64,000 nucleotides of DNA from positions 837 through 64,836 of the forward strand of contig JBLYPS010000008.1 in assembly GCA_048539495.1 (NCBI GenBank), read 5' to 3'. This stretch comes from Dehalococcoidia bacterium. Its GTDB lineage: Bacteria; Chloroflexota; Dehalococcoidia; SZUA-161; SpSt-899. Of the stretch, positions 1 through 64,000 are shown in pieces. Positions within the stretch are counted from its first letter, which is position 1, and each line of letters begins with the position of its first letter. The position numbers and the translations under genes were made by a program. The notes beneath the pieces were generated by a model. That model was given only the letters and a program-made list of their open reading frames with translations, did no database searches and was not told the origin of the DNA.

Positions 1-90
1 ATCGGGTGGTGCGTCATTGTGTGGCCCCCGTCTTGGTGGTTTCTCCGACTGCCTGTCGATAGTGCTGGGCAAAAATGATTTAGAGTTTGG

Positions 91-609
91 TTGTACAAAT
101 TCGCAAGGGGAGGGGGTCTACCGATGTCCATTTCTTTTTCGGGCAGCGAGCTTGTCAATATCGCCATCGGTATCGAGAGGAGGGGAATCGCCTTCTATGA
201 CGTCATGGCAAAGTCAACCAAGAATGCCGTCGCTGGTGACGCCTTTCGATATCTGGGGGATATGGAACGACAGCATGTTAAGATTTTCCAGAACATGCTT
301 GCTGAAGCCGATAAGTACCAACCTTCAGAGACCTATCCCGGTGAATATGCGGCTTATCTTGAAGCACTGGTCAGCAGCGCTGTCTTCACTGATGAAATGC
401 TCGCCAGCGAAATGGCGACCCAGTCGGATAGTGATATCAAGGCACTGCAACTGGCCATCGCTGCCGAGAAGGATTCCATACTGTTTTACTATGAGATGAG
501 AGACATAATGTCTCCGCGAGCGCAGCCGGCAGTAAACCGGATAATAGCCGAGGAGAAGTTGCACCTCAGACAACTCTCCGAAACTAAGAAGAGACTGGAT
601 ACCCTTTGA
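91..609 (+). CDS. ferritin-like / rubrerythrin-family diiron domain protein
   Basis: Two halves each carry an E...ExxH pattern (ERRGIAFYD...MERQHVKIF and AAEKDSILFYYE...EEKLHLRQL), typical of a four-helix diiron site. The start may instead be the internal Met at about 124. Confidence 0.5.
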   Translation: MYKFARGGGLPMSISFSGSELVNIAIGIERRGIAFYDVMAKSTKNAVAGDAFRYLGDMERQHVKIFQNMLAEADKYQPSETYPGEYAAYLEALVSSAVFTDEMLASEMATQSDSDIKALQLAIAAEKDSILFYYEMRDIMSPRAQPAVNRIIAEEKLHLRQLSETKKRLDTL

Positions 610-738
610 TAGCGCAGGCACTATTCCCTGAGAGCCGTCTTGATCTGGCCCAATTCTTGGGGGAAGGTCCAACAGTTGTCGTCAGTATTATAGCTCAAAA
701 GGTACGACACTTCGTAGGAGGATTCTATTCCTAATCGC

Positions 739-2775
739 TTGGTGAGAGAAACAAGCCCCTATCTATTGCAGCACGCCGACAATCCAGTGGACTGGTATCC
801 GTGGGGCCCGGAAGCTCTCGATCGTGCCCGGGACGATGATAAGCCGATACTGCTGAGTGTTGGTTACTCGGCATGTCATTGGTGCCACGTTATGGCACAC
901 GAGTGTTTTGAGAATGATGAAATTGCCTCTCTAATGAACGAGACTTTTGTGAATATCAAGGTAGATAGAGAAGAGCGCCCTGACATTGATGCTATCTATA
1001 TGGAAGCGGTGCAGGCCATGACCGGCAGTGGGGGATGGCCACTAACCGCCTTCTTGACCCCGGAGGGGAAGCCGTTCTTCGGTGGCACCTATTTCCCTCC
1101 CGGAGATAGACAGGGCATTCCTGGCTTTCCTCGAGTCCTTAGGGCCGTTGCTGACGCCTACCATCACCGTCGCACTGATGTTGAGCAGACCGCCAGGCAA
1201 CTGTTAACGGCGCTGTCCGCAGAGACCCGTAGCCATGCCGTTTCCGAACCGCTGGCGGTGAATATTCTTGGGGAAGCCTATTTGGTTCTTCAGAGCAGCC
1301 TGGACCGGGAAAACGGCGGGTTCGGCACCGCTCCCAAGTTTCCCCAGCCAATGGTGCTTGAATTTCTCCTGAGATATTTCCACCGCAATCAGGAAAAGGC
1401 CGCTCTGGAGATGGTGGAGCTAACCCTGGAGAAGATGGCCAGAGGCGGCATCTATGATCAGGTAGGTGGCGGATTCCATCGCTACGCTACTGATGCTCAC
1501 TGGCTGGTCCCACACTTTGAGAAGATGCTCTACGACAACGCACTGCTCAGCCAGGTGTATCTGCATGCCTACCTGCTCACCGGGAAGCAGTTATATCGGT
1601 CTATAGCTGAGGAAACCCTGGACTATGTTCTCCGGGAGATGACCGACCCGCAGGGTGGCTTCTATAGCAGTCAGGATGCCGATAGCGAAGGCGTTGAGGG
1701 TAAGTATTACCTGTGGACCACTCAGGAGATTACCACGGCAATCGGTGAGAGACACAGCCCGCTAATCAATGACTACTTCGGGATTACCGCCGCGGGCAAT
1801 CTTGATGGGCTGAACATTCTGCACGTAGCCGACGACCAGCAACCGGGAATATCAAGCATCATTGAAAAAGCTAAAGCGTCCTTGCTGAAAAGGCGGGAGC
1901 TGAGGGTCAAGCCCGGCCGAGATGAAAAGATGTTAGCTTCCTGGAACGGGCTCATGTTGGCCAGTATGGCTGAAGCGGCTTGTGTCTTTTCCCGTCAGGA
2001 TTACTTCGCCGCTGCGGTAGCCAATGGCTCGTTCTTGCTCAATTCAATGATCAGGGATGGGCAGCTCAAACACACCTATAAGGATGGTAAGTCCAGGATA
2101 GATGGCTACCTCGAGGACTATGCCTTGGTTATCCATGGACTCCTGGCCCTGCATCAGGCAACCTTCACCGGAGAATGGCTCAGGAAAGCCGTCAGACTGG
2201 CTGAGGTTATGATTGAGAACTTCTGGGATGAGCCTACCGGCGCATTGTATGACACCGGCCCGAGGCATCAGGAGCTATTTATCCGCCCCCGCATCAAGTT
2301 TGATGGGGCATTGCCATCAGGTGCTTCAGCCGCTACCCTCGCCCTGCTCAAACTGGCCATCTTGACCGGCAATGAGGGATTCCAACGGACGGCCACCAGT
2401 TCGCTTCGGTCAATGCAACAACTCATGCGCCAGCATCCTCTGGGGTTCAGCAACTGGCTTTGCGCGCTGGACTTCTACCTCTCTACCCCGAAAGAAATCG
2501 CCATCATAGGCCATAGAGATAATCCCGCTACATCGGAGCTTGTGCACACTCTATACACCACATGGCTGCCGAACAAGGTAGTCGCCGCTTGTGATCCCGA
2601 TGACCCGACTCCGGTATCGGAGCTCAAACTGCTTCAGAACCGGGGTATGATCAGCAACCAACCCACAGTCTATATATGTGAGGGCTATACCTGCCAGGCA
2701 CCGGTTACCGACCCCGCCTCACTTGGTGCCCGGCTGCGGGGCGCCAGCCGCATCATTTCCTCGACCCATCAGTAA
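739..2775 (+). CDS. thioredoxin-domain protein, YyaL/DUF255 family (N-acylglucosamine 2-epimerase-like fold)
   Basis: The N-terminus YLLQHADNPVDWYPWGPEALDRARDDDKPILLSVGYSACHWCHVMAHECFEN is the hallmark of the DUF255/YyaL thioredoxin domain. The 678-aa length fits this family. Confidence 0.85.
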   Translation: MVRETSPYLLQHADNPVDWYPWGPEALDRARDDDKPILLSVGYSACHWCHVMAHECFENDEIASLMNETFVNIKVDREERPDIDAIYMEAVQAMTGSGGWPLTAFLTPEGKPFFGGTYFPPGDRQGIPGFPRVLRAVADAYHHRRTDVEQTARQLLTALSAETRSHAVSEPLAVNILGEAYLVLQSSLDRENGGFGTAPKFPQPMVLEFLLRYFHRNQEKAALEMVELTLEKMARGGIYDQVGGGFHRYATDAHWLVPHFEKMLYDNALLSQVYLHAYLLTGKQLYRSIAEETLDYVLREMTDPQGGFYSSQDADSEGVEGKYYLWTTQEITTAIGERHSPLINDYFGITAAGNLDGLNILHVADDQQPGISSIIEKAKASLLKRRELRVKPGRDEKMLASWNGLMLASMAEAACVFSRQDYFAAAVANGSFLLNSMIRDGQLKHTYKDGKSRIDGYLEDYALVIHGLLALHQATFTGEWLRKAVRLAEVMIENFWDEPTGALYDTGPRHQELFIRPRIKFDGALPSGASAATLALLKLAILTGNEGFQRTATSSLRSMQQLMRQHPLGFSNWLCALDFYLSTPKEIAIIGHRDNPATSELVHTLYTTWLPNKVVAACDPDDPTPVSELKLLQNRGMISNQPTVYICEGYTCQAPVTDPASLGARLRGASRIISSTHQ

Positions 2776-2789
2776 TTGAGGGGCCGGCA

Positions 2790-2972
2790 TTAATCACGGT
2801 TGTCTGGGGGAAGGAGATTCGGGATGGTATCCTTGATGGGATAGCGCTCTGAGCAGTTGGCGCAGTAGAGAGAGCCGCTAATCACCTCCTTATCATCCTC
2901 CTCCTCGACAGTGAGTTCGAGAGAGCTCTTGCACATCGGACAGGCTAGTATCTCCATGAGTTCCTTTTTCAT
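2790..2972 (-). CDS. Trm112 family protein
   Basis: MKKELMEILACPMCKSSLEL...LYCANC is the Trm112 zinc-ribbon signature. The ORF track extends 45 nt further upstream, but the internal Met fits the family's length. Confidence 0.75.
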   Translation of the reverse strand: MKKELMEILACPMCKSSLELTVEEEDDKEVISGSLYCANCSERYPIKDTIPNLLPPDNRD

Positions 2973-2989
2973 TGTATCACCTTCCATTA

Positions 2990-3215
2990 CTTTCGAGATA
3001 ACTCTTAACCCGAACAAGCCGGAACCAACAAGGCATATTGTCGTTTAAATTCGAAATCCGAAGCACGAAATACTAAACAAATCCCAAATCCCAATGTTCA
3101 AATGTTCAAAACTGCCTCATATTTGGAATTTTGCTATTTGGATTTGTTTAGTGCTTAGAAATTAGGATTTAGGATTTTCCATTTTGCGCAAGACTTTAGA
3201 TTTAAGGGACTACCC
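2990..3215. repeat. composite intergenic repeat (modules 'cccgaacaagccggaaccaa' and 'ttccattttgcgcaagact...agggacta') split by a nested ~147 bp MITE-like palindromic insert at 3031-3177
   Basis: Both modules recur contiguously at 4538-4610. The insert has inverted termini aaatcccaaatcc ... ggatttaggattt. Confidence 0.7.
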
Positions 3216-4526
3216 ATTCATCTCCACATTTACCGGGCAGACCCCACATCTTTGCTCCTGACAGAAGGTCTGGTAGAGATGAATCAATCCCTGCTGGCGT
3301 CGCGCCGAGTATAGCCCCTTTGGCTTCCCCGCACCCCAGAAAAGCTCGCTCAGGTACCGGGTTATCCGATTTTCGCCCAGCCGGGGATAGGCTCTATATA
3401 GCTCCACGACATGCTCACTGAGCTTCGGCTGTGAATCGGTCTCCGCCCAGGCGAGGGAAAATGGCAAAACCACATTCACCGTGATCTCCCGTGCCCGCCC
3501 TCGCCCGATGAGGTCGGGGATCAGAAAGCCGGACTCAATCACGGTTGCGCCTTTCCCCGGATTTGCCCGCCTTACGAGATCGAACACCCCCTTGAGCAAG
3601 CCTTGATCCAGATAGCGGTCGAAGAGATGTCCCGCTGCCAGGAGTCGCCGCGAGGGGAAATTCCTGGGATGTATCCGGAAGAAGTGCCAGTCGGCGTAGC
3701 TCATGGCGTTTTCGGCATTCAAGGAACACCAGATTGCCCCCAGCTCCGATGGCGGCTTCAAACCCCCAAATCTGGACTTCTCCCCGCATTGCGAAGGCAG
3801 CAATCCTGCCCCACCCAGAAGCAGAGCCTGGAGCGCAAGGCTTCTGTTCCCGAGCTCCTGTTCCGCCGCAATACTCGCCAAAACGCGGAGTGGCAGGCGG
3901 CGCGCTAGCTCCTGAAAGGACTTCTTATTCTTCGTATATCCGAGAGCCCCCATCACGCCCTGGTACAGGACCTCAGCCGGCTCATCGAGGATCAAACCCA
4001 CCTCAAAGAAAGCCGACTTCAAATAGAACCGCTCCTCACCACACCGATCCAGGATTTCGCCGATTCTTCCTTCTCCGTACTGACTCCCAACGCTGCGGCA
4101 GGGGGAAAGGAGATCCATCGCTCGGACGGAAAGCTCATCCATTGGGCCATTGAGGTAGTTGTGCAGCGGTAAGGTGGGGGCCAACTCCCCGTTTTCAAGT
4201 TGAGCGGGCTTCCTGGTATCGTCCCACAACACCACCTGGAGAATCACCCCGTTGAAATGCGGATCGAGGTGGTGGCCATGTGCCCTCCAGTCGCCCGACT
4301 TCACATGAAGTTCAACATCGCCCTGTAGTATCTCGTCATCGAGAATGATAATGGCTCCGAGAAAATCGGGGCCGCTATCCCTGTTCTCTATCCCGGGCGA
4401 GCGCACCCTCACCATCCGGCCATCACTCGTAGGAAGGGCGCCCTTCTGCACCCATTGACCCTTCCAGATTCTGGCCAGGAGGCTCTCGGGAACTACGGAT
4501 TTATTCTCTGGATTGATACCGGTCAC
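3210..4526 (-). CDS. DUF2851 family protein
   Basis: 438 aa. The N-terminal region (RIWKGQ...GRMVRVRSPGIENRDSGPDF...HVKSGDWRAHGHH) matches my recollection of the DUF2851 family pattern. Confidence 0.55.
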   Translation of the reverse strand: MTGINPENKSVVPESLLARIWKGQWVQKGALPTSDGRMVRVRSPGIENRDSGPDFLGAIIILDDEILQGDVELHVKSGDWRAHGHHLDPHFNGVILQVVLWDDTRKPAQLENGELAPTLPLHNYLNGPMDELSVRAMDLLSPCRSVGSQYGEGRIGEILDRCGEERFYLKSAFFEVGLILDEPAEVLYQGVMGALGYTKNKKSFQELARRLPLRVLASIAAEQELGNRSLALQALLLGGAGLLPSQCGEKSRFGGLKPPSELGAIWCSLNAENAMSYADWHFFRIHPRNFPSRRLLAAGHLFDRYLDQGLLKGVFDLVRRANPGKGATVIESGFLIPDLIGRGRAREITVNVVLPFSLAWAETDSQPKLSEHVVELYRAYPRLGENRITRYLSELFWGAGKPKGLYSARRQQGLIHLYQTFCQEQRCGVCPVNVEMNG

Positions 4527-4534
4527 AACTCATA

Positions 4535-4720
4535 TCCCCCTAACCCGAACAAGCCGGAACCAAAAAGTTTTCCATTTTGCGCAAGACTTCACTTTTTAGG
4601 GACTAACCCGGACAAGAAAATTGCCTCAATTGCCTTGAATTCAAAGAGTGCCGCAAGAGTTCAAAAATTGCCAAGAGTTCAAAAACTGCCTTAATTCACT
4701 TCCAATGCTTCCTCAAATCA
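4535..4720. repeat. intergenic repeat copy (same modules as 2990-3215, uninterrupted, plus 'gttcaaaaa(c/t)tgcc' direct repeats)
   Basis: Direct sequence identity with 3000-3030 and 3176-3215. The 'caagagttcaaaaattgcc' motif is repeated. Confidence 0.7.
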
Positions 4721-4759
4721 GGGCAAATTTTGAAATCTTTGAAAATTAGGCAATTCGCT

Positions 4760-5971
4760 CTATCCCTCCCTGGCATAGCGAACGATCTCCCTGAGAGCCG
4801 GCCTCTTGCCATACATCAGCAAGAATACTCGAAAGACCCTGGCTACAAACCAGACCCCGGCAGCAATGGATCCCACCATGATGGTCAGACTCAGGGCCAA
4901 TTCCCAGAGGGGAATGGTGGTGTTGGGGAGGCGCATCATCACCGTCATAGGGGCGGTGAGGGGAATAAAGGTCAGTATTCTGGCGAGGAGCCCATCGGGG
5001 TGCATAAGGATTGCATCGGACAGCCACATCGGCACTAGCGCCGGCACGATGAAGACGCCCGTCCATTGCTCACTTTCGCTGGCCGTCGAGCCGATACAAC
5101 CCACACCGGCAGAGAGAACGGCGAACAGCAGATAACCGAGTATGAAGTAGAGCAACCCCAGGGCCAGCATGCTCGTGGGAATGGCAAGATCGCCCAGTAC
5201 GGGTATACGTATCACCCCCACATCGGCAAATATCCTGATGGTCACCAGCCACACCACCATCTGCAGCAGGCCGGCGGAGCCCAGCCCCAGTAGCTTCCCC
5301 AGGAACAACTGCCTGGCGGAAATGGAGGAAAGCAAGATCTCGATTACCCGGTTCTCCTTCTCCTCGGAGACGCTCTGCAGCATACGTCCGGAGTTGGAGA
5401 ATATCGAGATCATGAAGAGGAACCCAAAGATAAAGGGCACAATAAACGCTACCGCCGGATGCGGCACCTGGACGATCTGCCCGGTCTCGTCCAGTTGTAG
5501 GGAGACCAGCATTAGCGGCTCTTTTATTCGTTGAACCAGTTCCTCGCTGACCCTACCCGCCAGAAGGTTGCTCAACAGAAAATCGCTGATCTGCTTCCTG
5601 GTTACTGGTGAGGGCACGATCTCGCGCTCCATGGTGAATCTGACCACCTGTCCGGTAACCAGGTAATCCGGAGGGATAATGAAAAACTCGTCGATCTCCC
5701 CGGCCAGGAGGGCATCTCTGGCCTCAGTCTCGGTGGGGTAAAGGATAAAGGTGAGGCCGGGCTGTCCGGTGTAATTGGTGAAGATTCCAGTGTGGTCCAC
5801 ATAGCCAATCCTCTCTGGTAATTCCGGCTCTGGAAAGAGATCCACGACGAACTGATAACCGAGCATCCCGATGAGCGCTATCAGGGGGATAGCGGCAGTC
5901 AGGATAAGGAAGGACTTCCTTTTGATGGCCTGCCGGAACTCGTGCTTTAAGATGATGAGCGTCTTGTTCAT
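4760..5971 (-). CDS. ABC transporter permease (ABC-2 family)
   Basis: 403 aa with an N-terminal TM helix, a large periplasmic loop, and a C-terminal cluster of about 5 TM helices. Its start overlaps the stop of the upstream ATPase gene (5971). Confidence 0.75.
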   Translation of the reverse strand: MNKTLIILKHEFRQAIKRKSFLILTAAIPLIALIGMLGYQFVVDLFPEPELPERIGYVDHTGIFTNYTGQPGLTFILYPTETEARDALLAGEIDEFFIIPPDYLVTGQVVRFTMEREIVPSPVTRKQISDFLLSNLLAGRVSEELVQRIKEPLMLVSLQLDETGQIVQVPHPAVAFIVPFIFGFLFMISIFSNSGRMLQSVSEEKENRVIEILLSSISARQLFLGKLLGLGSAGLLQMVVWLVTIRIFADVGVIRIPVLGDLAIPTSMLALGLLYFILGYLLFAVLSAGVGCIGSTASESEQWTGVFIVPALVPMWLSDAILMHPDGLLARILTFIPLTAPMTVMMRLPNTTIPLWELALSLTIMVGSIAAGVWFVARVFRVFLLMYGKRPALREIVRYAREG

Positions 5972-7035
5972 TACTCCTCCTTCACTACCTGGATGAATAT
6001 CTCGTTGAGCGATGGGGTGGAAACCTCGAATCGGTCAACGGTGATGCCCCGGGCCAGAAGCTGGCTCAGTATCTCTTGCGAAGATATTTTCCCATCCAAG
6101 AACAGCTCCACGAACTTGCCGTGATTTTTCTTCCCCGTCACACCAACCAGTCCCTCGATGGAGCCATCGCATTCGAGGAAGATAGAGTTGTTTCTGAATC
6201 TCGACCTGATCTCAGACAATTCCCCATAGAGCACCGTCTTGCCCTTATTGATCATCAGGATGCGGTCGCAGAGCTCCTCCACCTCGTTCATCTGGTGGGT
6301 GCTGAGGATGATCGTTTTCCCGCGTTGGCGAAGCTCCCGGATCAATTCCTTAAGCATCTCCCTGTTCACCGGGTCGAGCCCGGCGAAGGGCTCGTCCAGT
6401 ATCACCAGATCGGGATTGTGGACGATGGTGGTGACGAATTGAATTAGCTGCCCCATTCCCCGGCTGAGCTGCTCTATCTTCTTGCCCTTATGCGGAAACA
6501 TGCCCACTCGGTGGAGCAGGTTGTCCGTGCCTGACTTTGCCGCGCCGGGGGTGAGGCTCTTGAGTCGAGCCAGATACCCCAGCGATTCGGTGACGGTGAG
6601 CTTGCGGTAGAGCCCCCTCTCCTCCGGCAGGTAGCCGATCCTGTCCTTGGTGCTTTCCCGGAAGGGTTCGCCGAGGATCTTCACCTCGCCGGAATCGGGC
6701 TTGATGATGTCCATGAGCATCCTGATGGTAGTCGTCTTACCGGCGCCGTTGGGCCCGACCATCCCGAATATCTCGCCGGACCTAACCTCGAAGGAGATGT
6801 CGTCCACTACTTCTTTTCTGCCGAAGGATTTATGCACTCCGGAGACCTCGACGGTTTTCGTTTCGAGCAGCATCTTGCTTGGGGATAAACGGGAATCCCA
6901 TTCCAGCGTGGCGGTGATCTCCCTCGAAGTGCTTTGACTTGATCGCTCAGCCCTGCCTCGTCTCCGGCGCTGAAGATACGTGCGCAGAGACAAGACCACC
7001 GCGATGACAACAACAGCGATTATTATCGTATCCAT
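5971..7035 (-). CDS. ABC transporter ATP-binding protein
   Basis: Walker A GPNGAGKTTTIRML, an LSRGMGQ signature-like motif, and Walker B ILDEP. The N-terminal 54 aa form a hydrophobic helix plus an R-rich stretch. The real start may be the internal Met at about 6873. Confidence 0.85.
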   Translation of the reverse strand: MDTIIIAVVVIAVVLSLRTYLQRRRRGRAERSSQSTSREITATLEWDSRLSPSKMLLETKTVEVSGVHKSFGRKEVVDDISFEVRSGEIFGMVGPNGAGKTTTIRMLMDIIKPDSGEVKILGEPFRESTKDRIGYLPEERGLYRKLTVTESLGYLARLKSLTPGAAKSGTDNLLHRVGMFPHKGKKIEQLSRGMGQLIQFVTTIVHNPDLVILDEPFAGLDPVNREMLKELIRELRQRGKTIILSTHQMNEVEELCDRILMINKGKTVLYGELSEIRSRFRNNSIFLECDGSIEGLVGVTGKKNHGKFVELFLDGKISSQEILSQLLARGITVDRFEVSTPSLNEIFIQVVKEE

Positions 7036-7164
7036 ACGCTTACTCCCTCTGGATCTCTATGGCGACGATCTTCTGTGAGCAGCATTCAGCAGTTCAAACG
7101 GGACTTTAAGTAGAAAGGACTTTATCCCTGATAGCTGAAAGGTGACGACTGAACGCTTACCTCA

Positions 7165-7220
7165 TATGATAGCATAGGTCAAGCTACTTTTCCCCTACTT
7201 AAGTTCGTGTCCGGACATGC
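7165..7220. repeat. ~50 bp intergenic repeat (copy 1) ending in a gtgtccggaca palindrome
   Basis: Near-identical to 8188-8238 (atagcatag(g/a)tcaa(g/c)ct(a/g)cttttcc(c/g)ctacttaagttcgtgtccggac). Confidence 0.75.
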
Positions 7221-7242
7221 CAAAGATATCTACCCAAATCGG

Positions 7243-7578
7243 TCACCAACCCAGCGCGCTCGGTCGATCTCCCCGGAGCTCTGAATAGGTACTGGTGGCC
7301 TCCATCGACAGAGGTGATCTGTATTGCCAGACGGCCAACCCCAGACAGGCACCCAGCACCGCCAGGATAATGATCGCTACCAGCCAGGGTTTATGGCGAC
7401 CGACGACCATATTAAGCCCAATGATGATAAGCAGCACCGGCCAGAATCGCCACAGCGTACCCCACAGCCCCCAGGGCAGCACATCGAAGTTCTGCAAAAG
7501 GAGCACCGCTCCCACAAAAACCAGAATAATGCCCCAGATGGAGACATAATGCTTCCGCGACGGTTTCCCCTCACCCAT
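7243..7578 (-). CDS. small integral membrane protein (about 4 TM)
   Basis: Hydrophobic segments throughout. Its start overlaps the stop of pspC (ATGA-type overlap), suggesting an operon. Confidence 0.5.
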   Translation of the reverse strand: MGEGKPSRKHYVSIWGIILVFVGAVLLLQNFDVLPWGLWGTLWRFWPVLLIIIGLNMVVGRHKPWLVAIIILAVLGACLGLAVWQYRSPLSMEATSTYSELRGDRPSALGW

Positions 7579-8128
7579 GTTGCCTCCTCCAGGTCGTCAC
7601 CAGGAGCAGCAGGCCAACAGCGACGAGGAAGAGTGGCCACAGTCTGTCCCAGCGGAACCACCAGAAAAAGTTAAAATTAGCTGCCAAGAAAAAGAGACCC
7701 ACCACGACGAGGATAATGGCAATGAAGTTGCGACGCCGCCGATGAATCCTGTCCCGCTCTTCAGCCTCCGCTTCCTCCTCGCTAAATGTGGAACGTATCT
7801 CCTCTCCGACTTCGGCAGCGGTCTTCCTCATCTCCTCCACCTCCTCCCCAAATGCGTCACGTATCTTCTTTCCAAGTTCGGCAGCGGTCTTCCTTATCTC
7901 CTCCACATTCTCCCGCACCGTCTCCTTGGGCTGCGCCGTCTTTGAACCCTCCAGCGGAACGACGATAGCCATGATGATGTAGGCCAGGATGCCTATCCCG
8001 TTGGCAAAAACCAGCAGAACCATTACCAGGCGGATCACTGTCGGATCCACACCCAGGTATCTGGCCAGCCCCCCGCACACCCCCCAGATCACCCGGTCGC
8101 TCCGACTGCGATAAAGCCTCCTCTCCAT
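7571..8128 (-). CDS. PspC domain-containing protein
   Basis: The N-terminal LYRSRSDRVIWGVCGGLARYLGVDPTVIRLVMVLL is the PspC domain. There is an internal duplicated acidic segment (EEIRKTAAELGKKIR / EEMRKTAAEVGEEIR) and a C-terminal TM helix. Confidence 0.8.
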   Translation of the reverse strand: MERRLYRSRSDRVIWGVCGGLARYLGVDPTVIRLVMVLLVFANGIGILAYIIMAIVVPLEGSKTAQPKETVRENVEEIRKTAAELGKKIRDAFGEEVEEMRKTAAEVGEEIRSTFSEEEAEAEERDRIHRRRRNFIAIILVVVGLFFLAANFNFFWWFRWDRLWPLFLVAVGLLLLVTTWRRQHG

Positions 8129-8187
8129 AATTCCCCCTTGTCGGTTAGATTAAGGGATAACCCCTATCTCCCATCCCCTAATAATAA

Positions 8188-8238
8188 TAGCATAGATCAA
8201 CCTGCTTTTCCGCTACTTAAGTTCGTGTCCGGACTGAG
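8188..8238. repeat. ~50 bp intergenic repeat (copy 2)
   Basis: See 7165-7220. Confidence 0.75.
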
Positions 8239-8382
8239 TCGTAGCGCGGGAGCTTGCCTCCCGCTTCCTCCAGCCGGGGATGAACCCTGGCTCCCAGCGG
8301 TCTCAATGACCAGGTGTACCGCAGAAAGTCAAGAGCCAAGACCCGACCCCTCCCATTGACTCGTCCTCTCCAAATGTCTAAA

Positions 8383-8455
8383 ATTGAGTAAGGGATAAGG
8401 GATAAGGATTAAGGGATAACCCCTAACCCCTATCTCCTAACCCTTACTCAGTAGA
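8383..8455. repeat. heptanucleotide-based palindromic element (gggataa units / ttatccc arms)
   Basis: taagggataagggataaggattaagggataacccctaacccctatctcctaaccc. A shorter relative sits at 8140-8175. Confidence 0.7.
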
Positions 8456-8462
8456 GATAGAG

Positions 8463-10106
8463 ATGATTAAAGACAAAATCGCCGAGATGCTCAAGCAAAC
8501 TGCTATCAAGGCGCAAGAGGAAGGATTGATCCCTTTCCTAGCTCTGCCCGAGATTCTCCTCGAGCATCCCCAAAAGCCGGAGCATGGCGATTATGCGGCG
8601 ACCATCGCTCTAAAACTGGGCCGGGCAGCCAAAGTCAGGCCTCTCAGCATAGCTGAGGCCCTGGTGAAATTGCTGCCTGCCATCGAGGGAATAGAGAAGG
8701 TCTGGGTGGTCCCACCTGGGTTCATCAATTTCGAGGTTAGGGAGGACTGGCTCCGCCAGCAGGTTGATGAAATCCTGAGCCAGGGTAATCGCTACGGCGA
8801 TTCGGCCTCAGGGCAGGGCTGCCGGGTGCAAGTGGAGTTTGTGAGCGTCAATCCTACCGGGCCACTGCATGTGGGGCATGGTCGGGGAGCGGTTCTGGGC
8901 AGCACCCTGGCCAATGTCCTCAGCGCCGCCGGATACAGCGTGGAGAGGGAGTATTACATTAACGATACCGGGAATCAGATGCAGAACTTCTACGCCTCTC
9001 TCTATGCGCGCTATCGAGAGGTCTTTGGCCTTCCCGCTCAGATACCAGCCGATGGCTATCGCGGAGAGTATATGATTCAGATAGCCCGCCGGATCGCTGC
9101 TGAGAGAGGGGATGTCTTCTTAGAGAGCAAAGAGGACGTAGGCCGGATTGGGGCGGAGATAATAATTGACTCCATCAAGGATGATCTTGATTTCCTGGGC
9201 GTCCAGTTCGACGTCTGGTTCAGTGAGCAAACGCTATATGATTCCGGCAAATTTGAGCGGGTACTGGCGATGATCAAACACGATAACCATGTTGAAGAAA
9301 GGGATGGGGCGCTCTGGTTTGTCTCCACCGGACTTGGCGAGGATAAGGACAACGTCCTGATTCGCTCCACGGGGGCGCCCACTTACTTCGCCTCGGATAT
9401 CGCCTATCACTACAACAAGTTTTTGGAACGCGGCTTTGATAAGGTCATTGACGTTTGGGGAGCCGACCATCAAGGGCACGTCTCCCGGATGAAGGCCGCC
9501 GTCAATGCCCTGGGTGTTTCACCAGAGAGGCTGCAGATAATAATCTCGCAGATGGTCAGTCTCCGCCGCGGCGAGGAGCAAATACGGGTCTCCAAGCGCA
9601 CCGGGGATATCATCACTCTACGGGAGGTGTTAGATGAGGTTGGACCTGATGTCTGTCGCTTCTTCTTTCTGGCGCGGTCGGCGAACAGTCAGATGGACTT
9701 CGATCTGGAACTGGCCAAGAAGGAGTCGATGGACAACCCGGTCTATTATGTCCAATACGGCCATGCTCGCATCACCGGCATCCTGCGACTGGCCGGGGAA
9801 AGGGGAATTGACTACGCAAAGGGCGACGTATCGCTTCTCACCGAGGATGCTGAACTGGGCCTGATCAGGAAATTACTCCTGTTCCCGGAGACCCTGGATT
9901 TGGTGGCCAACAACCTCGAGCCCCACCACCTCCCCCACTATGCCCAGGACCTGGCCACCGCCTTTCACAATTTCTACGAGAAATGCCGGGTCATCACTGA
10001 GGATGAGCCCCTTACCCTGGCCCGGCTGAAGCTGGTGGAGGCAACAAGGATCGTCCTGGCGAGGACACTGCGCCTCATGGGGATGAGTGCACCGGAGCGC
10101 ATGTGA
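8463..10106 (+). CDS. argS: arginine--tRNA ligase
   Basis: 547 aa with the class I HIGH motif region (PTGPLHVGHGRGAVLG) and the ArgRS N-terminal and anticodon-binding domain layout. Confidence 0.9.
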   Translation: MIKDKIAEMLKQTAIKAQEEGLIPFLALPEILLEHPQKPEHGDYAATIALKLGRAAKVRPLSIAEALVKLLPAIEGIEKVWVVPPGFINFEVREDWLRQQVDEILSQGNRYGDSASGQGCRVQVEFVSVNPTGPLHVGHGRGAVLGSTLANVLSAAGYSVEREYYINDTGNQMQNFYASLYARYREVFGLPAQIPADGYRGEYMIQIARRIAAERGDVFLESKEDVGRIGAEIIIDSIKDDLDFLGVQFDVWFSEQTLYDSGKFERVLAMIKHDNHVEERDGALWFVSTGLGEDKDNVLIRSTGAPTYFASDIAYHYNKFLERGFDKVIDVWGADHQGHVSRMKAAVNALGVSPERLQIIISQMVSLRRGEEQIRVSKRTGDIITLREVLDEVGPDVCRFFFLARSANSQMDFDLELAKKESMDNPVYYVQYGHARITGILRLAGERGIDYAKGDVSLLTEDAELGLIRKLLLFPETLDLVANNLEPHHLPHYAQDLATAFHNFYEKCRVITEDEPLTLARLKLVEATRIVLARTLRLMGMSAPERM

Positions 10107-10152
10107 GCTGTTTGCAATTCTCGAGTGCACTTGATATAATGAATCAGGCAGT

Positions 10153-11478
10153 ATGAACACCACTGACGATGAAGACCCCGACCACATTAACCGTGCCCCA
10201 CCGACTGTCGCTCTTCAGACCGTTGGCTGCAAGCTCAATCAGGCGGAAAGTGAATCTCTGGCATGTAGATTCCGCGGTGCCGGGTTTGGCGTAGTAGCCC
10301 CCGATCAAGACCCCGATGTCTACATTCTCAATACCTGCACCGTGACTCATATCGCCGACCGTAAGTGTCGGCACCATCTGCGATCTTTCCGTCGAGCCAA
10401 TCCCCGTGCCCTGGTTCTGGCTACCGGTTGCTATGTGGAGCGGGACGCGGCCGGAGTCCACATTGAAGGGGTTGATCTCGCTGTCGGCAACACCGATAAG
10501 GATCGCCTGGTGGAGATAGTTACCGGCCGACTTGAAAACCGTGTCCGTAGACCGTTGGCCGTGTCCGGACACGGATCACGTATCCCGGACACGACATTCA
10601 ATGGCTATGAGGCGCAATTGTTCCGCACGCGGTCGCTGGTCAAGGTTCAAGACGGATGTAATCAGTGCTGCTCTTATTGTATCGTGCCGCATGTCCGGGG
10701 ACAGGAACGCAGCGTGCCTGCGGAACAAGTGGTGACCGAGGTCAAGGATAGAGCTAGCAGGGGATACCAGGAGGTCGTCCTCACCGGAACCAGAATTGGA
10801 GCCTATAAGGGGGGGCTTGCGGGGTTGGTGCGGCAAATCCTGGATGACACGGCCATCCCACGTCTGCGGCTTTCTTCACTTCAACCCGGGGAACTACCCA
10901 CCTCATTTATCGAGCTCTGGAGCGACAACGGACGGATATGCCGCCACCTGCACCTTGCCCTTCAAAGCGGCAGCGATTCGGTGCTTAAGCGTATGGGGCG
11001 TGGATATTGCACCGGCGAGTACGAGGAGACGGTGAATTTGGTTCGGGACGGGATGCCCGATGTTGCCATTACCACCGATGTCATTGTGGGCTTCCCCGGC
11101 GAGAGCGAAAAGGAATTCGAGGAGAGCTATCGCTTCTGCGAGAGAATCGGCTTTGCCGGTTTGCACATCTTCCCCTATTCGGCGCGCCCGGGTACTCCAG
11201 CATCCCGGATGCCCGGCAAGGTTCCCGAGAAGATCAAGAAGTCTCGGAGTCGGATCATGATTGAACTGGCAGGCCGCAGTGTCCGGGACTTTCGCCGACG
11301 GTTTTCAGGCCAAACTATGCCGGTATTGTGGGAGGAGCGAAAGGGGGAAGGTCTCTGGGTCGGGCACACCGGTAACTATATCAAGGTAATTACCAGGAGC
11401 GTGGAGTCACTCCGGGGTTATCTGCTCGAGACTAAGCTGGGCGGTGGATATGAAGATGCCCTGTGGGGTGATATATGA
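10153..11478 (+). CDS. mtaB: tRNA methylthiotransferase, MtaB/MiaB-like radical SAM enzyme
   Basis: The MTTase N-terminal domain (VALQTVGCKLNQAESE...ILNTCTV) and a radical-SAM CxxxCxxC (CNQCCSYCIVP). It carries an in-frame 'gtgtccggacac' palindromic insertion at 10541-10598. Confidence 0.75.
   Translation: MNTTDDEDPDHINRAPPTVALQTVGCKLNQAESESLACRFRGAGFGVVAPDQDPDVYILNTCTVTHIADRKCRHHLRSFRRANPRALVLATGCYVERDAAGVHIEGVDLAVGNTDKDRLVEIVTGRLENRVRRPLAVSGHGSRIPDTTFNGYEAQLFRTRSLVKVQDGCNQCCSYCIVPHVRGQERSVPAEQVVTEVKDRASRGYQEVVLTGTRIGAYKGGLAGLVRQILDDTAIPRLRLSSLQPGELPTSFIELWSDNGRICRHLHLALQSGSDSVLKRMGRGYCTGEYEETVNLVRDGMPDVAITTDVIVGFPGESEKEFEESYRFCERIGFAGLHIFPYSARPGTPASRMPGKVPEKIKKSRSRIMIELAGRSVRDFRRRFSGQTMPVLWEERKGEGLWVGHTGNYIKVITRSVESLRGYLLETKLGGGYEDALWGDI
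10541..10598. repeat. palindromic element, 'ccgtgtccggacacgg...cgtatcccggacacga' family, inserted in frame in mtaB
   Basis: The same core recurs at 23333-23380 (in nadK) and 21196-21262. Shorter copies are at 7206-7220 and 8224-8238. Confidence 0.8.
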
Positions 11479-11556
11479 TTGGTAATTGGTGATTGGTGAT
11501 TGGTGATTGCAGACCAACTAATCACTAATTACTAATCACTATTCACTAATCAAGGG
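11476..11556. repeat. heptanucleotide palindromic element (gtgattg units / caatcac arms)
   Basis: attggtaattggtgattggtgattggtgattgcagaccaactaatcactaattactaatcactattcactaatc. Relatives are at 21118-21180 and 32988-33060. Confidence 0.8.
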
Positions 11557-11568
11557 GGGTGAGGAAGA

Positions 11569-12828
11569 ATGATTGAAGGTATCTATCTGGTTTACCTCAT
11601 TGTCTTCGGGATTTGCCTGTTGTTCTCCGCCTTTTTCTCGAGCTCGGAGACCGCCTATATCTCGTTGGAACGAGCACGCATCAGGCACATGGTAAAAACG
11701 GGTGTAGCCGGAGCGGAGGAGGTAGCAAAACTTACCGAAAAGCCGGAGAAGTTGTTGACCACCGTGCTGGTGGGTAATAACTTTGTGAACACCGCCGCCG
11801 CTGTCCTGGGAACCATGATCGCCGTGGCCATCCTTGGCCCTGGTCCGAGGGCTCTCATTGTATCCACCATCGTGATAACCTTTCTGGTCTTGATCTTCGG
11901 TGAGATTGCCCCCAAGACCGCCGCTACACGAATAGGGGAACGAATGGCCTTATTCTACATCCGTCCCTTGAGGGCCATATCATGGGTTCTCTCGCCGGTT
12001 ACCTTCCTTCTTTCTGGAATAGGCACCGGCATAGCCAGGCTTCTGGGCGGTACCTCCATGCCTCGGAAACTGATAAGCGAGGAGGAAATCCGTGCCATGA
12101 TATCCATGGGGCGTGAAGATGGAGCCATGGCAGGGGAAGAGGCGAAGATGATGGAACGGGTATTCCGCTTTGGGGATCGTCAGGTGAAGGAGATTATGAC
12201 GCCACGCACGGATATCGTGAGGGTGGAGAAGGGTACCAAGCTGGCTGATTTTCTGGCAATATATGCTGAGAATCCTCACACTAGATTTCCGGTTTACGAT
12301 GAAACCGTGGACGATGTGATCGGTATTCTCTGGATAAAGGACGTGCTGCTGACCCAGGTCAGGTGCGAGTCGGATAAAGACAGCGTGGTAACGGAGCTCG
12401 CCCGTCCGGTCTTTTTCGCACCCGAGACCAAGATGGCGGGGGAGCTTCTCGCCGAGATGCAGGAGCAGAGAACTCAGATCGCGATCATAGTTGACGAGTA
12501 TGGAGGAACAGCCGGTATGGTAACCATGGACCAGTTGCTGGAGGAAATCGTGGGGCAATTGGGAGATGAACTGGGATTAGGCAAGCATGTCGAGACCATC
12601 GGTCACGACACTTTTCAGGTCAGTGGCGGAATGAGAGTCGATCAGGCAAACGAAGAACTTGGGTTAGGGTTGGCCGAAGGTGACTATGAAACTGTGGCCG
12701 GCTTTGTTCTCCATGCCCTGGGGCATATCCCCAGGGAGGGGGAGCAGTTGAAACATGGGGACGTGACGCTCACGGTTACCGAGATGAAGGGAGTCAAGAT
12801 TGAAAAGGTTCTTATCATCAAGGGGTGA
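11569..12828 (+). CDS. hemolysin-family protein (CNNM/DUF21 TM domain, CBS pair, CorC_HlyC domain)
   Basis: N-terminal DUF21 with 4 TM helices (SSSETAYISL), a central CBS pair, and a C-terminal transporter-associated domain. Confidence 0.85.
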   Translation: MIEGIYLVYLIVFGICLLFSAFFSSSETAYISLERARIRHMVKTGVAGAEEVAKLTEKPEKLLTTVLVGNNFVNTAAAVLGTMIAVAILGPGPRALIVSTIVITFLVLIFGEIAPKTAATRIGERMALFYIRPLRAISWVLSPVTFLLSGIGTGIARLLGGTSMPRKLISEEEIRAMISMGREDGAMAGEEAKMMERVFRFGDRQVKEIMTPRTDIVRVEKGTKLADFLAIYAENPHTRFPVYDETVDDVIGILWIKDVLLTQVRCESDKDSVVTELARPVFFAPETKMAGELLAEMQEQRTQIAIIVDEYGGTAGMVTMDQLLEEIVGQLGDELGLGKHVETIGHDTFQVSGGMRVDQANEELGLGLAEGDYETVAGFVLHALGHIPREGEQLKHGDVTLTVTEMKGVKIEKVLIIKG

Positions 12829-13558
12829 TCCTTCGACTCCGCTCAGGACAGGTCCACAGCAGAGACTCTGCCTCACCTTCGGTCGGGGCGAGGAGGTAAA
12901 ATACATCACCCATCTGGATGTCATGCGCCTCTGGCACAGGGCACTCCGTCGCGCCGGCATGCCTCTTTTGTACTCGGAGGGGTTCAATCCCCGTCCCAGA
13001 ATCGCCATCGCCGCTCCGCTTGCCCTGGGGGTCACCAGCGAAGCGGAACTGATGGACGTCTTCCTGGAGAGGAAGGTCTCCCTGCATTTCTTTACCAGGG
13101 TGGTGAGCGAGCAGTTGCCACAGGGCATCGAGATTTTAGAGGTGCGGGAATATTGGCCTAAACTCCCTTCGCTCCAATCCCAGTTGCGTTTTGCGGAATA
13201 TCGGGTTGAGGTGGAGTCAAGGAAGTCGCCAGAGGAAGTGAGCCACGCGCTTCGCTCCTTGCTGGCAACCAGAAGCCTGCCCTGGCAACATGCCCGAGAC
13301 AAGGAAACCCGCCGCTACGACCTCCGGGCGCTGATCGGAGCCCTCTGGCTTGTCGATCAGGGGTCAGGGGTCAGGAGTCAGGGATCAGCCCCCACCCCGC
13401 ACCCCCGACAACTGAACGATGCCCGGTATACGCTTGGCATGAGACTGCGCCATGATGCCGGCGGTTCGGGCAGGCCGGAGCAGGTAACTGCTGCCCTGGG
13501 ATTCTCGGAATTTCCCAAATCGATTCACCGTGTCAGACTGATTTTGGCTTCAAGATGA
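12800..13558 (+). CDS. TIGR03936/DUF2344 family radical-SAM-associated protein
   Basis: YITHLDVMRLWHRALRRAGMPLLYSEGFNPRPRIAIAAPLALG matches the family signature. It contains an in-frame element at 13355-13420. The start is uncertain (overlaps the upstream gene by 29 nt). Confidence 0.6.
   Translation: MKRFLSSRGDPSTPLRTGPQQRLCLTFGRGEEVKYITHLDVMRLWHRALRRAGMPLLYSEGFNPRPRIAIAAPLALGVTSEAELMDVFLERKVSLHFFTRVVSEQLPQGIEILEVREYWPKLPSLQSQLRFAEYRVEVESRKSPEEVSHALRSLLATRSLPWQHARDKETRRYDLRALIGALWLVDQGSGVRSQGSAPTPHPRQLNDARYTLGMRLRHDAGGSGRPEQVTAALGFSEFPKSIHRVRLILASR
13355..13420. repeat. composite heptamer element ('ctgatccc' arm, C-rich core, 'cagttga' arm), reverse orientation, in frame in a CDS
   Basis: gatcaggggtcaggggtcaggagtcagggatcagcccccaccccgcacccccgacaactga. 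Same family as 20340-20410, 29950-30025, 36598-36665 and 60700-60765. Confidence 0.75.
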
Positions 13559-13595
13559 GGTTAGCCGTAGCCCTCATTACCTATTACCTCTTACC

Positions 13596-13645
13596 TCTTT
13601 AGCATGTAGGGAGTAGGGAGGCTATCCTCTACCCGCTACTCGTTT
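13596..13645. repeat. intergenic palindromic element ('cgtgtag.../gtagggagtagggaggcta' family)
   Basis: Related to 19410-19475, 35172-35250 and 35798-35875. Confidence 0.7.
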
Positions 13646-13712
13646 CTCTGTGAACCCTGTGGCCATCAATCGCTGGCTGAGTAATTACAACTTGGCTAAG
13701 GAGTGCTAAATA

Positions 13713-14345
13713 ATGACTACCGAGAAGAAAGACGATGCAGTAACAAAACAAGATGCCGCCAAAACCATTTTGAAAGATAACCCCAGCAATTACAAAACAA
13801 TTTTTATGGCCAATGGTCTTTTATCTTTTGCCGATGGGATTTACTATCCTTTTTTCATTGTATTTCTTCATACCGTTGGCGATATATTCTTGATCGGAGG
13901 CGGATTAGGTTTACTCATAATCTTTGGGTCTCTCGGAAACTATTTTGCCGGAAAATGGGCTGATAAATATGGCAAAAAACCATTCCTTTTGCTTATCTCT
14001 GTTATTAGTGTTGCTATTTTTATGGCTTATCCTCTTCTACCGCTTCTTGAAACAGCAGACCACAGTTTAATGTTCCTTGTTCTTATTACAATACTGTTTA
14101 TCGATGGGATAGCATCTGGTGTTTGGCAAACAGTCGAGGCTGCTTATCTGGGGGATATTACAAGCAAGGCTTCCAGAGGAAGCAAGATGGGTTCTTACTG
14201 GGGAGTTTCAGGCTTCGTCTCCGGCGCAGCTATGATTGGTGCCGGTTTTTTAGGTGTGCATATTGATTTTCTTACCGCAGCAGTTGTTGCGAGTTCCATC
14301 TATCTTAGTGGATTTTTTTTACTGCTCCGTGTCAAAGAGATGTAA
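13713..14345 (+). CDS. membrane protein resembling the C-terminal half of an MFS transporter (6 TM); sits in an AT-rich patch
   Basis: 210 aa, six hydrophobic helices. GC is markedly lower than in flanking genes (13.6-14.4 kb), suggesting a foreign or truncated gene. Confidence 0.45.
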   Translation: MTTEKKDDAVTKQDAAKTILKDNPSNYKTIFMANGLLSFADGIYYPFFIVFLHTVGDIFLIGGGLGLLIIFGSLGNYFAGKWADKYGKKPFLLLISVISVAIFMAYPLLPLLETADHSLMFLVLITILFIDGIASGVWQTVEAAYLGDITSKASRGSKMGSYWGVSGFVSGAAMIGAGFLGVHIDFLTAAVVASSIYLSGFFLLLRVKEM

Positions 14346-14463
14346 TTATACTGCCGCGCAAAAATCCAAAGGTTTTTTGGGGCGAACTATGCATCTTGGG
14401 ATTTGAGGCAAATAGAGTGAAGCCGGTCAAATTCAACGACACCTACCACATGGGAGCCAATTA

Positions 14464-16149
14464 TTGAAAGTGTCTTCGAAGATCGCCCAGCAGTTGCCCC
14501 GCCGGGTAGAGCGCTTTATCGCGGAGCATGGCCTCTTAGAACGAGTCGAGAGTCGAGAATCAAGAGTCAAGAGTCAAGAGGGAGGGGAGGGGGACTCCAG
14601 ACTCCAGACTCCAGACTCTAGACTGCTAGTGGTGGGGGTCTCGGGTGGGACTGATTCCATCTGTCTGCTCCACGTTTTACTCCAGCTAAGGGATAAACTC
14701 GGCATTGATTTGCATGTGGCCCATCTGAATCACCAGTTGCGAGGTGCGGAGGCGGATGCCGATGCGGAGCACGTATCGAATCTGGCGCGGCAGCTCGGCA
14801 TCGCCGCTACCATTCAGAAACGCGACGTAACCGAGTCGAGAGTCAAGAGTCAAGAGTCCAGAGTCCGGGGCGGCAGGGATGGGGACTCTCGACTCTCGAC
14901 TCTCGACTCCAGACTCTTGTTCGACTCTCGTTCCTCGATTGAGGAGGCGGCCCGGGAGGTACGCTATGCCTTCTTCGCTGAGGTAGCTCGGGCTACGGGC
15001 GCCGGCGCGGTAGCGGTGGGGCATACCGCCGACGATCAGGCCGAGACCCTCCTGATGCACCTGATTCGGGGGACGGGGCTTCTGGGGCTCCGAGGCATGC
15101 AGCCGCGCTCACGGTGGCGCTTGCTCGATGGGGCTCAACTGACGGTGATCAGACCGCTTCTGGCGGTCAGCCGGGAGGAGACCGAAGCCTACTGTGCTGC
15201 CTGCGATCTTTCCACACGGCTGGACTCCTCGAATATCTCTTCCAAATACCTGCGCAACCGCATCCGCGCCGAGCTTATGCCAGTGCTCATGGAATATAAT
15301 CCCCGCATCCGCGAGAGCCTGTCTCGTGCTGCCTGCACGATTGCTGCCGATATTGCTCATCTCGATGAGGAGGTGGCACGGCTCTGGGATTCTGTGGCAG
15401 TGGAACGACACTTCGACTCGGCTCAGGACAGGCACGACGCCGTAGCGCTGGACAACAGAGCGTTTTCCGCCCTTTCCCCGGCGCTCCGGCGGCATCTGTT
15501 GCGCTCCATCCTGGGACGATTGCTGGGGGACCTGCGAGATATTGAGTTAGTTCACATTGAGGGCCTGCTCAATGTCCTGGTAAGGCCGGCGGGTAAGAGG
15601 CTCTCCCTGCCCGGCGATCTTGTATTCCATGGCAGCTACACTGAAAGCCTCATCACCAGGTCCAAGGATGCTCCCTGTCCCTTGCCGCCGCTTACAGGGG
15701 AACACCACTTGGCTATCCCCGGCGAAACCATGCTGCCAGGCTGGCGGGTCAGAGCAAGGGTTATCGAAAGCAAGCCCTGTCCCGTCGATGATGCCGGCTA
15801 TAATCACGCCCCCAGAACCGAAGACTTTTGGGGGGGGCCTGTAATTGGGGGCAAAGATTCTTGTCGGACATCATACAAAGCTTGCCTCGATTTCGATCTT
15901 ACCGGCACACAGCTCGTTGTCAGAAGCCGCCGTGATGGCGATAGGTTCCAGCCACTGGGGATGGGTGAGTCAAAGAAGCTGCAGGACTTCATGATGGATG
16001 CCAGGATCCCCCGTGCCTGGCGGGACCGCGTGCCATTGGTCTGTGCCGGAGAACAGATCGTCTGGGTGGTGGGCTGGCGCATCAACCACCGCGTGAGGGT
16101 GACCGACTCCACCAGGCGAGTTCTCCGACTCGAGTTTGAGAGGATTTAG
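14464..16149 (+). CDS. tilS: tRNA(Ile)-lysidine synthetase
   Basis: PP-loop SGGTDS (LLVVGVSGGTDSICLL) and a C-terminal TilS domain. The 561-aa length is inflated by two in-frame palindromic insertions (14543-14625, 14832-14940). It uses a TTG start. Confidence 0.85.
   Translation: MKVSSKIAQQLPRRVERFIAEHGLLERVESRESRVKSQEGGEGDSRLQTPDSRLLVVGVSGGTDSICLLHVLLQLRDKLGIDLHVAHLNHQLRGAEADADAEHVSNLARQLGIAATIQKRDVTESRVKSQESRVRGGRDGDSRLSTLDSRLLFDSRSSIEEAAREVRYAFFAEVARATGAGAVAVGHTADDQAETLLMHLIRGTGLLGLRGMQPRSRWRLLDGAQLTVIRPLLAVSREETEAYCAACDLSTRLDSSNISSKYLRNRIRAELMPVLMEYNPRIRESLSRAACTIAADIAHLDEEVARLWDSVAVERHFDSAQDRHDAVALDNRAFSALSPALRRHLLRSILGRLLGDLRDIELVHIEGLLNVLVRPAGKRLSLPGDLVFHGSYTESLITRSKDAPCPLPPLTGEHHLAIPGETMLPGWRVRARVIESKPCPVDDAGYNHAPRTEDFWGGPVIGGKDSCRTSYKACLDFDLTGTQLVVRSRRDGDRFQPLGMGESKKLQDFMMDARIPRAWRDRVPLVCAGEQIVWVVGWRINHRVRVTDSTRRVLRLEFERI
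14543..14625. repeat. heptanucleotide palindromic element, family A (gagtcga/gagtcaa units, GGGAGGGG core, gactcca units), in frame in tilS
   Basis: gagtcgagagtcgagaatcaagagtcaagagtcaagagggaggggagggggactccagactccagactccagactctagact. It translates as ...ERVESRESRVKSQEGGEGDSRLQTPDSRL.... Confidence 0.85.
14832..14940. repeat. family A palindromic element (second copy in tilS, in frame)
   Basis: cgagtcgagagtcaagagtcaagagtccagagtccgggg...ggggactctcgactctcgactctcgactccagactc. Confidence 0.85.
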
Positions 16150-16479
16150 GCGCTTAGCACCGCCACATCCTCAAGAGATTGTGGATATGGTTATTGGGAT
16201 TTCCGAGATTGCCTTTTTGGTTCTGGCTCATGCGAGTCATGGTTAGTGCAGTAAGGGTGCCGAGGGGGATATTTGCATTATAGAGCACAATGATCTCACA
16301 TATGCTATAATCTATCCAAGTCTTATGACCGTAACTACTCAATAGGTCGAAATGTGTGATAATGCATCAAATCTCGGAGCTATTCGAGGATATCCAAACC
16401 GTACTTATAAATAGAGAACAAGCTGCCAAAGCTTTTTCTACTTGCTGAATTAGAAAGCCAGCGAGCTGGGAAAACAGGC

Positions 16480-16887
16480 ATGGAAGTTGGTTCCCTACGA
16501 GAACGAGTATTGGTCTCTTTATTGATCTACAGGTTTGGCGAAGATAACGTAACCACAGATATACCCATTACAGCCCCCGAGGTGGATGTATTACTTTTTG
16601 GTAATCCTATCTCAATCAAAACTAAATCAGGGTCAGGCTATTCAGGCATAAAACTGATATGGACTGTAGACGCTCAAAATGCCCGTGAGTTCTTAGACTC
16701 CTATCGCCCAACTTGTGACATGATGTTCGCCCAGATAATATGGAACGGAAAAGGCGGCCTGTTCTATATCCCACTCTCTACGCAAACCGAAGTATTTGAA
16801 GAACTGGGTAACAACTCTTATATCAAACTACCTGGATTAGGAACAAACCCAAGAGGGGTGGAGATTAGTTCAAAAGCACTTCAGTAG
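16480..16887 (+). CDS. hypothetical protein in an AT-rich island (possible restriction-endonuclease remnant)
   Basis: A 135-aa ORF in low-GC DNA immediately upstream of a truncated DNA methyltransferase. I recognise no motif. Confidence 0.3.
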   Translation: MEVGSLRERVLVSLLIYRFGEDNVTTDIPITAPEVDVLLFGNPISIKTKSGSGYSGIKLIWTVDAQNAREFLDSYRPTCDMMFAQIIWNGKGGLFYIPLSTQTEVFEELGNNSYIKLPGLGTNPRGVEISSKALQ

Positions 16888-16927
16888 AAAACCATACATT
16901 CCGCTTCATGGCTATATTATTGAAGGA

Positions 16928-17413
16928 ATGCAAAAAATCGGTTTTCTCATGCGCGGTGAAATAATTTGGAACAAGGCTTCAAGTGCCAGTACTTCAACTG
17001 CCTGGGGGAGTTGGCTTTCGGCTGCGAATCCTGTTTTGAGAGACATTCATGAGTATATTCTGATTTTCTCTAAAGACACCTTTTCAAGAAGAAGCAAAGA
17101 TAAGCAAAATACGATTAAGAAAGAGGATTTCCTTGAGTGGACAAAAAGCGTGTGGGCATTTCCAGCAGTCTCGGCAAGAGAAATAGGCCATCCAGCGCCG
17201 TTTCCAGAAGAACTTCCCCATCGCTTGATTCAATTGTACTCTTTCAAGGACGATGTTATCTTGGACCCTTTTGCGGGCAGTGGCTCGACTTGCATCGCAG
17301 CTATTAAAGACAACCGAAATTATGTTGCCTACGATGTTGATCCCCAATATGTCAAACTGGCAAAAAAACGAATTGCCGTACTTAAGGATCAATTAAAGCT
17401 GTTCGATCACTGA
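16928..17413 (+). pseudogene. 5'-truncated N4/N6 DNA methyltransferase (beta-class, C-terminal part only)
   Basis: Carries the HPAPFP motif and the AdoMet motif I (DPFAGSGST) with the C-terminal tail of beta-class MTases. It lacks the N-terminal DPPY catalytic motif. It lies in AT-rich DNA. Confidence 0.65.
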
Positions 17414-17462
17414 TCTTTGGAACTGCCCCCCAGGGACACTTGCAAATGAGGCCCGCACATTC

Positions 17463-19400
17463 CTACCTTCTCAGCACCCGCGGCAAGATCCCTCGAATGT
17501 AATCGTCAGAGGCTAAGTCCAGTCCGGGAACTGCCTCTGTGGAGACCTGGATGAGCTCCCCGAAGAACTCGTTCTCGATCGCCATCCTGGTCTCCTCGTT
17601 CCGCCCTTCAACGCGGCAGATGATCATCGGCTGAGTGTTTGACTTCCGAATTAGAGCCTGCCCCACCCACCGCCCTTCCCCATCAGCCCATTTGATCAGG
17701 CCACCGTCAGTGGTGTCAATGGCATAACCCTTTTGGCGAAAGAGGCTGACAACCACATCCACCACCTCCTGCTTCTCGGTCAACACATTGGTGGCGAGCC
17801 GGATGTTCAGCTCCGGCGTCGTCGGGTATCGCGGCACCCCTTCGTCGAGGTCAATGAAAGTCTTCCCCTCCTTCAGCCCATTGGCAATAACCGTAAGGAG
17901 CTTGACGGTTGCGAGAAGCGCATCATCGAAAATCCAGTTCTCCTCGTGCCCCGACATCTGGTGCCCGGAGAGCTCGGCCGCCAGCACCACCGGCTCCCTG
18001 TTTTTTCGGAGATCTATCTTCTTCCCCTCCCACTGCACCTCCGGCAGGTCAGCCCGAATCCCCCGAATCAGAGCCTTCGTACCGTCTTTGATGAAAGCAT
18101 GTCCGGTGGGGCTGATGATATATTCTCCACCCTGAGCGGTTATGAACTCCTCGGTCATCCGCGAGAATTTCACCTCGCCCATGAATCGAGGCCTCCCGGG
18201 GCGTTTCTTTTTCTCATGCTCCTCAATGATCAGCTTAGCCTGGATTGCGAGTGTTCTATCCCCCTCCACCACCCTCCCATCCGATCTGACGTATATCGCC
18301 CGATCGCCATCCTCATCGAATCCAATCCCCACCACTTCTCGGTGACAACCGGCAGCTTCTCTTATCACCGCCTCCTCAAGCTGTCGGCGATACTTCGCTT
18401 TGATGGGGTCGGGGATGTGGGCCGGGAAGGAGCCATCGGGGGTATCGTTGAGGGCTACTACCTCGGCTCCGAGATCGGAATAGACCCCTTTTGTCCGCCA
18501 CGCCGAGCCATTGCCGAAGTCGATAACCACCATTATCCCCTCAAATGGATGTTTGATCGCCGTAGCCGGCTGCTCGAAATCCGGGGGCAGATCGAGGGCG
18601 CTCCTGATCTGGGCCCACTTTTTGCTATCCAGCCCCTCGGGGAAACCCAGTGCAGCGACGGTATCGAGAAGGGCTTTTAAGTCTCTCCATCTCTTAATCA
18701 GGTATATCCATATCTCCCTTCCCAGACGGCAGTTGGCCTTCACCAGTTCATTGTGGTATCGGACCACCTCGCCTTCCTCAACGGCGATAAGTCTCCCTTC
18801 GCCCTCCAGAAAATCCCCTTCAAGTACCGTTCGCTTGATCTCAAGCATCTGGTCGGCACTGATGCTGGTGATGAATCCATCTTCGCTCTTTATCACCTGT
18901 TTGAGGCCATTGTCTTCCGACTCATTGTGACTGGCAGTGATATTCACCCCACCGTCAGCATTGAGATAAGGGATGGAAAAGTAGAGTTCCGGGGTTGAGG
19001 TAACGCCGACATCATAAACATTCACCCCCGTGGAAAGAATGCCCTTAACTAGCTCACGACGGATTCTTTCTGTTGAAAGCCTGATCCCTCCGCCGACCGT
19101 GGCGGTGAGTCTAGAGTCTAGAGTCTGGAGTCTAGAGTCCCCCTCCCCTTGCCTCGATACTCGATACTCAATACTCGATTGTATATTTCTCCGCAGAAAG
19201 CTGCCATACCCCTTCCCGAGATAGTAGCATACCCTGTCCGAGAGATATTCGTCCGCGACGGCGCGTACATCGTAGGTCTGGAAGATCACGGGATCGATCA
19301 ACATGTAGTCGAGGTCGTCCCTGACCTCGACAGACTCCTGTATCTTCTCCCGATTCTGATAATAGTCCATCCATCTGCTCCTTTCCGAAAAGATAGCCAC
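17463..19400 (-). CDS. phosphoglucomutase/phosphomannomutase family protein (alpha-D-phosphohexomutase)
   Basis: Phosphoserine loop ITASHNESEDNG and Mg-binding FDEDGDR. 645 aa, with an in-frame hybrid palindromic element (19100-19172) giving ...SRQGEGDSRLQTLDSRL.... Confidence 0.8.
   Translation of the reverse strand: MAIFSERSRWMDYYQNREKIQESVEVRDDLDYMLIDPVIFQTYDVRAVADEYLSDRVCYYLGKGYGSFLRRNIQSSIEYRVSRQGEGDSRLQTLDSRLTATVGGGIRLSTERIRRELVKGILSTGVNVYDVGVTSTPELYFSIPYLNADGGVNITASHNESEDNGLKQVIKSEDGFITSISADQMLEIKRTVLEGDFLEGEGRLIAVEEGEVVRYHNELVKANCRLGREIWIYLIKRWRDLKALLDTVAALGFPEGLDSKKWAQIRSALDLPPDFEQPATAIKHPFEGIMVVIDFGNGSAWRTKGVYSDLGAEVVALNDTPDGSFPAHIPDPIKAKYRRQLEEAVIREAAGCHREVVGIGFDEDGDRAIYVRSDGRVVEGDRTLAIQAKLIIEEHEKKKRPGRPRFMGEVKFSRMTEEFITAQGGEYIISPTGHAFIKDGTKALIRGIRADLPEVQWEGKKIDLRKNREPVVLAAELSGHQMSGHEENWIFDDALLATVKLLTVIANGLKEGKTFIDLDEGVPRYPTTPELNIRLATNVLTEKQEVVDVVVSLFRQKGYAIDTTDGGLIKWADGEGRWVGQALIRKSNTQPMIICRVEGRNEETRMAIENEFFGELIQVSTEAVPGLDLASDDYIRGILPRVLRR
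19100..19172. repeat. hybrid palindromic element: family A left arm (gagtcta units) plus family B-like right arm (cgatactcgatactcaatactcga)
   Basis: gagtctagagtctagagtctggagtctagagtcccc ctcccc ttgcctcgatactcgatactcaatactcgatt. Confidence 0.8.
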
Positions 19401-19409
19401 AGAGAAATT

Positions 19410-19475
19410 GGCAGGGCGTAGTAGGTAGCGTGTAGCCTCCCTACCCCCTACACGCTATGCGCTACACGCTAATTG
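19410..19475. repeat. intergenic palindromic element ('tagcgtgtag/ctacacgcta' family)
   Basis: gtagtaggtagcgtgtagcctccctacccctacacgctatgcgctacacgcta. Confidence 0.75.
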
Positions 19476-21123
19476 GTTGTGTCATCACGAGTTTACTCAA
19501 TGCTTCAAAGGAGTACGGGTTTCCCCGGATTGTCTCTGTCCATTCCTTCTTGCCATCCCGCCAGAGCTCGGTCCTCATCCTCACCCTGCCGCAAGAAGGC
19601 AGGAAGATATCCGCCACCACCTCGCCGGAGGATAACTCTAACTTTCCCAGATCGATGCAGTTGTAGATCAGGGCGTCCCTGGTATGCGCATGGGAAAGGG
19701 AGCTAGACACTATGACGCTCCCCGAGATGTCCAGGTAATCAGCGCTCACCCCCAGGAGAATACTGTCCTTCACCCTGCCTTTCGCCTGAGTATCAAGCAA
19801 TATGGAGTTTTCCACGGTCAGCCCACCCGAATAGGAGCTTTCTATCCAGTACCTATCCAGGTCGTAAAACTGCCTCAAGCATTCCCCTTCGAGAGATCTC
19901 TCCAGCAGCCGGAGAAAGTTTTGGTGATAAAGCCGTAGCTGGCCGTAGTCCCACCAGAGGGTCTGGCACCCCAGGTCTTTATCCCCGAATAGCTCAAGCC
20001 CCTCTTGGGCAAGAAACCGCCCTTTGAATCGGTTCACCCTTTCCCAGAGAGCTTCGTCGCCTCCGCCCGACACGAACTCCTCCCGGGTGGAGGTCAGGGG
20101 CATCCAGAGGTGAGGGTCGGTATCCATCCTTGCCCGCTTCTCGGCAAGCTCCGCGGCGAATTCCTCACGCAAAGCTTCCAGCAAGGCGTAAGAGAGCGAA
20201 AAACACCCCAGGCTCTTCCCCATGATTATCCTGCCCGATTCATCCGGTTGGGCCATTCCCCGGTCTATCAGCTTCTTCAGTTCGCTCCAACCTCGTTTTT
20301 CCCTCTGCAGAGCCCCGCTGCCGGCGGCGGGAATACAGTTATCAGAAGTCAGTTGGTAGGGATCAGCCCCCACCCCCCGATCCCTGACCCCTGTAGACTG
20401 TAAACTGATTATGAGTCCGTAGCTCTGCCAGTCCCTCTTCCAGGTCTCTTCATCGGACGGTATTTCGGCTCTGATGCTCAGTATCTCGCCTTGATACTTC
20501 CCCTCAAAACCCACCGACCTTGAGGGGATGAATATCTGATCGCCCCAGAAAACGCAGAGCCTTCCCCCACGGGAGGAAGCAAATGGGCCGGTCTGAAAGA
20601 TCACCCCTTCCAGGACGGTCATGGCGTGCCTCTTGCCATTTGTCTCGATCAGCCGGGGCAGTTTGATGGCCGACTTGTTATTGGCCTCGGCGGCGGGGAG
20701 TGGAGCCATTCTCATGCCCTTGCCGGCGGTATGATACATCGCCACCGAACCTCCGCTCAAGAGTCTGGAGTCTGGAGTCTGGAGTCTGGAGTCCCCCACC
20801 ACCCCCGACTCTCGACTCTCGACTCTCGACTCGTAACGAGGGCTGGCCTGGGCCTTCTCCCAGGCATAGAGTGTGCCCAACAACTGACCGGCCCCGCCCG
20901 GCCAGTCCTCCTCCACCGATATGATCTGTGTCTTTCGGCCGATGACCGAGCCGCGGCCGGCTTCCAGCCGCTCCTGCCAGAAATCCGCCTGATCCCTGTC
21001 CGAGGAAACGACGATGATGACATCGAAGCCGCGGTTGGTCTCCACCGCGGTGTGCATATCTTGAATGTTGGCACGATGCATGATCTCAACCCCTTCCTTA
21101 TCATAGCGCAGAGAGGCCAGCAA
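19462..21123 (-). CDS. putative sugar-1-phosphate nucleotidyltransferase of the fucokinase/GDP-fucose pyrophosphorylase-domain family
   Basis: An N-terminal region (VIIVVSSDRDQADFWQERL...WPGGAGQLLGTLYAW) resembles the fucose pyrophosphorylase domain. It is adjacent to the phosphohexomutase. Two in-frame repeat insertions (20340-20410, 20757-20832). Confidence 0.4.
   Translation of the reverse strand: MLASLRYDKEGVEIMHRANIQDMHTAVETNRGFDVIIVVSSDRDQADFWQERLEAGRGSVIGRKTQIISVEEDWPGGAGQLLGTLYAWEKAQASPRYESRVESRESGVVGDSRLQTPDSRLLSGGSVAMYHTAGKGMRMAPLPAAEANNKSAIKLPRLIETNGKRHAMTVLEGVIFQTGPFASSRGGRLCVFWGDQIFIPSRSVGFEGKYQGEILSIRAEIPSDEETWKRDWQSYGLIISLQSTGVRDRGVGADPYQLTSDNCIPAAGSGALQREKRGWSELKKLIDRGMAQPDESGRIIMGKSLGCFSLSYALLEALREEFAAELAEKRARMDTDPHLWMPLTSTREEFVSGGGDEALWERVNRFKGRFLAQEGLELFGDKDLGCQTLWWDYGQLRLYHQNFLRLLERSLEGECLRQFYDLDRYWIESSYSGGLTVENSILLDTQAKGRVKDSILLGVSADYLDISGSVIVSSSLSHAHTRDALIYNCIDLGKLELSSGEVVADIFLPSCGRVRMRTELWRDGKKEWTETIRGNPYSFEALSKLVMTQPISV
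20340..20410. repeat. composite heptamer element (C family), in frame in a CDS
   Basis: cagttggtagggatcagcccccaccccccgatccctgacccctgtagactgtaaactg. Confidence 0.7.
20757..20832. repeat. family A palindromic element, in frame in a CDS
   Basis: gagtctggagtctggagtctggagtctggagtcccccaccacccccgactctcgactctcgactctcgactcg. Confidence 0.85.
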
Positions 21124-21180
21124 GGCAATTAGTGATTGGTGAATAGTGACTAACCAATCACTAACGCTTATTGAGCCATT
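21118..21180. repeat. gtgattg-family palindromic element (intergenic)
   Basis: attagtgattggtgaatagtgactaaccaatcactaacgc. Confidence 0.7.
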
Positions 21181-21195
21181 GTGCTATAATATTAG

Positions 21196-21262
21196 GCGAC
21201 ATTAGCGTGTCCGTGATACGTGTCCCGTGTCCGGACACGGGACACGGACACGGATACTATGG
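21196..21262. repeat. gtgtccggacac-family palindromic element (at the 5' end of the hydro-lyase ORF)
   Basis: gcgtgtccgtgatacgtgtcccgtgtccggacacgggacacggacacggatact. Confidence 0.75.
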
Positions 21263-21954
21263 CGCTATGTATTAGATTGCCACTTCACGGTGAGGTGATA
21301 GAGAAATTGAGAGCCGGCGACCAGGTCAGGCTCAACGGAATTATCTATGCCGCCCGCGATGCGGCGCATAAACGGCTCGTCGAGGCACTCGATAGAGGCG
21401 GGAAGCCCCCCTTTGAGATCGAGGGGCAGACGATCTACTACATGGGACCTTCTCCGGCCAGGCCCGGTAAGGTCATCGGTTCGGCGGGGCCGACCACCAG
21501 CGGTCGCATGGATGCTTATGCGCCGCGATTGATGGCGATCGGACTCAAGGGGATGATCGGGAAGGGGGCTCGCTCCCAGGAGGTTAAAGATGCCATGCGC
21601 AGATACAAGGCCGTCTACTTTGCCGCCATTGGGGGTGCCGGAGCCCTCATCTCTAAGTCCATCAAGAAGGCCGAAGTCATAGCCTATGATGACCTCGGCG
21701 CCGAAGCCCTACGGCGTCTGGAGGTGGAGGATTTCCCCGCCACGGTAATCAATGACATATATGGCGGCGACCTCTATGAGGAAGGGAAGGCAAAATATAG
21801 CATAACCCTCAAGAGTCCGACGAGGGTTTTGGCGTCGCGAATCTCTCCCGAAGCAATCATCTCCGGGATACCGGCCAGCGGAATGCGGACAACATCCATG
21901 ATCTCATCGGCATCTGGTGCCTCCGGAACTGGCTCCAGTTCCGTGGCGAGATAG
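21259..21954 (+). CDS. Fe-S hydro-lyase beta subunit (class I fumarate hydratase / tartrate dehydratase beta-type)
   Basis: Resembles the beta-subunit/C-terminal domain of class I fumarase/tartrate dehydratase (e.g. PPFEIEGQTIYYMGPSP...GSAGPTTSGRMD...GLKGMIGKG...VYFAAIGGAGAL), from memory of the family. Its 3' end has no stop for about 150 nt past the expected end and overlaps the convergent NUDIX gene. No alpha subunit is adjacent. Confidence 0.7.
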   Translation: MALCIRLPLHGEVIEKLRAGDQVRLNGIIYAARDAAHKRLVEALDRGGKPPFEIEGQTIYYMGPSPARPGKVIGSAGPTTSGRMDAYAPRLMAIGLKGMIGKGARSQEVKDAMRRYKAVYFAAIGGAGALISKSIKKAEVIAYDDLGAEALRRLEVEDFPATVINDIYGGDLYEEGKAKYSITLKSPTRVLASRISPEAIISGIPASGMRTTSMISSASGASGTGSSSVAR

Positions 21955-22313
21955 AGATAAAGATACTCGGTGGAATATCCGGGGCTGGCATAGAAACCGC
22001 CAAGAGGCTCTACCTTTCCGGCCAAGTAGCCGGTTTCCTCCCTCAATTCACGGTGTGCACAGACAAGCGGGCTTTCACCGGGCTCAACCTTGCCCGCTGG
22101 AATCTCAAGCAAATCCTGACCTGCAGCGCTGCGGTGTTGGCGAACCAGGATGACATTTTTCGCAGCATCAACCGCCACGATTGCAACACAGTTGCCATGC
22201 TCCACGATCTCCCGGGTAGCTTTCCTGCCTGATAGTAGCTCTACGCCGTCAACACGGAGATTGATCCTCCGTCCCTGATAGGCATACTTGCTATCCAGCA
22301 ATTTCTCTCTCAT
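21774..22313 (-). CDS. NUDIX hydrolase (ADP-ribose pyrophosphatase-like)
   Basis: Nudix box GKVEPGESPLVCAHRELREETGY. Confidence 0.85.
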   Translation of the reverse strand: MREKLLDSKYAYQGRRINLRVDGVELLSGRKATREIVEHGNCVAIVAVDAAKNVILVRQHRSAAGQDLLEIPAGKVEPGESPLVCAHRELREETGYLAGKVEPLGGFYASPGYSTEYLYLYLATELEPVPEAPDADEIMDVVRIPLAGIPEMIASGEIRDAKTLVGLLRVMLYFAFPSS

Positions 22314-22317
22314 TGAG

Positions 22318-22380
22318 TTTGTAGAGTTTGTAGAGTTTGTTGAGTGGGGGAGGGGCGGCCTCTATAACTTAACAAACTTC
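22318..22380. repeat. 9-nt-unit palindromic element (gagtttgta x3 ... caaactt)
   Basis: gagtttgtagagtttgtagagtttgttgagtgggggaggggcggcctctataacttaacaaacttc. Confidence 0.7.
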
Positions 22381-22382
22381 GG

Positions 22383-22859
22383 CTACCATTGCAGCTTTGC
22401 CGAGGGCTTCAAGTGGAGGACCATAGCAATCTCATCGCAATCGGGATACTTGGGGCATCGCTGGCATTCCCCCCATATCTTCCGGGGAAGCTCCATGAGA
22501 CTAACCTGATTAAAACCGAATTGCTCGAAGAAGGTTGGCTGATAGGTAAGACAGAAGATGGTAGCCACACCCAGTCCCCTGGCCTCCTCGATGCACTCTT
22601 CGATCAGCGCGGTGCCGAGACCGGCATCCTGTTGCTCCTCGGCTACGGCGAGGGACTTGATCTCTACCAGGTCATGCCAGCAGATATGCAGGGCCACACA
22701 AGCTGCTATCTCTTCTCCTTCACGAACGACGAAGAAATCTCGCAGGTTCTCATAGATTTCACTCAAGCTTCGAGGAAGCATCTGACCCTGTGCGGCGAAA
22801 TAATTCACCAGCTTGTGCATCTGAGGCACATCGGCGATGTTCGCCTTTTCAATCTTCAT
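22383..22859 (-). CDS. GNAT family N-acetyltransferase (amino-acid N-acetyltransferase-like)
   Basis: An acetyl-CoA binding region (QQDAGLGTALIEECIEEARGLG) in a 158-aa GNAT fold. Its start overlaps the stop of nadK. Confidence 0.75.
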   Translation of the reverse strand: MKIEKANIADVPQMHKLVNYFAAQGQMLPRSLSEIYENLRDFFVVREGEEIAACVALHICWHDLVEIKSLAVAEEQQDAGLGTALIEECIEEARGLGVATIFCLTYQPTFFEQFGFNQVSLMELPRKIWGECQRCPKYPDCDEIAMVLHLKPSAKLQW

Positions 22860-23742
22860 CTGCTGATCCCCCTCTGGCACTCAATTTCTGCAATAATGTC
22901 TGATGGAAGAAGGAGCGCGGCTGGATTCGTAAGAGCCGGGTGGTATAAGGGCTGCGTCTGATTCTGACCGTGTCCCCGCTGCGTAAGGGTAACTCAAGCT
23001 GCCCGTCAATACTGACCCTGGCCTCGTGAGCGGTTCGAACCTCAAGTTCTACGAGGGATTGGGGAGATAGCACCAGAGAAGTAGCCAAACTTAAATGCGG
23101 TGCGATGGGTGTCAATAAAATCTCCTCCGCGCTGGGGAAAAGGATCGGCCCACCTGAGGCCAGTGAGTATCCGGTGCTTCCGGTTGCCGTGGCTACGATA
23201 ACTCCATCGCCCTTATAGGTGGTTACCGGTTGGCCGTCGACGGATGCTTTCACCCGGATGACCCGGATGATTGATCCTCGCCCCACCACTACATCGTTCA
23301 GTGCGTGAATGACTGACTTTCCGTCTCCGTAGTCCGTTGACCGTGTCCGGACACGGTCAACGTATCCCGGACACGATTCGGGAAGTTCTGCCTGGAGCAT
23401 TGCCCGTTCGTCGGTCCAGCTTTCTCCATTCAAGAAGCTGGAAATCCTGGTGAGTGCCTCCCGCCCGCTGATTTCGGTCGTAAATCCCAGATTGCCCAGG
23501 TTTATGCCCAGGATGGGAATCGCCTCAGGAGCGGCGAGGCGCGCCGCCCGCATCATCGTGCCATCACCGCCGAGGCTGAGGATCATCTCGGTTCCGGCGA
23601 GTTCCTCCCCTGCCCTGGCCTCGTCTGAGGCGGGGTAAGCCCAGACTGAAACGCCCGATTGCTGCAATTTCTTCGCCAGACTTTGCGCAAGGCCCGGAGC
23701 GGCAGCGATGTTAGCGTTAAACAATATACCGACTCGTCTCAT
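22849..23742 (-). CDS. nadK: NAD(+) kinase
   Basis: GGDGTMMRAARL motif and the conserved NAD kinase C-terminal domain. Carries an in-frame 'gtgtccggacac' insertion at 23333-23380. Confidence 0.9.
   Translation of the reverse strand: MRRVGILFNANIAAAPGLAQSLAKKLQQSGVSVWAYPASDEARAGEELAGTEMILSLGGDGTMMRAARLAAPEAIPILGINLGNLGFTTEISGREALTRISSFLNGESWTDERAMLQAELPESCPGYVDRVRTRSTDYGDGKSVIHALNDVVVGRGSIIRVIRVKASVDGQPVTTYKGDGVIVATATGSTGYSLASGGPILFPSAEEILLTPIAPHLSLATSLVLSPQSLVELEVRTAHEARVSIDGQLELPLRSGDTVRIRRSPYTTRLLRIQPRSFFHQTLLQKLSARGGSADED
23333..23380. repeat. gtgtccggacac-family palindromic element, in frame in nadK
   Basis: gtccgttgaccgtgtccggacacggtcaacgtatcccggacacgat. Near-identical core to 10541-10598. 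Confidence 0.8.
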
Positions 23743-23793
23743 AGTTGCACCGGGTAGATTTTAACACAAAACCTGCATTTACTGAAACCGTTT

Positions 23794-23887
23794 CGGAATT
23801 AACCCTTCAGGGTTTCATGCTGCGTGATGAAAGGCTAACCGGAATTAACCCTTCAGGGTTTCATGCTGCGTGATTACAGGCTAAAGC
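23794..23887. repeat. tandem direct duplication (2 x ~47 bp) in the nadK upstream region
   Basis: cggaattaacccttcagggtttcatgctgcgtgatgaaaggctaac / cggaattaacccttcagggtttcatgctgcgtgattacaggctaaag. Confidence 0.85.
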
Positions 23888-23888
23888 C

Positions 23889-24368
23889 TTAATTCCCTGA
23901 CCTCAGCAGCTCCTCCAGTTCCTCGTTCATCCTTTGCCAGTGCGTTCCTCGCCAGTAAATACGATTGCACCCTGGACACTGCATGTATTGCTCTTGTGTC
24001 CGGAAAACATACGGTGGAACAAGATCATGAACCTCTTCTCTACCCCTGGGAATCAAGGGCTGGTTGCATTCCAGGCAGAGCGAAAACGGATCGGAGCCCG
24101 ATTCCAGTTGCAACATTTCCGCCACCTGTCGGAGCTGTTCCCTCACGTTATCGGCTTCGATCAACACCACCTTGATCTTTCCGGTAAAGGCCACCCCTCT
24201 TCGTAGTATGCCGGTATCCCTGGTCAAGAGAACCCTCCCCTCTTTGAGTGCGATTCGAACGAGCTCGTTATCGTCCAGACCGTTGATGAACAGGGCATCA
24301 TATCCCAACATCCGAAGCCTTTTGGCCAGTTTGCCTACGTTGAGATCGACAATGAACTTAGGCTTCAT
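23889..24368 (-). CDS. Mut7-C RNase domain protein (PIN-like)
   Basis: N-terminal FIVDLNVGKLAKRLRMLGYD...LLTRD and a C-terminal CxxC...CxxC zinc ribbon (CLECN...CPGCN). Confidence 0.65.
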   Translation of the reverse strand: MKPKFIVDLNVGKLAKRLRMLGYDALFINGLDDNELVRIALKEGRVLLTRDTGILRRGVAFTGKIKVVLIEADNVREQLRQVAEMLQLESGSDPFSLCLECNQPLIPRGREEVHDLVPPYVFRTQEQYMQCPGCNRIYWRGTHWQRMNEELEELLRSGN

Positions 24369-24489
24369 ACCTTTAATTATACCCTATTCCACAGGCGTTT
24401 TCATTTCCGTCGAGGTCAGGGACGACCTCGACTACTGTTATAAATATACAGGCGTTTTCATTGCTGTCTCGATTTGTTATAATTCAGCT

Positions 24490-24906
24490 ATGGAGTCAAA
24501 GTTCGAGTTCATCGATCATACTGCTGACGTAGGTCTTATCGCCTATGGGAATAGCGTTGAAGAGGTGTTCCTCAATGCGGCCTATGGGATGTTCAGCCTC
24601 ATTGCTGATCTCGAAAGGGTAGCCGAAGTGATCAGTCGCCAGGTGGTTGCCGAAGCTCCGGATCAGGATGAATTGCTGGTCACCTGGCTGAATGAGCTGC
24701 TCTATCTCTTCGATGCCGAAGGGCTTATCTTCAGTAGATTTGAGATCCTCGACCTGCGAGAGCAATCATTGAGGGCGATGGCTCACGGCGAAAAGGTCGA
24801 TCCCTGGCGTCACAATCTCAAGACACAGGTCAAGGCAGCCACATATCACCAGCTCAAGCTGGAAAAAGGAGACCATTTCAGGGCCCGAATAATTCTCGAT
24901 ATCTGA
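24490..24906 (+). CDS. archease
   Basis: FEFIDHTADVGLIAYGNSVEEVF...KAATYHQL is the archease signature. It sits immediately upstream of rtcB. The longer ORF from 24064 is antisense to the previous gene and was rejected. Confidence 0.85.
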   Translation: MESKFEFIDHTADVGLIAYGNSVEEVFLNAAYGMFSLIADLERVAEVISRQVVAEAPDQDELLVTWLNELLYLFDAEGLIFSRFEILDLREQSLRAMAHGEKVDPWRHNLKTQVKAATYHQLKLEKGDHFRARIILDI

Positions 24907-24950
24907 AGAGGTTCACGGCTGGGGAGGGGAGGAACCTTGAACTTTGAACC
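24905..24950. repeat. heptamer palindromic element (ggttcac.../gaacctt units)
   Basis: gaggttcacggctggggaggggaggaaccttgaactttgaaccc. Relative at 37830-37900. Confidence 0.7.
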
Positions 24951-26428
24951 CGTTAAATGGAGGTGTGGAGATGTCGTCCTGGAAGGAGATACTCAAGAAA
25001 ATCGATGATTACCGCTGGGAAATACCGACCAGCTACAAGCCTGGAATGCGTGTGCCGGGGCTTATCTATGCTGATGAGCACTTGCTGGAGCAAATCGGTG
25101 GCGAGCAGTCGCCGGAGCAGGTAGCTAACGTGGCGTTTCTCCCCGGAATCGTGGGCAAGGCTCTGGCCATGCCCGATATTCACTGGGGATACGGATTCCC
25201 TATCGGGGGGGTTGCCGCGACCCGTGTCGATGATGGGGTGATCTCTCCGGGTGGGGTGGGGTTCGACATCAACTGCGGCGTGCGGCTCTTGACCACCAAC
25301 CTGATGGAGAAAGACGTCCGGCCCAGGATTGAAGAGATAGTGGGGCAACTATTTGTGAGCATTCCCTCCGGCCTGGGGTCTGAGGGTCGCCTAAGGGTCA
25401 AGGGAAAAGAGATGGACAAGGTGCTGCGCGATGGCGCCCGGTGGGCCGTCGAGAAGGGCTATGGCGATCAGGAAGACCTGGAATTTACCGAAGAGGGTGG
25501 GCGCCTCAAGGAGGCGGATCCTGATCAGGTTAGCGAGAAGGCCAAGAAACGGGGCATCCCTCAATTGGGCACCCTTGGGTCCGGCAATCACTTCCTTGAG
25601 GTTCAGATGGTGGAAGAGATCTACGATGAATCGGCCGCCGGCGTGTTTGGTGTGCATCAAGCGGGTCAAGCGCTTATCTTGATTCACACCGGCTCACGGG
25701 GATTCGGCCATCAGGTCTGCGACGATTATCTCAAGACGATGGGCTCAGCGGTGAAGAAGTATGGCATCGAGCTGCCCGACCGGCAACTGGCCTGTGCCCC
25801 GGTGAAATCACCCGAAGGGCAGGCATATCTTGCGGCAATGGCCTGCGCGGCTAACTATGCCTGGGCTAATCGCCAGTGCATCACTCACTGGACGAGGGAA
25901 ACGCTATGCGGTGTCTTCGGGAGGAGACCTCGTGAATTGGGGCTGAGACAGGTCTACGATGTGGCTCATAACATCGCCAAGATAGAGGAGCACACCGCCG
26001 ATGGCAAGAGGCTCCTGCTATGTGTGCATCGCAAAGGGGCTACCAGGGCTTTCCCTGCGGGGCATCCCGATGTGCCCGCGGCATACAAGAATGTCGGTCA
26101 ACCGGTGCTTATTCCCGGGGATATGGGGCGTTACTCCTATGTGGCAGTAGGGACTCAGAGGGCAATGAAGGAGACCTTCGGTTCGACCTGCCACGGGGCA
26201 GGCAGGGTGCAGAGTCGCACGAAAGCCAGGAGAGGGCTTTCCACCTCCGAGGTGGCTGATGAGCTAAGGGCGAAAGGAATTACCTTCCAGGTAGCGAGTA
26301 AGACGGCCCTGATTGAGGAAGCATCCCAGGCCTACAAGGACGTGAGCGAGGTGGTTGCGGTGGCCGATGGGGCGGGGATATCACGCAAGGTGTTCAAGGC
26401 CAGGCCGATCGGGGTGATAAAGGGCTAG
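24944..26428 (+). CDS. rtcB: RNA-splicing ligase RtcB
   Basis: GVGFDINCGVR, GSGNHF and HRKGATRA motifs. The start may be the Met at 24971. Confidence 0.9.
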   Translation: MNPLNGGVEMSSWKEILKKIDDYRWEIPTSYKPGMRVPGLIYADEHLLEQIGGEQSPEQVANVAFLPGIVGKALAMPDIHWGYGFPIGGVAATRVDDGVISPGGVGFDINCGVRLLTTNLMEKDVRPRIEEIVGQLFVSIPSGLGSEGRLRVKGKEMDKVLRDGARWAVEKGYGDQEDLEFTEEGGRLKEADPDQVSEKAKKRGIPQLGTLGSGNHFLEVQMVEEIYDESAAGVFGVHQAGQALILIHTGSRGFGHQVCDDYLKTMGSAVKKYGIELPDRQLACAPVKSPEGQAYLAAMACAANYAWANRQCITHWTRETLCGVFGRRPRELGLRQVYDVAHNIAKIEEHTADGKRLLLCVHRKGATRAFPAGHPDVPAAYKNVGQPVLIPGDMGRYSYVAVGTQRAMKETFGSTCHGAGRVQSRTKARRGLSTSEVADELRAKGITFQVASKTALIEEASQAYKDVSEVVAVADGAGISRKVFKARPIGVIKG

Positions 26429-26434
26429 AATGAG

Positions 26435-27811
26435 ATGAAAGTTAAAGAGTTACAACATATTGTCGGAGAGGGCTGGGTGATAACCGATGAGGAGCGGATG
26501 GCAGACTACCTGGTGGATGAAACTGCCGTGGAGGTAAGACCTCAGCCGGCAGGCGAACTGGTTCTGGTAAAGCCTGCCAGCTCACAGGAGGTAAGCAGCA
26601 TCTTGAAGCTGGCAAACAATGAGGGAATTCCCGTATTTCCCCGGGGTGGAGGAACCGGCTTGTGTGGTGGTGCGATTCCGACGGAGAACGGCATAATTCT
26701 GTCGTTGGAGAGGATGAAAGAGATTGCGGTGGATCAGGATAATCTGATGGCGATCGCCGAAGCTGGTGTGACGCTGAAAGAGCTGATCGAGAAGGTGGAG
26801 CAAGAGGGTTTGTTTTTCCCGCCGCATCCGGGGGACCAGAGTGCTCAGATAGGTGGTCTGGTTGCCTGCAATGCCGGTGGGTCGCGTGCGGTGAAATATG
26901 GGGTGATCAGGAACTACGTAAAGGGGATCGATGCCGTATTGGCTACCGGTGAGGTGCTAAGACTGGGAGGGAAATTGCTCAAGAATAATACTGGATATGA
27001 CTTAATGCATTTAATAATTGGCAGTGAGGGGACCTTGGCGGTAATAACCAGGGTGATTCTGCGGTTGTTTCCGCAATTGGGTGCCAGCGTCACAATGATC
27101 ATACCCTACGATAACCGCCACGATGCGATTAATACCGTTCCCAAGATACTGCAGAGTGGAGTTATACCGCTGGCTATCGAGTATATGGAACGCGGCCCGG
27201 TTGAGCTTTCAGCGGCGCACTTGAACATGGAATGGCCCTGTAAGACCGGGGTGGCCTACCTGATGATAATAGTGGAGGGTAGGAGCGAGGAGGAGGTATA
27301 CTCAGATTGTGAGAGGATCTCTGAGATCTGTGAGAGATACCACGGGCTTGAGGCGGTAGTGGGGAAGACGAGGAAGGAACAAGAGAGGGTCCTGAAGATA
27401 AGAAGCAATATGTACCTCGCTCTAAAGCACAAGATCGCAGATAGTCTGGATGCCGCGGTGCCCCCGGCGAGTATGGGAACATTCATGGACGACATAGACA
27501 AGATCGCGGCGCGTTTCGGCACGAGTATTCCCATGCACGGGCATGCCGGGGATGGCAATCTTCACCCACACCTGATGAAGGACCTACTAGAGAAAGGGGC
27601 CGAGAACCTTAAGGAAGTAAAGAGAAAGATATACCGGGAAGCGGTTAAACTGGGTGGAGTGATGACCGCAGAGCATGGGCTGGGGAGAATCAGACTCCCG
27701 GATCTCGATATCTTCCTCGGTCAAAAGGAGATGGAGTTAATGGCGGGCATCAAGAAGGTTTTCGATCGGAAAGGCATATTGAATCCGGGATGCGCCATAA
27801 AGATGGAATAA
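26435..27811 (+). CDS. FAD-binding oxidoreductase (glycolate oxidase GlcD / D-lactate dehydrogenase-like)
   Basis: FAD_binding_4-type N-terminus (VVKPASSQEVSSILKLANNEGIPVFPRGGGTG) and a C-terminal FAD-linked oxidase domain. Confidence 0.8.
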   Translation: MKVKELQHIVGEGWVITDEERMADYLVDETAVEVRPQPAGELVLVKPASSQEVSSILKLANNEGIPVFPRGGGTGLCGGAIPTENGIILSLERMKEIAVDQDNLMAIAEAGVTLKELIEKVEQEGLFFPPHPGDQSAQIGGLVACNAGGSRAVKYGVIRNYVKGIDAVLATGEVLRLGGKLLKNNTGYDLMHLIIGSEGTLAVITRVILRLFPQLGASVTMIIPYDNRHDAINTVPKILQSGVIPLAIEYMERGPVELSAAHLNMEWPCKTGVAYLMIIVEGRSEEEVYSDCERISEICERYHGLEAVVGKTRKEQERVLKIRSNMYLALKHKIADSLDAAVPPASMGTFMDDIDKIAARFGTSIPMHGHAGDGNLHPHLMKDLLEKGAENLKEVKRKIYREAVKLGGVMTAEHGLGRIRLPDLDIFLGQKEMELMAGIKKVFDRKGILNPGCAIKME

Positions 27812-28396
27812 ATCTGGACATTCATTGTGGCCGGCACCGGGATCCGTTGCCATGGAAATAGAGAATGGAAGTGGTGGTCGAGGGGGGAGTAATCCAGCTT
27901 TGAGCCAGCTTTGTTTGAGCGGATGTTCCAGCACGTATCTGTGAAAATCATCGAACCAGATACGAAATTGCCCTTTCAATCCTTACGAAATCCATCATGT
28001 AGTCATGTATTCCCGAATCTGGCGAGCCCCTCGAAATGGAACATCCGTTGTAGATGCATCCGCAGCGAGGCTCGACACCAGGCCTGAGTGATCGGCGTGG
28101 ATATGAGTAACAAAAAAATCTGCCTTTTTTGGATTCACATCGATTTCCTTCAGTCCAGAGGAGATTGCCCTCATACATTCGGGGCGATTCATTCCGGTAT
28201 CAATGATCAGCGCTTGCCCCCCAGCCTTTACTACGTAGGAATTGATAGCTTTCAGGGGACTATCGGGCAGAGGAACCTCGATCCGGTATAGGTTTGGCAA
28301 AATTTCGTCTACCATAGAACCCTCCTCGTCTATCGGCCAAGCCATGCCTTCACGGCATTGGGCAGATCTCGTGATAGTCCCCTCTCCAATCGACAC
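27737..28396 (-). pseudogene. MBL-fold metallo-hydrolase, apparently frameshifted
   Basis: The first ORF (28396-27995) carries the HIHADHSG motif but stops after 133 aa. Two overlapping downstream ORFs in other frames may continue the fold. It overlaps the 3' ends of both neighbouring genes. Confidence 0.45.
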
Positions 28397-31300
28397 GGTG
28401 GCAATGAATTCACGAACATCGGGCCATAGCTCCTCGTATTCAGCCGGCTATCGAGGACCACCATCACTCCCCGGTCGGTCTTCGACCGGATAAGCCGACC
28501 AAACCCTTGCTTGAATCTAAGGGCAGTCTGCGGCAGGGCGTATTCATTGAAGGGATCAGCAAAGGTCTCCGAGCGAGCGGCGAAGATGGGGTCGGTAGGA
28601 ACATTGAAGGGCAAGCGAACTATGACCAGGACGCTGAGTGCCTCCCCCACCACATCAACCCCCTCCCAGAAACTCGCCGCGCCCAGAAGCACCGTCCGGG
28701 GATTGCTCCTGAAAGTAGAAAGGAGCTGCCGCGGCGAGCCATTCACCCCCTGGCCCAAAACAAGGATGTCTTCCTCCTCCAGCGGAGCCTGGATGACGGT
28801 CTGGGTCGCCCGCAACGCCGCATGAGAGGTAAAAAGAACCAGACAGCGTCCTCCAGTAGCCCGACAGAGTGATACCAGTGCCCTTCCCAGGGCTGCTTGA
28901 TAGCCCGCCCTCCCCGGCTCGGGGATATCCGTGACCAGATAGATCAGCGCCGCGCTGCTATAATCGAAAGGCGATCCCAACAGAAGCTCCCGTAGGACGG
29001 GCATCTTGCCCGTCGCCTCTAAGCTAAGTCGTTCCTTGAGAAATTTGAAGTTGCCTTCCGTGCTCAAGGTAGCGCCGGTGAGGATGAGAGAATCCTTTTG
29101 GGAATAGAGGGAGTTTTGTAAGAGCGATCCCACGTGCAAAGGGGCGGAGCGTAAACATATCGTATTGGTCTTTCTGCCCAGAGTGAGCCAGTGGATAGTG
29201 TTCTCCCTGGGATGGAAAACCAACGAGCTTATCTGGTGCCGCAACTCCTCGTTCGTATTTAGCAGCGAGAGCACCTCAAGCTCCCAATAGTCGAGAGTCG
29301 AGAGTCGAGAGTCGAGAGTCGAGAGTCCCCCTCCCTGCCCCGGACTGCTGACTGCTGACTGCTGACTTATTACATGATGTATCTTCTCCAGTATCCGGGC
29401 AATATCCTCCAGTGACAGAAGCAGATTCTCACAGTTGATCTCGATGTCCGACCATGCTGGCTGAGCGCGAATCGCCATGGTGAGACGCAGGTGGAGATCG
29501 TATTCGCTCTGGGTTTCCGTATAGCCCTGAACAAGATCACGAAGATTATTGAAAAACTCCGAGACCCTACGGCGAACCCTGGATACTCCCAGGATCAGCG
29601 AATGGTTCAGTCGTTCGATATCCTCCTTTATTGATGGAGCCAGATCGCCGATGCGGACGAGGTTTTCCAATTGAGGAAGAAAACCAGATCGATTGCCATG
29701 CGTCTCGTAGATTATCTGATCAAGATGATCGAGAAAGTCCTGCTCCCGAAGCTCAGTGCCGAGTTGATCAGTAGCCACGCCCTCGAGGTGATGGGCCTCA
29801 TCAATGACCAGATGGTGATATTCGGGGAGTATCTCCGCACCAGTAGCCATCTCCGATAAGAGGAGGGCATGGTTAGTGACGATGAGATGCGCCCCTGCCG
29901 CTGCCTTACGGGCGCTGTGAAGGAAGCAGATTCCCCACTGTTCTCGGTTGTCAGTTGTCGGTTGACAGTTGACAGCCCCCCGACCCCCGACCCCTGATCC
30001 CTGATCTCTGATCCCTGAATAGGGACATCGCCGCCCGAGGCAATCGTATCCTTGAGCGCAGACCCGCGGCCAGAACGCAAGCTCCCTGCCATCAAGGTTG
30101 AGCTCGGAGCGATCGCCTGTCTGGGTCGTTGGAAGCCAGACCTGAATCCGAGCCAGAAGCTGGATCACCTCAAATGGCAGGCCGTCGGACTTGCGCAAAC
30201 TGTCCCAGCGCCGCAAGCAGAGATAGTTCGTTCGACCCTTCACCTGAGCCACCTTAAGTTTTGAGTATTGAGTATCGAGTTTAGAGGAGGGAGGGTGGCC
30301 TCCAAACTCAGAATTCAGAACTCTAAACTCCAACGCTGACCCGATCGCTTGAACCAGAGCAGGGATATCCTTGTGCACCAGTTGCTCTTGAAGATTGATA
30401 GTATTGGTGGAAATGACCACCGGCACATTGTTGCGGTAGGCGAAAAACGCCGCTGGCAAGAGATAAGCCATCGATTTGCCCGTGCCCGTGCCTGCTTCCA
30501 CAATCAAGTGCTGGCTACCGTTAAGCGCCTCAGCGGCTGCTCTCATCATCTTGACCTGTTCCGGGCGCTGCTCGTACTGGGGGAATGTCCGGGCCAGAGG
30601 CCCATCGCGCTCAAAGAAACCGGTAAGTTCCTCAATATCCAACAGGACCCTTTCTGCGCTCGGAGTCAACGGTTCATTTAGAGCACGATATCCAACTAGT
30701 TTTGAGTATTGAGTATCGAGTTTAGAGGAGGGGAGGTGGCCTCCAAACTCAGAACTCAGAACTCTAAACTCGAACCCTCTTTCCTCCCACACCTTTCGAA
30801 GTAAGCCGCTGAGCCACCAATCGGTATTAGCGCCTTCGGTGCTAACCTTGACCGCTCCGCGGTCAAGGTTTGTGGTCAGACGTACCAGCTCACCCAGGAC
30901 ACTGGCATCAAGTTCGTATAACCGGTTCAGCAGTACTAAGAAGGTCTCCTTGACCACCAGCGCATCGTTCAGTGCACGGTGAGTGGAGGGGTGAGGAATC
31001 CCGAGGTGCGAGGCCACCGCAGTTAGATTGAGCTGCGGGAGGTGCGGGAGCAGAAGCTTGGCCAGAGCGTAGGTATCGTAGGCGGAATTAGCAAAGTGTC
31101 GTAGCCTGATGCCCTTCTTCTCCAGAAAGCTCAGGTCGAAGGATATATTGTGTCCCACCACCGGGCATCCTTCCAAGAAGGCAATCAATCCCTCCGCTAA
31201 CGCTGAAAATGGTGGCGCGGCATCAACCTCCTCTTGCGAAATGGCGCAGAGCGATCTAATGAAGTATGGTATGGGCCGGTGGGGATTGACCAGGGACTGA

Positions 31301-31419
31301 AATACCTCTATCTCGTGGCCATCCCGAAACTTGACCGCGCCGATTTCAATAATCTCGTCGCTCTCCGGTCGGAGGCCAGTGGTCTCCAGGTCCAGGGCAA
31401 CGTAAATCTGATCCTTCAT
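28330..31419 (-). CDS. dinG: DinG-family ATP-dependent helicase with a fused N-terminal DnaQ-like 3'-5' exonuclease
   Basis: The N-terminal VALDLETTGLRPESDEIIEIGAV is Exo motif I. Walker A VEAGTGTGKS, a DEAH box (VIDEAHHL) and the helicase C-terminal domain follow. Carries at least four in-frame repeat insertions (29281-29352, 29950-30025, 30262-30345, 30700-30772). Confidence 0.85.
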   Translation of the reverse strand: MKDQIYVALDLETTGLRPESDEIIEIGAVKFRDGHEIEVFQSLVNPHRPIPYFIRSLCAISQEEVDAAPPFSALAEGLIAFLEGCPVVGHNISFDLSFLEKKGIRLRHFANSAYDTYALAKLLLPHLPQLNLTAVASHLGIPHPSTHRALNDALVVKETFLVLLNRLYELDASVLGELVRLTTNLDRGAVKVSTEGANTDWWLSGLLRKVWEERGFEFRVLSSEFGGHLPSSKLDTQYSKLVGYRALNEPLTPSAERVLLDIEELTGFFERDGPLARTFPQYEQRPEQVKMMRAAAEALNGSQHLIVEAGTGTGKSMAYLLPAAFFAYRNNVPVVISTNTINLQEQLVHKDIPALVQAIGSALEFRVLNSEFGGHPPSSKLDTQYSKLKVAQVKGRTNYLCLRRWDSLRKSDGLPFEVIQLLARIQVWLPTTQTGDRSELNLDGRELAFWPRVCAQGYDCLGRRCPYSGIRDQGSGVGGRGAVNCQPTTDNREQWGICFLHSARKAAAGAHLIVTNHALLLSEMATGAEILPEYHHLVIDEAHHLEGVATDQLGTELREQDFLDHLDQIIYETHGNRSGFLPQLENLVRIGDLAPSIKEDIERLNHSLILGVSRVRRRVSEFFNNLRDLVQGYTETQSEYDLHLRLTMAIRAQPAWSDIEINCENLLLSLEDIARILEKIHHVISQQSAVSSPGQGGGLSTLDSRLSTLDYWELEVLSLLNTNEELRHQISSLVFHPRENTIHWLTLGRKTNTICLRSAPLHVGSLLQNSLYSQKDSLILTGATLSTEGNFKFLKERLSLEATGKMPVLRELLLGSPFDYSSAALIYLVTDIPEPGRAGYQAALGRALVSLCRATGGRCLVLFTSHAALRATQTVIQAPLEEEDILVLGQGVNGSPRQLLSTFRSNPRTVLLGAASFWEGVDVVGEALSVLVIVRLPFNVPTDPIFAARSETFADPFNEYALPQTALRFKQGFGRLIRSKTDRGVMVVLDSRLNTRSYGPMFVNSLPPCRLERGLSRDLPNAVKAWLGR
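29281..29352. repeat. family A-type element with a variant right arm (gactgct units), in frame in dinG
   Basis: gtcgagagtcgagagtcgagagtcgagagtcgagagtccccctccctgccccggactgctgactgctgactgctgac. Confidence 0.8.
29950..30025. repeat. C-family composite heptamer element (cagttga units, C-rich core, tgatccc units), in frame in dinG
   Basis: ggttgtcagttgtcggttgacagttgacagccccccgacccccgacccctgatccctgatctctgatccctga. Confidence 0.8.
30262..30345. repeat. family B palindromic element (gagtat(t/c) units, GGAGGG core, aactcag units), copy 1 of a direct pair in dinG
   Basis: gttttgagtattgagtatcgagtttagaggagggagggtggcctccaaactcagaattcagaactctaaactcc. Confidence 0.85.
30700..30772. repeat. family B palindromic element, copy 2 (same orientation, about 440 bp downstream, in frame in dinG)
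   Basis: gttttgagtattgagtatcgagtttagaggaggggaggtggcctccaaactcagaactcagaactctaaactcg. Confidence 0.85.
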
Positions 31420-31598
31420 TTAACCCAGATAATGCATGATGTATCTAAATGACTGCAAAAAATGACACGAAAACGAAGCTACGTGCATAATTTGGGATTA
31501 AATCTCCTATCTTGTCAGCATCAGAGGATGCCTGCTCCTCTCTCCCTTGAAAACAGCAATTTCATGCGACATGGTACACCGCGACGCATGGGCAATTC

Positions 31599-32168
31599 CT
31601 AACATACCACCGGAGCAAGTTCAAATAGACCCCAACCTAAGTAGATCAGAAGCATGGTTCTCACCAGCCGCCCCGGCCAGCTGAAAAGGAGGAATTTCCA
31701 CAACGGGAATCTCAGCGCTCCGCAGACGATTCCCACCAGATCGAAGGGAAAGGGCATCATAGCAATGACAAATATGGCCACACTGCCGTAGCGTCTCATC
31801 CAGAGCTCTATTTTCCCGTAGTCTCTCCGATGTTTCTCGGTGATCACTGCCCTTCCCCAGTACCCTGCGAGGTATCCGGTGGTCTCACCCAGCGTCGCTC
31901 CGGTGGTTGCCACCATCCCCAGCCAGAATAAACCCCATCCCGAAAGTCCCATAATACCCGGCGCTGCGACCAGGATCGCCCAGCCGGGAAGGGGAACAAG
32001 GATGGTCATGCTGCTGACGAGCATCAAGATGAAGATGCCCAGGAAACCGTAGGCACGGACTAGCCCCTCCCAGTCGATATCGAGCTGGTAAACGATAAAC
32101 CCCAGGGCAAGAATACAGAGTATGCCCAGCACCAGCAGAAGTTTTTTGTTCCACGATTCACGATTCAT
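31599..32168 (-). CDS. VTT-domain (TVP38/TMEM64 / DedA-like) membrane protein
   Basis: 189 aa, multi-TM, with the characteristic ...RYGSVAIFVIAMMPFPFDLVGIVCGALRFPLWKFL... segment. Confidence 0.65.
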   Translation of the reverse strand: MNRESWNKKLLLVLGILCILALGFIVYQLDIDWEGLVRAYGFLGIFILMLVSSMTILVPLPGWAILVAAPGIMGLSGWGLFWLGMVATTGATLGETTGYLAGYWGRAVITEKHRRDYGKIELWMRRYGSVAIFVIAMMPFPFDLVGIVCGALRFPLWKFLLFSWPGRLVRTMLLIYLGWGLFELAPVVC

Positions 32169-32199
32169 GATTCCTGAATTCCTGAGGGTAGGGGCGAAT

Positions 32200-33225
32200 T
32201 TATTCGCCCTGTCGGGAGGCTGAAGCCTCCCCTACCAGTATGCCAGCAGTTGTACGCACCAGAAGAGCCTCCATACCCTCCCCATTTAATCGCCTCGCCA
32301 GTGCCTCTCCCTCTACTTCATCGGGCACCAGCGTGAAGAGCATTGGCCCCGCTCCGACGAGGTGAACGCTGCTAGCCCCGGCGGCGAGAAATCTCCTGCG
32401 ATACTCATCGATCTGGGGGAAGAAATCAAAGGCCACACCTTCAAAGGTATTACATAGCAGAGAGGATTGCAAGGGGCGACCACGGCGCAACTCGCTCACC
32501 AGCTTCCGTGTAGCAGCACCGGTTGTGAAATGTGACGAGTCCAACAGGGAATACATTACAGCAGTCTTGGAGGGAACGGGGTCGATCGCTGGCTTCAGCA
32601 GCACCAGCCAGGTTGCAGGCAGCGTGGGAAGAATGGTGATTTTCTCCCCGCGCCCTTCCGCCAGGGCTGTGCCGCCGTAAATGAAAAACGGGGCATCCGA
32701 ACCTATTCTCGCTGCCAGTTGGCTCAGATTCTCGCGAGATAGCTCAAGAGACCAGAGTTGATTTAGCCCCCTCAGTACCGCAGCCGGAATACTGGCACTT
32801 GAGCCGAGGCCGATCCCGCCGGGGATAGCCACGCTTTCCGCTCGAATCACCGCCCCCTTACGAGTCGAGAGTCGAGAGTCGAGAGTCGGGGAGGGGCGGG
32901 GGACTCCAGACTCCAGACTCCAGACTCCAGACTCCAGACTCAGCAGCCTCGCCGCCTTTAATACCATCTTTTCAAACGACGCCATTAGCGAGTGATTGGT
33001 GAATGGTGAACGGTGATTAGTCCCCATCCCCCAAGGCGAGTGATTGGTTTGACCGGTGCCAGGGTCGAGGCACTCAAATTTGATCTCCGTTGCCGGTTCG
33101 AAAGAGAGTACGTCCACGAGATTGATGGTCTGGAGAACGCTCGAGATCTCGTGATAGCCATCATCTCGTCTCCCCAGTACCTCAAGGGTCAAGTTCACCT
33201 TGGCATGGGCCGAAAGGGTTAACAT
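32200..33225 (-). CDS. ispE: 4-(cytidine 5'-diphospho)-2-C-methyl-D-erythritol kinase
   Basis: AHAKVNLTLEVLGRRDDGYHEI N-terminus and the GHMP kinase motif (IPGGIGLGSSAS). The annotated ORF's first 25 codons are encoded by repeat 33232-33310, so the Met at 33225 is the likelier start. An in-frame family A insertion at 32858-32945 gives ...LESGVWSLESGVPRPSPTLDSRL.... Confidence 0.85.
   Translation of the reverse strand: MLTLSAHAKVNLTLEVLGRRDDGYHEISSVLQTINLVDVLSFEPATEIKFECLDPGTGQTNHSPWGMGTNHRSPFTNHSLMASFEKMVLKAARLLSLESGVWSLESGVPRPSPTLDSRLSTRKGAVIRAESVAIPGGIGLGSSASIPAAVLRGLNQLWSLELSRENLSQLAARIGSDAPFFIYGGTALAEGRGEKITILPTLPATWLVLLKPAIDPVPSKTAVMYSLLDSSHFTTGAATRKLVSELRRGRPLQSSLLCNTFEGVAFDFFPQIDEYRRRFLAAGASSVHLVGAGPMLFTLVPDEVEGEALARRLNGEGMEALLVRTTAGILVGEASASRQGE
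32858..32945. repeat. family A palindromic element, in frame in ispE
   Basis: gagtcgagagtcgagagtcgagagtcggggaggggcgggggactccagactccagactccagactccagactccagactcagc. Confidence 0.85.
32988..33060. repeat. gtgattg-family element inside the ispE 5' region
   Basis: gagtgattggtgaatggtgaacggtgattagtccccatcccccaaggcgagtgattggtttgacc. Confidence 0.65.
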
Positions 33226-33231
33226 ACGTGA

Positions 33232-33310
33232 AAAGTTAGAGTTCTGAGTTTTGAGTTTAGAATCCATTCCCCTCCTCCCTCCTCGAAGCTCTATACTCAA
33301 AACTCAATAC
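33232..33310. repeat. family B palindromic element (reverse orientation) at the ispE / rsmA junction
   Basis: agttagagttctgagttttgagtttagaatccattcccctcctccctcctcgaagctctatactcaaaactcaatactg. Confidence 0.8.
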
Positions 33311-34189
33311 TGCCCATTCCTCCAGGCTAATCGTCTCGGCTCGTCTCTGGGGGGATATCCCTGATCTATTCAAAAGTGCCGCGGCGGCGGCGGGCGAAAT
33401 GGAAAAGCCGTGAGCCAGAGCATTGCGCAGTTGCTTCCGGGGGGCACTGAATCCAGCCCGCACCACTTGAAAGAATCCCTCGACCTCCGCCACCGGGCGA
33501 CAATAGACATCGATGCGCACGATCGCCGAGTCTACCTTGGGGACGGGATAAAAACTCTGCGCCGGAACGTAGTCCACTATCTCTGGCTTCCCGTAAATCT
33601 GCACCCCGATGCTCAGGATGCTCATCCTGCCCGGACTAGCCACGATGCTTTCGGCGACTTCCTTCTGCACCATCACCACCAGGCGGCGAGGCTTGAACGT
33701 TGTTTCCAGGAAATGACGGATGGTGGGGGAGGCAATATAGTACGGCAAATTGGCCACGAATTTGTAGTTGAAATCAGGGGACTGGACCGCAAAAAACTCG
33801 CCCGGCACGAATTGAAGAATATCGTTATTGAGAATGATGATGTTCGTCAGGTAGGAGAATCTCTCGGTCAGGATCGAGGCTATTCGGGGGTCGATCTCGA
33901 TTGCAACTACTCTCCTCGCTTTCCCGACCATCTCCTCAGTGAGCACACCCAGTCCCGGCCCCGCCTCCACCACCGTATCATCCGAAGTTAGCTCTGCAGC
34001 CTCGATTATCGTCCGCAGCGCTCCCTGATCGACAAGAAAATGCTGCCCCAGTCCCTTCCTGGCGTGAAGGCCAAAGCGTCTGAGCAGCTTTTTGGTCTGG
34101 AGGAGCAATGCATCAGGAGGAGATCCCCTTGAACCCCCCCTTTTGAAGGGATTTGATTCTTCGCGCAAGATAGTCGCTACCTCAGCCAT
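33257..34189 (-). CDS. rsmA: 16S rRNA (adenine1518-N6/adenine1519-N6)-dimethyltransferase
   Basis: [19 protein letters not shown]...[12 protein letters not shown] is the KsgA/RsmA AdoMet motif. The N-terminal tail overlaps repeat element 33232-33310. Confidence 0.85.
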
Positions 34190-35166
34190 GGCATCATCGC
34201 CCGAAGCTCTTTGCCCACTTGTTCGATCGGGTGGTCAGACTCATTCCTGCGGGAGGCGCTGAAGCTGGGGCAGCCCGCCTGATTCTCCAGAATCCACTCC
34301 CGGGCAAAGGTGCCGTTCCGGATCTCCTCCAGGATATTCCACATCTCGTCACGGACGTCATCATTGATTATCCGAGGCCCGCGGGTGTAGTCGCCATACT
34401 CGGCGGTATCGCTAACGGAGTCGCGCATGAAGCTGAATCCCCCGCGGTAGATCAGGTCCACGATAAGCTTGAGTTCATGGCAGACCTCAAAGTAGGCGAT
34501 CTCAGGTTGGTAGCCAGCCTCGACCAGGGTCTCGAAGGCGGTTTTCATCAGACTGGTAATGCCGCCACAGAGCACCACCTGCTCGCCGAACAGGTCGGTC
34601 TCGGTTTCCTCGGCAAAAGTGGTTTCCAGAATCCCCGCTCGAGCACAGCCAAGACCCTTGGCATAGGCCAGTGCTATCTCTTTGGCCTTGCCCGAAGCGT
34701 CTTGATGCACTGCTACCAGGGCGGGAGTCCCCAGATTCTCAGTGTAGAGTTGGCGCAACATGTTACCCGGGGTTTTGGGCGCAATCATGGTAACATCAAC
34801 CCTGGAGGGGGGAACTATCTGGTTGAAATGGATGTTGAATCCATGGGCAAACATGAGCATCTTCCCCGCTGTGAGATTCTTCTCGATGGACTCACGGTAA
34901 ATCCGGGGCTGGAGGCTATCAGGGACGAGCATGACGATAATATCCGCATTTCTGGATACCTCATCGGCGGTAGCCACCTTCAGTTTTGCCGACTGGGCGC
35001 TCTTCCAGGGCTCGCTGCCGGAAATCTCGCCAACCATAACCTGGCACCCGCTGTCTCTCAGGTTCTGGGCATGAGCATGCCCCTGGCTGCCGAAGCCGAT
35101 GATGCCGATGGTCTTACCCTTGAGTAAAGCAAGGTCTGCATCCTTCTCATAATAGATCTTTGCCAT
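34177..35166 (-). CDS. ilvC: ketol-acid reductoisomerase
   Basis: N-terminal [39 protein letters not shown], a Rossmann fold, and the KARI C-terminal domain. Confidence 0.9.
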
Positions 35167-35171
35167 TTTTC

Positions 35172-35250
35172 CTCCTTATTTAGCGTGTAGCGCATAGCGT
35201 GTAGGGAGTAGGGAGGCTACACACTACCTACTATCCGCTACACGCTGCCC
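35172..35250. repeat. intergenic palindromic element ('tagcgtgtagcgcatagcgtgtaggg...ctacacgct' family)
   Basis: ttagcgtgtagcgcatagcgtgtagggagtagggaggctacacactacctactatccgctacacgctg. Confidence 0.8.
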
Positions 35251-35781
35251 GTTTGATTTTCGTTGTTTGGATATCCCCTGCTTGAGAAGGGGTCCGATGG
35301 TTCCTCGTGTCATGGCAATACGCCCGGTGCGAGCCAGTTCAATTATACCAAATCCCCGAAGGAGCTCGATGAGTGAGCCTACCTTGTCGTCGTCGCCGGT
35401 GACCTCTATCACAATGGAATCGGAGGCGACGTCGAGTATGTTCGCCCGAAAGATATCGGTGATCTGCATGATCTCGCTCCGTGTAGACGGGCCGGATTCT
35501 ACCTTTATCAGCGCCAGTTCGCGAGCAACGAGGTTATCTTCGCTGATGTCGGTAACCTTGACCACCTCGATTAGCTTATCGAGCTGCTTTCTGACCTGCT
35601 CCACGGCGGTGGTGGCACCGTCAACGACGATGATCATTCTGGAGAGCCCCGGTGTCTCCGAGTGCCCTACGGCGAGACTCTCGATATTGAACCCCCGCCG
35701 GCGAAAGAGGCTGACTACTCGATTCAATACGCCCGGCCGATCTTCAACCAGGACAACTATGGTATGTTTTGTCGTGGCCAT
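35224..35781 (-). CDS. ilvN: acetolactate synthase small (regulatory) subunit
   Basis: The N-terminal ACT domain (HTIVVLVEDRPGVLNRVVSLFRRRGFNIESLAVG) and the C-terminal small-subunit domain. Confidence 0.85.
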   Translation of the reverse strand: MATTKHTIVVLVEDRPGVLNRVVSLFRRRGFNIESLAVGHSETPGLSRMIIVVDGATTAVEQVRKQLDKLIEVVKVTDISEDNLVARELALIKVESGPSTRSEIMQITDIFRANILDVASDSIVIEVTGDDDKVGSLIELLRGFGIIELARTGRIAMTRGTIGPLLKQGISKQRKSNGQRVADSR

Positions 35782-35797
35782 TTCTTACTACCCCCCA

Positions 35798-35875
35798 TTT
35801 AGCGTGTAGCGCATAGCGTGTAGGGGGTAGGGAGGCTACACGCTACCTACTACCCGCTACCCGATGGTGTGCTCT
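35798..35875. repeat. intergenic palindromic element, second copy of the 35172-35250 family
   Basis: ttagcgtgtagcgcatagcgtgtagggggtagggaggctacacgctacctactacccgctacccg. Confidence 0.8.
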
Positions 35876-35887
35876 GTGGCTTTCTCC

Positions 35888-37654
35888 TTAGAGATTACTG
35901 ATGTCGCGCGGCTTGCTGCCAAACTCCACCTTCTCCACTGGTGATTCGATCATCTCGGTGATGGCTGCCCCCGGCGCGACCATCGGGTAAACGTTCTCCT
36001 CGGGCTCGACCACGAAATCAATGAGGAAAGGCCCTGGATGATCCATCGCCTGCTGAATGGCGGGAATCACCTCAGCTTTGCTCCTTACCCTGAGGGCGGG
36101 CAGGCCATAGGCCTCAGCAAGCTTGACGAAGTCGGGGCCGCTAAGCGGGGTGGCGACATAGCGGCGCCCATAGAACATTTCCTGCCACTGCCGCACCATC
36201 CCGAGATAGCCATTATTGAGGATGGCTATCTTAACGGCAATATCGTCTTGAACTATGGTGGCCAGTTCCTGCACCGTCATCTGGAATCCCCCGTCGCCGG
36301 CGACACACCACACGCAGTCATCAGGGAGCCCTACCTTCGCCCCAACGGCTGCGGGCAGCTCAAAGCCCATCGTTCCTAATCCACCGGAGGAGATGAGACT
36401 GTTGGGCTTGTCGTAGCAATAGTGCTGCGCCGACCACATTTGATGCTGGCCGACGCCGGTGACAATGGTGGCCCTGCCGGCGGTAACCTGGTGAATCTTC
36501 TGTATCACATATTGGGGCAGTAGCTGCTCGGTTTCCCGAATCACGGTTGACGGATGCTCGCGGCGCCACTCTTCTATCTGCCGAATCCATCCGAGTCGGC
36601 AGTCGCCAGTTGGCAGTTGACAGTCCTCCGACCCCTGGCCTCTGTCCCCTGATCCCTCGATCTGCTTGTTCAACGACTGTAATACATTCTTGATGTCTCC
36701 CACGATGGGCACGCTCACCTTGAGGTTCTTTCCGATCTCAGCAGGGTCAATGTCAATATGAATGATCTGGGCGTGCGGAGCAAAACCAGATACCTTTGCG
36801 GTGGCTCGGTCGTCGAACCGCATTCCGATAGCGATGATGAGATCCGCGGCATCTACTGCCAGGTTGGCATAGGCCATGCCGTGCACGCCCAGCATGCCGA
36901 AGCTGAGGACGTGGCTTTCGGGGAAGCAGCTGATGCCCAGAAAGGTTGTGACAACCGGCACTTGAGCTTTCTCCGCCAGTTCCTTGAGCTCTTGGTAGGC
37001 TTTGGAGATGATGACCCCGCGCCCGGCGATGATCGCCGGGCGTTTCGCCTCGTTTATAAGCCTGGCCGCTTTCTTTATCTGCAATGGATGCCCCTGGACG
37101 GTCGGGCAGTATCCTGCCAGATTGACCCTGGCGGGGTAGGCGAAGGCAGCCTCATCGGTGAACACATCGCGCGGGACGTCAATGAGCACCGGCCCCGGCC
37201 GTCCGGTGGTGGCGATGTGAAATGCTTCCTTGAACACCTTAGCCATGTCCTCTACCCTGGACACCTGATAGTTGTGCTTGGTAATGGGCACAGTGATGCC
37301 GATGATGTCTATCTCCTGGAAGGCATCCTTGCCGATGAAATGTCTGGCGACCTGGGCGGTTATGGCTATCACCGGCGAGGAGTCGAGATGGGCACTGGCG
37401 ATGCCGGTGACCAGGTTGCAAGCCCCCGGTCCTGAGGTGGCAAAGCAGACGCCTGCTTTGCCGGTGGCGCGGGCATACCCATCGGCGGCGTGGGCCGCCC
37501 CTTGCTCATGGCGCACCAGGATGTGGCGCAGTTGGGGATACTGGGGCAGCACATCATACAGGGGCAAGATAGCTCCACCGGGATAGCCAAAAACGACCTC
37601 CACCCCCTCGTTAATTAGCGATTGGCAGAGCATTTGGGCACCATTCATTCTCAT
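35888..37654 (-). CDS. ilvB: acetolactate synthase large subunit (biosynthetic type)
   Basis: Thiamine-diphosphate enzyme N-terminal, central and C-terminal domains (GGAILPLYD..., GDGGFQM). An in-frame C-family insertion (36598-36665) gives ...GSGDRGQGSEDCQLPTGDCRLGW.... Confidence 0.9.
   Translation of the reverse strand: MRMNGAQMLCQSLINEGVEVVFGYPGGAILPLYDVLPQYPQLRHILVRHEQGAAHAADGYARATGKAGVCFATSGPGACNLVTGIASAHLDSSPVIAITAQVARHFIGKDAFQEIDIIGITVPITKHNYQVSRVEDMAKVFKEAFHIATTGRPGPVLIDVPRDVFTDEAAFAYPARVNLAGYCPTVQGHPLQIKKAARLINEAKRPAIIAGRGVIISKAYQELKELAEKAQVPVVTTFLGISCFPESHVLSFGMLGVHGMAYANLAVDAADLIIAIGMRFDDRATAKVSGFAPHAQIIHIDIDPAEIGKNLKVSVPIVGDIKNVLQSLNKQIEGSGDRGQGSEDCQLPTGDCRLGWIRQIEEWRREHPSTVIRETEQLLPQYVIQKIHQVTAGRATIVTGVGQHQMWSAQHYCYDKPNSLISSGGLGTMGFELPAAVGAKVGLPDDCVWCVAGDGGFQMTVQELATIVQDDIAVKIAILNNGYLGMVRQWQEMFYGRRYVATPLSGPDFVKLAEAYGLPALRVRSKAEVIPAIQQAMDHPGPFLIDFVVEPEENVYPMVAPGAAITEMIESPVEKVEFGSKPRDISNL
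36598..36665. repeat. C-family composite heptamer element, in frame in ilvB
   Basis: ggcagtcgccagttggcagttgacagtcctccgacccctggcctctgtcccctgatccctcgatctg. Confidence 0.8.
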
Positions 37655-37717
37655 GGCTCTTCTCCCTCTCCTAGATAGACCATACCATAGCTACCGTATC
37701 GGTGTCAACCAGAACGA

Positions 37718-37800
37718 GTTTTGAGTATTGAGTATCGAGTTTACAGGACGGGGTGGCCTCAAAACTCAGAACTCTAAACTCTTGACTCTTGACTCTTGAC
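37718..37800. repeat. family B palindromic element plus 4 tandem 'cttgact' heptamers (intergenic)
   Basis: gagttttgagtattgagtatcgagtttacaggacggggtggcctcaaaactcagaactctaaactcttgactcttgactcttgactcttgac. Confidence 0.85.
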
Positions 37801-37829
37801 TCTTGACATGGCATTAGGCTAAAATCGAA

Positions 37830-37900
37830 TTACGGTTCACGGTTCGGGGTTGGGCCTGCGTAACCATTGAACCTTGAACCTCGAACGTTGAACCCGTTGA
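37830..37900. repeat. heptamer palindromic element (ggttcac/gaacctt family)
   Basis: ggttcacggttcggggttgggcctgcgtaaccattgaaccttgaacctcgaacgttgaaccc. Confidence 0.75.
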
Positions 37901-37909
37901 GGATGTACC

Positions 37910-39175
37910 GTGTATCAAAGGACTGTTGCGGACAATGGCCTGCGCATCGTAACCAGTAATATGCCTCACATCCGCTCGGTGTGCATCAGCATCTTTGTCG
38001 GTGCTGGTTCCCGCTACGAACCTGCTGAGCAAGCAGGGATCTCTCACTTTGTTGAACACCTCCTATTCAAGGGGACCCAACAGCGAGCAACCACTAAAGA
38101 GATATGCGAGGCTATCGAGGGGATCGGCGGGGTTCTTAATGGCGGTACCGATAAAGAGCTGTCGGTTTACTGGACTAAAGTGGCCCGCCCGCACTTCAGG
38201 ACTGCCCTGGACGTCTTAGCTGATATGATCTGTGGCTCTAAGTTCGATCCCCTTGAGATGGAGAAAGAGCGTCAGGTGATCATCGAGGAGATCAACATGA
38301 GCATGGATTCTCCCCAGCAGAGAGTGAACACGCTCATCGACGAGGTTGTCTGGCCAGACCAGGCTCTTGGGCGAGACGTCGCCGGAAGCAAAGAGATGGT
38401 AACTGCTCTCGCTCCTCAGGCCTTGCGTGGCTATTGGGGACGCCAGTATATCCCCGGCAATGCCGTCGCATCCGTTGCCGGCGACATAAGCCATGATGAG
38501 GTAGTGGCCCAGGTATCCTATATATTCGATGATTGGGCTGGTGAGGGGGCCACCAACTGGATTCCGGCTCGGGATGACCAGGATAAACCCCGCCTCTTAA
38601 CAGAGTTCAGGAAGACGGAGCAAGCTCATCTCTGTCTTGCCTTGCGGGGAGTTTCTAATTCTGATCCCGATCGCTTTGTCTTCGATTTATTGAACATTGT
38701 CCTTGGCGAAGGCATGAGCAGCCGTCTCTTCCTGGAGCTTCGGGAGCGAAAGGGATTGGCGTATGATGTTCACAGCTATGCGAGTCACTTCTTTGATTCT
38801 GGATCGCTGACTGTCTATGCCGGGGTCGAGCCGAAGAACATCGAGGCGGCCATCGAGGTTATCCTGGGTCAACTCTCCCGGTTCAAGGCGGAGGATGTTC
38901 CGGAATCGGAGCTTGTCAAAGCCAAGGAGATGGCCAAGGGTCGTCTGCTGCTTCGCATGGAGGATACCCGGAACGTCTCTGGCTGGATTGGAAGCCAGGA
39001 GCTCTTGACCGGGGAGATCAAGACTGTGGATGATGTGGTCTCCATAGTTGATGCTATCACCGCAGATGATATCCGGAGGGTGTCACAGGGCTTATTCCAT
39101 TCTGAGAAATTAAGCCTGGCTATCGTGGGTCCGGTTTCGGATGACATCCGGTTTCAGAAGCTGTTGGTGCTCTGA
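37910..39175 (+). CDS. M16-family zinc peptidase (pitrilysin/insulinase-like)
   Basis: Inverted zinc motif HFVEHLLFKG (HxxEH), with M16 N- and C-terminal domains. Confidence 0.85.
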   Translation: MYQRTVADNGLRIVTSNMPHIRSVCISIFVGAGSRYEPAEQAGISHFVEHLLFKGTQQRATTKEICEAIEGIGGVLNGGTDKELSVYWTKVARPHFRTALDVLADMICGSKFDPLEMEKERQVIIEEINMSMDSPQQRVNTLIDEVVWPDQALGRDVAGSKEMVTALAPQALRGYWGRQYIPGNAVASVAGDISHDEVVAQVSYIFDDWAGEGATNWIPARDDQDKPRLLTEFRKTEQAHLCLALRGVSNSDPDRFVFDLLNIVLGEGMSSRLFLELRERKGLAYDVHSYASHFFDSGSLTVYAGVEPKNIEAAIEVILGQLSRFKAEDVPESELVKAKEMAKGRLLLRMEDTRNVSGWIGSQELLTGEIKTVDDVVSIVDAITADDIRRVSQGLFHSEKLSLAIVGPVSDDIRFQKLLVL

Positions 39176-39178
39176 CAG

Positions 39179-39243
39179 CGAGTCCAGAGTCCAGAGTCAC
39201 GGGGAGGGGGACTCCAGACTCCAGACTCCAGACTCCAGACTAC
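39179..39243. repeat. family A palindromic element (intergenic)
   Basis: gagtccagagtccagagtcacggggagggggactccagactccagactccagactccagact. Confidence 0.85.
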
Positions 39244-39247
39244 CTTT

Positions 39248-40870
<1,623 letters not shown>

Positions 40871-41173
40871 TTACTTCTTTCTTTTGGCCTGGATGTCGCT
40901 TTCCCGAAGGATGAGATACTCCTCATCCTCATATTTCCACTCCGTCCCGGCGTATTTGGCGTAGATCACCATATCGCCCTTCGCAACATCCATTGGAATA
41001 CGCTTGCTCCCATCTTCGGAAAGCCTGCCAGGTCCGACCGCTACCACTTTTCCTTCCTGTGGTTTCTCCTTGGCAGTGTCCGGGAGCACGATGCCCCCCT
41101 TCGTTACCTCCTCGCGGATTTGTGGCTTCACGATCACCCGATCAGCCAGTGGGGTAACATTCAGTGCCATCAA
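40871..41173 (-). CDS. groS: co-chaperonin GroES
   Basis: [14 protein letters not shown]...[23 protein letters not shown], about 98 aa, directly upstream of groL. Confidence 0.95.
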
Positions 41174-41192
41174 TCACCTCCATCCTAAATTT

Positions 41193-41219
41193 GGGAAAAT
41201 TAGCACTCTCTGCCCGAGA
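41193..41219. promoter_or_regulatory. CIRCE operator (HrcA binding site) upstream of groES
   Basis: ttagcactc-tctgcccga-gagtgctaa is a perfect match to the TTAGCACTC-N9-GAGTGCTAA consensus, about 20 nt upstream of the groES start. Confidence 0.9.
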
Positions 41220-41424
41220 GTGCTAATTATTTATATCATACTCAGCGGGCGTTTGTCAAGGGGGCGTTAAGTTGATAACCCTTATCACCTCTTCCTTGGT
41301 CATCACTGTTGGCAATCGTCTGGACCTCCCGGCACGGAGTCGATGAAATCCTCCATCTGTTTGTTGAGCACATCGCGAAAAAGAAACAGCAAAGCATTGA
41401 AAGCCTGATTCTGCATTTTTGCCC

Positions 41425-41453
41425 TTGACTACTTGGTGCAGATTGTGTAGTAT
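41425..41453 (+). promoter_or_regulatory. sigma70-like promoter (TTGACT-17 nt-TAGTAT) facing higBA
   Basis: ttgactacttggtgcagattgtgtagtat, with a 17-nt spacer, about 110 nt upstream of higB. Confidence 0.5.
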
Positions 41454-41566
41454 ATTGATAATCTATCAAAGGATTTCCCAAGACGTAACAGTTATTGTGA
41501 TATACGGCGTTTTTGCGGTCTAGTTAATTGATAGGCGAACTCAGCCCCCGTGTTGACAATCGTCAC

Positions 41567-41869
41567 ATGACAGGTTGCACTTCATGTGTGATCAAGACAT
41601 TCGCAGACAGGCACACGCAGGAACTGTACGCGACTGGTAGGTCGAAACGGTTCCCGCCGGACATCGCGCGACGGGCGAGGCGGAAGCTTGAGTACATCGA
41701 CTTGGCAACGCGCCTAGATGAACTTAAGGTTCCTCCCGGCAATCGACTCCACCAGCTTGGGCAGCACCGGGAGGGGCAGCACGCCATCTCTATCAACGAC
41801 CAATGGCGCATCTGCTTCCGGTTCGTCGATGGTGATGCCTACGAGGTCGAGGTCACAGACTATCACTGA
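41567..41869 (+). CDS. higB: type II toxin, HigB family (plasmid-maintenance killer protein)
   Basis: VIKTFADRHTQELYATG...FPPDIARRARRKLEYI...RLHQL...WRICFRF is the HigB-like toxin pattern. It sits upstream of an XRE-HTH antitoxin. Confidence 0.75.
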   Translation: MTGCTSCVIKTFADRHTQELYATGRSKRFPPDIARRARRKLEYIDLATRLDELKVPPGNRLHQLGQHREGQHAISINDQWRICFRFVDGDAYEVEVTDYH

Positions 41870-41882
41870 GACGAGGTGTGAC

Positions 41883-42197
41883 ATGAGCATTCCAAACACG
41901 GGGAACAGGGAGGTCCGGCCCGCCCATCCCGGCGAGATGCTTCGGGAGGATTTCCTGCCCGACTACGGGCTCACGGTCTCCGGTCTTGCTGAGGCGTTGG
42001 GCGTCTCGCGTCAGACGGTCAACGAGCTGCTCCGCGAGCGTCGGGCGGTGAGTCCGGAAATGGCGCTCCGGCTCTCGCGGCTGTTCAGAAACTCTCCCGA
42101 GTTCTGGCTCAACGCGCAACGCGCGGTGGACCTATGGGACGCAGCCCAGACCGTCGGGACCGACGTCGAGCGCATCAAGCCCTTGATCGTCGCATAA
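41883..42197 (+). CDS. higA: HigA-family antitoxin (XRE-type HTH)
   Basis: HPGEMLREDFLPDYGLTVSGLAEALGVSRQTVNELL is the HigA HTH signature. It starts 14 nt after the higB stop. Confidence 0.8.
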   Translation: MSIPNTGNREVRPAHPGEMLREDFLPDYGLTVSGLAEALGVSRQTVNELLRERRAVSPEMALRLSRLFRNSPEFWLNAQRAVDLWDAAQTVGTDVERIKPLIVA

Positions 42198-42246
42198 CAA
42201 CGGCATACACGCGGACGGGGATTCCGCTTACGCTTCCTCCCCGCCG

Positions 42247-43122
42247 GTGAACCGGAGCGATAGGCGACGCTGCGTCAAGGAGAGCGGACTCATGAACCTA
42301 GACATCGTCTTGATCGACCTGCTGACTCCAGAGGGAGTCCTCACCACGTACAAGATCTGTCCGAAGGGCGGACCAAGGGGGCTCACGATCAATCGGTACC
42401 GGGACGTTTTCCCTGAACGGTTCAGTGACGACGACCTAGAGATTGGAGGTACGCGACTGTACAGCGCATCCAGTTGCTCGATAGAAAAACTCGCCTCTCG
42501 GTTGAGGTCGTTCCGCCTGGACGAGTGCAGTCACTCCTTTTCGTTTCAATTCGAGCACATGGGGGTTCCGGTTGGGCCATCGAGGGAAGCGCACGGCGGC
42601 ATGTACAACTTCGTGTTACCACCCGGTTGGCGCTGCCGCGAGCTGTATGTCTCAGATCCTTACGATCGGAAGTACGATGATGTCAGGAAGAAGAAGCACT
42701 TCCAGCACTCAGTGCTCTGGGATCCCGAGTGCTCCACACAACTCGTCGAGATGCTGCTCCGATCAAGTCGTGGCTCGTCCTCCTTCATCGTCGCGGGCTC
42801 GGCATCGCTTGTGGCAGGCGATCCGCCCGACACGCCGTACGTTGCTTCACAGGAAAGTAGCTGGCCCAGTTCGCGAGTATCGGACACATATCTGCTCGAC
42901 TCAGAGGGCCGTAATCGCCTCGCAGACGAATTGGCGGAGAAGTCCGACTGGCTTGAGCTCAAGCCCAACATCTTTGGCTTGGGCGTCAATCCCAACCAAA
43001 TGATAAAATACGCCATTCGCCATTTCCAGGAGAAGGTCAGACCACGCGAACATGCAGGTAGGGCATCGCCTAACACCGGGTTGCAGCCGACGTTGCTCCG
43101 CTACGCTCCGCGACGCGGCTGA
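42247..43122 (+). CDS. hypothetical protein (no recognisable domain)
   Basis: 291 aa, hydrophilic and Cys-rich, GC-rich codon usage consistent with the neighbouring island genes. An alternative start is the Met at 42292. Confidence 0.45.
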   Translation: MNRSDRRRCVKESGLMNLDIVLIDLLTPEGVLTTYKICPKGGPRGLTINRYRDVFPERFSDDDLEIGGTRLYSASSCSIEKLASRLRSFRLDECSHSFSFQFEHMGVPVGPSREAHGGMYNFVLPPGWRCRELYVSDPYDRKYDDVRKKKHFQHSVLWDPECSTQLVEMLLRSSRGSSSFIVAGSASLVAGDPPDTPYVASQESSWPSSRVSDTYLLDSEGRNRLADELAEKSDWLELKPNIFGLGVNPNQMIKYAIRHFQEKVRPREHAGRASPNTGLQPTLLRYAPRRG

Positions 43123-43153
43123 ACCCGACGGTTAGGCCGGAAAGGGTGGCCAC

Positions 43154-43954
43154 ATGCAAGTTGAAAGTTTCCAATACCGGGACCCGACGGTCCGATCCGT
43201 TCGAATGAGCCGACGGGCTCTTCTTCAGAGGCTCTGCAACCCGCCTCAAGAGGGCAGATGGTTGCTTGCAATTGATCCCGATACATTGGTTGCAAGCATC
43301 GTCGTTCAGAGACCCGATGGGTTCGTCCCAGACGTGCAGGGACACGAAGATCTTTTCCCACTCCTGATGGCAATCGAGCGGCAGGATGGTTTCATTCAGG
43401 GCGGAGACTGGCTCGTAGCGAGCACACCGGCCAAGCGTGAAAGCGACGGCATTTATCGGAGCTATCGGGTTGAATGGGATGATCCGAACCCGGTCATCAT
43501 GGACCCAGGAATCCCGGTCCCTCACACTGGAGCGCTACGGGTCTTCTTGTGCCACGCATCGCAAGATAAGCCTCGAGTACGCGAGCTTTACGAACAAATT
43601 CTGCGATGGGGATACCGTCCCTGGCTCGATGAAGAGAAAATACTTCCAGGTCAGGACTGGAAGGCGGAAATCCGAAAAGCGATTACGGGCACATATGTGG
43701 TGGTCGTTTGCCTCTCACGCAAGGCCACAACGAAAGCAGGTTTCGTTCAAGCGGAGATCGCGCATGCTCTGGATGTCGCAGATGAGCAGTCTGACGGGAC
43801 TATCTTCATCGTACCCCTTCGGCTTGAGGATTGCCGAGTCCCCGATCGGCTTCAGAGATGGCAGTGGGTGGACTTTTTTGGAGAGAAGGGACCAGACCTG
43901 TTTCAGTATGCTCTCAGGACGCGCGCAGCGACCCTTGATTTCGACAATGACTGA
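43154..43954 (+). CDS. TIR-domain protein with an unknown N-terminal domain
   Basis: The C-terminal ~140 aa read RVFLCHASQDKPRVRELYEQILRWGYRPWLDEEKILPGQDWKAEIRKAI...YVVVVCLSRKATTKAGFVQAEIAHALD...IVPLRLEDC. This is the bacterial TIR layout (FxSY/HxxxD, WxDxxxxxPGxxW, SxxxxxSxWxxxEl). The N-terminal ~130 aa match nothing I recognise. Confidence 0.75.
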   Translation: MQVESFQYRDPTVRSVRMSRRALLQRLCNPPQEGRWLLAIDPDTLVASIVVQRPDGFVPDVQGHEDLFPLLMAIERQDGFIQGGDWLVASTPAKRESDGIYRSYRVEWDDPNPVIMDPGIPVPHTGALRVFLCHASQDKPRVRELYEQILRWGYRPWLDEEKILPGQDWKAEIRKAITGTYVVVVCLSRKATTKAGFVQAEIAHALDVADEQSDGTIFIVPLRLEDCRVPDRLQRWQWVDFFGEKGPDLFQYALRTRAATLDFDND

Positions 43955-44186
43955 CATTTGGAATTGGCCTAACAAAGCGCTCCACACGAACTGCCGCTCC
44001 GGTCTCGGCTTCGGCCTGAGCGTCGGGCATTTCGACACTGGTCGGCCTGATCACTTCTTCGCCAAGGCGGCGGTCGGTGAGCTGTGTCGTTGGACGGCGT
44101 GCCATGCATCACCAGCACCGCAACGACCCCATCCACATATCCCGCATTGCTTGCTTGTCTTTCAATTCAGGGTACAATGAGGGTCA

Positions 44187-44420
44187 ATGCGCTTTGAGAT
44201 TATCAGTGAAATCATACACGTCGAAACCATCGCCGTCGGCTCGTCCATTCGCGAGATTACACGTTTACGAAAACGTTACGGCAAGGGGCGCTGGCGGAAG
44301 ATGAAAGGCGTGGCGACCATCCAGTTAGCGAATGGCAAAGTTCGGTTGACAGAAATCCACTGGTACGAAGCGCACGGAATTGGCAAGAAGGAGTACAAGC
44401 GGAAACGCTATTTGGACTAA
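44187..44420 (+). CDS. small basic hypothetical protein
   Basis: 77 aa, Lys/Arg-rich C-terminus (HWYEAHGIGKKEYKRKRYLD). Forms a tight pair with the next small ORF, a TA-like arrangement. Confidence 0.35.
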   Translation: MRFEIISEIIHVETIAVGSSIREITRLRKRYGKGRWRKMKGVATIQLANGKVRLTEIHWYEAHGIGKKEYKRKRYLD

Positions 44421-44431
44421 GGTTAAGGGCA

Positions 44432-44689
44432 ATGAAATCCGTCAAATCACTTCCGGGCAAGTTTGCAATCTGTGTCAATAACGCCGACTATCCCGTCTCG
44501 CTGGAACTGCACAAGCTCTATGGCCTGGTGCCAGATGAGGAGGCCGAGCGAGATGGCGACTTGCGCGTGATTGACGAAAGCGGCGAAGACTATTTGTATC
44601 CAGCGGAGTATTTTCTGGTGGTGGAATTCCCTCAGACGATACAACAGGCATTACAAACGTCTTTCGCACGCACAGTGCAACCCGCGTAA
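44432..44689 (+). CDS. small acidic hypothetical protein
   Basis: 85 aa, acidic (DEEAERDGDLRVIDESGEDYLY). Starts 12 nt after the previous ORF. Confidence 0.35.
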   Translation: MKSVKSLPGKFAICVNNADYPVSLELHKLYGLVPDEEAERDGDLRVIDESGEDYLYPAEYFLVVEFPQTIQQALQTSFARTVQPA

Positions 44690-44784
44690 GCGTCAAATCC
44701 AGGCACGCGGTCCAACACGGCATGCGGCCGACCGCTTCGCGCTGCGCCCTCGCCGCGGCTGATGCCCACGTTAGGCGACGCGGT

Positions 44785-46230
44785 ATGAACCCTTTCTTGC
44801 CAAGCCCTATGATGGAATCGATCTCCGACTATACTCTTGAAAGATTCTCGCGAGCGGTCACGCTCACAGTTCTCGAACTGGACGTAGACCGCCATGCACT
44901 CGTTCCCGCCTACCTCATAGCCAACCTCATGTCGCCAGCTTTGTGGAGATGGCGGGAAGAGCGCAGAGCCTGCGCTCGGAATGGGCAGCTCTTGGGCGCG
45001 AACCGCCGTCTCAAGGAGCTCGAAAGACACTTCCACCGATACACATTCACGCACTTCGCAGACCAGCCAGGCGGCGATCCGTGGGGCTTACTCAGCTTCT
45101 CAGACGAAGAACAGCGTCTCGGGAGCGAGTACGTTCGACATGCGCGGCAGGAGTACGACGAGACGCTTAAGGGCCTGCTGAGGCAGAACCCTGATAGCCA
45201 GTTCGGGCAGATCGTCAAGCAGGATTACTATGAGCGTGGATACTTCCCACGGCTGAGGAATGAGACCCTCGAGGTAATGGACGCGTATTCCACCATTTCG
45301 GACGACGGCAGAGGCTCGGGCAAGTGTGCCGCACTCGCAATGCTTTGGGCAGCCGCGCTTATGGTTTGGGGCCGCTTCCCTCCTGAGAGAATCGCACTGA
45401 TAGGGAACCGTGCCCACGTATTCGTGTTCCTCGATGAGGATAATGGTCACCTCTTCAACAACACAAAGTGGTTCAGTCGGACAAGAATCCACAACGCGTC
45501 GGAGCTCTCCGAGTTCGTGAAGATGGTTACGACCGGCACGAGCACAACGTTCTTCTACTGCCCATCCCTCGGAATGTGCCAGTGTTCAGAGAGGAAATCG
45601 ACGATCCCGTGCGATCACTTAGTGGAGTTGTACCGCCATGTTCGAGACTTCCTCTCGGTTCCCCTGAGGCACCCGGACCCGGCGAACATCTGCTTCGAGG
45701 GAGTATCTGATCCCATTCCGCTCCCATCCGCGTACACCTCAGCCCAGGACTATCGTGATGCCGTCTGGGCCTTGGCGGATCGTCGCCCGGAGTCGGTCTA
45801 CGACTTGGCTCGGTATGCATACCGGTCGCTGGATGTGCCTGCGCCCGCGGTATACGCTCGGGCCGCTCTTCGTGACTATCATGCCCAGGACGCAGCGCGG
45901 CGCATCGGAGATCTCGAAGGGGCCATAGAGTTCGTAAGGAGGATACCCGGACGCCGTTCCGTATTCGACAGCAGAGAACGTATCCAGCTGCCTGACGAGA
46001 CGTTGGCCTTCCGAACAGGCGATGACAGCGACAGGGCACTGCTTCTGTTCACCTTACTTTCGCACTCCTGTGGGCAGTCATCTCGGGTCGGGGTCGCCTT
46101 GACCGATGATGCCAGCTATGTGCGTTTCGAGGGGCTCTGGGTAAATGCTGGTACGCTGTCGGTCGAGTCCCGGACGCCTGAAGGAGTGACCTCTGTGTTC
46201 AACGAGATGGGGAGTTCAGTCGTTTCGTGA
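44785..46230 (+). CDS. large hypothetical protein with a possible transglutaminase-like/papain-like Cys-His-Asp core
   Basis: A GSGKCAALAMLWAAALMVWG segment is followed about 30 aa later by HVFVFLDEDNGHLFNNTKW. That spacing suggests a transglutaminase-like cysteine protease core, but this is uncertain. 482 aa from the Met at 44785; the ORF track starts at 44722. Confidence 0.4.
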   Translation: MNPFLPSPMMESISDYTLERFSRAVTLTVLELDVDRHALVPAYLIANLMSPALWRWREERRACARNGQLLGANRRLKELERHFHRYTFTHFADQPGGDPWGLLSFSDEEQRLGSEYVRHARQEYDETLKGLLRQNPDSQFGQIVKQDYYERGYFPRLRNETLEVMDAYSTISDDGRGSGKCAALAMLWAAALMVWGRFPPERIALIGNRAHVFVFLDEDNGHLFNNTKWFSRTRIHNASELSEFVKMVTTGTSTTFFYCPSLGMCQCSERKSTIPCDHLVELYRHVRDFLSVPLRHPDPANICFEGVSDPIPLPSAYTSAQDYRDAVWALADRRPESVYDLARYAYRSLDVPAPAVYARAALRDYHAQDAARRIGDLEGAIEFVRRIPGRRSVFDSRERIQLPDETLAFRTGDDSDRALLLFTLLSHSCGQSSRVGVALTDDASYVRFEGLWVNAGTLSVESRTPEGVTSVFNEMGSSVVS

Positions 46231-46554
46231 CAACAGGATCGCCTAACAAGTCGCTGTTATGCAAAAAGTGGCTCTCCTCAAATAAGTGGGGATTTTTGCC
46301 CCGGCCCGCCACGCTCAATCAAGACGCAGAGCGGTGATTATCAAAGAAGGGTAACTACAAGCTCGACAAATGAGCTTCTGAATCGTGCCGCTGAGACTCT
46401 CAGTAAAATCATGTGGGGGATACCTTACCCCACTAAGAGCCTCCAAAAAGTCAAGGTTTTTGCGGCTCATATAGCTCACCTGGCAAAGGGAATTGTTGCA
46501 TTTCTCGGCACAGTGTTCTATATTGTTAGCAGTGGGTTAGCCTAAGTCGTTGAG

Positions 46555-46983
46555 TTGATTAATTTATGGGTCAGACAAGATTTCGGAATTAGAAAGAGGA
46601 GAAAGAAGTTGAAACAAAAGTGTTCCAATCCAAAAATGTCAGAGATTTTGTTAGAGTATGCCTCTGATTATATCGGCATGGGAGTAACTTTAGAGGAAAA
46701 AGGGCACTACCTGAATTCAGCTATTATGGCATGGAATCTTTCCCTGTTCCCAGAAGGCGAAAGAGAAAAACAAAAGCAGGCAACTCTAAAAAGGCTCGAA
46801 GAATTGACTCCTGGTTCCAAGAATCTGGAGATTCTAAAACACAATTTGGCTATCTTGATCAAGAAAAAACTAACGCAATTCCCTGAGATTAAGGAGCTAA
46901 TCCTCAACGCAGAAATCAGCATTGTTGACGGCAAAGAGTGTCTATATGTTGCTTCTACTGATTTGCAGGAAACCAATGATTAG
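46555..46983 (+). CDS. hypothetical protein in a very AT-rich patch
   Basis: Lys-rich with low-GC codon usage, unlike its neighbours. The start may be the Met at 46636. Confidence 0.35.
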   Translation: MINLWVRQDFGIRKRRKKLKQKCSNPKMSEILLEYASDYIGMGVTLEEKGHYLNSAIMAWNLSLFPEGEREKQKQATLKRLEELTPGSKNLEILKHNLAILIKKKLTQFPEIKELILNAEISIVDGKECLYVASTDLQETND

Positions 46984-47245
46984 CACAGGGCCAATGGTGA
47001 CATCATCCTGATTTTGGAGAGTCTTATCAAGCGTAGTCCTCAGAGCGTGGGAAAGCCTACTACAAGGGGAAGGACTTGACGGGAGTACGTAGCTCGCAAA
47101 GAGCCTGCCCTGAGCGAAGCCGAAGGGAAACTTATGCCGGACATAGCAGGACCGGAGCAACATAAGCCAAACTCCCTGCGGGGAATAGCAAACAGGTCGG
47201 GAGCCGGCAACGGTTACGACCTGCGCGGAACCGAGTACAACCGAG

Positions 47246-47279
47246 GAACCGGATGCGGGAAAATCGCACGTCCGGGTCT
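47246..47279 (+). ncRNA. group II intron domain V-like motif (probable degenerate intron 3' remnant)
   Basis: GAACCGGATGCGGGAAAATCGCACGTCCGGGTCT resembles the domain V consensus GAGCCGTATGCGATGAAAGTCGCACGTACGGTTCT. It has the same 2-nt AC bulge and helix register, and a hairpin follows. No intron-encoded reverse transcriptase is present. Confidence 0.4.
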
Positions 47280-47365
47280 GTGCGGGGGGCGACGGGTAAC
47301 CGGCGTTCCTACCGCGGCGGCTTGGAGTGAGTGATGAAACAGAGGGTATCATATAGAAGGTTAAC

Positions 47366-47587
47366 ATGAGCGCTATAGAGATGTTACAAACGGGGGAATT
47401 TGTGGTGGATGCCCACGGGAATAGGAGAGCTGTGTTGCTCGATTACAAAGTTTGGGAAGAACTGTTGACCTTGCTTGAAGATTGGGAAGATGCGGAGGAC
47501 ATTCGTCGTCTCCACGAGACCGGAGAGGAGGCAATCCCGTGGGAACAAGCGAAAGCAGAGCTACGAGCTAAGGGGATAGATGTATAG
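47366..47587 (+). CDS. type II antitoxin (Phd/RelB-like partner of the RelE/ParE toxin)
   Basis: 73 aa, acidic, 8 nt overlap with the downstream RelE/ParE toxin. Confidence 0.6.
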   Translation: MSAIEMLQTGEFVVDAHGNRRAVLLDYKVWEELLTLLEDWEDAEDIRRLHETGEEAIPWEQAKAELRAKGIDV

Positions 47588-47831
47588 CGTCTGCATCCTG
47601 CGGGGGGCCATCAAGGACATCGCCGACTTACCTAAGGAGTATGCCCGTTTGGCCAGCGAGCATATTGACCGCTTGCGGGAGAACCCTCGTCCGCCAGGTG
47701 CAAAGAAACTCCGAGGGACGACAGATTACAGTTTACGGGTGGGGGTGTATCGCATTCTCTACGACATAGATGATAGCCCTCGCATTGTCACCGTCTATCG
47801 AGTGAAACATCGGCGCGAAGCCTATCGCTGA
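47580..47831 (+). CDS. RelE/ParE-family type II toxin
   Basis: LPKEYARLASEHIDRLRENPRPPGAKKLRGTTDYSLRVGVYRILYDIDDSPRIVTVYRVKHRREAY is the RelE/ParE pattern. Confidence 0.8.
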   Translation: MYSVCILRGAIKDIADLPKEYARLASEHIDRLRENPRPPGAKKLRGTTDYSLRVGVYRILYDIDDSPRIVTVYRVKHRREAYR

Positions 47832-48161
47832 TTGTATTCGTTGGAGGCCAAAGCCGACTAACATCCGCTGCAGCCGACCTGTCTCCGCTGGCGCTCCGGC
47901 GGACGGCTGAGCTTTTCCGTTGCAGAGCGACAGCGATCAATGGAACGGGAGGGATGCAATATTACCCGTACTTGCATTCGTAATCCGTAGCAGTTATAAT
48001 ATCTTCAAATCCAACGAATTCCCCTCATCGCTATGGGGCGACATAGCGCAATCATCTTCTTTTTGGAGCAGGTATAAAAATGGCCTGTGATGAACCTGCG
48101 GCACACGTTGCCGAAGATGGCCGCTGTCATACCCTTTGTGATTGAGAAGTAAGGAGGATCA

Positions 48162-50501
48162 ATGACAAACGCGTCGGCTGACTATCTTGCCCACTCAGCA
48201 AACAAATATGGCAAGGTTGATCTCCTTCGTTCTCACCTCCAAAACGTTGCCAACCGCGCAGCCGAGTATGCCGAGACCTTCGGCGCTTCGGAGGAAGCCA
48301 GGCTGGCGGGTCTGCTGCACGATCTGGGGAAATATGGTGACTTGTTCCAGAGGCGACTTGAGGGGAAGGAAAGTGGGATTGATCACTGGTCGTCCGGAGC
48401 GTGGGAGGCTCTCACTAAACATCAGCAACGCGGAATTGCCATAGCCCTGGCAATCCAGGGACACCATGTCGGACTTCAGCATGCATCTGGAGATGCTCTA
48501 AGGGGCATTAATCCTGAGAAGCTGCAGGGATATCATTCGCTGGGCTTGCGACTCTCAGAGCCCGATACCAAGAAGCTGCTGCAACGGCTTGGTACGGACG
48601 GTCTGAACTTATCCCCAATCTCTTCCTCTCTTTATCCGGGGGTAAAGGAATCCTTCGAACAGAAAGAGACCGCTGCTGCCATGATGGATGTGCGGATGTT
48701 ATTCTCCACTTTGGTGGACGCTGACTTCATAGAAACTGAGGCCCATTTCCAGGAGGACTCGGATGGCAGTAAAGCTTACCGTGAGACAGGGCCTCTATTG
48801 AAACCCCAACAGACCCTGTTGCATCTCCTGGCCTACTTAAAAGAACTGGCAGTCGGTTCCGAAGCCGCCCCGCACGTGAATCAATTGCGCACACATCTAT
48901 TGCAGGCTTGTTTGGCCGCGGGAGACTTGCCGCAGGGGATTTTCACTCTTACGGCCCCGACAGGAACAGGAAAGACATTTAGCATGCTGGCCTTTGGCCT
49001 GCAACACGCGGTGAAACATGATCTTGAACGGATCATTATGGTGATTCCCTACCTGAGCATTATTGAGCAGACGGTGAGGGAGTATCGGAAAGCCCTCAAA
49101 AAATGCTTTGGTTCAGAGAGTATGCAATTCATTTTGGAGAATCACAGCCTTGCAGGCACCCGCGCCGGTGATGGGAGCGATAGCGGAAAAGAAGCCGACA
49201 TGGAGAACGAATCTCGCCGACGGGCACAGTTGCTCGCAGAGAACTGGGATGCCCCTATTGTTGTCACCACCAGTGTTCAATTGCTTGAGTCCCTGTTCGC
49301 CAATCGACCCTCGGCGTGTCGCAAACTGCATCGTCTGGCCAAGAGCGTCATTTTCTTTGATGAAGTGCAGACGCTTCCCGTATCGCTTGCTATCCCCACC
49401 CTGGCCACACTCTCCCGCCTGGCAGAACGATATGGCGCAACAGTGGTCTTCTCCACGGCCACACAGCCCGCTTTTGTGCATCTGAATGATCATGTAAGGG
49501 AATACTGCACTGGCGGTTGGGGAGCATCCGAAATTGTCCCCCCCCGGCTGAAGCTTTTCAGCAGGGCCAGGCGAACTTGTGTCGAATGGCCCGAGAATCT
49601 CAACCAGACGCTATCCTGGACAGCACTGGCCGAGCAGATTTCTCAGCACGAACGAAAGCAAGTCCTTTGCATTGTCAACCTGAAGACACACGCGCTCTTT
49701 CTGCATCAAAAGCTGGAGGAGCTCGGTGTTGAAGGGCTCTTTCATCTTTCCACCAATATGTGTCCGGCTCATCGACAGGATGCCCTGGAGCAAGTACGCC
49801 AGCAGCTGGATAAGAAACACCCATGTCATCTAATCTCCACTCAGTGTGTCGAGGCAGGGGTGGATGTGGATTTTCCGGTTGTCTATCGGGCATTCGGCCC
49901 ACTTGACGCAATTGCTCAAGCAGCCGGGCGCTGCAACCGTAATGGCCACGCCGAAACGGGCATCGTTTACGTGTTTTTACCGGAAGAAGAGAGATACCCC
50001 GACGGGGCATATGAGCAGGCTGCCGGCATCACGCGCTTTCTCCTGCAGAAGCATGGTAAGGCTGGGATGGATATCCACGACCCGGCGCTCTTTGCCGAGT
50101 ACTATCGGGAGCTTTATGACCTCATGCGCCCGGAGAACCAGAAAAAAGAACTTGCCGACGCTATCAAAGGACAGCACTTCATTGAGGTGGCAAGCCTGTA
50201 TCGAGTTATTGCCCGGGATGCCATAAATGTTCTCGTTCCCTACGATATTGATGCCTTTGCCAAACTCGGAGGTGAGGTTCGCCAAACCGGATTGAACGGC
50301 AAATGGATCGCCAAAGCGCGCCCCCACACCATAGGCTTGTTCAGGCCAAAGCTGTATGACCCGGTCAGTTCGTATCTTGACCGCATTCCCATTGGGAAGG
50401 GCAACTACTCAGAGGAATGGTATATCTATCTGAATGCCGAACATTATGATCAAACAAAAGGGCTTGTCCTGCCAACTTCAATGGAATTGCTGATTGGTTG
50501 A
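48162..50501 (+). CDS. cas3: CRISPR-associated helicase/nuclease Cas3 (HD domain plus SF2 helicase)
   Basis: N-terminal HD motifs (LLHDLGKYGDLFQ; H...D), Walker A APTGTGKT, a DEVQ box (FFDEVQ), and a helicase C-terminal domain. It is the first gene of a type I-C operon. Confidence 0.9.
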   Translation: MTNASADYLAHSANKYGKVDLLRSHLQNVANRAAEYAETFGASEEARLAGLLHDLGKYGDLFQRRLEGKESGIDHWSSGAWEALTKHQQRGIAIALAIQGHHVGLQHASGDALRGINPEKLQGYHSLGLRLSEPDTKKLLQRLGTDGLNLSPISSSLYPGVKESFEQKETAAAMMDVRMLFSTLVDADFIETEAHFQEDSDGSKAYRETGPLLKPQQTLLHLLAYLKELAVGSEAAPHVNQLRTHLLQACLAAGDLPQGIFTLTAPTGTGKTFSMLAFGLQHAVKHDLERIIMVIPYLSIIEQTVREYRKALKKCFGSESMQFILENHSLAGTRAGDGSDSGKEADMENESRRRAQLLAENWDAPIVVTTSVQLLESLFANRPSACRKLHRLAKSVIFFDEVQTLPVSLAIPTLATLSRLAERYGATVVFSTATQPAFVHLNDHVREYCTGGWGASEIVPPRLKLFSRARRTCVEWPENLNQTLSWTALAEQISQHERKQVLCIVNLKTHALFLHQKLEELGVEGLFHLSTNMCPAHRQDALEQVRQQLDKKHPCHLISTQCVEAGVDVDFPVVYRAFGPLDAIAQAAGRCNRNGHAETGIVYVFLPEEERYPDGAYEQAAGITRFLLQKHGKAGMDIHDPALFAEYYRELYDLMRPENQKKELADAIKGQHFIEVASLYRVIARDAINVLVPYDIDAFAKLGGEVRQTGLNGKWIAKARPHTIGLFRPKLYDPVSSYLDRIPIGKGNYSEEWYIYLNAEHYDQTKGLVLPTSMELLIG

Positions 50502-50615
50502 TGTCGGAGCGTGATGCCAGACTTTAGCTTCGCCAAAGCGACTCTCAGGGGCGCGCTACGAAAATCCAGGTTGGAGGAGGTGCTATGTATAAATAACCGA
50601 AGTTGAAACCAGGGT

Positions 50616-51395
50616 TTGCCAGTCAGAAAGGAGAAAGGAGGTTGTGTGAAACCGAAAGATCAGGTGCTGGAAGTGTGGGGCGATTTCGCCTGCTTTACCA
50701 GACCGGAACTCAAGGTGGAGCGATTCAGCTATCCGGTTATCACGCCCTCGGCCGCGCGAGGCATCTACGATGCTATCTACTGTAAACCCAACAGAGACCC
50801 CACGAAGGCTGAATTCCGCTGGCAGGTAACCAGGATAGAAATCCTGTCACCACCGCAATACATTGCCTTGCGTCGCAACGAAGTTAAGGACAAGGCCCCA
50901 GCGAAGGCTATCGTTACTTGGATGAGCGGCAAAAAACCACCGGAGCCCCTCTGGGCTGATGGCACCTCGGACATGCTGGGCACGGACCAGAAAGGACGCA
51001 CGCAGCGGCAGACGATGGCTCTGAAAGGCGTTCGGTATCATCTACACGCAGAGGTCCGACCCTGGCCTGGGTTCGAAGATCGGCTACAAGCAATAGAAAA
51101 TTGCTTCCGCCGTCGCGCTGCCACCGGCAAGTGCATCTACCAGCCTTACTTTGGCTGCCGCGAGTTCCCCGCCTATTTCAAGTTGGTCGAGCCGGATGCC
51201 CCTTCCGTGGAACGGGTACAGGATGACAGGGATATCGGTTGGATGCTCTACGACGTTTTCGATCTTTCCCAACCGGGGGGCTGTGATGATGAACCTTGCA
51301 TTAGCCTCTTTCGGGCAAAAGTCACCGAAGGGATACTGAAAGTGCCAGAATATGAAAGCGAGGCGGTGCTCAAGGGTGTGAGGAGGGAACGCTGA
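50616..51395 (+). CDS. cas5: Cas5c/Cas5d (type I-C)
   Basis: LEVWGDFACFTRPELKVERFSYPVITPSAARGIYDAIYCKP is the Cas5d signature. The start may be the GTG at about 50645. Confidence 0.85.
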   Translation: MPVRKEKGGCVKPKDQVLEVWGDFACFTRPELKVERFSYPVITPSAARGIYDAIYCKPNRDPTKAEFRWQVTRIEILSPPQYIALRRNEVKDKAPAKAIVTWMSGKKPPEPLWADGTSDMLGTDQKGRTQRQTMALKGVRYHLHAEVRPWPGFEDRLQAIENCFRRRAATGKCIYQPYFGCREFPAYFKLVEPDAPSVERVQDDRDIGWMLYDVFDLSQPGGCDDEPCISLFRAKVTEGILKVPEYESEAVLKGVRRER

Positions 51396-53281
51396 TGCTG
51401 GATATACTTGTAAGATACGCACATGATCGTGGGCTGGAGCCAGAACCGGGCTTTAAGGCCAAGGACGTCCGCTGGGCTATTGTCTGCGACGCTGATAGTC
51501 GATTTCTCAATGTTCTCCAACTGGGCGATACAAGTCAGAAGAACAATCCGGGACAAACGTTTCATAAATGCCCGGACCTCAGCCAACCAGAGATGGTGGC
51601 AGGTGGAGAGACGAAAAGCCACTTCCTGGTGGAGACCGCCGAAGTTGTGGCACTCTACGGAAAGAATGCCGTTAATCCCAAAGTCCGCGAACGCCACCAG
51701 TACTTCGTGAAGCTACATCAGGATGCGGGAACGTCCATGCCTGAGCTGGCCAGGCTGGCAGAGCAACTTGGCCAGCCGGAAACCATCGGTGCGATACGAT
51801 CACGATTCGAATCTCAGAAAGTCAAGCCCTCCGAAAAGGTGACATTTCGAATCGGAAGTGCCTATCCTGTAGAGTCTGATGCATGGCATGACTGGTGGCG
51901 TGAGTTCAGAAAAGGGCTGGCAGGAGGCAAATCCGAGGGAAAAGAAGGAGCTGCAAAGAAATCCGCACGGAACAAAGACGCGAGCGCCTTGATGCGCTGT
52001 TTTATCACCGGGGAATTGGTCGAACCGGTACCCACGCACTTGAAGATAGAGAAGCTCGCCGATGTCGGCGGCCAGCGCAGTGGCGACGCCCTGATCTGTT
52101 TTGACAAAGAGGCATTTCGTTCATATCGGTTGGAGCAATCTGCCAATGCAGCGATCTCGGAGCAATCCATGGCATCCTATTGCGCTGCGCTTAATCACCT
52201 CATAAAAAGGAGCGGTCGGCGTTTGGCCGGAGCCAAGGTTGTTCACTGGTTCAAGAGAAAGGATGTGCCAGAAGAAGACGATCCTATGGCATGGCTGGAG
52301 GAAGGAGCGGGGCAACAGGAGCTGAATGCCCAACGCCGGGCTGAAGAACTGCTTCAGAGCATCCAGACTGGAAAGCGCCCTGATCTGGCCAATAACTACT
52401 TCTACGCACTCACACTCTCCGGGGCAGCGGGGCGAGTGATGGTGCGTGACTGGATGGAGGGGCGATTTGAGGAGTTGGTGACAAACATCTGCGCCTGGTT
52501 TGATGATCTGGAGATTGTAAACTTATCCGGCGTGAAAAGTGCCAGGACCCCAGGCATTGAGCGTGTGATCACATGTCTTTTGCCGCTGAAAAAGAAAAAT
52601 CAGGAGTACAAGGACTGGATCAAACCGATTGGAGCAGAACGTCTGAGCCTTTGGCAGGCAGCTATTCGTGGACGTAAGACACCGATTTCTCACAGCGCAG
52701 TGTCGCGTGCAGTATTGTTGAATCGAGAGTTTTGCTTATCAGCAAAACTGGAGGAGGCTCTCCAAAGAAACGATGACCGAGCAAACACTCTGTCTTTGCT
52801 CTATGCCCGCATGGGCCTGATGAAGGCGTATCACCTTCGCAAAAACAGGGAAGGAGGAAGAGAAACGATGACATCGGAGTTAAAACCATACTTGAATGAG
52901 GATCACCCTCACCCCGCTTACCACTGCGGGAGGCTCATGGCCGTACTGGCCGCCCTCCAGCGCGCCGCACTGGGGGATATCGGTGCAGGTGTGGTCCAGC
53001 GTTATTATGCTGCTGCCAGCAGCACGCCGGCGCTGGTGTTAGGACGCCTGACTCGCACCAGCCAGTTCCATCTGAATAAACTGGAGCAGGGGCTGGCCTA
53101 TTGGTACGAGAGCAAAATTGCCCAGATCTGGAGCCGCATTAAGGACGGTATTCCTGGAACATTGAGTCTGGAAGAACAGAGTCTTTTTGCCCTGGGCTAC
53201 TACCAGCAGATTGCTCACATGAGAACAAAACGGTCGGATAAGTCCGAAAATCAACCCAAAGAGGAGGACAACAATGAGTAA
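51395..53281 (+). CDS. cas8c: Cas8c/Csd1 (type I-C large subunit)
   Basis: 628 aa, between cas5c and cas7c. Its position and size fit Csd1, and it overlaps the neighbouring genes by a few nt. Confidence 0.75.
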
Positions 53282-54290
53282 CCCAATCACAAATCGCTAC
53301 GAGTTTCTCTATCTGTTTGACTGCGAAAACGGCAATCCCAACGGTGATCCCGATGCCGGCAATGCCCCGCGCATCGATCCTCAGGACATGTGTGGGCTGG
53401 TCTCCGACGTTGCCCTGAAGCGGCGGGTGCGTAATTATATCCAGCTCGCCAGGGGCAATCAGATGCCCAACGCCATCTTCATCGAGCACGCGACCAATCT
53501 GAATCGCCCCATCGTCCGCGCTCACGAAGAGACCGAAGGTGGACTTAGCGAAACCCAAAAAGGTGCAGGCAAGAAAAAGGTCGAGTTGGCCCGAGAGTGG
53601 ATGTGCAAGAACTTCTATGACGTGCGTACTTTTGGGGCGGTGATGAGCACTGGCCCAAACGCCGGCCAGGTGCGTGGCCCGGTGCAGTTCGCTTTTGCCC
53701 GCTCCCTCGATCCTGTTCTACCTCTCGATATCTCCATTACACGGATGGCGATAGCGGAAAACGTAAGGGGGGCAAAATCAAGTGAAGACTATGCAAAATG
53801 GGAAGCTGAGCAACCTGAAGACTCGCTCCGCACGATGGGCCGCAAAGCCATGATTCCCTATGGGTTGTACGTAGCCAAGGGCTTTATCAGCGCCCATCTT
53901 GCCGAGGGAACTGGCTTTTCTGAAGGTGATCTGGACTTGTTTTGGAACGCATTGCTTGGAATGTACGAACATGACCGCTCGGCGAGTAAGGGCCTCATGT
54001 CGGTGCGCGAGCCGATCTTCGTCTTCCAGCACGTGGGGACCGACAGCGATGAAAGGCAGCGAGCCCGGCAATCCAAACTTGGCTGTGCGCCCGCACATAA
54101 GCTTTTTGATCTCGTGGAGATTCAAAAGCGTGAGGGAGTCGATGTCCCTCGGACCTTTGCAAATTACCGGATTATATTCCACAAGAGTCGATTGCCGAAT
54201 GGTGTACGGGCCGGCTTCATTGTCTCAGGTGATGGCGGAAAAGCAGATATCCGCTGGGACGAGCCTCCTGACTCAATACTGGAAGGGTGA
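53274..54290 (+). CDS. cas7: Cas7c/Csd2 (type I-C backbone subunit)
   Basis: [30 protein letters not shown]...[15 protein letters not shown] is the Csd2 N-terminal signature. Confidence 0.9.
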
Positions 54291-54523
54291 GTGGAATAAC
54301 AGGCGGGTAATACTGTCAAATGACGTCCACTATTTTTGACTGCCTCGACCTGGGTAGAGATTATACCCCTCGCCCTAGGGCCGTCAAGGGTAAAGGCTTT
54401 GCCCGATCTGAAGCTCGCCCTTGACAGCCCGGCGGGCTCGGGATAACGTTTCCAGTAACAAGTCGAGGCAAGTTTGCATCTTTTTGGAGTAGCAGTCATT
54501 TGACAGAATAGGTAATCGTAGTT

Positions 54524-55204
54524 ATGTATAGTGAAGATGAACTCCTGCCCATCTCCGCCCTTCAGCACTTGCTCTTCTGTGAGCGCCGGGCGGCTCTGGT
54601 TCACATTGAGGGTCTGTGGGATGAAAATCCTTTCACCGTAGAGGGACGCTACCTGCATGAGCGCACGCACGAGATAGGTACCGAGGTTCGCGGTGACCTG
54701 CGAATCGCACGCGGCCTGCGTCTGCGCTCGCTCCGGTTGGGACTTACGGGAAAGGCAGATGTGGTAGAGTTCTGCCGTCTGCCGGAAGGTCGGGCAGGGG
54801 TATCTTTCGTGAATGTGAGCGGCCTATGGAATCCTATTCCTGTGGAATACAAGCGAGGCAGACTCCGCCATGAAAGGGGTTACGAAGTCCAGCTCTGCGC
54901 TCAGGCCATATGCCTGGAGGAAATGATGAACGTCGAGGTAGGAGCTGGGGCAATTTACTATGGCAAGACTCGCCGCCGGCTTGAAATCACCTTTGACGAG
55001 AAGCTCCGCCGGGAAACGGAAAGAGCCGCTGAACGTCTACATGAACTATTGGCATCTGAAGGAACGCCCGGGGCCGTTCATGGGCCGAAATGCAAGAGCT
55101 GTTCACTGCTCGATCTCTGTATGCCCGGCCTCACCGGCAAGCGACGGAATGTACGGGGATATCTGTCAAAGGCCATCGCCGAGGCAGGAGAGGATAAATT
55201 ATGA
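54524..55204 (+). CDS. cas4: Cas4 (RecB-like nuclease, Fe-S)
   Basis: ISALQHLLFCERRAALVHIEGLWDENPFTVEGRYLHER, a DxK-type core, and a C-terminal Cys cluster (CKSCSLLDLC). Confidence 0.85.
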   Translation: MYSEDELLPISALQHLLFCERRAALVHIEGLWDENPFTVEGRYLHERTHEIGTEVRGDLRIARGLRLRSLRLGLTGKADVVEFCRLPEGRAGVSFVNVSGLWNPIPVEYKRGRLRHERGYEVQLCAQAICLEEMMNVEVGAGAIYYGKTRRRLEITFDEKLRRETERAAERLHELLASEGTPGAVHGPKCKSCSLLDLCMPGLTGKRRNVRGYLSKAIAEAGEDKL

Positions 55205-56232
55205 AACGCTTGCTCAATACGCTGTATGTTACTACTCAGGGCTCCTATCTGGCGCGGGAGGGCGAGACGGTGCTGGTCCGGGTTGGCGGAGAAACGAAGC
55301 TCCGCCTGCCGGTCCATACTCTGGGCAGCATTGTATGTTTCGGTCAGGTTTCCTGCAGTCCGCCGCTGATGGGACTGTGCGCCGAGCGCAACGTGGCGAT
55401 CTCCTTCCTCAGCGAGCGAGGGAGGTTTTTCGCCCGGGTCGAGGGACCCGTCTCGGGCAATGTGTTGTTGCGACGCGAGCAGTACCGCCGAGCGGACGAC
55501 CCCGAAGTCTCAGCCGAACTCGCCCGCGCGATGGTCATTGCCAAGATCGCCAATTGCCGGACGGTTCTTCTCAGAGCGGCTCGTGACCGGCCCGAGGACG
55601 AGGGTGCTGGGAAGCTATCAGAGGCAGCCGATCGTCTGGCACAACATCTCAAGAGTCTGGAGAACCCGGTGCCGCTTGATACTGTGCGTGGCAAGGAAGG
55701 GGATGCGGCACGGCGGTACTTTGATGTTTTTGACCACCTGATCACCAGCCAAAAGGAGAGTTTCTTTTTCCACGAGCGCAGCCGCCGTCCGCCGCTGGAT
55801 AATATGAATGCGCTTCTTTCATTCCTGTATACCCTGCTGGTTCATGACGTTGCCGCGGCGCTTGAGGGAGTGGGGCTCGATCCGGCGGTGGGATATCTGC
55901 ATCGGGATCGACCGGGACGCCCGGGACTTGCGCTCGATATAATGGAGGAATTCAGGCCTTATCTGGCAGACCGCCTGGCGCTGTCGCTCGTGAACCGGCA
56001 ACAGATCAAGGGAAAGGGGTTTCGGAGAACGGAAACGGGAGCCGTGCTCATGGATGATGCCACCCGTAAAGAAGTGCTTGTAGCTTATCAAAAGCGGAAA
56101 CAGGAGGAAATTCAGCACCCTTTCTTAGGAGAAAAGGTTGAAGTAGGACTCCTGCCACATGTGCAGGCACTGCTTCTGGCACGGCACTTACGGGGAGACC
56201 TGAATGGGTATCCACCGTTTTTCTGGAAATAG
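55201..56232 (+). CDS. cas1: Cas1 integrase
   Basis: LNTLYVTTQGSYLAREGETVLV... with the Cas1 metal-binding region. 343 aa; start overlaps the cas4 stop. Confidence 0.9.
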   Translation: MKRLLNTLYVTTQGSYLAREGETVLVRVGGETKLRLPVHTLGSIVCFGQVSCSPPLMGLCAERNVAISFLSERGRFFARVEGPVSGNVLLRREQYRRADDPEVSAELARAMVIAKIANCRTVLLRAARDRPEDEGAGKLSEAADRLAQHLKSLENPVPLDTVRGKEGDAARRYFDVFDHLITSQKESFFFHERSRRPPLDNMNALLSFLYTLLVHDVAAALEGVGLDPAVGYLHRDRPGRPGLALDIMEEFRPYLADRLALSLVNRQQIKGKGFRRTETGAVLMDDATRKEVLVAYQKRKQEEIQHPFLGEKVEVGLLPHVQALLLARHLRGDLNGYPPFFWK

Positions 56233-56338
56233 GTAAACCCGACCCGTGGCTTTGCGCAAGTGCCATGGGTAGCACATTAACAACTGGATATTGAAGGACA
56301 GCAGTTTGGGGTAAGAATCATGAAACGGAGAGAGCAAA

Positions 56339-56629
56339 ATGCTGGTTCTGGTAACCTATGATGTTAGCACAGAGTCGGAGGGGGGACAGAAAAGGCTGCG
56401 GCGTGTGGCCAAGATATGCAAAAACTACGGCCAGAGGGTGCAGAAGTCGGTCTTTGAATGTTTGGTGGATCCTGCCCAGTGGGCGGCAATGCGACAGCGT
56501 TTGATAGATGAAATCAAGACCGAAGAAGACAGCTTGCGCTTCTATTTTCTGGGGAAGAACTGGAAGAGAAGAGTGGAGCATGTGGGAGCCAATGCCGGTT
56601 ACGATCCCGAGGGGCCCCTGATTGTTTGA
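56339..56629 (+). CDS. cas2: Cas2
   Basis: MLVLVTYDVSTESEGGQKRLRRVAKICKNYGQRVQKSVFEC; 96 aa. Confidence 0.9.
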   Translation: MLVLVTYDVSTESEGGQKRLRRVAKICKNYGQRVQKSVFECLVDPAQWAAMRQRLIDEIKTEEDSLRFYFLGKNWKRRVEHVGANAGYDPEGPLIV

Positions 56630-56760
56630 AGTGCCTTTTGCGCCGACCCGGAGCGATCGCGGATCACGTGTGGGGTCCGCGAGCTTTGAGAGTTCCTTTT
56701 TCCAGTCGCTTAAGGGCGTGTTCGCGCAGCGGCATGGATTAAAACGTATCTGGAGATACG

Positions 56761-58516
56761 GTCGCCCCCCACGCGGGGGCGTGGATTGAAACACGTTTTG
56801 GGAATCTCGAATCGACGGACTCGATGAGTCGCCCCCCACGCGGGGGCGTGGATTGAAACATTTCATCGAGGGCTTCACGGCTCAGCATAGGATGTCGCCC
56901 CCCACGCGGGGGCGTGGATTGAAACTTAACATATCTATCTTTGTTGTCCCACTCTTCGAGTCGCCCCCCACGCGGGGGCGTGGATTGAAACCTGTACGTT
57001 AGTACGTTTTCAAGAAGAAATATGGCGTCGCCCCCCACGCGGGGGCGTGGATTGAAACCGTTTCACCTCGAACCAGAACTTTTCGAGTTGAGTCGCCCCC
57101 CACGCGGGGGCGTGGATTGAAACTATTAAACCTGAGGAAACTTTCCTCGATTGTATGTCGCCCCCCACGCGGGGGCGTGGATTGAAACTTTGAACTCGAT
57201 GCCAGACGCCTTGCCTGGTCATGTCGCCCCCCACGCGGGGGCGTGGATTGAAACTCCCTTGACACCGACCTAAACCATCCATAAGTCATGTCGCCCCCCA
57301 CGCGGGGGCGTGGATTGAAACATTGACACTTTCAGGATGAGCATTCCATTTCATAGTCGCCCCCCACGCGGGGGCGTGGATTGAAACGATTACATCTGCG
57401 GGAGAAGCGTCTCGCGATTGAAGTCGCCCCCCACGCGGGGGCGTGGATTGAAACGGATGAGCCGCACAACAAGGATAGCATTTATTACGTCGCCCCCCAC
57501 GCGGGGGCGTGGATTGAAACACTGAGGCCACTGCTACCAGAACGGCCGAAGCGGGTCGCCCCCCACGCGGGGGCGTGGATTGAAACAATCGGCCTGCCTG
57601 CCATAACATCCGCTTCGCTTAGTCGCCCCCCACGCGGGGGCGTGGATTGAAACAGGCGAGACACCGGCCACGGCAAATTGCGTTGCTGGTCGCCCCCCAC
57701 GCGGGGGCGTGGATTGAAACTCTGCCGATCCATTGCTGCCGTAACAGTATCCCAGTCGCCCCCCACGCGGGGGCGTGGATTGAAACAAGTCGACTGGGTA
57801 TGTGTTTATGAGCTGCAACGGTCGCCCCCCACGCGGGGGCGTGGATTGAAACTCGAAATAATTGAGCTTGTGCATTTGCAGTCCCTGTCGCCCCCCACGC
57901 GGGGGCGTGGATTGAAACCGATGTCCAACAACCTCTAAAAGTTCCCCTTGGGAAGTCGCCCCCCACGCGGGGGCGTGGATTGAAACTTGATATATTTTAC
58001 CTTTCGGATATTCTCAAGTCGCCCCCCACGCGGGGGCGTGGATTGAAACCACCTCCTGAAACCCAGCTGTAGACCAGATCTCGTCGCCCCCCACGCGGGG
58101 GCGTGGATTGAAACTAGGATAACCTCGGCAAGGCGGAAGCCATCAGTAGTCGCCCCCCACGCGGGGGCGTGGATTGAAACCGCTTGGATACCTACCATGT
58201 AAAACCACACTTCGGTCGCCCCCCACGCGGGGGCGTGGATTGAAACAATGTAGGTGAAGATGTTCCCGGGTGAATCGGTTGTTAGGTCGCCCCCCACGCG
58301 GGGGCGTGGATTGAAACGGTAGAAAAGCATGATGCGCTTACGGAGGCAGTTAGTCGCCCCCCACGCGGGGGCGTGGATTGAAACACAAGTGCTTGGGGAT
58401 GTGATATAATGGAGAAAAGTCGCCCCCCACGCGGGGGCGTGGATTGAAACAGAGACGTCGCTGCTGCGGACCTTCACGGTGTAGGTCACCCCCCACGCGG
58501 GGGCGTGGATTGAAAC
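56761..58516 (+). CRISPR. CRISPR array, 27 repeats of 32 bp (GTCGCCCCCCACGCGGGGGCGTGGATTGAAAC) with 26 unique spacers of 31-39 bp
   Basis: Repeat starts: 56761, 56828, 56894, 56960, 57027, 57092, 57157, 57223, 57290, 57356, 57423, 57489, 57555, 57622, 57689, 57755, 57821, 57887, 57955, 58018, 58083, 58149, 58215, 58286, 58353, 58419, 58485. The last repeat has a G>A change (gtcAcc...). The repeat ends in ATTGAAAC, the type I-C 5'-handle, so transcription is on the + strand with the leader on the cas2 side. A degenerate repeat-like sequence sits in the leader at 56703-56745. Confidence 0.95.
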
Positions 58517-58611
58517 ACTGACGAGGCCCGGTAGAACGACCGAGCTTGTCAGGGAAAGGCGAACAAGCGGGAATCACTCAGCCGATAGAAACAAAACAGC
58601 CTAAATAAAAA

Positions 58612-58893
58612 ATGGTCTCCACGGACGGCAACATGAAACCTCAAATAACGGATACTCCCCCTCAAATGCGGCAGGTGCTGATCCAAGGATATCGAAAAAT
58701 GACACCTCGGCAGAAGATGCAACGTGTCAATGAACTCAACAAGGCCGTTCAGCAGCTAGCATTGCTTCGCATCAGGAAGCAGTACGGAGAGATTTCAGAG
58801 AGAGAGCGGATGCTTCGTTTGGCAGCTCTCTGGTTAGATAGAGAAACTATGATGAAAGTCTTTGATTGGGATCCCCACAAAGAGGGCTATTGA
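58612..58893 (+). CDS. small hypothetical protein within the CRISPR array region
   Basis: 93 aa, basic/helical, immediately upstream of a nucleotidyltransferase. May be its cognate partner. Confidence 0.4.
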   Translation: MVSTDGNMKPQITDTPPQMRQVLIQGYRKMTPRQKMQRVNELNKAVQQLALLRIRKQYGEISERERMLRLAALWLDRETMMKVFDWDPHKEGY

Positions 58894-58895
58894 AC

Positions 58896-59489
58896 ATGGT
58901 TCTGCCGGAGCCTACTCGAATCACTCAACTCGTTGCTAATATACTTGATCGCCTCCAGATCCCATACTTCGTTGGCGGTTCGCTGGCGAGTTCCCTTCAC
59001 GGAATCCCCAGGGCAACTCAAGATGCCGACATAGTGGCAGACATCAAATCGGAGCACATTGTGCCATTTGTGGAAGCTCTCAGAACACAGTTCTACGTTG
59101 ACGAACAGATGATACGGGATGCAATTGAACGCCGTTCGTCATTCAATGTGATTCATCTTGAAACCATGTTCAAGGTCGACGTCTTTGTATTTCGCAACGA
59201 ACTTGGCCGTGAGGCAATGGCACGCAGAGAGAGATATCAGCTATCAGATCAGTCTGCGAGTTACATCTTTCTCGCGACTGCAGAAGACATCATTCTAAGC
59301 AAACTTCAATGGTTCCGATTGGGAGAAGGGACTTCAGAGCGACAATGGCTGGATGTGTTGGGGGTTTTGCAGGTTCAAGGTGATAGGCTGGATTTCCCGT
59401 ATCTTCAACGAATGGCTGGCCAAATGGGCGTACATGACCTTCTAAGGCAGGCGATTGAGGATGCTGCCATAGATACCAGAGATAACTGA
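58896..59489 (+). CDS. minimal nucleotidyltransferase (Pol-beta superfamily) family protein
   Basis: QIPYFVGGSLASSLHGIPRATQDADIV gives the GS-x(n)-DxD nucleotidyltransferase signature. The ORF track starts at 58866; Met at 58896 chosen. Confidence 0.55.
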   Translation: MVLPEPTRITQLVANILDRLQIPYFVGGSLASSLHGIPRATQDADIVADIKSEHIVPFVEALRTQFYVDEQMIRDAIERRSSFNVIHLETMFKVDVFVFRNELGREAMARRERYQLSDQSASYIFLATAEDIILSKLQWFRLGEGTSERQWLDVLGVLQVQGDRLDFPYLQRMAGQMGVHDLLRQAIEDAAIDTRDN

Positions 59490-59586
59490 CACTCCCCGAC
59501 GGGGATTAACTTGAAACATCCAACGGGCAAACGACTAATCCAGTGTAACCAGGCTCGGCCCAACAAGTCAAAGGACAGCAGTTTTC

Positions 59587-59618
59587 GTCGCCCCCCACGC
59601 GGGGGCGTGGATTGAAAC
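59587..59618 (+). CRISPR. orphan CRISPR repeat (perfect consensus copy) about 1.07 kb downstream of the array
   Basis: gtcgccccccacgcgggggcgtggattgaaac is identical to the array consensus. It lies between the nucleotidyltransferase gene and queA. Confidence 0.9.
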
Positions 59619-59625
59619 AAGAGAG

Positions 59626-60651
59626 CTAAACTATCAGTGTGGCGTCACCGAAGCTGAGGAAACGGAACTTGTCCTGGATGGCGTGCTCGTAGGCCCGAAG
59701 AACGAAATCCTTTCCGGCGAAGGCGGAGACGAGCACGAGATGCGACGAGCGAGGAAGATGAAGGTTAGTGATGAGTCGGTCCACGACCTTGAAACGATAT
59801 CCCGGGGTGATAAAAAGCGAGGTCCAGTTGCAGCCGGGGCGGATCCTTCCGCTCTCATCAGCAACGCTCTCCAGCGCCCGCACCGCATCCGTCCCGCAAG
59901 CGATAATCTTCTTCCCCTCCGCTTTTGCCCGATTTACCGTCTCGGCCAATTCCGGGGGAACGCGGTGAAATTCAGGGGCGAGCCGATGTTCCTCGATGAA
60001 CTCCGTCCGTATGGATCTGAAGCTGGCGATGCCCATGTGAAGAGTGAAGAGTGCCAGCTTTATGCCCTTTTCCTCGACTCGCTGAAGCAGCTCAGTGGTA
60101 AAGTGAAGGGTGGCAGTGGGAGCAGCGGTGGAACCCCAATCCTGGGCCAGAACCGTCTGATAGCGTTCGGGGTCGGCAAGGGGCTCCTTGATATAAGGGG
60201 GCAGAGGGACCTCACCCCATTTTCCCATGGCGATGATTGCCGCTCCGGATGAAGGGAAGCAGACGATCCTTGTCCCCTCTGCGGTCCTTTCAAAGACCTT
60301 CACCTTCATCCCGTCTCCGAGGACTATCTCCGATCCCGGGGCAAGCCGGCCGCCCGGACGGACCAGGGCTTCCCATCTTCCCTCGCCCAGATCCCGCAAA
60401 AGAAATACCTCCGCCTTCCCGCCGGTTGGTTTACTGCCGTGTAGCCTTGCCATGATCACCCGGGTATCGTTCATCACCAGCACATCCCCCGGCTCCAGGT
60501 AGTTTATGATCTGCCTAAAGATTCCGCTGCTAACGGTCTTCATTCCCCGATCAAGGATCAAGAGCCGCGAGCTATCCCGGGGTTCAAGCGGCGTCTGGGC
60601 GATCAGTTCCTGAGGAAGATGGTAGTCGAAATCTTCTGTCTTCAGCCACAT
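59626..60651 (-). CDS. queA: S-adenosylmethionine:tRNA ribosyltransferase-isomerase
   Basis: MWLKTEDFDYHLPQELIAQTPLEPRDSSRLL is the QueA N-terminus. The ORF's first 18 codons lie in repeat element 60657-60700, so the Met at 60651 was chosen. Confidence 0.85.
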   Translation of the reverse strand: MWLKTEDFDYHLPQELIAQTPLEPRDSSRLLILDRGMKTVSSGIFRQIINYLEPGDVLVMNDTRVIMARLHGSKPTGGKAEVFLLRDLGEGRWEALVRPGGRLAPGSEIVLGDGMKVKVFERTAEGTRIVCFPSSGAAIIAMGKWGEVPLPPYIKEPLADPERYQTVLAQDWGSTAAPTATLHFTTELLQRVEEKGIKLALFTLHMGIASFRSIRTEFIEEHRLAPEFHRVPPELAETVNRAKAEGKKIIACGTDAVRALESVADESGRIRPGCNWTSLFITPGYRFKVVDRLITNLHLPRSSHLVLVSAFAGKDFVLRAYEHAIQDKFRFLSFGDATLIV

Positions 60652-60656
60652 AACGG

Positions 60657-60765
60657 TTGGAGTCGATAGTCGAGGGTCTGGAGTCTCCCGCCTTCCCTCC
60701 TGCATTCGGGGGCCAGGGGTCGGGGGTCAGGGATCAACCCCGCCCCCCGACCCCTGTCAACTGAG
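60657..60765. repeat. adjacent family A-like (60657-60700) and C-family (60700-60765) heptamer elements upstream of queA
   Basis: gagtcgatagtcgagggtctggagtctcccgcc... and ccaggggtcgggggtcagggatcaaccccgccccccgacccctgtcaactga. Confidence 0.75.
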
Positions 60766-60820
60766 CCCTGTAAACCAGTATGTTCCTCATGCTCGATTGA
60801 GCCCTAGCGATGAAAGAGGT

Positions 60821-61909
60821 TCACCGCTCCGCAGCGCTGTAGGGAACATTGACGGCGATGTTTACCATGCCTTCGTTCAGTACGGCGGCAACTAGAGCCA
60901 GCAGTCGCTTCATTCCCCAGCTCTTGGCCGCCGAAATTGGAATGACTCTGCCTATATTATCGCCCATCCGCTCTGCATAATAATCCACCGCATCCTCGCC
61001 GCCCAAGCCGATTTCATGGGCCAGCAAGTCGATCTTATTCATGGCGATGATCTTCGGTTTGTCGGCTAAACCTAATTCTTCAAGGAGGTTATCTACTGTC
61101 TGTGCCTGCTCGGCGGCATTTGCATGCGTGATGTCAACAACATGCAGCAATATATCGGCCTCGGACAGTTCCTCCAGGGTGGCCTTAAAAGACGCTACCA
61201 ACGTTGGGGGGAGCTTCTGGATAAAGCCCACGGTGTCGCTGAGGAGCACCTCCTGGTTATTGGGCAGGGCTACTCGACGGGTGGTGGTATCCAGAGTGGT
61301 GAAAAGCTTGTCTTCAACAAAGACCTCAGAGCGGCTGAGGGCATTAAACAAGGTACTCTTGCCCGCATTGGTATAGCCAACCAGGGCGACAACAGGGATG
61401 CCGGTGCTCGCCCGATGCCGGCGGTAACGGGCTCGATGTCTCCTTACCCCTTCGATCTCACCCTTGAGGTGCGATATTCGCCTCTCGATGATTCGGCGGT
61501 CGGATTCGAGCTGTTTTTCCCCCGGTCCTCGGGTGCCAATGCCACCGCCGAGACGTTCCAAGTGTGGCCAGAGGCCCGCCAGGCGAGGCAGGAGGTATTC
61601 GTGCTGGGCCAGCTCTACTTGAAGTCGTCCTTCGTGGGTTTGGGCACGCCTGGCAAAGATGTCCAGAATGAGTGCCGTGCGGTCGAGAACCTTTACTTCC
61701 AGGGCTCGATCTAGATTCCTCTGCTGGGCAGGTGTGAGTTCATTATCGAAGATAACCAGGTCGCTGCCGAGTTCAGTCTTCAGTGCAACCAGTTCTTCCA
61801 GCTTCCCCTTGCCGATCAGATGCGAAGAGCGCGGTCGATCTATGCGTTGCGTCACTGTCCCCACGACCTCGACTCCGGCGGTCTGTGCCAGCAGCACCAG
61901 CTCTGCCAT
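60821..61909 (-). CDS. hflX: GTPase HflX (N-terminus unresolved)
   Basis: G-domain motifs (GYTNAGKST, DTVGF, NKID), the HflX N-terminal domain and a C-terminal tail. The first ATG (61909) cuts off about 45 conserved codons (...EKAILVGIEV...). That upstream extension has no ATG/GTG/TTG before the stop at 62063-62065, which lies inside the repeat. Confidence 0.8.
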   Translation of the reverse strand: MAELVLLAQTAGVEVVGTVTQRIDRPRSSHLIGKGKLEELVALKTELGSDLVIFDNELTPAQQRNLDRALEVKVLDRTALILDIFARRAQTHEGRLQVELAQHEYLLPRLAGLWPHLERLGGGIGTRGPGEKQLESDRRIIERRISHLKGEIEGVRRHRARYRRHRASTGIPVVALVGYTNAGKSTLFNALSRSEVFVEDKLFTTLDTTTRRVALPNNQEVLLSDTVGFIQKLPPTLVASFKATLEELSEADILLHVVDITHANAAEQAQTVDNLLEELGLADKPKIIAMNKIDLLAHEIGLGGEDAVDYYAERMGDNIGRVIPISAAKSWGMKRLLALVAAVLNEGMVNIAVNVPYSAAER

Positions 61910-62025
61910 GGAATCGTCAAGCGACCATGAGTTCTGAGACCTCTTTACCTCTATCCCGACCAGGATCGCTTTCTCCGGTTGAGGTTTGGTGGAGATGGTT
62001 CCTTTAGGTATGTTGTCCTCCTTGG

Positions 62026-62110
62026 CAGTCGAGAGTCCAGAGTCAATGGTCGAGAGTCCCCCCTACCGCCCCTCTGGTAACTGGTGACTCTAGACTCCAG
62101 ACTCTAGACT
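62026..62110. repeat. family A palindromic element at the dapL / hflX junction
   Basis: gtcgagagtccagagtcaatggtcgagagtcccccctaccgcccctctggtaactggtgactctagactccagactctagactctcc. It encodes the dapL C-terminal tail (...ESRVWSLESPVTRGAVGGTLDH) and abuts the start of hflX. Confidence 0.85.
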
Positions 62111-63269
62111 CTCCGTGCCACTTCTCCAATCTGACGAGCCCCTCCTGAAGGCGGTCATCCGGCGTGGTCAGAGAGATTCTGATGTAGCCCTCACCGCAGG
62201 CGCCGTATCCCGTACCGGGCGTGACGACGATCCCGACCTCATCCAGAAGTTTAGCAGCGAACCCGGCTGATGTATAGCCTTCGGGGATTCGGGCCCAGAT
62301 ATAGAGGCTTGCCCTGGGCGGCTTTGCCTCGATGCCAATCTTGCCCAGCACCTCAATCACCAGATCTCGCCGCCGTTGATAGATAAGATTATGTTCCGGG
62401 ATACAATCCTGGGGCCCGCTGAAAGCCGCTATTGCGGCATGCTGGATAGCCTGGGGGATGCCGGAATCGAGATTCGACTTCATCCGCATCAGGGCATTGA
62501 TCATCTCTTCATTGCCCACCGCCATCCCGACGCGCCAGCCGGTCATGTTGTAGCTCTTAGAGAGGGAGTGGAATTCAACCCCGATATCCTTGGCCCCCAG
62601 TGCTTGCAGGAAGCTCACCGGACGATAGCCGTCGAAAGCCACCTCCGTATATGGGGCATCGTGGCAAACAGCCAGCTCATACTTCTTGGCGAAAGCGACC
62701 GCTCGCTCGAAGAAATCGAGATGCGCCACTGCAGAGGTGGGATTGTTGGGATAATTCAGCCACAGAACCCTGGCCTTAGCGGCGACATCTGAGGGAATCT
62801 TTCCCAGATCGGGCAGGAAACCGTTCTCCTCCATGAGAGGCAGATAGTAAGGCTCACCACCGGCGAGTATGGTGCTCATGGAGTAGACCGGATAGCTCGG
62901 ATCGGGAACAAGGGCAATGTCCCCGGGGTCAATGAGACAGAAGGACATGTGGCCGATGCCCTCTTTGGAACCGATGAGCGGCAGGATTTCCTTATTGGGG
63001 TCTAAGGTGAGTCCGAAGCGGTGCTGGTACCAATCGGCGATGGCACGTCGCAACTGGGGCAATCCGTCTATCTCCGGATACCGATGGTTGATAGGGTCGC
63101 GTGCCGCCTCGCAGAGACGCTCGATGACATGGGGCGGGGTGGAGAGGTCGGGGTCGCCGATGGCAAAGCTGATCACATCCTCACCGCGGGCACGCTTCTC
63201 GGCAATCTTCCGGCTTATCCCCACGAAAAGGTACGGTGGTAGTTTTTCAATTCGTTTGGCAGTTTGCAT
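62043..63269 (-). CDS. dapL: LL-diaminopimelate aminotransferase-like (DapL-type PLP aminotransferase)
   Basis: MQTAKRIEKLPPYLFVGISRKIAEKRARGEDVISFAIGDPDL...NYPNNPT...SLSKSYNMTGWRVG (PLP-Lys region) fits a class I aminotransferase of the DapL type. The start was chosen at the Met at 63269; the ORF extends to 63314. Confidence 0.75.
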   Translation of the reverse strand: MQTAKRIEKLPPYLFVGISRKIAEKRARGEDVISFAIGDPDLSTPPHVIERLCEAARDPINHRYPEIDGLPQLRRAIADWYQHRFGLTLDPNKEILPLIGSKEGIGHMSFCLIDPGDIALVPDPSYPVYSMSTILAGGEPYYLPLMEENGFLPDLGKIPSDVAAKARVLWLNYPNNPTSAVAHLDFFERAVAFAKKYELAVCHDAPYTEVAFDGYRPVSFLQALGAKDIGVEFHSLSKSYNMTGWRVGMAVGNEEMINALMRMKSNLDSGIPQAIQHAAIAAFSGPQDCIPEHNLIYQRRRDLVIEVLGKIGIEAKPPRASLYIWARIPEGYTSAGFAAKLLDEVGIVVTPGTGYGACGEGYIRISLTTPDDRLQEGLVRLEKWHGESRVWSLESPVTRGAVGGTLDH

Positions 63270-63291
63270 AAGGTTTGCTCCTTGCCATAGT

Positions 63292-63543
63292 TTACCCCCC
63301 GAGTGCCCAAGCAAGATCCTCCATCATTGCCTCGTGCTGATGCTCAGCCAATTCTACCCAGTCAATGCCTACTGCCTCAACCGCTTTATCGCGGCCAATC
63401 TCGCCACGAAGATAACGGCCCAACATTCGCTCTCGCCACAATTGCCGGACACCGGACTGAAAGGCCATCGCCATCACTTCGGCCTCAGGCTTTTGAGTCT
63501 CACGGGCCAAGGTTTGCAGATAAGTCAGCACATCGTTCATCAT
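63292..63543 (-). CDS. UPF0175-family small protein
   Basis: 83 aa. ...AEVMAMAFQSGVRQLWRERMLGRYLRGEIGRDKAVEAVGIDWVELAEHQ... resembles UPF0175 (a putative antitoxin-like HTH). Confidence 0.45.
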   Translation of the reverse strand: MMNDVLTYLQTLARETQKPEAEVMAMAFQSGVRQLWRERMLGRYLRGEIGRDKAVEAVGIDWVELAEHQHEAMMEDLAWALGG

Positions 63544-63619
63544 TTGTCCCTCCGTTATTTACTCCACTCCCTCTCGAACACCATCTCAGCCGGGCCGCTG
63601 AGCCACACTTTCCCTCTCA

Positions 63620-63964
63620 TCAATCCAGACCCAAGATCACTTTCAGCGCTGTGGCTACCTTCTGGAGATTCTCTGTCCCGATGTTCCCAATTTTCCTTAC
63701 CAACCTTCTCTTATCAATAACCCTTATTTGCTCACACAAAAGCACTGAATCCTTAGCTAACCCACCAACCCCAGCGGGGATATTCACATGAGAGGGCAAA
63801 ATAGCTTCCTTTATCTTGGTTGTGAAGGGAACGATAATTGTATGCGGGCTCTTCTCATTTGCTCTATCTATTTGTATAATCAGTGCCGGCCTTATGCCTG
63901 ATTGCTCCGTGCCCACCACTGGATTCAAGTCTAGAAGAAATACATTGCCTCTCTTTACTTCCAA
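63620..63964 (-). CDS. mazF: MazF/PemK-family type II toxin (mRNA interferase)
   Basis: RGNVFLLDLNPVVGTEQSGIRPALIIQ...IIVPFTTK is the MazF/PemK signature. The cognate antitoxin would lie beyond the window end. Confidence 0.8.
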   Translation of the reverse strand: MEVKRGNVFLLDLNPVVGTEQSGIRPALIIQIDRANEKSPHTIIVPFTTKIKEAILPSHVNIPAGVGGLAKDSVLLCEQIRVIDKRRLVRKIGNIGTENLQKVATALKVILGLD

Positions 63965-64000
63965 TCTATCTCTCCCCGGGCTAGCCTGTCTTCATAAGCT

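Follow-up and report, generated by a model that had tools for sequence, protein, structure and literature searches.

The window analysed here, 64,000 nucleotides of contig JBLYPS010000008.1 from a Dehalococcoidia bacterium, contains an island bordered by groESL and a HigBA pair on one side and by a RelB-ParE pair and type I-C CRISPR-Cas genes on the other. Between these borders lie five co-oriented genes, designated A to E. Features are given below in window coordinates.

41567..42197, plus strand: HigB-like toxin and HTH (HigA-like) antitoxin, upstream flank (Pfam HigB-like_toxin, E 4.3e-16; HTH_3, E 3.4e-9)
42292..43122, plus strand: gene A, 276 aa; beta-sandwich core, C-terminal helices and short tail
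43154..43537, plus strand: N-terminal domain of B, about residues 15-110; motifs GHEDLFP, GGDW and YRSYxIxW
43538..43954, plus strand: TIR domain of B; putative catalytic glutamate E201 (codon 43754-43756)
44187..44420, plus strand: gene C, 77 aa, pI 10.5; first gene of the C-D pair
44432..44689, plus strand: gene D, 85 aa, pI 4.4; second gene of the C-D pair
44785..46230, plus strand: gene E, 481 aa from Met; central transglutaminase/papain-like cysteine-protease fold
46275..46292, plus strand: weakly supported terminator-like hairpin followed by a T-run, 3' of E (consensus scan only)
47366..47831, plus strand: RelB/Phd-like antitoxin and ParE toxin, downstream flank (Pfam ParE_toxin, E 8.1e-10; RelB-like, E 2.7e-5)
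From 48162: type I-C cas genes (Cas3, Cas5d, Csd1, Cas7, Cas4, Cas1)

A sequence-only reading of this stretch had described a co-oriented five-gene block lying between HigB/HigA and RelE/ParE pairs, upstream of type I-C CRISPR-Cas. An ORF check found all five reading frames on the plus strand, and the flanks are as described: HigB with its HTH partner, RelB with ParE (the RelB-like match falling under the Pfam curated cut-off, at 24.3 versus 27 bits), and the cas genes. Homologues exist for each of the five, and the numbers recovered for A (41 clusters), B (about 17 full-length), D (at least 556 relatives in metagenome contigs) and E (at least 158) indicate that these are real genes and not chance ORFs. 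GC content across the block (0.53-0.61) is the same as in the flanks. All five genes point the same way, the gaps are short at A-B (31 nt), C-D (11 nt) and D-E (about 95 nt), and a consensus scan found no convincing terminator inside the block, so that A-E may be co-transcribed in this genome.

Homologues also helped to place the starts of two genes. The A reading frame (42247-43122, GTG start at 42247) has the 291 aa first reported for it, but MNLDIV at 42292 is the start in 32/32 aligned homologues, which gives a protein of 276 aa. For E, reported as 482 aa, the reading frame at 44722-46230 encodes 502 aa, and homologue lengths of about 467-490 aa make Met at 44785 the likely start (481 aa). 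The earlier description of A as lacking a recognisable domain stood: searches of Pfam, PADLOC, NCBIfam and PHROGs returned nothing significant for A, C, D or E, the best hit being at chance level (E 0.005).

Linkage of the five genes in related loci

The sequence-only reading proposed that all five genes constitute one undescribed TIR-based defence system. In such a system the TIR protein would have A, C-D and E as its sensors, regulators or co-effectors. Tight packing and co-orientation inside a TA/CRISPR island favour this proposal, as does the derivation of every partner from an uncharacterised family. Our survey covered about 130 related loci (about 0.9 Mb), every one of which was also searched by tblastn as a cross-check. 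In these loci A, B and E homologues are found singly, amid unrelated neighbours; no other locus holds more than one of the three, and neither A nor E shares a locus with any other block gene. The tblastn matrix contained none of the cross-pairs A/B, A/E, B/E, C-D/A or C-D/E in any locus. Outside this window, E is solo in 5 other independent contexts, B in 3 and A in 9/10; in all, independent contexts number 4 for B, a small sample, and a moderate 11 for A and 6 for E. E homologues sit mostly amid metabolic genes, or in a prophage between portal and terminase, and A and E have no PADLOC match. C and D are the only block genes that stay together in other loci.

Since the genes are found apart in other genomes, we regard the block as four independent cassettes and not as a five-gene defence system: A, B, C-D and E are probably independently inherited units that have come to be adjacent in an accessory island. 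The single system is extremely improbable: the gene-neighbourhood data come near to refuting it, as homologues were essentially never co-localised elsewhere, an outcome that its proposers had themselves named as refuting it. The block contains several uncharacterised families, but no new multi-gene system. The data show how the genes are built, their folds and domains, their conserved residues and the separateness of the units; activities, triggers and a part in defence are inferred throughout.

A narrower grouping, in which A and B form a two-gene unit and A is a partner of TIR proteins, we consider very unlikely. Besides the short A-B gap, it draws on an Acidobacteriota MAG that encodes a TIR_2/SEFIR protein of 545 aa and, 137 nt downstream of it, an A homologue with 65% identity; this sole recurrence has the reverse gene order and a TIR protein unrelated in architecture. 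In 9/10 other independent A loci, neither a B-derived TIR HMM nor a tblastn search with B detected a TIR gene in the fetched flanks; for six of those loci the flanking ORFs were also scanned with Pfam, again with no TIR found, and no B-homologue locus contains A. The neighbours of A homologues vary instead among transposases, a resolvase, the type I R-M gene hsdM and rlmH.

We view A on its own, as a stand-alone beta-sandwich protein with a C-terminal tail seen in many unrelated proteins. The tail, 'LELKPNIFGLGVNPN', lies near the C-terminus and is common to unrelated bacterial and archaeal proteins. Each locus has a single copy of the motif, without exception 9-23 residues ahead of the stop codon; in the window's A, which has a longer C-terminus, the distance is 41. 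A role in an NLR-associated bacterial amyloid signalling pair, where the motif recurs at the N-terminus of an adjacent NLR-type protein, was considered and rejected: we found no second motif copy and no shared neighbour gene.

Gene B, a TIR protein with a rare N-terminal domain

B (43154-43954) encodes 266 aa, and the canonical TIR domain attributed to it was confirmed. Pfam TIR_2 matches residues 130-244 with 93 bits (cut-off 28; E 2.4e-26), and residues 1-129 match nothing. A profile search of the PDB retrieved SPARTA TIR-APAZ, AbTIR and Cat1. The glutamate of FVQAEI, previously placed at the catalytic site, is E201; it is invariant in 16 homologues and aligns with the glutamate of 'vlkEi' in the SPARTA TIR-APAZ chain 8qlo. 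By analogy with SPARTA and SARM1, E201 is the putative catalytic residue. By its profile match and conserved glutamate, B appears to belong to the TIR-domain NADase superfamily.

The N-terminal domain of B is rare, with 26 representative clusters among 1.84 billion proteins, and has no Pfam match and no PDB sequence match. In other proteins it is fused to HEPN (P0283, P0286) or to HD_4 (P0285, P0289, P0295). We conclude that it is a rare mobile domain and a candidate sensor or adaptor.

Among known systems, B comes closest to single-chain sensor-TIR effectors, in which a non-TIR domain on the same polypeptide presumably controls activation. Like TIR-SAVED and TIR-STING of CBASS, the CARF-TIR protein Cat1 and TIR-APAZ of SPARTA, B has a TIR_2-type domain with a conserved glutamate, and in PADLOC and the PDB it matches TIR-APAZ, AbTIR and Cat1 best. 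These matches are confined to the TIR part; the partner domain does not match SAVED, STING, CARF or APAZ, and B is only 266 aa long. The block encodes neither a cyclase, as in CBASS, nor a pAgo, as in SPARTA, and it has no type III CRISPR partner, the adjacent CRISPR-Cas locus being type I-C.

The usual partners of TIR proteins had been described as missing, and among the block's five genes, which were the genes tested, we likewise found no Thoeris, CBASS, Pycsar or SPARTA partner. B resembles Thoeris in being a small bacterial TIR protein in a defence/TA island. That system was rejected: the Pfam ThsB_TIR score on B is 17.9 bits against a cut-off of 21.2, and no ThsA-like SIR2, SLOG or Macro domain occurs in A, C, D or E, nor beside B homologues. 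CBASS and Pycsar were set aside because the block contains no cyclase domain and the PADLOC SAVED_TIR match is limited to the TIR part of B. SPARTA was set aside because the PADLOC Aga_TIR match spans only profile positions 5-117 of 443 and no neighbour is pAgo-like.

Full-length B homologues were found in three further contexts, rich in TA genes or transposons, and none of these contains A or E. Every one of the B-homologue contexts is a TA or defence island: one contains other TIR genes and an AAA_15/21 protein (L007), another a HEPN/MNT pair (L009), and a third HigB (L011).

B is most likely a self-contained one-protein sensor-effector. Its N-terminal domain would detect a trigger, for example a phage component or an infection-induced ligand, and detection would lead the TIR domains to self-associate. 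A composite active site around Glu201 could then cleave NAD+, resulting in growth arrest or abortive infection, or in a nucleotide product. An alternative is that B is not an immune effector at all, its TIR domain being, for example, the toxin of a selfish addiction element, a scaffold for protein interactions or part of an NAD-linked signalling route that has nothing to do with phage. The HD_4 fusions, with an alarmone-hydrolase-type HD domain, could point to stress signalling, and no viral or plasmid copies were found. Against this stand the invariance of the putative catalytic glutamate, the identity of the closest solved relatives as NADase immune effectors, the TA/defence setting of all homologues and the exchange of TIR for HEPN or HD. 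Effector swapping of this kind is typical of conflict systems. We judge a non-immune role improbable, though it deserves some weight.

The C-D cassette and nearby TIR genes

C and D had been described as a basic 77-aa and an acidic 85-aa protein encoded 12 nt apart, resembling a TA pair. Their charges are as described and the gap is 11 nt. The likeness to a TA pair was strengthened by conservation: in 66/80 metagenome loci D is immediately preceded by a C homologue, mostly with gaps of a few nucleotides, and the pairing recurs on the Thiodictyon plasmid pTs485 and in IMG/VR viral contigs. C-D thus has the form of a conserved, small, co-oriented pair by which type II TA systems are recognised. 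D has the invariant core IDESGEDY (DESGEDYLYP in this copy).

Scans used single sequences, with alignment members also run against Pfam and C members also against PADLOC. C had no Pfam, PADLOC or PDB match, its profile included, and D had no PDB or Pfam match; 11/16 D members weakly match phrog_34144, a family without assigned function. The pair corresponded to no known TA family in Pfam, NCBIfam or PADLOC, nor did PDB searches, by single sequence or by profile, reveal a relative. C-D resembles the toxin-first cassettes higBA and hicAB in being a pair of small genes on one strand that encode a basic and an acidic product and lie among other TA pairs, and it resembles type II TA systems in keeping its pairing across chromosomes, a plasmid and viral contigs. 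It differs from higBA and hicAB in having no sequence kinship to any TA family, no solved-structure match and no recognisable DNA-binding domain.

C-D looks like a widespread unannotated cassette of TA-pair form. As an autonomous bicistronic TA-type cassette, it would comprise basic C as the active or nucleic-acid-binding partner and acidic D, which would neutralise C; the position of C before D would correspond to the toxin-first order of higBA.

The neighbours of C-D raise the further possibility of a looser three-gene association, in which C-D would be a regulator, addiction or immunity partner preferring the TIR subfamily of B. A TIR family is the only recurrent C-D neighbour (a blastp cluster in 8/80 loci). 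The B-derived TIR HMM found B-like TIR ORFs in 6/80 C-D loci over 279 kb; in a control set of non-redundant loci for A, E and the tail motif (about 26 loci, about 436 kb), it found them in 1. Taxonomy confounds this enrichment, since the loci come from the nearest relatives of a gene from Chloroflexota and the HMM derives from TIRs resembling that of B; so does the general tendency of TA and defence genes to cluster. The TIR gene directly adjoins C-D, as it does in the window, in two loci, L061 (21-nt gap, start-codon ORF calls) and L049 (about 12 nt), and a C-D pair lies 5 kb upstream of the B homologue in L009. Yet a TIR gene is absent from the majority of C-D loci for which there is flanking sequence; where present, it lies on either side, at variable distance and in differing architectures. 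The neighbouring TIRs carry the TIR half only, never the B N-terminal domain, several are fragments, and other TA pairs intervene in L047 and L063. On balance we consider this association unlikely.

In a broader reading, the B N-terminal domain, of about 100 residues, would define a family of single-protein immune sensors not described before, whose TIR, HEPN or HD effectors can be exchanged, and C-D would be a new, very widespread TA-type family that preferentially lies beside TIR effectors and modulates them. We view this combined reading as conceivable, yet doubtful.

Gene E and targets for further work

The transglutaminase-like core suspected in E is upheld by its fold, in which a cysteine lies at a helix N-terminus and a histidine on the adjacent beta-strand. 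Both residues (codons 45325-45327 and 45415-45417) are invariant, as are the G-K-C and NxxH motifs; the third catalytic residue is uncertain and may be Asp or Asn. No Pfam family matched E at E <= 0.1, Transglut_core included, and no PDB sequence relative was found. Homologues 48-64% identical occur across Zixibacteria, Acidobacteriota, Phycisphaerae and others, all solo.

When E is compared with BDI_1141 (3kd4), LapG (4fgo), CPR-C4 (7pjo) and PNGase (2f4o), only about 100-160 of its 481 residues align; its N-terminal helical and C-terminal alpha/beta regions are unmatched in transglutaminase-like and papain-like relatives. LapG is periplasmic, whereas E has no obvious N-terminal signal sequence in its first residues, inspected by eye. 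E may be a stand-alone cytoplasmic enzyme with a Cys-His core, acting as a protease, isopeptidase or acyl-transferase on a protein substrate.

These results remove a false lead, as the tight packing of genes in an island turned out not to signify a single system. They also single out several concrete, inexpensive targets for follow-up, none of which, on present evidence, amounts to a new kind of biology. C-D is an unannotated cassette of two genes, present in hundreds of copies in environmental sequence. E represents a highly conserved transglutaminase/papain-like family of about 470 aa, and the short A-type C-terminal tail, spread across unrelated bacterial and archaeal proteins, is a further candidate. 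B, a 266-aa protein with a sensor-like domain shared with HEPN and HD effectors, could serve as a small model protein for studying what sets off TIR NADases.

Organization of the block

All five ORFs that the sequence-only reading had placed on the + strand of 42247-46230 were found, and the genomic context it had given, a HigB/HTH pair before the block and RelB/ParE with type I-C cas genes after it, was likewise recovered.

Features of the block and its flanks
Upstream flank: GroEL and GroES, then a HigB-like toxin with its HTH antitoxin (HigA)
42292-43122, +: gene A, 276 aa, 94 nt after HigA
43154-43954, +: gene B, 266 aa, an N-terminal domain followed by TIR, 31 nt after A
44187-44420, +: gene C, 77 aa, 232 nt after B
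44432-44689, +: gene D, 85 aa, 11 nt after C
44785-46230, +: gene E, most likely 481 aa, ~95 nt after D
46555-46983: orphan ORF F, 142 aa
47244-47318, +: match to Rfam RF00029 (group II intron domains V/VI)
Downstream flank: RelB/ParE, then the type I-C cas operon (Cas3, Cas5d, Csd1, Cas7, Cas4, Cas1)

The start of A at 42292 (MNLDIV) is shared by 32/32 aligned homologues, and an independent gene call concurs. For E, the most likely start is the Met at 44785: homologues are ~467-490 aa long, and their alignment begins at about residue 30 of the 502-aa ORF. GC content of the block (0.53-0.61) is similar to that of the flanks. The source is a Dehalococcoidia MAG, in which proteins identical to these are annotated as 'hypothetical protein' or 'TIR domain-containing protein'.

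Downstream of E, the RF00029 match scored 42.9 bits (gathering score 40), and no reverse-transcriptase/maturase ORF was detected in its surroundings (46231-47365); it is probably a decayed intron remnant between E and RelB. F, which lies just upstream of this match, has a GC content of 0.40, and its best family match, to Pfam UpxZ (E 4.5e-4), falls just under the cut-off.

Searches of Pfam, PADLOC, NCBIfam and PHROGs with A, C, D, E and F gave no significant match, and PDB sequence and profile searches with A, C, D, E and the N-terminal domain of B gave no relatives. PDB matches to YfiA/HPF (E ~0.2) and to a ribulokinase (E 0.08) were judged to be due to chance. A literature search on the sequence motifs and on transglutaminase-like defense genes returned nothing specific.

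Separate distributions of A, B and E

The block is a patchwork of four independent cassettes and not one module. The five-gene, TIR-based defense module proposed from the sequence was not supported, as homologues of A, B and E occur apart from one another in other loci: tblastn with the six query proteins over all fetched loci revealed no co-occurrence of A with B, A with E, B with E, or the C-D pair with A or E.

At 48-64% identity, at least 158 homologues of E are spread over several phyla. The gene stands alone in each of five further independent contexts: among acetyltransferases and arginase; between molybdenum-cofactor genes and a transporter; beside methyltransferase and DUF4198 genes; beside prolyl-tRNA synthetase; and within a prophage. 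None of the five has a TIR gene close to E. The prophage copy, 51% identical and on the opposite strand, lies in the interval from the portal gene to the large-terminase gene of a Phycisphaeraceae prophage (L003/L004, 8001-9458), which is a typical position of accessory (moron) cargo genes. IMG/VR scans with E, as a single sequence and as a profile, tblastn against phage and plasmid records, and a BFVD fold search all returned nothing; this one copy aside, E is thus no typical gene of phages or plasmids. The transglutaminase-like core once suggested for E holds at the level of structure, E being a structural member of the transglutaminase/papain-like superfamily, and does not extend to profile-level membership.

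Full-length homologues of B form ~17 clusters, and the three other contexts in which they were found are all rich in TA genes or transposons and contain neither A nor E. In one locus (L007, 2436-6813), the B homologue belongs to a run of three TIR genes, together with a 518-aa CAP12-PCTIR_TIR protein and a 345-aa TIR_2 protein; a group II intron RT, an IS element and an AAA_15/AAA_21-DUF3696 protein are in the vicinity, and the locus looks like a TIR-rich defense island. Elsewhere (L011/L012), a 60%-identical B homologue has a Peptidase_M16 gene and a HigB-type TA pair within a few genes of it, a layout that resembles window positions 37910-43954 and may reflect an accessory-gene hotspot shared by related genomes.

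A is represented by 41 homologue clusters, and its 10 other independent loci have mixed neighbors, including transposases, a resolvase, type I R-M HsdM, rlmH and sugar-nucleotide genes. A TIR gene adjoins A in one of the 10, where it encodes a 545-aa TIR_2/SEFIR protein of an Acidobacteriota MAG. An IMG/VR scan and tblastn against plasmid records with A returned nothing. Near its C-terminus A carries a short tail, 'ELKPNxFGxGxNLNxII' followed by basic residues (window ~42955-43040), which recurs in other loci (L030-L044). Its carriers elsewhere are otherwise unrelated proteins of bacteria, CPR and archaea, among them an AAA ATPase and a SEC-C plus TPR protein, with most having no Pfam domain; the tail ends ~9-23 residues before the stop codon in all of them. 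It may serve as a signal for targeting, cargo or membrane binding, and we found no paper with this motif. An amyloid-signaling reading was ruled out because each locus has a single motif and the tail loci share no neighbor gene.

A TIR protein with a rare N-terminal domain

Residues 130-244 of B match Pfam TIR_2 with 93 bits (cut-off 28; E 2.4e-26), while residues 1-129 have no Pfam match. Across 16 aligned homologues, Glu201 (within GFVQAEI) does not vary, and a PDB profile search paired it with the Glu of a 'vlkEi' stretch from a TIR-APAZ chain, with further matches to AbTIR and the CRISPR-associated TIR protein Cat1. This position is, from SARM1 and SPARTA, what we take to be the catalytic one. 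On these grounds both the TIR assignment and the predicted placement of the catalytic Glu stand. The TIR half is 55-65% identical to >1,600 TIR proteins, whose partner domains are of every kind, and PADLOC and NCBIfam matches (SPARTA TIR-APAZ, TIR-SAVED, retron-TIR, ThsB) cover the TIR part only and are far under family cut-offs. B lies outside Thoeris, CBASS/Pycsar and SPARTA because it is accompanied by no ThsA for the first, no cyclase and no SAVED/STING for the second, and no APAZ or pAgo for the third.

The N-domain is rare (26 representative clusters among 1.84 billion proteins), and an IMG/VR scan with it returned nothing. Elsewhere it either precedes a HEPN domain or follows an HD_4 domain. 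In conflict systems, a small domain joined to different effector types is what one would expect of a sensor or adaptor module, and it is the occurrence of one N-domain with three effector types (TIR, HEPN and HD) that led us to propose B as a self-contained sensor-effector. From the observed architecture and residue conservation of B, we infer that the N-domain would detect a trigger, that the TIR domain would then self-associate by oligomerization, and that NAD+ would be cleaved through Glu201, possibly in defense. B would work like the single-chain sensor-TIR effectors TIR-SAVED, TIR-STING, CARF-TIR Cat1 and TIR-APAZ. The N-domain also shows weak, multi-stretch matches to three large proteins of repeated immunoglobulin I-set domains (P0297, P0303, P0306), which may hint at an Ig-like beta fold or be noise.

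The C-D cassette

C and D (pI 10.5 and 4.4) gave no significant match in any library or the PDB, profiles included, and scans of every alignment member of each added only weak matches of D to phrog_34144. Metagenome contigs contain at least 556 relatives of D; among the 80 best loci, 66 have a C homologue immediately upstream of D, usually a few nt away. The pairing is kept on the Thiodictyon plasmid pTs485, among DarT, DUF433/PIN and IS elements, and in divergent copies on IMG/VR contigs; an IMG/VR scan with C itself returned nothing. C-D is a genuine unit, and its conserved pairing across metagenome loci, plasmid and IMG/VR contigs is the signature of an autonomous toxin-antitoxin-type cassette in no described family, in keeping with the TA-like pair read from the sequence. 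It resembles toxin-first type II TA pairs, yet has no homology to any.

Among the neighbors of C-D cassettes, only a B-like TIR gene recurs. Such genes occur in 6 of the 80 C-D loci (279 kb), compared to one TIR locus in the ~436 kb covered by non-redundant loci of A, E and the tail motif, a comparison in which taxonomy and the general tendency of TA and defense genes to cluster are confounders. As in the window, TIR directly adjoins C-D in two loci (L061 and L049), and a C-D pair lies 5 kb from one B homologue. Besides these confounders, several features speak against a functional link: the TIR gene may precede or follow C-D, its distance varies, it is sometimes a mere fragment, and is separated from C-D by other TA pairs in L047 and L063; the TIR proteins concerned differ in architecture and never have the N-domain of B. 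We consider the link unlikely.

Of the four cassettes, two are the most interesting: B, a compact TIR protein whose swappable-effector domain is undescribed, and C-D, a two-gene cassette that is very widespread and unannotated.

Follow-up and report, generated by a model that had tools for sequence, protein, structure and literature searches.

The question raised by this locus is what stands in front of a TIR domain. In a stretch of 64,000 nucleotides from a Dehalococcoidia bacterium (the window, taken here as a whole), one gene encodes a protein whose C-terminal half had been taken, in a sequence-only reading, for a TIR domain with its three landmarks in order, and whose first ~130 residues had been said to match no known family and to be, possibly, a sensor or ligand-binding module gating a TIR NADase. 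We refer to this N-terminal domain as Ndom and to the protein as Ndom-TIR.

The two halves of the protein

The features of the gene and of its surroundings are collected in Table 1. The protein is 100% identical to a hypothetical protein of Dehalococcoidia MAGs (P0001) and has ~18 full-length homologues, with 46-70% identity, in Desulfobacterium sp. N47, Deltaproteobacteria and various metagenomes. In those homologues the N-terminal part (residues ~13-110) is as strongly conserved as the TIR part (alignment A1), indicating that it is a real, selected domain and not the result of a mis-called start; this conservation also speaks for a start at the ATG of 43154 rather than for the shorter call of NCBI (P0002, 230 aa). 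A pattern scan revealed no promoter or terminator between the stop of the upstream ORF (43122) and the gene, and the scans around the gene were uninformative.

Table 1. Coordinates of the Ndom-TIR gene, its parts and its neighbours in the window.
Feature	Position	Strand	Basis or remark
Ndom-TIR, whole gene, 266 aa	43154..43954	+	ORF list, ATG start
Shine-Dalgarno-like GGAAAGGGTGG	43139..43149	+	5-15 nt 5' of ATG, read from sequence
Ndom, residues ~13-110, undescribed alpha/beta domain	43190..43483	+	alignment A2, AF2 model
Linker, residues ~111-129	43484..43540	+	poorly conserved (variable A1 columns), predicted disordered
TIR domain, residues 130-244 (Pfam TIR_2, PF13676)	43541..43885	+	E=2.4e-26, 93 bits vs cut-off 28
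E201 codon, putative catalytic Glu	43754..43756	+	translation VQAEIAHA
groES/groEL		-	read from translations
HigB/HigA	41528-42197
Upstream ORF, 291 aa, of a ~250-aa family	42247-43122		31 bp before Ndom-TIR
Two small ORFs	44187-44420 and 44432-44689
502-aa ORF	44722-46230		downstream of Ndom-TIR, then a 142-aa ORF
Group II intron remnant	47244-47318
Small ORF, probable antitoxin	47366-47587		overlaps start of ParE-type toxin gene
ParE-type toxin gene	47580-47831
Type I-C system, complete: Cas3, Cas5, Csd1, Cas7, Cas4, Cas1	CRISPR array 57027-58246

Besides TIR_2, the C-terminal part matches the Pfam family TIR (PF01582, E=1.2e-6), and the three landmarks were located, in the order that had been claimed, as F131-LCHASQD138, W157-LDEEKILPGQDW169 and C186-LSRK...VQAEIAHA205. 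A profile of the TIR built from 16 family members matched several solved TIRs in the PDB, the best of them being that of SPARTA TIR-APAZ (8qlo, E=3.6e-8); further matches were 7uxr (TIR domain protein), AbTir, PdTIR-like chains, Cat1 (9mud, E=5.5e-5), a metazoan TIR-STING fusion and Roq1. Aligned with 8qlo over 'GfvqaEikya' / 'G-VLKEIAVA', E201 of the window protein falls on the SPARTA TIR Glu, which by residue counting is E77 of MapSPARTA, the residue whose replacement (E77A) is the standard catalytically dead control (PMC10899771). In fact, E201 is invariant across the 16 family sequences (alignment A1), so that the check suggested with the sequence-only reading, an alignment of the TIR region in search of the catalytic Glu, returned a conserved residue. 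In the full-length AF2 model this residue lies at the start of helix 200-211, following strand 182-187, and residues 129-265 show the alternating strand/helix pattern expected of a TIR. The best PADLOC matches were to Argonaute-associated TIR proteins, within their TIR domains (E=3.9e-15). At the sequence level the window protein has what an enzymatic TIR needs, and it is probably an NADase. The closest TIRs outside the family are 55-73% identical and have FGE-sulfatase, XRE-HTH, WD40, AAA, CheY or other domains as fusion partners; carried as it is on so many unrelated N-terminal domains, this type of TIR is an often shuffled output module.

The N-terminal part is of a different kind. Its first ~128 residues are without match in Pfam, NCBIfam, PADLOC, PHROGs and the PDB sequences, which bears out the claim that they belong to no known family; the PDB sequences gave no match by single sequence nor by profile, and a Pfam scan of all 19 members of the Ndom alignment gave no family match and no CARF family at E<=0.1. 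Ndom is a genuinely rare domain, present in a few dozen proteins among billions: phmmer with residues 1-129 found only 26 proteins among 1.84 billion (1.84e9) representative ones, a profile search added a dozen Ndom proteins to these, and Ndom loci numbered 6 in a scan of 185,579 species genomes and 10 in JGI metagenomes. Phmmer matches to giant Ig-repeat proteins were set aside as spurious and due to repetitive sequence (P0136 by Pfam, P0142 and P0145 by inference). A viral or plasmid origin of Ndom, as an anti-CRISPR or a sponge, was also rejected, as IMG/VR contigs and the records of phages and plasmids yielded no copy.

The 19-sequence alignment A2, which covers all the architectures described below, revealed the invariant residues E65, D66, F68, P69, M72, D85, W86 and Y104 and the near-invariant G63, H64, G84, Y101, R102 and W108, arranged in the motifs GHEDLFP, GGDW and YRSY..W. 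At position 64, 5 of the 19 aligned members have Tyr, Asp or Met instead of His, and the window Ndom has Ser97 where most members have His. The AF2 model of Ndom, built from this shallow alignment (19 sequences), has a pLDDT of 86.9, mostly above 90 for residues 12-110, and a pTM of 0.77, and predicts a small alpha/beta unit, with about five or six strands plus two short helices. The order of secondary structures is the same in the full-length model, in which the N-terminal part is less confident and residues 111-126, in the linker, have pLDDT below 50. Foldseek with the Ndom model gave no match below E=1.6 among 350,542 PDB chains (TM<0.25) and none below E=0.6 in BFVD, and the structure prediction that had been suggested for the N-domain hence did not turn up a common known fold such as an HTH. 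As for the literature, we found no named equivalent of Ndom in the parts we covered of the work on ring nucleases, type III effectors, the 39 accessory families of Shah et al. and the 2025 CRISPR classification. All these data show Ndom to be a conserved, autonomous and rare domain with no detectable relative.

Architectures and genomic context of Ndom

Ndom is modular and mobile, and is found joined to TIR, to HEPN and to an HD domain that is SpoT-like. According to Pfam and inspection, Ndom-TIR proteins are encoded in the window, in L014, L015/22/23, L021 and other loci, and as AbiJ_NTD5-Ndom-TIR in L024, whereas Ndom-HEPN (PF05168) is found in P0122 and P0125. HD_4-Ndom proteins (L019, L025, L026, L028, P0124, P0128 and P0134) carry an HD_4 domain of the SpoT/Mesh1-like hydrolase type, with the HxxQxRK, LLHD..ED and DK..N motifs intact. 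In X-Ndom proteins (L016, L017, L032/P0148 and P0127), X is an N-terminal part of ~90 aa of no assigned family with the motif WVPG[VI]GNGALG, and a further type, X'-Ndom, is found in P0139 and P0144. Finally, Ndom occurs as a stand-alone protein of 82-116 aa (P0146, P0147, P0149-P0151, P0153, P0154, P0123, P0133, P0140 and others). TIR, HEPN and HD domains are the classic output set of messenger-gated effectors, and CARF and SAVED carry such classes too. L020, from a metagenome record, is a 99% identical copy of the window locus.

The Ndom family, as distinct from the window copy, is found in tight linkage with type III-B CRISPR loci whose Cas10 is cyclase-competent. Each of the 12 informative loci with a non-TIR Ndom adjoins cas or CARF genes, and most are type III-B Cmr operons; type III-B, CARF or Card1 neighbours were found in L010, L011, L016, L017, L018, L019, L026, L027, L028 and L032. 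As, by a rough estimate, about 1 in 1000 random genes has a type III gene at most 10 kb away, this linkage is far beyond chance. The clearest case is L028, where a complete Cmr operon (Cmr2/Cas10, Cmr3, RAMP, Cmr5, RAMP, RAMP) is followed by HD_4-Ndom, which overlaps the last RAMP gene by 4 bp, and by CARF_Card1-AAA_28, Cas_APE2256 and Cas_NE0113 genes. HD_4-Ndom also follows Cas10 and RAMP genes in L019, where Cas_NE0113 comes next, and in L026; in L018 it stands behind a Cmr1-like RAMP gene and ahead of an NE0113-like gene and RT-Cas1, and in L027 a fragment of it precedes a homologue of the CARF_Card1 gene of L010. The stand-alone Ndom gene of L010 lies in a longer series (RAMP, RAMP, Cmr5, RAMP, two genes without assignment, Ndom, small SAVED, Cas6, STIV_B116-like, CARF_Card1, Cas_NE0113), that of L011 is directly upstream of RAMP-Cas10-Cmr3-RAMP, and that of L012 is ~1 kb from a Cas_VVA1548 gene. 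With regard to X-Ndom, in L016 it comes after Cas_NE0113 and directly beside a CARF(Cas_APE2256)-HD_4 protein, the HD_4 of which is 38% identical (E=2e-17) to that of HD_4-Ndom in L028, and in L017 and L032 it adjoins Card1-like nucleases, with RT, Cas1 and Cas2 also nearby in L032. The GGDD cyclase motif is intact in 4/4 adjacent Cas10 proteins (L011, L019, L026 and L028), and these type III systems are hence predicted to make nucleotide messengers.

The context of the Ndom-TIR genes is looser. Seven of about nine distinct Ndom-TIR loci, the window included, have no type III genes or cyclase nearby. Neighbours of the defence-island or mobile-element kind, but neither cas10 nor a cyclase, were found in L001 (other TIR proteins, RelA_SpoT, AAA_15/DUF3696 and group II intron RTs), L003 (IS91-type transposases, NTase/HEPN), L005-7 (HigB toxin, M16 peptidase), L015 (PIN) and L024 (housekeeping genes). 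In L009/L021, Ndom-TIR lies between Cas6-like and STIV_B116-like genes, and homologues of both families flank the stand-alone Ndom of L010; the STIV_B116-like Pfam family includes the Crn2/AcrIII-1 ring nucleases. On the contig of P0010, a gap of 43 bp separates Ndom-TIR from a downstream 501-aa mCpol-domain protein, whose N-terminal part has a weak CARF-like match, and another TIR protein follows.

In the window, Ndom-TIR sits on its own as cargo of a defence island, outside any obvious multi-gene system. No type III gene, mCpol or CD-NTase was found among the scanned ORFs of its 64 kb, and the sole CRISPR system is of type I-C. The upstream 291-aa ORF was discarded as a partner, since it belongs to a separate family (41 proteins) whose members stand alone amid transposases and RTs and are found in no other Ndom locus. 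The downstream 502-aa ORF has no match in Pfam, PADLOC, NCBIfam or PHROG, and it is not the counterpart of the mCpol protein of the P0010 contig, as BLASTP against the N-terminal 285 aa of that protein gave no similarity.

A possible messenger sensor and its alternatives

In the reading that we favour, the window protein would be a single-chain, signal-gated TIR effector in which Ndom serves as the ligand-binding module, the ligand most likely being a nucleotide messenger of the cyclic-oligoadenylate kind made by Cas10 or by an mCpol-type cyclase. Binding would lead to self-association and to pairing of the TIR domains, with active sites formed around E201, and NAD+ hydrolysis by the paired TIRs would bring the infected cell to arrest. 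The main argument is that Ndom joins the same output classes as CARF and SAVED and sits in cyclase-competent type III-B loci, which points to control of the fused effector through messenger binding. Both the pairing with TIR, HEPN and HD and the linkage to type III loci thus lend support to the proposal of the sequence-only reading that the N-domain gates the TIR NADase; binding, the identity of the messenger, ligand-driven oligomerisation and NADase activity are what we infer, and we consider an NADase gated by a new nucleotide-messenger sensor to be about evenly poised between right and wrong. The L009/L021 and P0010 contexts of Ndom-TIR and the conserved, correctly placed E201 also speak for this reading, and the acidic and aromatic character of the invariant residues E65, D66, D85, F68, W86 and Y104 would be compatible with a nucleotide pocket.

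More tentatively, and with the balance tipping slightly against it, Ndom could be a third class of second-messenger sensor beside CARF and SAVED, structurally unrelated to them, which arose in type III-B ancillary modules gating or accompanying SpoT-like HD hydrolases and then moved onto TIR and HEPN effectors that are now free-standing or coupled to mCpol; its ligand might be a Cas10 product other than the usual cA4/cA6. Ndom is small, is predicted to be well folded and recurs in Cmr operons, which makes it a candidate for a new class of sensor or ring nuclease that would be cheap to test. If ligand binding holds, Ndom would be a new sensor class. Its study could bring to light a novel fold for ligand recognition, possibly a novel messenger as well, and a new switch with which ligand-controlled NADases or RNases could be engineered. 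It would also account for otherwise unannotated type III-B genes, and the fusion to a SpoT-like hydrolase suggests a possible connection of CRISPR signalling with alarmone-type nucleotide metabolism.

Some observations do not fit easily with the messenger-sensor reading. Chief among them, most Ndom-TIR genes are located outside type III loci, and no cyclase was found among the scanned ORFs of the 64-kb window. The X'-Ndom of L030/31 adjoins a type V-like locus (C2c1_RuvC-like, Cas4-Cas1, Cas2 and an array), and such a locus is not known to use nucleotide signalling. Moreover, the stand-alone copies are hard to explain for a pure sensor, as stand-alone CARF proteins are typically ring nucleases.

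This last point leads to the alternative that Ndom is a new family of ring nucleases or phosphodiesterases degrading the type III messenger, which overlaps with the reading that we favour because the messenger would still be bound. The stand-alone and HD_4-fused copies would then reset signalling; when fused to TIR or HEPN, Ndom would both bind the messenger and make the effector self-limiting, in the manner of Csm6 and certain other CARF proteins. The many stand-alone Ndom proteins of ~95-115 aa within type III loci have the format that is typical of extrinsic ring nucleases such as Crn2, Crn3, Csx15, Csx16 and Csx20 (PMC12409355), and the invariant E65, D66 and D85 together with H64 resemble a catalytic or metal-binding constellation, although H64 is the residue substituted in 5/19 aligned members. 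Furthermore, ring nucleases are reported from the majority of loci whose Cas10 is active (PMC12669027), and the HD_4-Ndom loci L019, L026 and L028 have no other recognised one among the scanned genes; however, L010 and L012 already hold STIV_B116-like and Cas_VVA1548 genes, respectively, near their stand-alone Ndom. As Ndom has no structural similarity to solved ring nucleases or to other PDB entries, and as Ndom-TIR and Ndom-HEPN proteins are without another recognisable sensor, so that Ndom must at least also be their input domain, we regard a ring nuclease as unlikely, even if it is the strongest of the alternatives.

It could also be thought that Ndom recognises no small-molecule messenger and is a module for protein or RNA interaction, either docking on the Cmr complex or another partner, or sensing a phage component directly, and in this way switching on the fused effector. 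The translational coupling of HD_4-Ndom to the last Cmr gene in L028, through the 4-bp overlap, and its equivalent slot in L018, L019 and L026 are what would be expected of a subunit of the complex, and the solitary position of most Ndom-TIR genes, in defence islands with no nearby cyclase, fits a self-contained sensor-effector with direct recognition of the invader. However, Ndom is also found in genomes and loci devoid of Cmr genes, and docking specific to Cmr cannot then be general; moreover, the richness of the loci in CARF, SAVED and GGDD-competent Cas10 points to messenger signalling, as does the partnership with TIR, HEPN and HD, the set typical of messenger gating. We therefore hold an interaction module to be somewhat less likely still than a ring nuclease. 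Least probable of all, in our opinion, is that the window protein is an ordinary orphan TIR_2 protein in which Ndom is a passenger or oligomerisation domain, its proximity to CRISPR loci reflecting only the clustering of genes in defence islands. The varied fusions of the nearest outside TIRs (55-73% identical) would agree with this, and so would the surroundings of the window gene, which lies amid toxin-antitoxin modules (HigBA, ParE-type), an intron remnant and unrelated cargo, next to an upstream neighbour of an unrelated mobile ~250-aa family. Against it, such clustering would not account for the at least 10 independent loci, of different phyla, in which Ndom genes lie inside Cmr operons and CARF clusters, nor for the recurrence of Ndom with three different catalytic effector domains; its conservation also equals that of the TIR domain.

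Relation to known systems

Membership of the window protein in Thoeris, SPARTA, CBASS and retron-TIR systems was rejected because the matches are confined to the TIR part. In the case of Thoeris, ThsB_TIR scored 17.9 bits, below its cut-off of 21.2, PADLOC ThsB reached only E=0.015, and there was no ThsA neighbour (SIR2 or Macro-SLOG), nor any neighbour with a PADLOC match. The similarity to SPARTA TIR-APAZ is closer, as its TIR is both the closest solved TIR by profile and of the type that gave the best PADLOC matches, but the Aga_TIR matches of PADLOC are limited to the TIR part, the window protein ends 22 residues past the TIR match and has no APAZ, and no Argonaute is encoded among the neighbours. 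SPARTA is, moreover, activated by binding of a guide-target duplex and not by a small N-terminal domain.

Regarding Ndom, the stand-alone copies are like stand-alone ring nucleases (Crn2/AcrIII-1 DUF1874, Crn3/Csx3, Csx15, Csx16 and Csx20) in their size of ~100 aa and in their type III location, but Ndom shares neither sequence nor fold similarity with the known ones (Crn1-5, Csx15, Csx16 and Csx20). Crn2 is also common in viruses, whereas viral contigs and phage and plasmid records yielded no homologue of Ndom. In turn, Ndom-HEPN and HD_4-Ndom mirror the architectures of Csm6/Csx1 (CARF-HEPN) and of CARF-HD_4 proteins, with the differences that Ndom replaces CARF and that the HEPN is of the PF05168 type; no such protein is encoded in the window.

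Functionally, the window protein would resemble Cat1 and TIR-SAVED the most, by analogy, although it lacks the CARF or SAVED that defines them and its input domain is undescribed in the literature covered. Cat1 (CRISPR-associated TIR 1) is a CARF-TIR fusion (PMC12162218), and the likeness lies in having an input domain and a TIR with the catalytic Glu in a single chain, within a family linked to type III signalling. Unlike Ndom, the sensor of Cat1 is a Rossmann-like CARF, and its TIR forms the N-terminal part (the match covers chain residues 3-95), whereas in the window protein it is the input domain that is N-terminal; furthermore, the window protein has no CARF match in sequence or fold and its gene lies outside a type III locus. 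TIR-SAVED is a messenger-gated CBASS / type III effector, activated by cA3 (Hogrel et al. 2022, cited in PMC11229360) and described as one that 'moonlights' between CRISPR and non-CRISPR signalling. In contrast to TIR-SAVED and CBASS, the window protein has no SAVED, its domain order is reversed, no CD-NTase or cyclase is present among the scanned neighbours, and the SAVED_TIR model of PADLOC covers only the TIR part (E=1.6e-5). The moonlighting of TIR-SAVED nevertheless parallels the mixed contexts in which Ndom-TIR genes are found. Finally, the window differs from Panoptes in having no mCpol or other cyclase, and the Panoptes effectors described are membrane proteins or CARF-TM, not TIR proteins (PMC13577387). 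The contig of P0010 does present, at this one locus only, a two-gene layout of cyclase plus effector like that of Panoptes-type mCpol systems.

Neighbours, fusions and sequence variants of Ndom

On the contig of P0010 (JGI 3300075153), an Ndom-TIR gene is followed, after a gap of 43 bp, by a gene for an mCpol-domain protein of 501 aa, the N-terminal part of which presents a weak CARF-like match; the next gene along encodes another TIR protein. The first two genes may constitute a Panoptes-like pair of cyclase and effector, in which Ndom-TIR is the effector. Furthermore, SpoT/Mesh1-like HD_4 hydrolase domains occur as built-in parts of type III-B loci. Their fusion partner is either Ndom, in which case the fusion is the final gene in the cmr operon, or a Cas_APE2256 CARF domain. 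This hints that CRISPR signalling may include a messenger-controlled alarmone-type nucleotide hydrolase, or else a new ring nuclease.

Ndom itself shows some sequence variation. Residue 97 of the window protein is Ser, while in most family members this position is the His of the 'HDG.YRSY' motif, and the stand-alone Ndom gene of locus L011 stops early at 'HDGIYRS*', lacking the last conserved strand. Either truncation of this copy or an error in sequencing may account for this. As for the hosts, one Ndom-TIR contig (L015, CAZOEM010000388.1) has been binned in an 'uncultured Halobacteria archaeon' MAG, and near-identical copies are present in two further metagenomes (L022 and L023); this binning may be mistaken, or else the gene may have moved between domains.

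Genes surrounding the TIR gene

Directly 5' of the TIR gene lies an ORF whose protein family has 41 members, in Acidobacteriota, Verrucomicrobiota, Calditrichaeota and other groups, and no Pfam match. According to the lengths of the family members, the real start of this ORF would be 3' of the GTG at 42247. Its relatives are lone genes amid transposases, and at locus L037 the homologue lies directly 3' of an RVT_1 reverse transcriptase and an 88-aa ORF; the family may be defence or mobile-element cargo in its own right.

Downstream, the two small ORFs have homologues in the same arrangement at locus L003 (58% and 45% identity), where another Ndom-TIR gene follows after ~4.7 kb. They may form a toxin-antitoxin-like pair, and their recurrence with Ndom-TIR could be due to chance. 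For the 502-aa ORF, neither Pfam, PADLOC, NCBIfam nor PHROGs gave a match; inspection by eye suggests a Cys...His...Asp arrangement (GSGKCAALAM ... NRAHVFVFLDEDNG), which recalls transglutaminase-like cysteine proteases. Further on, between a 142-aa ORF and a ParE-type toxin-antitoxin pair, a group II intron match was found with no reverse-transcriptase ORF near it, and is probably an intron remnant. A type I-C CRISPR-Cas system begins 4.2 kb 3' of the TIR gene.

Coordinates of the features in the window and at other loci
Feature	Location	Coordinates	Strand	Details
ORF directly upstream of TIR gene	window	42247-43122	+	unannotated ~250-aa family
Codon of residue 97	window	43442-43444
Small ORFs, 77 and 85 aa	window	44187-44420, 44432-44689	+	just 3' of TIR gene
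Small-ORF homologues	L003	843-1064, 1110-1304
502-aa ORF	window	44722-46230	+
Group II intron domain V/VI match	window	47244-47318	+	Rfam RF00029, 42.9 bits
Complete type I-C CRISPR-Cas system	window	48162-58246		Cas3, Cas5, Csd1/Cas8c, Cas7, Cas4, Cas1 and array
CRISPR array	window	57027-57787, 58018-58246		repeat GTCGCCCCCCACGCGGGGGCGTGGATTGAAAC
Heptad arrays	window	11476-11552, 14543-14624, 14833-14917, 20761-20832, 29289-29367, 32862-32941
Single (unpaired) heptad arrays	window	19107-19139, 37778-37807, 39210-39241
P0010 contig genes	P0010	919-1722, 1765-3270
Gene listed with P0010 genes	L008	1396-2250
Stand-alone Ndom gene	L011	2209-2502
HD_4 gene	L028	9428-10294
HD_4 gene	L019	9347-10231
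HD_4 gene	L026	8113-9024
HD_4 gene	L016	2204-4108

Heptad-repeat arrays

Scattered across the window are numerous short arrays whose 7-bp units include GAGTC or GACTC. Most of them are close pairs of opposite sense, such as (GAGTCAA)x5 followed by (GACTCCA)x5, and these pairs would form heptad-repeat hairpins. Part of the arrays lie within ORFs and part are intergenic, for example immediately 3' of groEL.

Follow-up and report, generated by a model that had tools for sequence, protein, structure and literature searches.

A candidate thiol-enzyme family with an invariant cysteine-histidine pair, encoded beside metal and drug exporters in many genomes

Introduction

When a gene without a named family lies between a TIR gene, toxin-antitoxin pairs and a CRISPR-Cas system, is it itself a defence gene? 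The question is raised by one gene in the 64,000-nucleotide stretch of DNA analysed here (the window). Upstream of it are genes for a HigB/HigA pair and a TIR-domain protein, one 291-aa ORF and two small ORFs that have no family match, and, on the minus strand, genes that we take from their translations to be groES and groEL. Downstream are a 142-aa ORF in a low-GC stretch, a RelB/ParE pair, a complete type I-C CRISPR-Cas system and CRISPR arrays. These surroundings look like a defence or mobile-gene island, and a defence role was first proposed for that reason: an earlier note on this DNA read the protein as a possible cysteine protease of the transglutaminase-like or papain-like kind, with a Cys-His-Asp core, of a sort that serves as effector or maturase in defence systems. 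We therefore ask what the protein itself, its relatives and their gene neighbourhoods say about its function.

The gene and its product

On the plus strand the reading frame is open from an ATG at 44722 to 46230 (502 aa), and a start at 44785 (MNPFL...) gives a protein of 481 aa. The Met at 44785 is where the 95%-identical homologue P0001 begins, and conservation in the family sets in about 15 residues further on; residue numbers throughout are those of the 481-aa form. The features of the gene and of its neighbourhood are collected in Table 1.

Translation of 45313-45471 reads GSGKCAALAMLWAAALMVWGRFPPERIALIGNRAHVFVFLDEDNGHLFNNTKW, which reproduces exactly the motif strings of the earlier note, with the His of HVFVF standing 30 residues after the Cys of GSGKC. 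The same note had called the remainder of the protein GC-rich; GC content is 0.56-0.58 in the gene region, nothing out of the ordinary for the window (about 0.55). Its statement that the rest of the protein has no assignment is borne out, as the window protein has no Pfam, NCBIfam or PADLOC match at E<=1. Sequence searches of the PDB with the single protein, with a full-family profile and with profiles of the central and C-terminal domains returned nothing relevant, and we found no account of the protein family in the papers searched.

The predicted protein consists of four parts. The mainly helical N-terminal domain carries the family motifs LANLMSPxLW, GGDPWGLL (which contains the invariant Gly101) and FPRL[KR]NE, and is followed by an alpha/beta domain with the Cys-His motifs, a helical linker and a second alpha/beta domain. 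By eye, the N-terminus has neither a signal peptide nor a membrane segment, and we read the protein as soluble and cytoplasmic. Past the stop codon a consensus scan picked out a terminator-like hairpin with a T-run; with one such site observed and 3.7 in shuffled sequence, it is weak evidence of a terminator.

Table 1. Coordinates of the gene, of the parts of its product and of neighbouring features in the window
Feature	Position	Strand	Basis or remark
HigB/HigA pair, upstream	41528-42197		Pfam
TIR-domain protein, upstream	43154-43954		Pfam TIR_2, E 2.4e-26
Protein CDS	44785..46230	+	481 aa + stop; ATG at 44722 an alternative start (502 aa); ORF list
N-terminal domain, mainly helical, residues 1-170	44785..45294	+	AF2 secondary structure, alignments
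Central alpha/beta Cys/His domain, residues 171-275, candidate catalytic domain	45295..45609	+	AF2 and alignments
Cys181 codon, candidate nucleophile	45325..45327	+	Cys202 in the 502-aa ORF; helix N-terminus, invariant
His211 codon, candidate general base	45415..45417	+	His232 in the 502-aa ORF; strand start, invariant
Asn225-Asn226 codons, candidate third triad residue	45457..45462	+	Alignments
Cys265-x-Cys267 (GMCxC)	45577..45585	+	Conserved in the close subfamily only
Helical linker, residues 276-395	45610..45969	+	AF2 secondary structure
C-terminal alpha/beta domain, residues 396-481, motif RIxLPDEtLxFxTGxDRDRALLL	45970..46227	+	AF2 pattern, weak Pfam matches
Asp414 codon, at the catalytic-Cys position of the C-terminal domain	46024-46026	+	
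Terminator-like hairpin and T-run, 45 nt past the stop	46275..46302	+	Consensus scan only
RelB/ParE pair, downstream	47366-47831		Pfam
Complete type I-C CRISPR-Cas (cas3-cas5-cas8c-cas7-cas4-cas1), downstream	48162-56232		Pfam
CRISPR arrays	57027-57787; 58018-58246		

Family size and conservation

A word-indexed search found 158 homologues at 46-95% identity, mostly of about 467-490 aa, in Planctomycetota, Acidobacteriota, Verrucomicrobiota, Zixibacteria and other groups, Phycisphaerae included. The few that bear a name are annotated as 'hypothetical protein', and Pfam domains are absent throughout. Scanning about 186,000 genomes, each from a different species, we located 46 loci, the nearest of them in Candidatus Brocadia and Scalindua (about 58-60% identity) and others in Candidatus Kapaibacterium, Phycisphaerales, Pyrinomonadaceae and other Acidobacteriota, Verrucomicrobiales and Anaerolineae. 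An exhaustive profile search extended the family to at least 384 clusters (formed at 50% identity) at E<=1e-3, 69 of which were reached at E<=1e-30. Among the viral contigs of IMG/VR a separate scan turned up no relative.

Alignments of 28 and of 121 close homologues (46-95% identity) show dozens of invariant positions over the full length of the protein, and among the invariant or near-invariant stretches are G-K-C, W188, G-N-x-x-H, N-N-T and P-D-E...T-G-x-D-R-D-R-A-L-L-L. Four Cys/His residues are kept in this close subfamily, where Cys265 and Cys267 are invariant in the 28-sequence alignment and nearly so in that of 121; this cysteine pair, which could serve as a metal ligand or as a redox pair, is missing from the divergent branch. 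When 62 divergent members, which share 19-46% identity with the window protein, are aligned, the invariant columns shrink to Gly101, Cys181 and His211, and in an alignment of the central domain from 35 sequences, including a subgroup of 580-600 aa, the Cys and the His are the only ones. It is because of this conservation that the pair carries weight; the 30-residue spacing alone means nothing. The cysteine whose conservation the earlier note had made a touchstone of its reading is thus invariant among these homologues. Its third residue fares less well: where an Asp had been expected, the window protein has Asn225 and Asn226, which are invariant in the close subfamily and are replaced by Tyr or Gly in some divergent members. 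We also note a single distant member, an alpha/beta-hydrolase fusion protein, in which Ser replaces the Cys.

Several unusually long relatives were considered as leads and set aside. Apart from the alpha/beta-hydrolase fusion, the giant or fused homologues P0141, P0156 and P0251 carry no informative domains, and the 1276-aa 'fusion' of one Brocadia locus (L010) is probably a read-through into a separate multihaem lipoprotein gene.

Predicted structure and the transglutaminase question

An AlphaFold2 (AF2) model built from the 121-sequence alignment has a mean pLDDT of 93.4 and a pTM of 0.93, and its helical and alpha/beta parts follow the domain boundaries of Table 1. In the central domain Cys181 opens a helix (181-194) that is followed by strands at 203-208, 212-216 and 222-225; His211 just precedes the second of these strands, and Asn225 closes the third. 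In the model, this layout of Cys181, His211 and Asn225 is that expected of transglutaminase-like and papain-like enzymes. The C-terminal domain repeats the pattern, with a helix (414-429) opened by Asp414 and strands at 435-439, 444-448 (opened by Ser444) and 451-454, so that a helix, three strands and the 30-residue spacing are common to both domains.

When the full model was compared with the PDB using Foldseek, no match reached E<=0.001. The best interpretable matches were nevertheless all transglutaminase-like or papain-like, headed by LapG (E 0.011-0.04, probability 0.99-1.0) and including CPR-C4, PNGase, menin, vasohibin, XPC, RavJ, 3isr and 3kd4; the list includes two structural-genomics 'putative cysteine proteases'. 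Since these matches come from one fold group, we conclude that a transglutaminase-like core is present somewhere in the protein. The same list also has several axonemal doublet-microtubule chains, for which no identity is stated. A Foldseek comparison with viral structures (BFVD) gave nothing significant.

Where that core lies is a separate matter. Residues 135-300, excised and modelled alone (pLDDT 81), gave no transglutaminase-like or papain-like Foldseek match above noise, the best being Josephin at E 0.95 and probability 0.09. Pfam was searched in turn for Transglut_core, the check that the earlier note had proposed, and the window protein and 61 of the 62 divergent relatives gave no match; among scattered sub-threshold matches in these relatives, Transglut_core appeared in one only, at E 0.014. 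The weak Pfam matches of distant relatives fall in the C-terminal region: Transglut_core at residues 472-531 of P0256 (E 0.0056, 17.4 bits, under the 23-bit cut-off) and a CEP76 peptidase-like match at residues 733-770 of P0251 (E 0.054). For this reason we assign the transglutaminase-like fold to the C-terminal domain. This domain is most likely the recognisable core and catalytically dead, as it looks to have lost both the Cys (now Asp414) and the His of such a core.

For the central domain, the matchless excised model and the position of the Pfam hits make the fold a candidate only. Profile comparisons with hhalign, using a PF01841 profile of 120 genuine member proteins, fell in the expected register for both domains without reaching significance: the central domain aligned over 18 columns, covering the Cys helix only (P 0.06), and the C-terminal domain over 71, in which Asp414 falls at the position of the catalytic Cys (P 0.12). 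Aligned with each other, the two domains place Cys181 on Asp414 in a plausible register (P 0.013), a result that we do not count as proof of duplication. The topology is right, and the central Cys/His domain may be a diverged duplicate of the C-terminal core. The transglutaminase-like or papain-like core of the earlier note is thus supported in part, by the conservation of the Cys and the His, by the secondary-structure layout and by the PDB matches of the full model, and finds no backing in the HMM, profile and excised-domain tests.

A dead C-terminal core invites the idea that the whole protein is an inert scaffold, in which both transglutaminase-like cores are binding modules and the conserved Cys and His are structural. 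The catalytic residues are clearly gone from the C-terminal core, and the distant member with Ser in place of Cys would fit as well. The Cys and the His are, however, two of only three residues that stay invariant down to about 20% identity, which is hard to credit to a structural role alone, and we regard an inert scaffold as very improbable.

Gene neighbourhoods in other genomes

Across about 70 loci of its homologues no window neighbour of the gene recurs, no defence neighbour is conserved, and the neighbour clusters that do recur include no known defence protein. What recurs instead are export pumps and metal regulators. A YHS/HMBD P1B ATPase, CDF, RND, MerC or MerR gene lies no more than 3 kb away in 19 of the 46 species-level loci, which span Brocadia, Acidobacteriota, Phycisphaerales and Anaerolineae and have gaps as small as 6 nt (neighbour annotations were confirmed on cluster representatives). 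As one example, an Acidobacteriota locus (L036) has the order RND, P1B ATPase, 6-nt gap, the gene, DUF4198, and another locus (L017) the order MerR, ATPase, methyltransferase, the gene and two DUF4198 genes. An ATPase gene is found 110 nt upstream in Brocadia (L011) and, convergent, at 60 nt in Phycisphaerales (L021), and an Anaerolineae locus (L052) has two ATPases upstream and MerR downstream.

Pumps of other classes are found in other branches. A MATE pump follows the gene by 58-280 nt in three Verrucomicrobiales loci. A distant branch, at about 30% identity to the window protein, comes from metagenome bins of Pseudomonadota and Actinobacteria; there a DHA2-family (EmrB-like) MFS efflux gene stands 0-5 nt away, co-directional or convergent, in 7 of the 11 informative loci.

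Two Pyrinomonadaceae loci (L040 and L044) have the order merR, a small HMA-like ORF, a MerA/glutathione-reductase-like flavoprotein, merC and the gene. In seven loci of this group (L037-L042 and L051) the protein itself carries an additional C-terminal GDCCVxC domain (NF041374, E 1.6e-27, a match that clears the curated cut-off), and the fusion is found inside a cluster of merR, MerA-like and merC genes.

Such neighbours would also suit a metal-binding protein that is no enzyme, in which Cys181, His211 and Cys265-x-Cys267 bind Cu(I), Hg(II), Zn or Cd and which serves the adjacent pumps as a metal sensor, buffer or chaperone in the cytoplasm. The P1B ATPases, MerR, MerC and HMA proteins that it adjoins, its fusion to the Cys-rich GDCCVxC domain and the four Cys/His residues kept in the close subfamily all favour that role. 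The divergent branch, on the other hand, lacks the CxC and is left with one Cys and one His, two ligands that make a poor site, and it pairs with DHA2 pumps of the drug type rather than with metal pumps. Moreover, the pairing of a helix-opening Cys with a His where a strand begins is the classic catalytic arrangement. We consider a purely metal-binding role unlikely.

Regulators adjoin the gene in some lineages: in a Phycisphaerales prophage the 3' end of the gene shares 13 nt with an XRE-type HTH gene, and in several Pyrinomonadaceae loci MerR genes lie 69-72 nt upstream. Both observations could be accommodated by a regulatory protease, modelled on the protease-repressor pairs of mobile elements, that on a stress signal cleaves the XRE- or MerR-type factor or the cytoplasmic domain of the neighbouring transporter. 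No regulator accompanies the family as a whole, and many loci, including the window, have none adjacent to the gene, so we hold a regulatory protease to be quite improbable.

The prophage bears on the defence question too, for the gene and the XRE regulator form a two-gene insert between the portal and the large terminase, a typical site for accessory genes. This setting is confined to one lineage of seven loci (L001-3, L029, L030, L034 and L048). What speaks for a cysteine protease effector or maturase that works with the TIR protein, the toxin-antitoxin pairs or the type I-C system thus comes down to this one prophage lineage and to the position in one window, between the TIR gene, HigB/HigA, RelB/ParE and cas3. 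The missing PADLOC match, the lack of relatives in the IMG/VR viral contigs and the neighbours that do not recur argue the other way. We give the defence role proposed by the earlier note little credence, and the place of the gene beside CRISPR, TIR and toxin-antitoxin genes is probably incidental and functionally separate.

In the remaining loci the surroundings vary. One has the gene within a run of small unrelated genes, some have plain housekeeping surroundings, and about half of all loci have no pump nearby; the window is one of these, with no pump near the gene and no adjoining regulator. Small genes form runs on one strand both in the window and at locus L004, for which integron cassettes are a conceivable, tentative reading. 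Identity of about 50% across phyla, a patchy occurrence (46 loci in about 186,000 species genomes) and settings as different as these lead us to conclude that the gene is transferred horizontally, as one unit. Since metal islands are mobile as well, hitch-hiking could account for some of the pump linkage.

A proposed function

The analysis shows the conservation, the domain layout and the gene neighbourhoods, and we take the conservation, the high-confidence model and the linkage to efflux genes to be solid; catalysis, the fold class of the central domain and the substrate are inferred. Because the gene is packed against metal or drug exporters in many genomes and moves as a single unit, we view its product as an accessory stress or detoxification enzyme. 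The pumps belong to four or five unrelated families, which argues against a specific partnership with one pump and favours an enzyme that handles a cytoplasmic consequence of the toxicant. At roughly even odds (about 0.5), we propose that the protein is a mobile cytoplasmic thiol enzyme tied to toxic-metal and drug stress, in an unnamed family of its own.

In such an enzyme the central alpha/beta domain would be the working part of the four-part protein. Cys181 and His211 would form a thiol-imidazole pair of the papain-like or transglutaminase-like kind, in which His211 activates Cys181 and, in the close subfamily, is probably oriented with the help of Asn225 or Asn226. We infer that Cys181 would attack an amide or thioester of the substrate to give an acyl-enzyme, which would then be resolved by water or by an acceptor. 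The dead C-terminal core is probably a binding module, as in menin and XPC/Rad4. The substrate would be cytoplasmic and tied to the cargo of the pumps, such as a damaged protein or a conjugate of a thiol with a metal or a xenobiotic.

Several observations weigh against a thiol enzyme. Neither sequence nor profile searches (Pfam, NCBIfam, PDB, PF01841) connect the Cys/His domain significantly with a known enzyme family, and its excised model has no transglutaminase-like or papain-like match above noise; the third triad residue varies across the family, and one member has Ser for Cys. The loci without a pump, about half of the total, and the mobility of metal islands count on the same side.

A more specific proposal goes one step further: the family would act upstream of the export pumps, processing thiol conjugates or metal-thiolates (Hg, Cu, Cd, electrophilic drugs) into an exportable form, and would be a bacterial counterpart of phytochelatin synthase or of mycothiol-conjugate amidase, built on a duplicated transglutaminase-like core. 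The product would leave by the adjacent P1B-ATPase, CDF, RND, MATE or DHA2 pump, or by another. We offer this elaboration as a speculative and rather unlikely one.

If the Cys-His pair is catalytic, the family would be an unnamed group of enzymes in the poorly studied anammox Planctomycetota, Phycisphaerae, Acidobacteriota and Verrucomicrobiota, found time and again beside export pumps of four or five unrelated classes and with mercury and copper resistance clusters, and the pattern of linkage would point to a missing cytoplasmic step in metal and xenobiotic detoxification. This example also holds a caution for the mining of defence islands, as a conserved gene between TIR, toxin-antitoxin and CRISPR-Cas genes need not be a defence gene.

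Comparison with known systems

Of the systems with which the protein can be compared, the transglutaminase core family (PF01841) is the one to which the earlier note pointed. The likeness is one of layout: a Cys that opens a helix, a His about 30 residues on where a strand begins and, about 14 residues later on the next strand, a polar residue, with a G-x-C...A-x-L helix motif in register with genuine members. The differences are that the HMM finds no match and the profile-profile score is not significant, that H-x-F-x-F stands here in place of H-x-W-x-E and an Asn or variable third residue in place of Asp, and that the window protein combines a pair of core-like domains, of which one is dead, with large helical regions specific to the family.

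LapG, a calcium-dependent, single-domain protease of the periplasm with about 190 aa, has LapD as its partner and the adhesin LapA as its target. Structures of LapG and bacterial transglutaminase-like cysteine proteinases (4fgp, 4fgo and 4u65) are the best structural match of the full model, over about 180 aligned columns, and the match may fall on the Cys-less C-terminal domain. The window protein differs in being a multidomain protein of 481 aa in which no signal peptide is seen by eye, and no gene of the LapA or LapD type recurs among the conserved neighbour clusters or the Pfam-annotated loci.

The transglutaminase-homology domains of menin and XPC/Rad4 are catalytically dead and have been kept as binding modules. 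Both proteins are among the structural matches of the model and resemble its Cys-less C-terminal domain; they differ in being eukaryotic nuclear proteins with unrelated partners, and identity is about 12-21% over some 115-145 columns.

Phytochelatin synthase, a Cys-His enzyme of the papain type, senses metals through a Cys-rich C-terminal part; its role in metal detoxification is to work on complexes of glutathione with metals and on glutathione conjugates. The window family resembles it, by analogy only, in that a Cys-His domain occurs together with surroundings of metal-resistance genes and, in part of the family, with a Cys-rich GDCCVxC tail. Family C83, to which phytochelatin synthase belongs, gave no Pfam match and is absent from the best 50 PDB fold matches; as an analogy the parallel is suggestive, especially with the GDCCVxC fusions. 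Set beside these systems, the protein most likely represents a new family of the broad papain/transglutaminase-like group of thiol enzymes with an architecture of its own, in which the model predicts a helical N-terminal domain followed by a Cys/His core, a linker of helices and a dead core.

Homologues associated with metal genes

In Pyrinomonadaceae (loci L037-L042 and L051), homologues of the Cys-His protein carry a C-terminal GDCCVxC metal-binding domain, and at two loci, L040 and L044, the homologue lies within a merR / MerA-like / merC cluster. The GDCCVxC extension is a natural fusion and connects the family to thiophilic metals.

At a further locus, L020, on a contig from an unclassified MAG ("uncultured bacterium"), the gene is doubled; the two full-length copies are separated by about 1.5 kb and adjoin a P1B ATPase.

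In the distant branch of the family (relatives approximately 30% identical, with a DHA2 MFS pump adjacent in 7 of 11 informative loci), a gene beyond the pump has a faint match to the circularly permuted ATP-grasp (CP_ATPgrasp_2), and a polyamine aminopropyltransferase-like gene overlaps the 3' end of another homologue. These neighbors, each seen at a single locus, could be a sign of chemistry on small molecules or peptides.

Genes surrounding the Cys-His gene

The 266-aa protein encoded upstream has a TIR domain at its C-terminal end (TIR_2, E 2.4e-26) and matches the PADLOC models for TIR-containing Argonaute-associated and SAVED-TIR proteins. Scans of Pfam, NCBIfam and PADLOC assigned no family to its N-terminal ~125 aa, returned zero matches for the 291-aa ORF just 5' of the TIR gene, and yielded no significant family match for the neighboring 77- and 85-aa ORFs, which lie immediately 5' of the Cys-His gene. 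These two ORFs may constitute a small two-gene module, e.g., a toxin-antitoxin pair; neither was found again in the neighbor clusters of the homologue loci.

Downstream, GC content falls to 0.46 (vs. ~0.55 window-wide) in a stretch that includes a 142-aa ORF, whose only match, to UpxZ, is below threshold (E 4.5e-4; 20.9 bits vs. a cut-off of 21.2 bits). This suggests that the stretch was acquired separately. The window also contains a complete type I-C CRISPR-Cas locus and two arrays, and a 184-aa ORF overlaps the gap between the arrays.

Coordinates of features in the window and at homologue loci
Location	Coordinates	Feature	Detail
Window	42247-43122	291-aa ORF	
Window	43154-43954	266-aa TIR protein	
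Window	44187-44689	77- and 85-aa ORFs	
Window	46001-47000	Low-GC stretch	
Window	46555-46983	142-aa ORF	
Window	48162-56232	Type I-C cas genes	Cas3, Cas5d, Csd1/Cas8c, Cas7, Cas4, Cas1, in order
Window	57027-57787	CRISPR array 1	Repeat GTCGCCCCCCACGCGGGGGCGTGGATTGAAAC; after cas genes
Window	57935-58489	184-aa ORF	Minus strand
Window	58018-58246	CRISPR array 2	Repeat GTCGCCCCCCACGCGGGGGCGTGGATTGAAAC; after array 1
L004	1-21473	Gene series with homologue	478-kb contig
L010	983-4813	Apparent 1276-aa ORF	Candidatus Brocadia
L020	277-1710; 3165-4598	Doubled homologue gene	
L037	7665-9593	Homologue with GDCCVxC domain	
L057	10211-11581	CP_ATPgrasp_2 match	
L059	8428-9102	Aminopropyltransferase-like gene	

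Homologues in unusual gene settings

In Candidatus Brocadia the homologue's frame is open into the next gene 3', which encodes a lipoprotein-like, multihaem (CxxCH-rich) protein. The resulting apparent ORF of 1276 aa probably reflects read-through across two genes, and not a true fusion. At L004 the homologue sits amid a long series of small, unrelated genes on one strand, including acetyltransferases, lipocalin, YCII, GYD, DUF302, arginase and others, a layout similar to that of a cassette array.

Follow-up and report, generated by a model that had tools for sequence, protein, structure and literature searches.

The prototype of type I-C (Dvulg) CRISPR-Cas lies on the plasmid pDV of Nitratidesulfovibrio (Desulfovibrio) vulgaris Hildenborough (NC_005863). 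Its genes run in the order cas3-cas5c-cas8c-cas7c-cas4-cas1-cas2 and are followed by the array, in which 25 of the 28 repeat copies share one 32-nt sequence and the spacers measure 32-36 nt; neither a distant extra repeat nor embedded genes are found there. IS elements do occur in CRISPR arrays, IS6110 in the DR locus of Mycobacterium tuberculosis being an example.

Toxin-antitoxin (TA) genes have been described within or beside CRISPR-cas loci. Protein TA pairs of the vapBC type are found amid the cas cassettes of Sulfolobales, in variable genome regions, and a role in locus maintenance was proposed for them (PMC4390879). CreTA (cited in PMC8730458; bioRxiv 10.1101/2024.10.29.618823) consists of an RNA toxin and a crRNA-like antitoxin embedded in a type I locus, with degenerate repeats around a short pseudo-spacer whose match to the toxin promoter is partial. 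MenAT1 of M. tuberculosis (Rv0078B-Rv0078A; PMC10435456, PMC11375011) comprises a small upstream protein without a recognisable DNA-binding domain, followed by a nucleotidyltransferase of ~195 aa, MenT1, whose active-site residues are T39 (the phospho-acceptor threonine), D41, K137 and D152 (PMC11375011). No precedent for a MenAT-like pair between CRISPR repeats was found in the literature.

Here we describe a locus in a 64-kb stretch of DNA (the window) from an uncultured member of the Dehalococcoidia. At a probability of roughly 85%, it is a complete, apparently working and ordinary type I-C system whose array has come to enclose a TA pair resident beside queA. This gene pair, between the final two repeats, is the sole unusual trait of the locus. 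Gene content, gene intactness, the repeat with its fold, and spacer turnover were observed directly, while for biochemistry and PAM we rely on what is established for subtype I-C.

The cas operon, the repeat and the array

The locus is chromosomal and surrounded by housekeeping genes. Seven full-length cas genes lie contiguously on the plus strand (48162-56629; Table 1), and in NCBIfam models applied with their own curated cut-offs each protein matched an I-C or Cas model across nearly the whole profile. The complete I-C operon named in the first-pass annotation is thus recovered, as is its lack of cas6 within 48162-56629, where the gaps hold no other long ORF. Frameshifts, which that annotation had named as a reason to doubt activity, are not indicated, nor is truncation, because the profile matches are close to full length. 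The TTG given for cas5c marks the furthest upstream that translation could start; similarity to the profile runs from residue 18 on. Small subunits of type I-C are translated internally from cas8c, and a candidate cas11c begins at an ATG directly preceded by GGGAAGGAGGAAGAGAAACG, which includes GGAGG. Promoter-like sites in the region between cas7 and cas4 (plus strand 54336-54364, minus strand 54387-54360) are consensus matches only. A RelB/ParE pair was observed 5' of cas3.

Table 1. Features of the CRISPR-Cas locus and of the segment enclosed by its last two repeats (window coordinates)
Feature	Coordinates	Strand	Description
cas3	48162..50501	+	779 aa; HD nuclease fused to helicase; TIGR01596 cas3_HD (residues 22-192) and TIGR01587 cas3_core (261-610), both above cut-off; Pfam HD, DEAD, Cas3-like_C_2
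cas5c	50616..51395	+	up to 259 aa; TIGR01876, 116.4 bits (cut-off 85), profile positions 1-202/203
cas8c/csd1	51395..53281	+	628 aa; large subunit, subtype signature; TIGR01863, 269.6 bits (cut-off 218.65); PF09709 Cas_Csd1, E = 1e-93
candidate internal cas11c	52868..53281	+	137 aa; in frame inside cas8c
cas7c/csd2	53274..54290	+	338 aa; TIGR02589, 320.5 bits (cut-off 182.25)
cas7-cas4 spacer region	54291..54523		233 bp; not in prototype or variant L092
cas4	54524..55204	+	226 aa; TIGR00372, 126.8 bits (cut-off 65)
cas1c	55201..56232	+	343 aa; TIGR03640 cas1_DVULG, 531.7 bits (cut-off 385)
cas2	56339..56629	+	96 aa; TIGR01573, 77.6 bits (cut-off 24.5)
leader	56630..56760	+	131 bp; cas2 to repeat 1
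CRISPR array	56761..58516	+	27 repeats of 32 nt, 26 unique spacers
repeat 27	58485..58516	+	variant GTCA... (G4A); same variant in L002, L003
lineage-specific stretch	58517..58603	+	87 bp; directly after repeat 27
ORF1	58612..58893	+	93 aa, or 86 aa from ATG 58633; putative MenA-like antitoxin
ORF2	58896..59489	+	197 aa; MenT1-like nucleotidyltransferase, putative toxin
lineage-specific stretch	59490..59586	+	97 bp; ORF2 to repeat 28
repeat 28	59587..59618	+	exact copy; 7 nt before queA stop codon

The repeat, GTCGCCCCCCACGCGGGGGCGTGGATTGAAAC, occurs in 28 plus-strand copies against 0 expected from 100 shuffles. Regular spacing, with a period of 63-71 nt, joins 27 copies into the array, and all of these are exact except repeat 27, in which G4A makes the second pair of the stem weaker and alters the predicted fold. 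These 27 typical I-C repeats with 26 spacers, no two alike and 31-39 nt long, agree with the first description of the array. Its numbering of the spacers of atypical length was off by one: spacer 19 (57987-58017), not 20, has 31 nt, and spacer 23 (58247-58285), not 24, has 39 nt. Closing the array at 58516 was a mistake, as the exact repeat 28 and the gene pair before it were overlooked; no further degenerate repeat scored above background.

The repeat is predicted to form a hairpin (-15.1 kcal/mol) with 7 bp in the stem and 5 nt in the loop, which leaves an 11-nt tail, UGGAUUGAAAC, at the 3' end, and this predicted fold fits processing of the Cas5c type. Cleavage at the stem base would therefore yield an 11-nt crRNA handle. 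The motif ATTGAAAC, initially given as the 5' handle, does lie in it, but accounts for its last 8 nucleotides only.

Gene order and the terminal position of the array are as in pDV, the repeat is identical to the majority pDV copy at 32 of 32 positions, and spacer lengths are similar. Protein identity, however, is merely 30% (Cas8c) to 67% (Cas2), the host phylum is different, the leaders are unlike, the gap between cas7 and cas4 is present here only, and the setting among chromosomal housekeeping genes contrasts with a plasmid.

By analogy with subtype I-C, Cas4 would trim and select prespacers for Cas1-Cas2, which would insert spacers of ~34 nt beside the leader. Transcription of the array would start from the leader and Cas5c would cleave every repeat where the 7-bp hairpin ends on its 3' side, the crRNA product carrying the 11-nt 5' handle and a 3' hairpin. 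Cascade, expected to consist of Cas5c, Cas8c, several Cas7 and the internally translated Cas11c, would locate PAM-flanked DNA matches and then recruit Cas3, whose HD nuclease-helicase would degrade the target DNA.

Spacer turnover and activity of the system

An active acquisition history had been proposed from the uniqueness of the spacers, and comparison with sister contigs upholds it on broader grounds. In L094, cas1, cas2 and the leader are identical to those of the window, yet the array holds 36 spacers, none of them shared with the window. In L093, with the same identity of cas1, cas2 and leader, spacers W1-W7 and W9-W16 are in common and about 20 are extra. The final 40 nt of the leader are identical in both contigs despite their unlike spacer content. 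Between spacers 4 and 25 of L094, which correspond to one coding target, every difference is synonymous, and this indicates that related invaders were sampled more than once. Across the sister contigs wholly different spacer sets, one block indel and one swapped effector module were seen; L092 agrees with the window at 99.9% as far as 56789, with the breakpoint of the module swap at 54679, inside cas4, and its Cas1c is 100% identical to that of the window. An identical Cas2 protein is encoded on 9 contigs. Past activity of the system in this lineage, as spacer acquisition, is supported by these sequence comparisons.

The first-pass annotation had proposed that the spacers be searched for targets, including self-targets, and the protospacer flanks for a TTC PAM. 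None of the spacers had a protospacer, and no PAM came to light, in the 64-kb window, in all comparison loci, in INPHARED or PLSDB, in six IMG/VR scans or in one JGI metagenome scan. The locus might accordingly be read as an inactive relic, its genes intact in appearance but with no current adaptation or interference; in the same direction point a leader in which no promoter-like site was found and an operon whose sigma-70-like sites (9) are not clearly more numerous than in shuffles (5.2 ± 2.3). We consider this very improbable, as none of the seven genes is shortened, contigs with wholly different spacer sets encode identical Cas1 and Cas2, and absent targets are to be expected in a poorly sampled lineage.

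The gene pair between repeats 27 and 28

Repeats 27 and 28 are 1,070 bp apart and enclose a conserved two-gene module, ORF1-ORF2, bordered by two lineage-specific stretches. The stretch after repeat 27 has no homology to the CRISPR-less L009, and its first ~36 nt, which take the position of a spacer, form a SNP hotspot among strains: L003 shows 5 mismatches over 4.76 kb, 4 of them at 58531-58552, and L004 and L007 differ from the window at 58518. The stretch before repeat 28 is missing from L009 and L010, and no similarity to the leader was found in it. In seven sister contigs the cassette is likewise followed by repeat 28, which is complete in L001-L006 and partial in L008; both L007 and L008 terminate within it. 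Since L002 and L003, the two sister contigs that reach the array, span repeat 27 through queA, the enclosed cassette is not an assembly artefact.

ORF2 has no match at E <= 0.01 in Pfam (DUF1814/AbiEii included), NCBIfam or PADLOC. Its AF2 model (pLDDT 92) retrieved only MenT1/MenAT1 structures among the top five Foldseek matches in the PDB (E = 7e-8 to 3e-6, TM 0.49-0.68), the best being 8an5 and 8an4 (E = 7e-8, TM 0.62-0.68). The ORF2 family profile also found 8an4 among PDB sequences (E = 5e-4), over the N-terminal 70 residues only. Sequence identity to MenT1 is just 15-20%, but the N-terminal G-G/S...R-x-T-x-D-x-D motif aligns, T41 and D43 of ORF2 corresponding to T39 and D41. The family alignment shows no variation at T41 and D45 and hardly any at D43; K136 and D153 are likewise invariant, and their nearness to MenT1 K137 and D152 is one of position only.

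For ORF1 no family match was obtained in Pfam, NCBIfam, PADLOC or PHROG. Like the upstream protein of MenAT1, it has no recognisable DNA-binding domain; similarity to MenA1 was not detected, which is not decisive because MenA antitoxins are diverse (PMC10435456). In 74 of 91 loci the gene directly 5' of the ORF2 homolog is an ORF1 homolog, usually separated from it by 3-6 nt, and the module is conserved across phyla. On the structural model, ORF1-ORF2 is a putative MenAT1-like TA pair.

Origin and role of the enclosed pair

In the more distant L009 and L010, both CRISPR-less, the same cassette adjoins queA with about 90% nucleotide identity, and its divergence equals that of the flanking genes. 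None of 104 loci (80 + 24) of the gene family in other lineages has a CRISPR array nearby. Because of this adjacency to queA in CRISPR-less relatives and the CRISPR-free setting of the 104 loci, we regard the pair as a resident TA and not as part of the CRISPR machinery. Recombination or a rearrangement probably brought this neighbour of queA inside the array. Two observations weigh against this reading: synteny with the relatives is lacking on the left side of the locus, and simple insertion and simple capture were both considered, but neither explains both lineage-specific flanks (87 bp, about 155 bp).

Alternatively, the cassette could be mobile DNA inserted in the last spacer of an earlier 28-repeat array. 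Transposition, the integration of a repeat-carrying element, or Cas1-Cas2 aberrantly integrating a long fragment could have brought it in. Full-site integration at a repeat, or recombination between repeats when the incoming element carries one, should leave the order repeat-segment-repeat. The ~36 nt after repeat 27 vary among strains in much the same way as the homologous spacers W8 and W9, which fits a relic spacer, and in L007 a second small gene pair (DUF6883/DUF4926) is inserted exactly at the junction of repeat and segment. As with IS6110 in the DR locus, a gene-bearing segment of ~1 kb interrupts an otherwise regular array; the present segment differs in that no transposase, terminal inverted repeats or target-site duplication were found in its 1,070 bp, and it is syntenic with queA in relatives. 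Neither cassette protein matches PHROG. With the cassette beside queA in CRISPR-less relatives and as diverged as its flanking genes, insertion would require an unlikely coincidence, or later CRISPR loss on both sides, and we judge it rather unlikely.

A further alternative makes the TA pair a functional part of the CRISPR system, carried in the pre-crRNA and cut by Cas5c at repeats 27 and 28. The cassette is bracketed exactly by repeats, repeat 28 is undecayed (32/32) despite its trailer-end position, and the layout is constant in all sister contigs while the upstream spacers vary. A conserved promoter belonging to the cassette itself is lacking: homology to relatives sets in just 8 nt upstream of the ORF1 start codon; in L009, ORF1 overlaps its upstream gene, and from repeat 27 to ORF1 there is neither a plus-strand terminator nor a promoter-like site. 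The additional pair in L007 suggests that genes accumulate at the junction, and TA pairs amid cas cassettes were proposed to help keep CRISPR-Cas (PMC4390879). The Sulfolobales vapBC, though, sit between cas cassettes and not between CRISPR repeats, and belong to other TA families than the RelB/ParE pair 5' of cas3 and the MenAT-like pair after the array. The comparison with CreTA extends to repeats on either side of a TA embedded in a type I locus; here the pair is protein-based and the inter-repeat segment is 1,070 bp long. In the window, no CreTA-type seed of at least 10 nt with a TTC PAM was found for any of the spacers or for the sequences after repeats 27 and 28, unlike the spacer-like partial complementarity of CreTA/crlRNA circuits. 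Moreover, G4A in repeat 27 may hinder processing instead of promoting it, the gene family is without CRISPR association in the 104 loci of other lineages, and the cassette stays beside queA where CRISPR is missing. A functional role in the system is therefore improbable. If it were true, the excised RNA would be a 'giant spacer' of 1.1 kb whose ends resemble those of a crRNA, TA expression would be tied to array transcription and Cas5c, and cells would depend on the CRISPR locus, which would make the pair a counterpart of CreTA built from proteins.

As a resident neighbour of queA that the array has enclosed, the MenAT1-like pair probably acts as an ordinary addiction module. As a side effect, it and the RelB/ParE pair may help to protect the locus from being deleted.

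The type I-C operon, its array and its surroundings

The locus is an ordinary, complete, textbook type I-C CRISPR-Cas system. The first-pass annotation had described a complete cas operon in the canonical I-C gene order and both descriptions hold, as seven plus-strand ORFs were found where it placed them, each matching its model over nearly the whole profile, and their order is identical to that on plasmid pDV of N. vulgaris Hildenborough. With this near-complete profile coverage, nothing points to a frameshift or truncation in the cas genes. The locus shows every defining feature of I-C for which the sequence allows a test and so is a member of type I-C. On present evidence, neither the MenAT1-like cassette within the array nor the module swap, both described below, alters this classification. 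The locus is probably active. Within cas8c, an in-frame ATG preceded by GGAGG would give a predicted C-terminal product of 137 aa. The small subunit Cas11c of I-C systems is reported to be internally translated, and the predicted product fits as a candidate for it.

The gap of 233 bp between cas7 and cas4 is absent from the pDV prototype and from L092, a contig from a related sample, and it lies near the breakpoint of the module swap in L092. One promoter-like site was found in it on each strand. Promoter scans are uninformative here: the sites in the operon are not clearly in excess of shuffles, and no site was found within the leader.

Features of the window discussed in the text
Feature	Coordinates	Strand	Details
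GroEL	39248-40858	-
Defence-island-like stretch	41718-46983		Between GroEL and cas3
HTH protein	41718-42197		In the defence-island-like stretch
Unknown ORF			291 aa; same stretch
TIR_2-domain protein	43154-43954		Same stretch; PADLOC matches to TIR-containing models
Two ORFs			502 and 142 aa; same stretch; no convincing family match
Group II intron domain V/VI	47244-47318	+	Rfam RF00029, 42.9 bits (gathering score 40)
RelB/Phd-like antitoxin and ParE toxin	47366-47831		73 and 83 aa; directly upstream of cas3
Promoter-like site 5' of cas3	47972-48000		TTGCAT-17-TATAAT, by eye
Cas3		+	HD residues 22-192, helicase residues 261-610
Cas5c		+	TIGR01876
Cas8c/Csd1		+	TIGR01863
Predicted internal cas8c product	52868-53281		ATG at 52868
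Cas7/Csd2		+	TIGR02589
cas7-cas4 gap	54291-54523
Promoter-like site in gap	54336-54364	+	9/12
Promoter-like site in gap	54387-54360	-	TTGACG-16-TATAAT, 11/12
Cas4		+	TIGR00372
Cas1c		+	TIGR03640, 532 bits
Cas2		+	TIGR01573
Regular array	56761-58516		27 repeats
Repeat 27	58485-58516		G4A variant
SNP hotspot	58517-58552		36 nt after repeat 27
ORF1	58612-58893		93 aa, or 86 aa from ATG at 58633
ORF2	58896-59489		197 aa
Repeat 28	59587-59618		Exact copy
queA	59626-60705		Convergent

The 32-nt repeat GTCGCCCCCCACGCGGGGGCGTGGATTGAAAC occurs in 28 plus-strand copies, with none expected from 100 dinucleotide-preserving shuffles. It is predicted to fold into a G+C stem of 7 bp with a 5-nt loop, followed by the 11-nt tail UGGAUUGAAAC (−15.1 kcal/mol). 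In I-C systems, Cas5c (Cas5d) cuts at the 3' base of the hairpin and leaves an 11-nt 5' handle. Three observations support the orientation of the array: the leader is on the cas2 side, the repeat has the 3' end ATTGAAAC, and in the regular array just one repeat is mutated, the distal one, the other 26 of the 27 being exact. The regular array of 27 repeats, with a start-to-start spacing of 63-71 nt, and the mutual distinctness of its 26 spacers were borne out. The spacers measure, in order, 35, 34, 34, 35, 33, 33, 34, 35, 34, 35, 34, 34, 35, 35, 34, 34, 34, 36, 31, 33, 34, 34, 39, 35, 34 and 34 nt, so the atypical ones are 19 (31 nt) and 23 (39 nt) rather than 20 and 24, as had been annotated. 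The annotation had also ended the array at 58516 and thereby missed an exact 28th repeat, which lies 1,070 bp past repeat 27 and 7 nt before the queA stop codon. Further degenerate repeats picked by eye, in the leader at ~56723-56745 and after ORF2 at ~59491-59518, scored at background and were dropped. Neither the array nor the cassette has a match in Rfam.

Among described systems, the subtype prototype on pDV comes closest, with 25 of its 28 repeats identical to the window repeat at 32/32 positions. Protein identities to it are 30% for Cas8c, 38% for Cas3, 41% for Cas5c, 51% for Cas7, 52% for Cas4, 65% for Cas1 and 67% for Cas2. The repeat is thus identical across phyla (window 56761-59618 and L122:9001-10814, the pDV array) despite the divergence of Cas1 and Cas8c.

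Upstream, the RelB-like/ParE pair precedes cas3 and the MenAT1-like pair lies past the array, so that toxin-antitoxin (TA) modules bracket the CRISPR-cas locus. The group II intron domain is probably a remnant, and no recognisable reverse-transcriptase ORF is found near it.

Spacer targets and turnover among sister contigs

No target was found for the 26 spacers within the window at up to 8 mismatches, which excludes self-targeting within these 64 kb. Spacers-only queries of INPHARED phages and PLSDB plasmids gave no target either, and queries with the whole array matched only other I-C arrays, through their repeats. Likewise, exact or degenerate patterns of spacers 1-4 and 9 and of one spacer of the related contig L094 found no target in IMG/VR, nor did the pattern of spacer 9 in JGI metagenomes, nor 71 further sister-contig spacers in the window and all fetched loci.

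The exact Cas2 protein is present on nine contigs, and arrays of sister contigs differ. In L094 (2039-4520), the leader end and cas2 are those of the window, and none of the 36 spacers is shared with it. Spacers 4 and 25 of this array share a reading frame (SIAVIDELHAF) in which every difference between them is synonymous, and this indicates independent capture from related invaders. The array of L093 (2064-5019) has spacers 1-7 and 9-16 in common with the window, spacer 12 being partly masked by scaffold Ns, with ~20 additional spacers between the shared ones and close variants of spacers 8 and 9. This pattern fits block deletion or recombination within arrays; spacer deletions have been described as occurring across arrays (PMC11472070). 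In L002 (1-241), spacers 23 and 25 are as in the window and 24 and 26 are different, a mosaic that suggests recombination between arrays; an extra mutated repeat (C12T) is also present. Such turnover speaks for a CRISPR system that is still active or was so until recently.

A comparison of L092:1-8609 with window 48162-56789 revealed a breakpoint at 54679, after 52 codons of cas4; from there to the end of the leader, with cas1 and cas2 in between, the identity is 99.9%. Upstream of it, the identity of the proteins is 37% for Cas3, 39% for Cas5c, 26% for Cas8c and 47% for Cas7. Apparently, the whole I-C effector module was replaced recently, while the adaptation module and the array stayed as they were.

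A MenAT1-like gene pair between the last two repeats

The segment between repeats 27 and 28 holds two tightly coupled genes, ORF1 and ORF2, neither of which matched Pfam, NCBIfam, PADLOC or PHROGs; Pfam does not place ORF2 in DUF1814. The ORF2 family, which has no Pfam domain and is unannotated, is large, with 2,743 matches at E ≤ 1e-3. The AlphaFold model of ORF2 (35 homologs; pLDDT 92, pTM 0.86) found M. tuberculosis MenT1 or the MenAT1 complex, which agree with it in length, as its five best PDB matches (E = 7e-8 to 3e-6, highest TM 0.68). The family profile matched 8an4 (E = 5e-4), a deposition labelled "AbiEii/AbiGii toxin family", and this alignment equates T41 and D43 of ORF2 with T39 and D41 of MenT1. 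In MenT1, the conserved NTase residues are T39, D41, K137 and D152, T39 being the site of antitoxin-induced auto-phosphorylation (PMC11375011). In the family alignment of ORF2, T41, D45, K136 and D153 are invariant and D43 is nearly so. The gene for MenA1, a protein of 68 aa without a DNA-binding domain, directly precedes menT1 (PMC10435456). ORF1 likewise precedes ORF2, and in 74 of 91 loci the ORF2 homolog has an ORF1 homolog just ahead of it, usually with a gap of 3-6 nt. The MenT1-like fold of the model, the motif residues and the position of ORF1 suggest that the pair would work like a MenAT1-type module, and we regard it as a putative MenAT1-type TA module.

Sister contigs, ~99-100% identical over the shared region, have the same arrangement. 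In L001-L006 the cassette is followed by a complete repeat 28 and then queA, and L008 stops within repeat 28; L002 and L003, which also have repeat 27 with G4A, span the whole stretch from repeat 27 through queA. Several contigs that were assembled independently share this layout, which rules out misassembly. In L009, L010 and L011, more distant relatives (~90% nucleotide identity) that lack CRISPR, the cassette directly adjoins queA, and no repeat-like sequence was found with up to 8 mismatches. Homology to these relatives covers 58604-59471 only and restarts exactly at the queA stop codon, leaving two lineage-specific stretches: 87 bp after repeat 27, and ~155 bp in which the final 6 codons of ORF2 are followed by 97 bp, repeat 28 and 7 nt. 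Divergence from these relatives is as large in the cassette as in its flanking genes, which argues that the cassette is an old resident beside queA and not a recent arrival. Upstream of the cassette, L009 (1-3500) and L010 (1-10000) carry rpsI-HNH and small TA-like and other genes, including a PemK fragment, a ParE-like gene and an IS with a DDE transposase. This region has no nucleotide similarity to the window, so the left edge of the cassette is a synteny breakpoint and a small addiction-module hotspot. A similarity of 20/26 nt was observed between 58635-58660, at the 5' end of ORF1, and 59472-59497, which starts exactly where homology to the CRISPR-less relatives ends; this may be left over from a time when the cassette was tandem or circular, or be due to chance.

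Other origins were considered. Transposon-type insertion was rejected, as the 1,070-bp segment has neither terminal inverted repeats nor a target-site duplication. So was a duplicated leader-repeat unit as the source of repeat 28, the sequence before it being no more similar to the leader than shuffles are. A general link of the ORF2 family to CRISPR was dismissed as well: no array lies within 10 kb in any of 80 genome loci, which come from many phyla, and among 24 metagenome loci the sole array is on the L002 contig itself, with 0/23 from other lineages. The metagenome scan found no closer relatives of the cassette. In our reading, the cassette is a resident TA pair enclosed by the last two repeats of the array.

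Possible coupling of the gene pair to the array

A more far-reaching possibility, which we consider improbable, is that the last two repeats have been co-opted to frame the TA operon as an array-coupled, Cas5c-processed protein module. Read-through from the CRISPR array would then supply the transcript of the operon, and Cas5c would free a TA mRNA that bears the 5' handle of a crRNA and a hairpin at its 3' end. The balance of toxin and antitoxin would rely on array transcription and Cas5c, making the pair a protein-based, CreTA-like addiction module for the type I-C system. In favour of something more than a resident pair, the cassette lacks a conserved promoter region of its own, and no terminator-like or promoter-like site on the plus strand separates it from the array. 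CreTA and crRNA-like mini-arrays are similar only in that a TA flanked by repeats lies within a type I locus; the partial, PAM-flanked complementarity that defines them is absent here, and a search for self-regulatory crRNA-like targets found no PAM-flanked seed match. The arrangement also resembles the vapBC pairs interspersed in the cas cassettes of Sulfolobales (PMC4390879).

Two strain differences point the same way. In L007 (1-1829, compared with window 58516-59612), a partial repeat is followed by 707 bp with a DUF6883/DUF4926 gene pair, joined to window sequence exactly at the repeat-27 boundary, and then by the same 87 bp and the cassette into repeat 28, so that two gene pairs lie between the repeats in this strain. 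This variant suggests a related possibility, namely that small gene cassettes insert preferentially at the trailer repeat. Short tandem echoes of the repeat 3' end (AATTGAAAT, GATTGAAAC) were also seen right after the repeat in L007. The second difference is the SNP hotspot after repeat 27: in L003, 4 of 5 mismatches over 4.76 kb fall there, and L004 and L007 differ from the window at 58518. The hotspot may represent a relic spacer, a short tract of recombination or noise in the assembly beside repeats.

As a CRISPR-Cas system, the locus only adds a Dehalococcoidia example with a prototype-identical repeat. The complete spacer replacement, block indels and swapped effector with an identical adaptation module make a compact natural case of modular CRISPR evolution. 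Of some use is also the conserved MenT1-like TA pair between two CRISPR repeats, which belongs to a large family that Pfam, NCBIfam and PADLOC do not cover. If its placement is functional, it would widen the idea of CRISPR-safeguarding TA modules from RNA pairs to protein pairs and would show that Cas5c is able to shape an mRNA.
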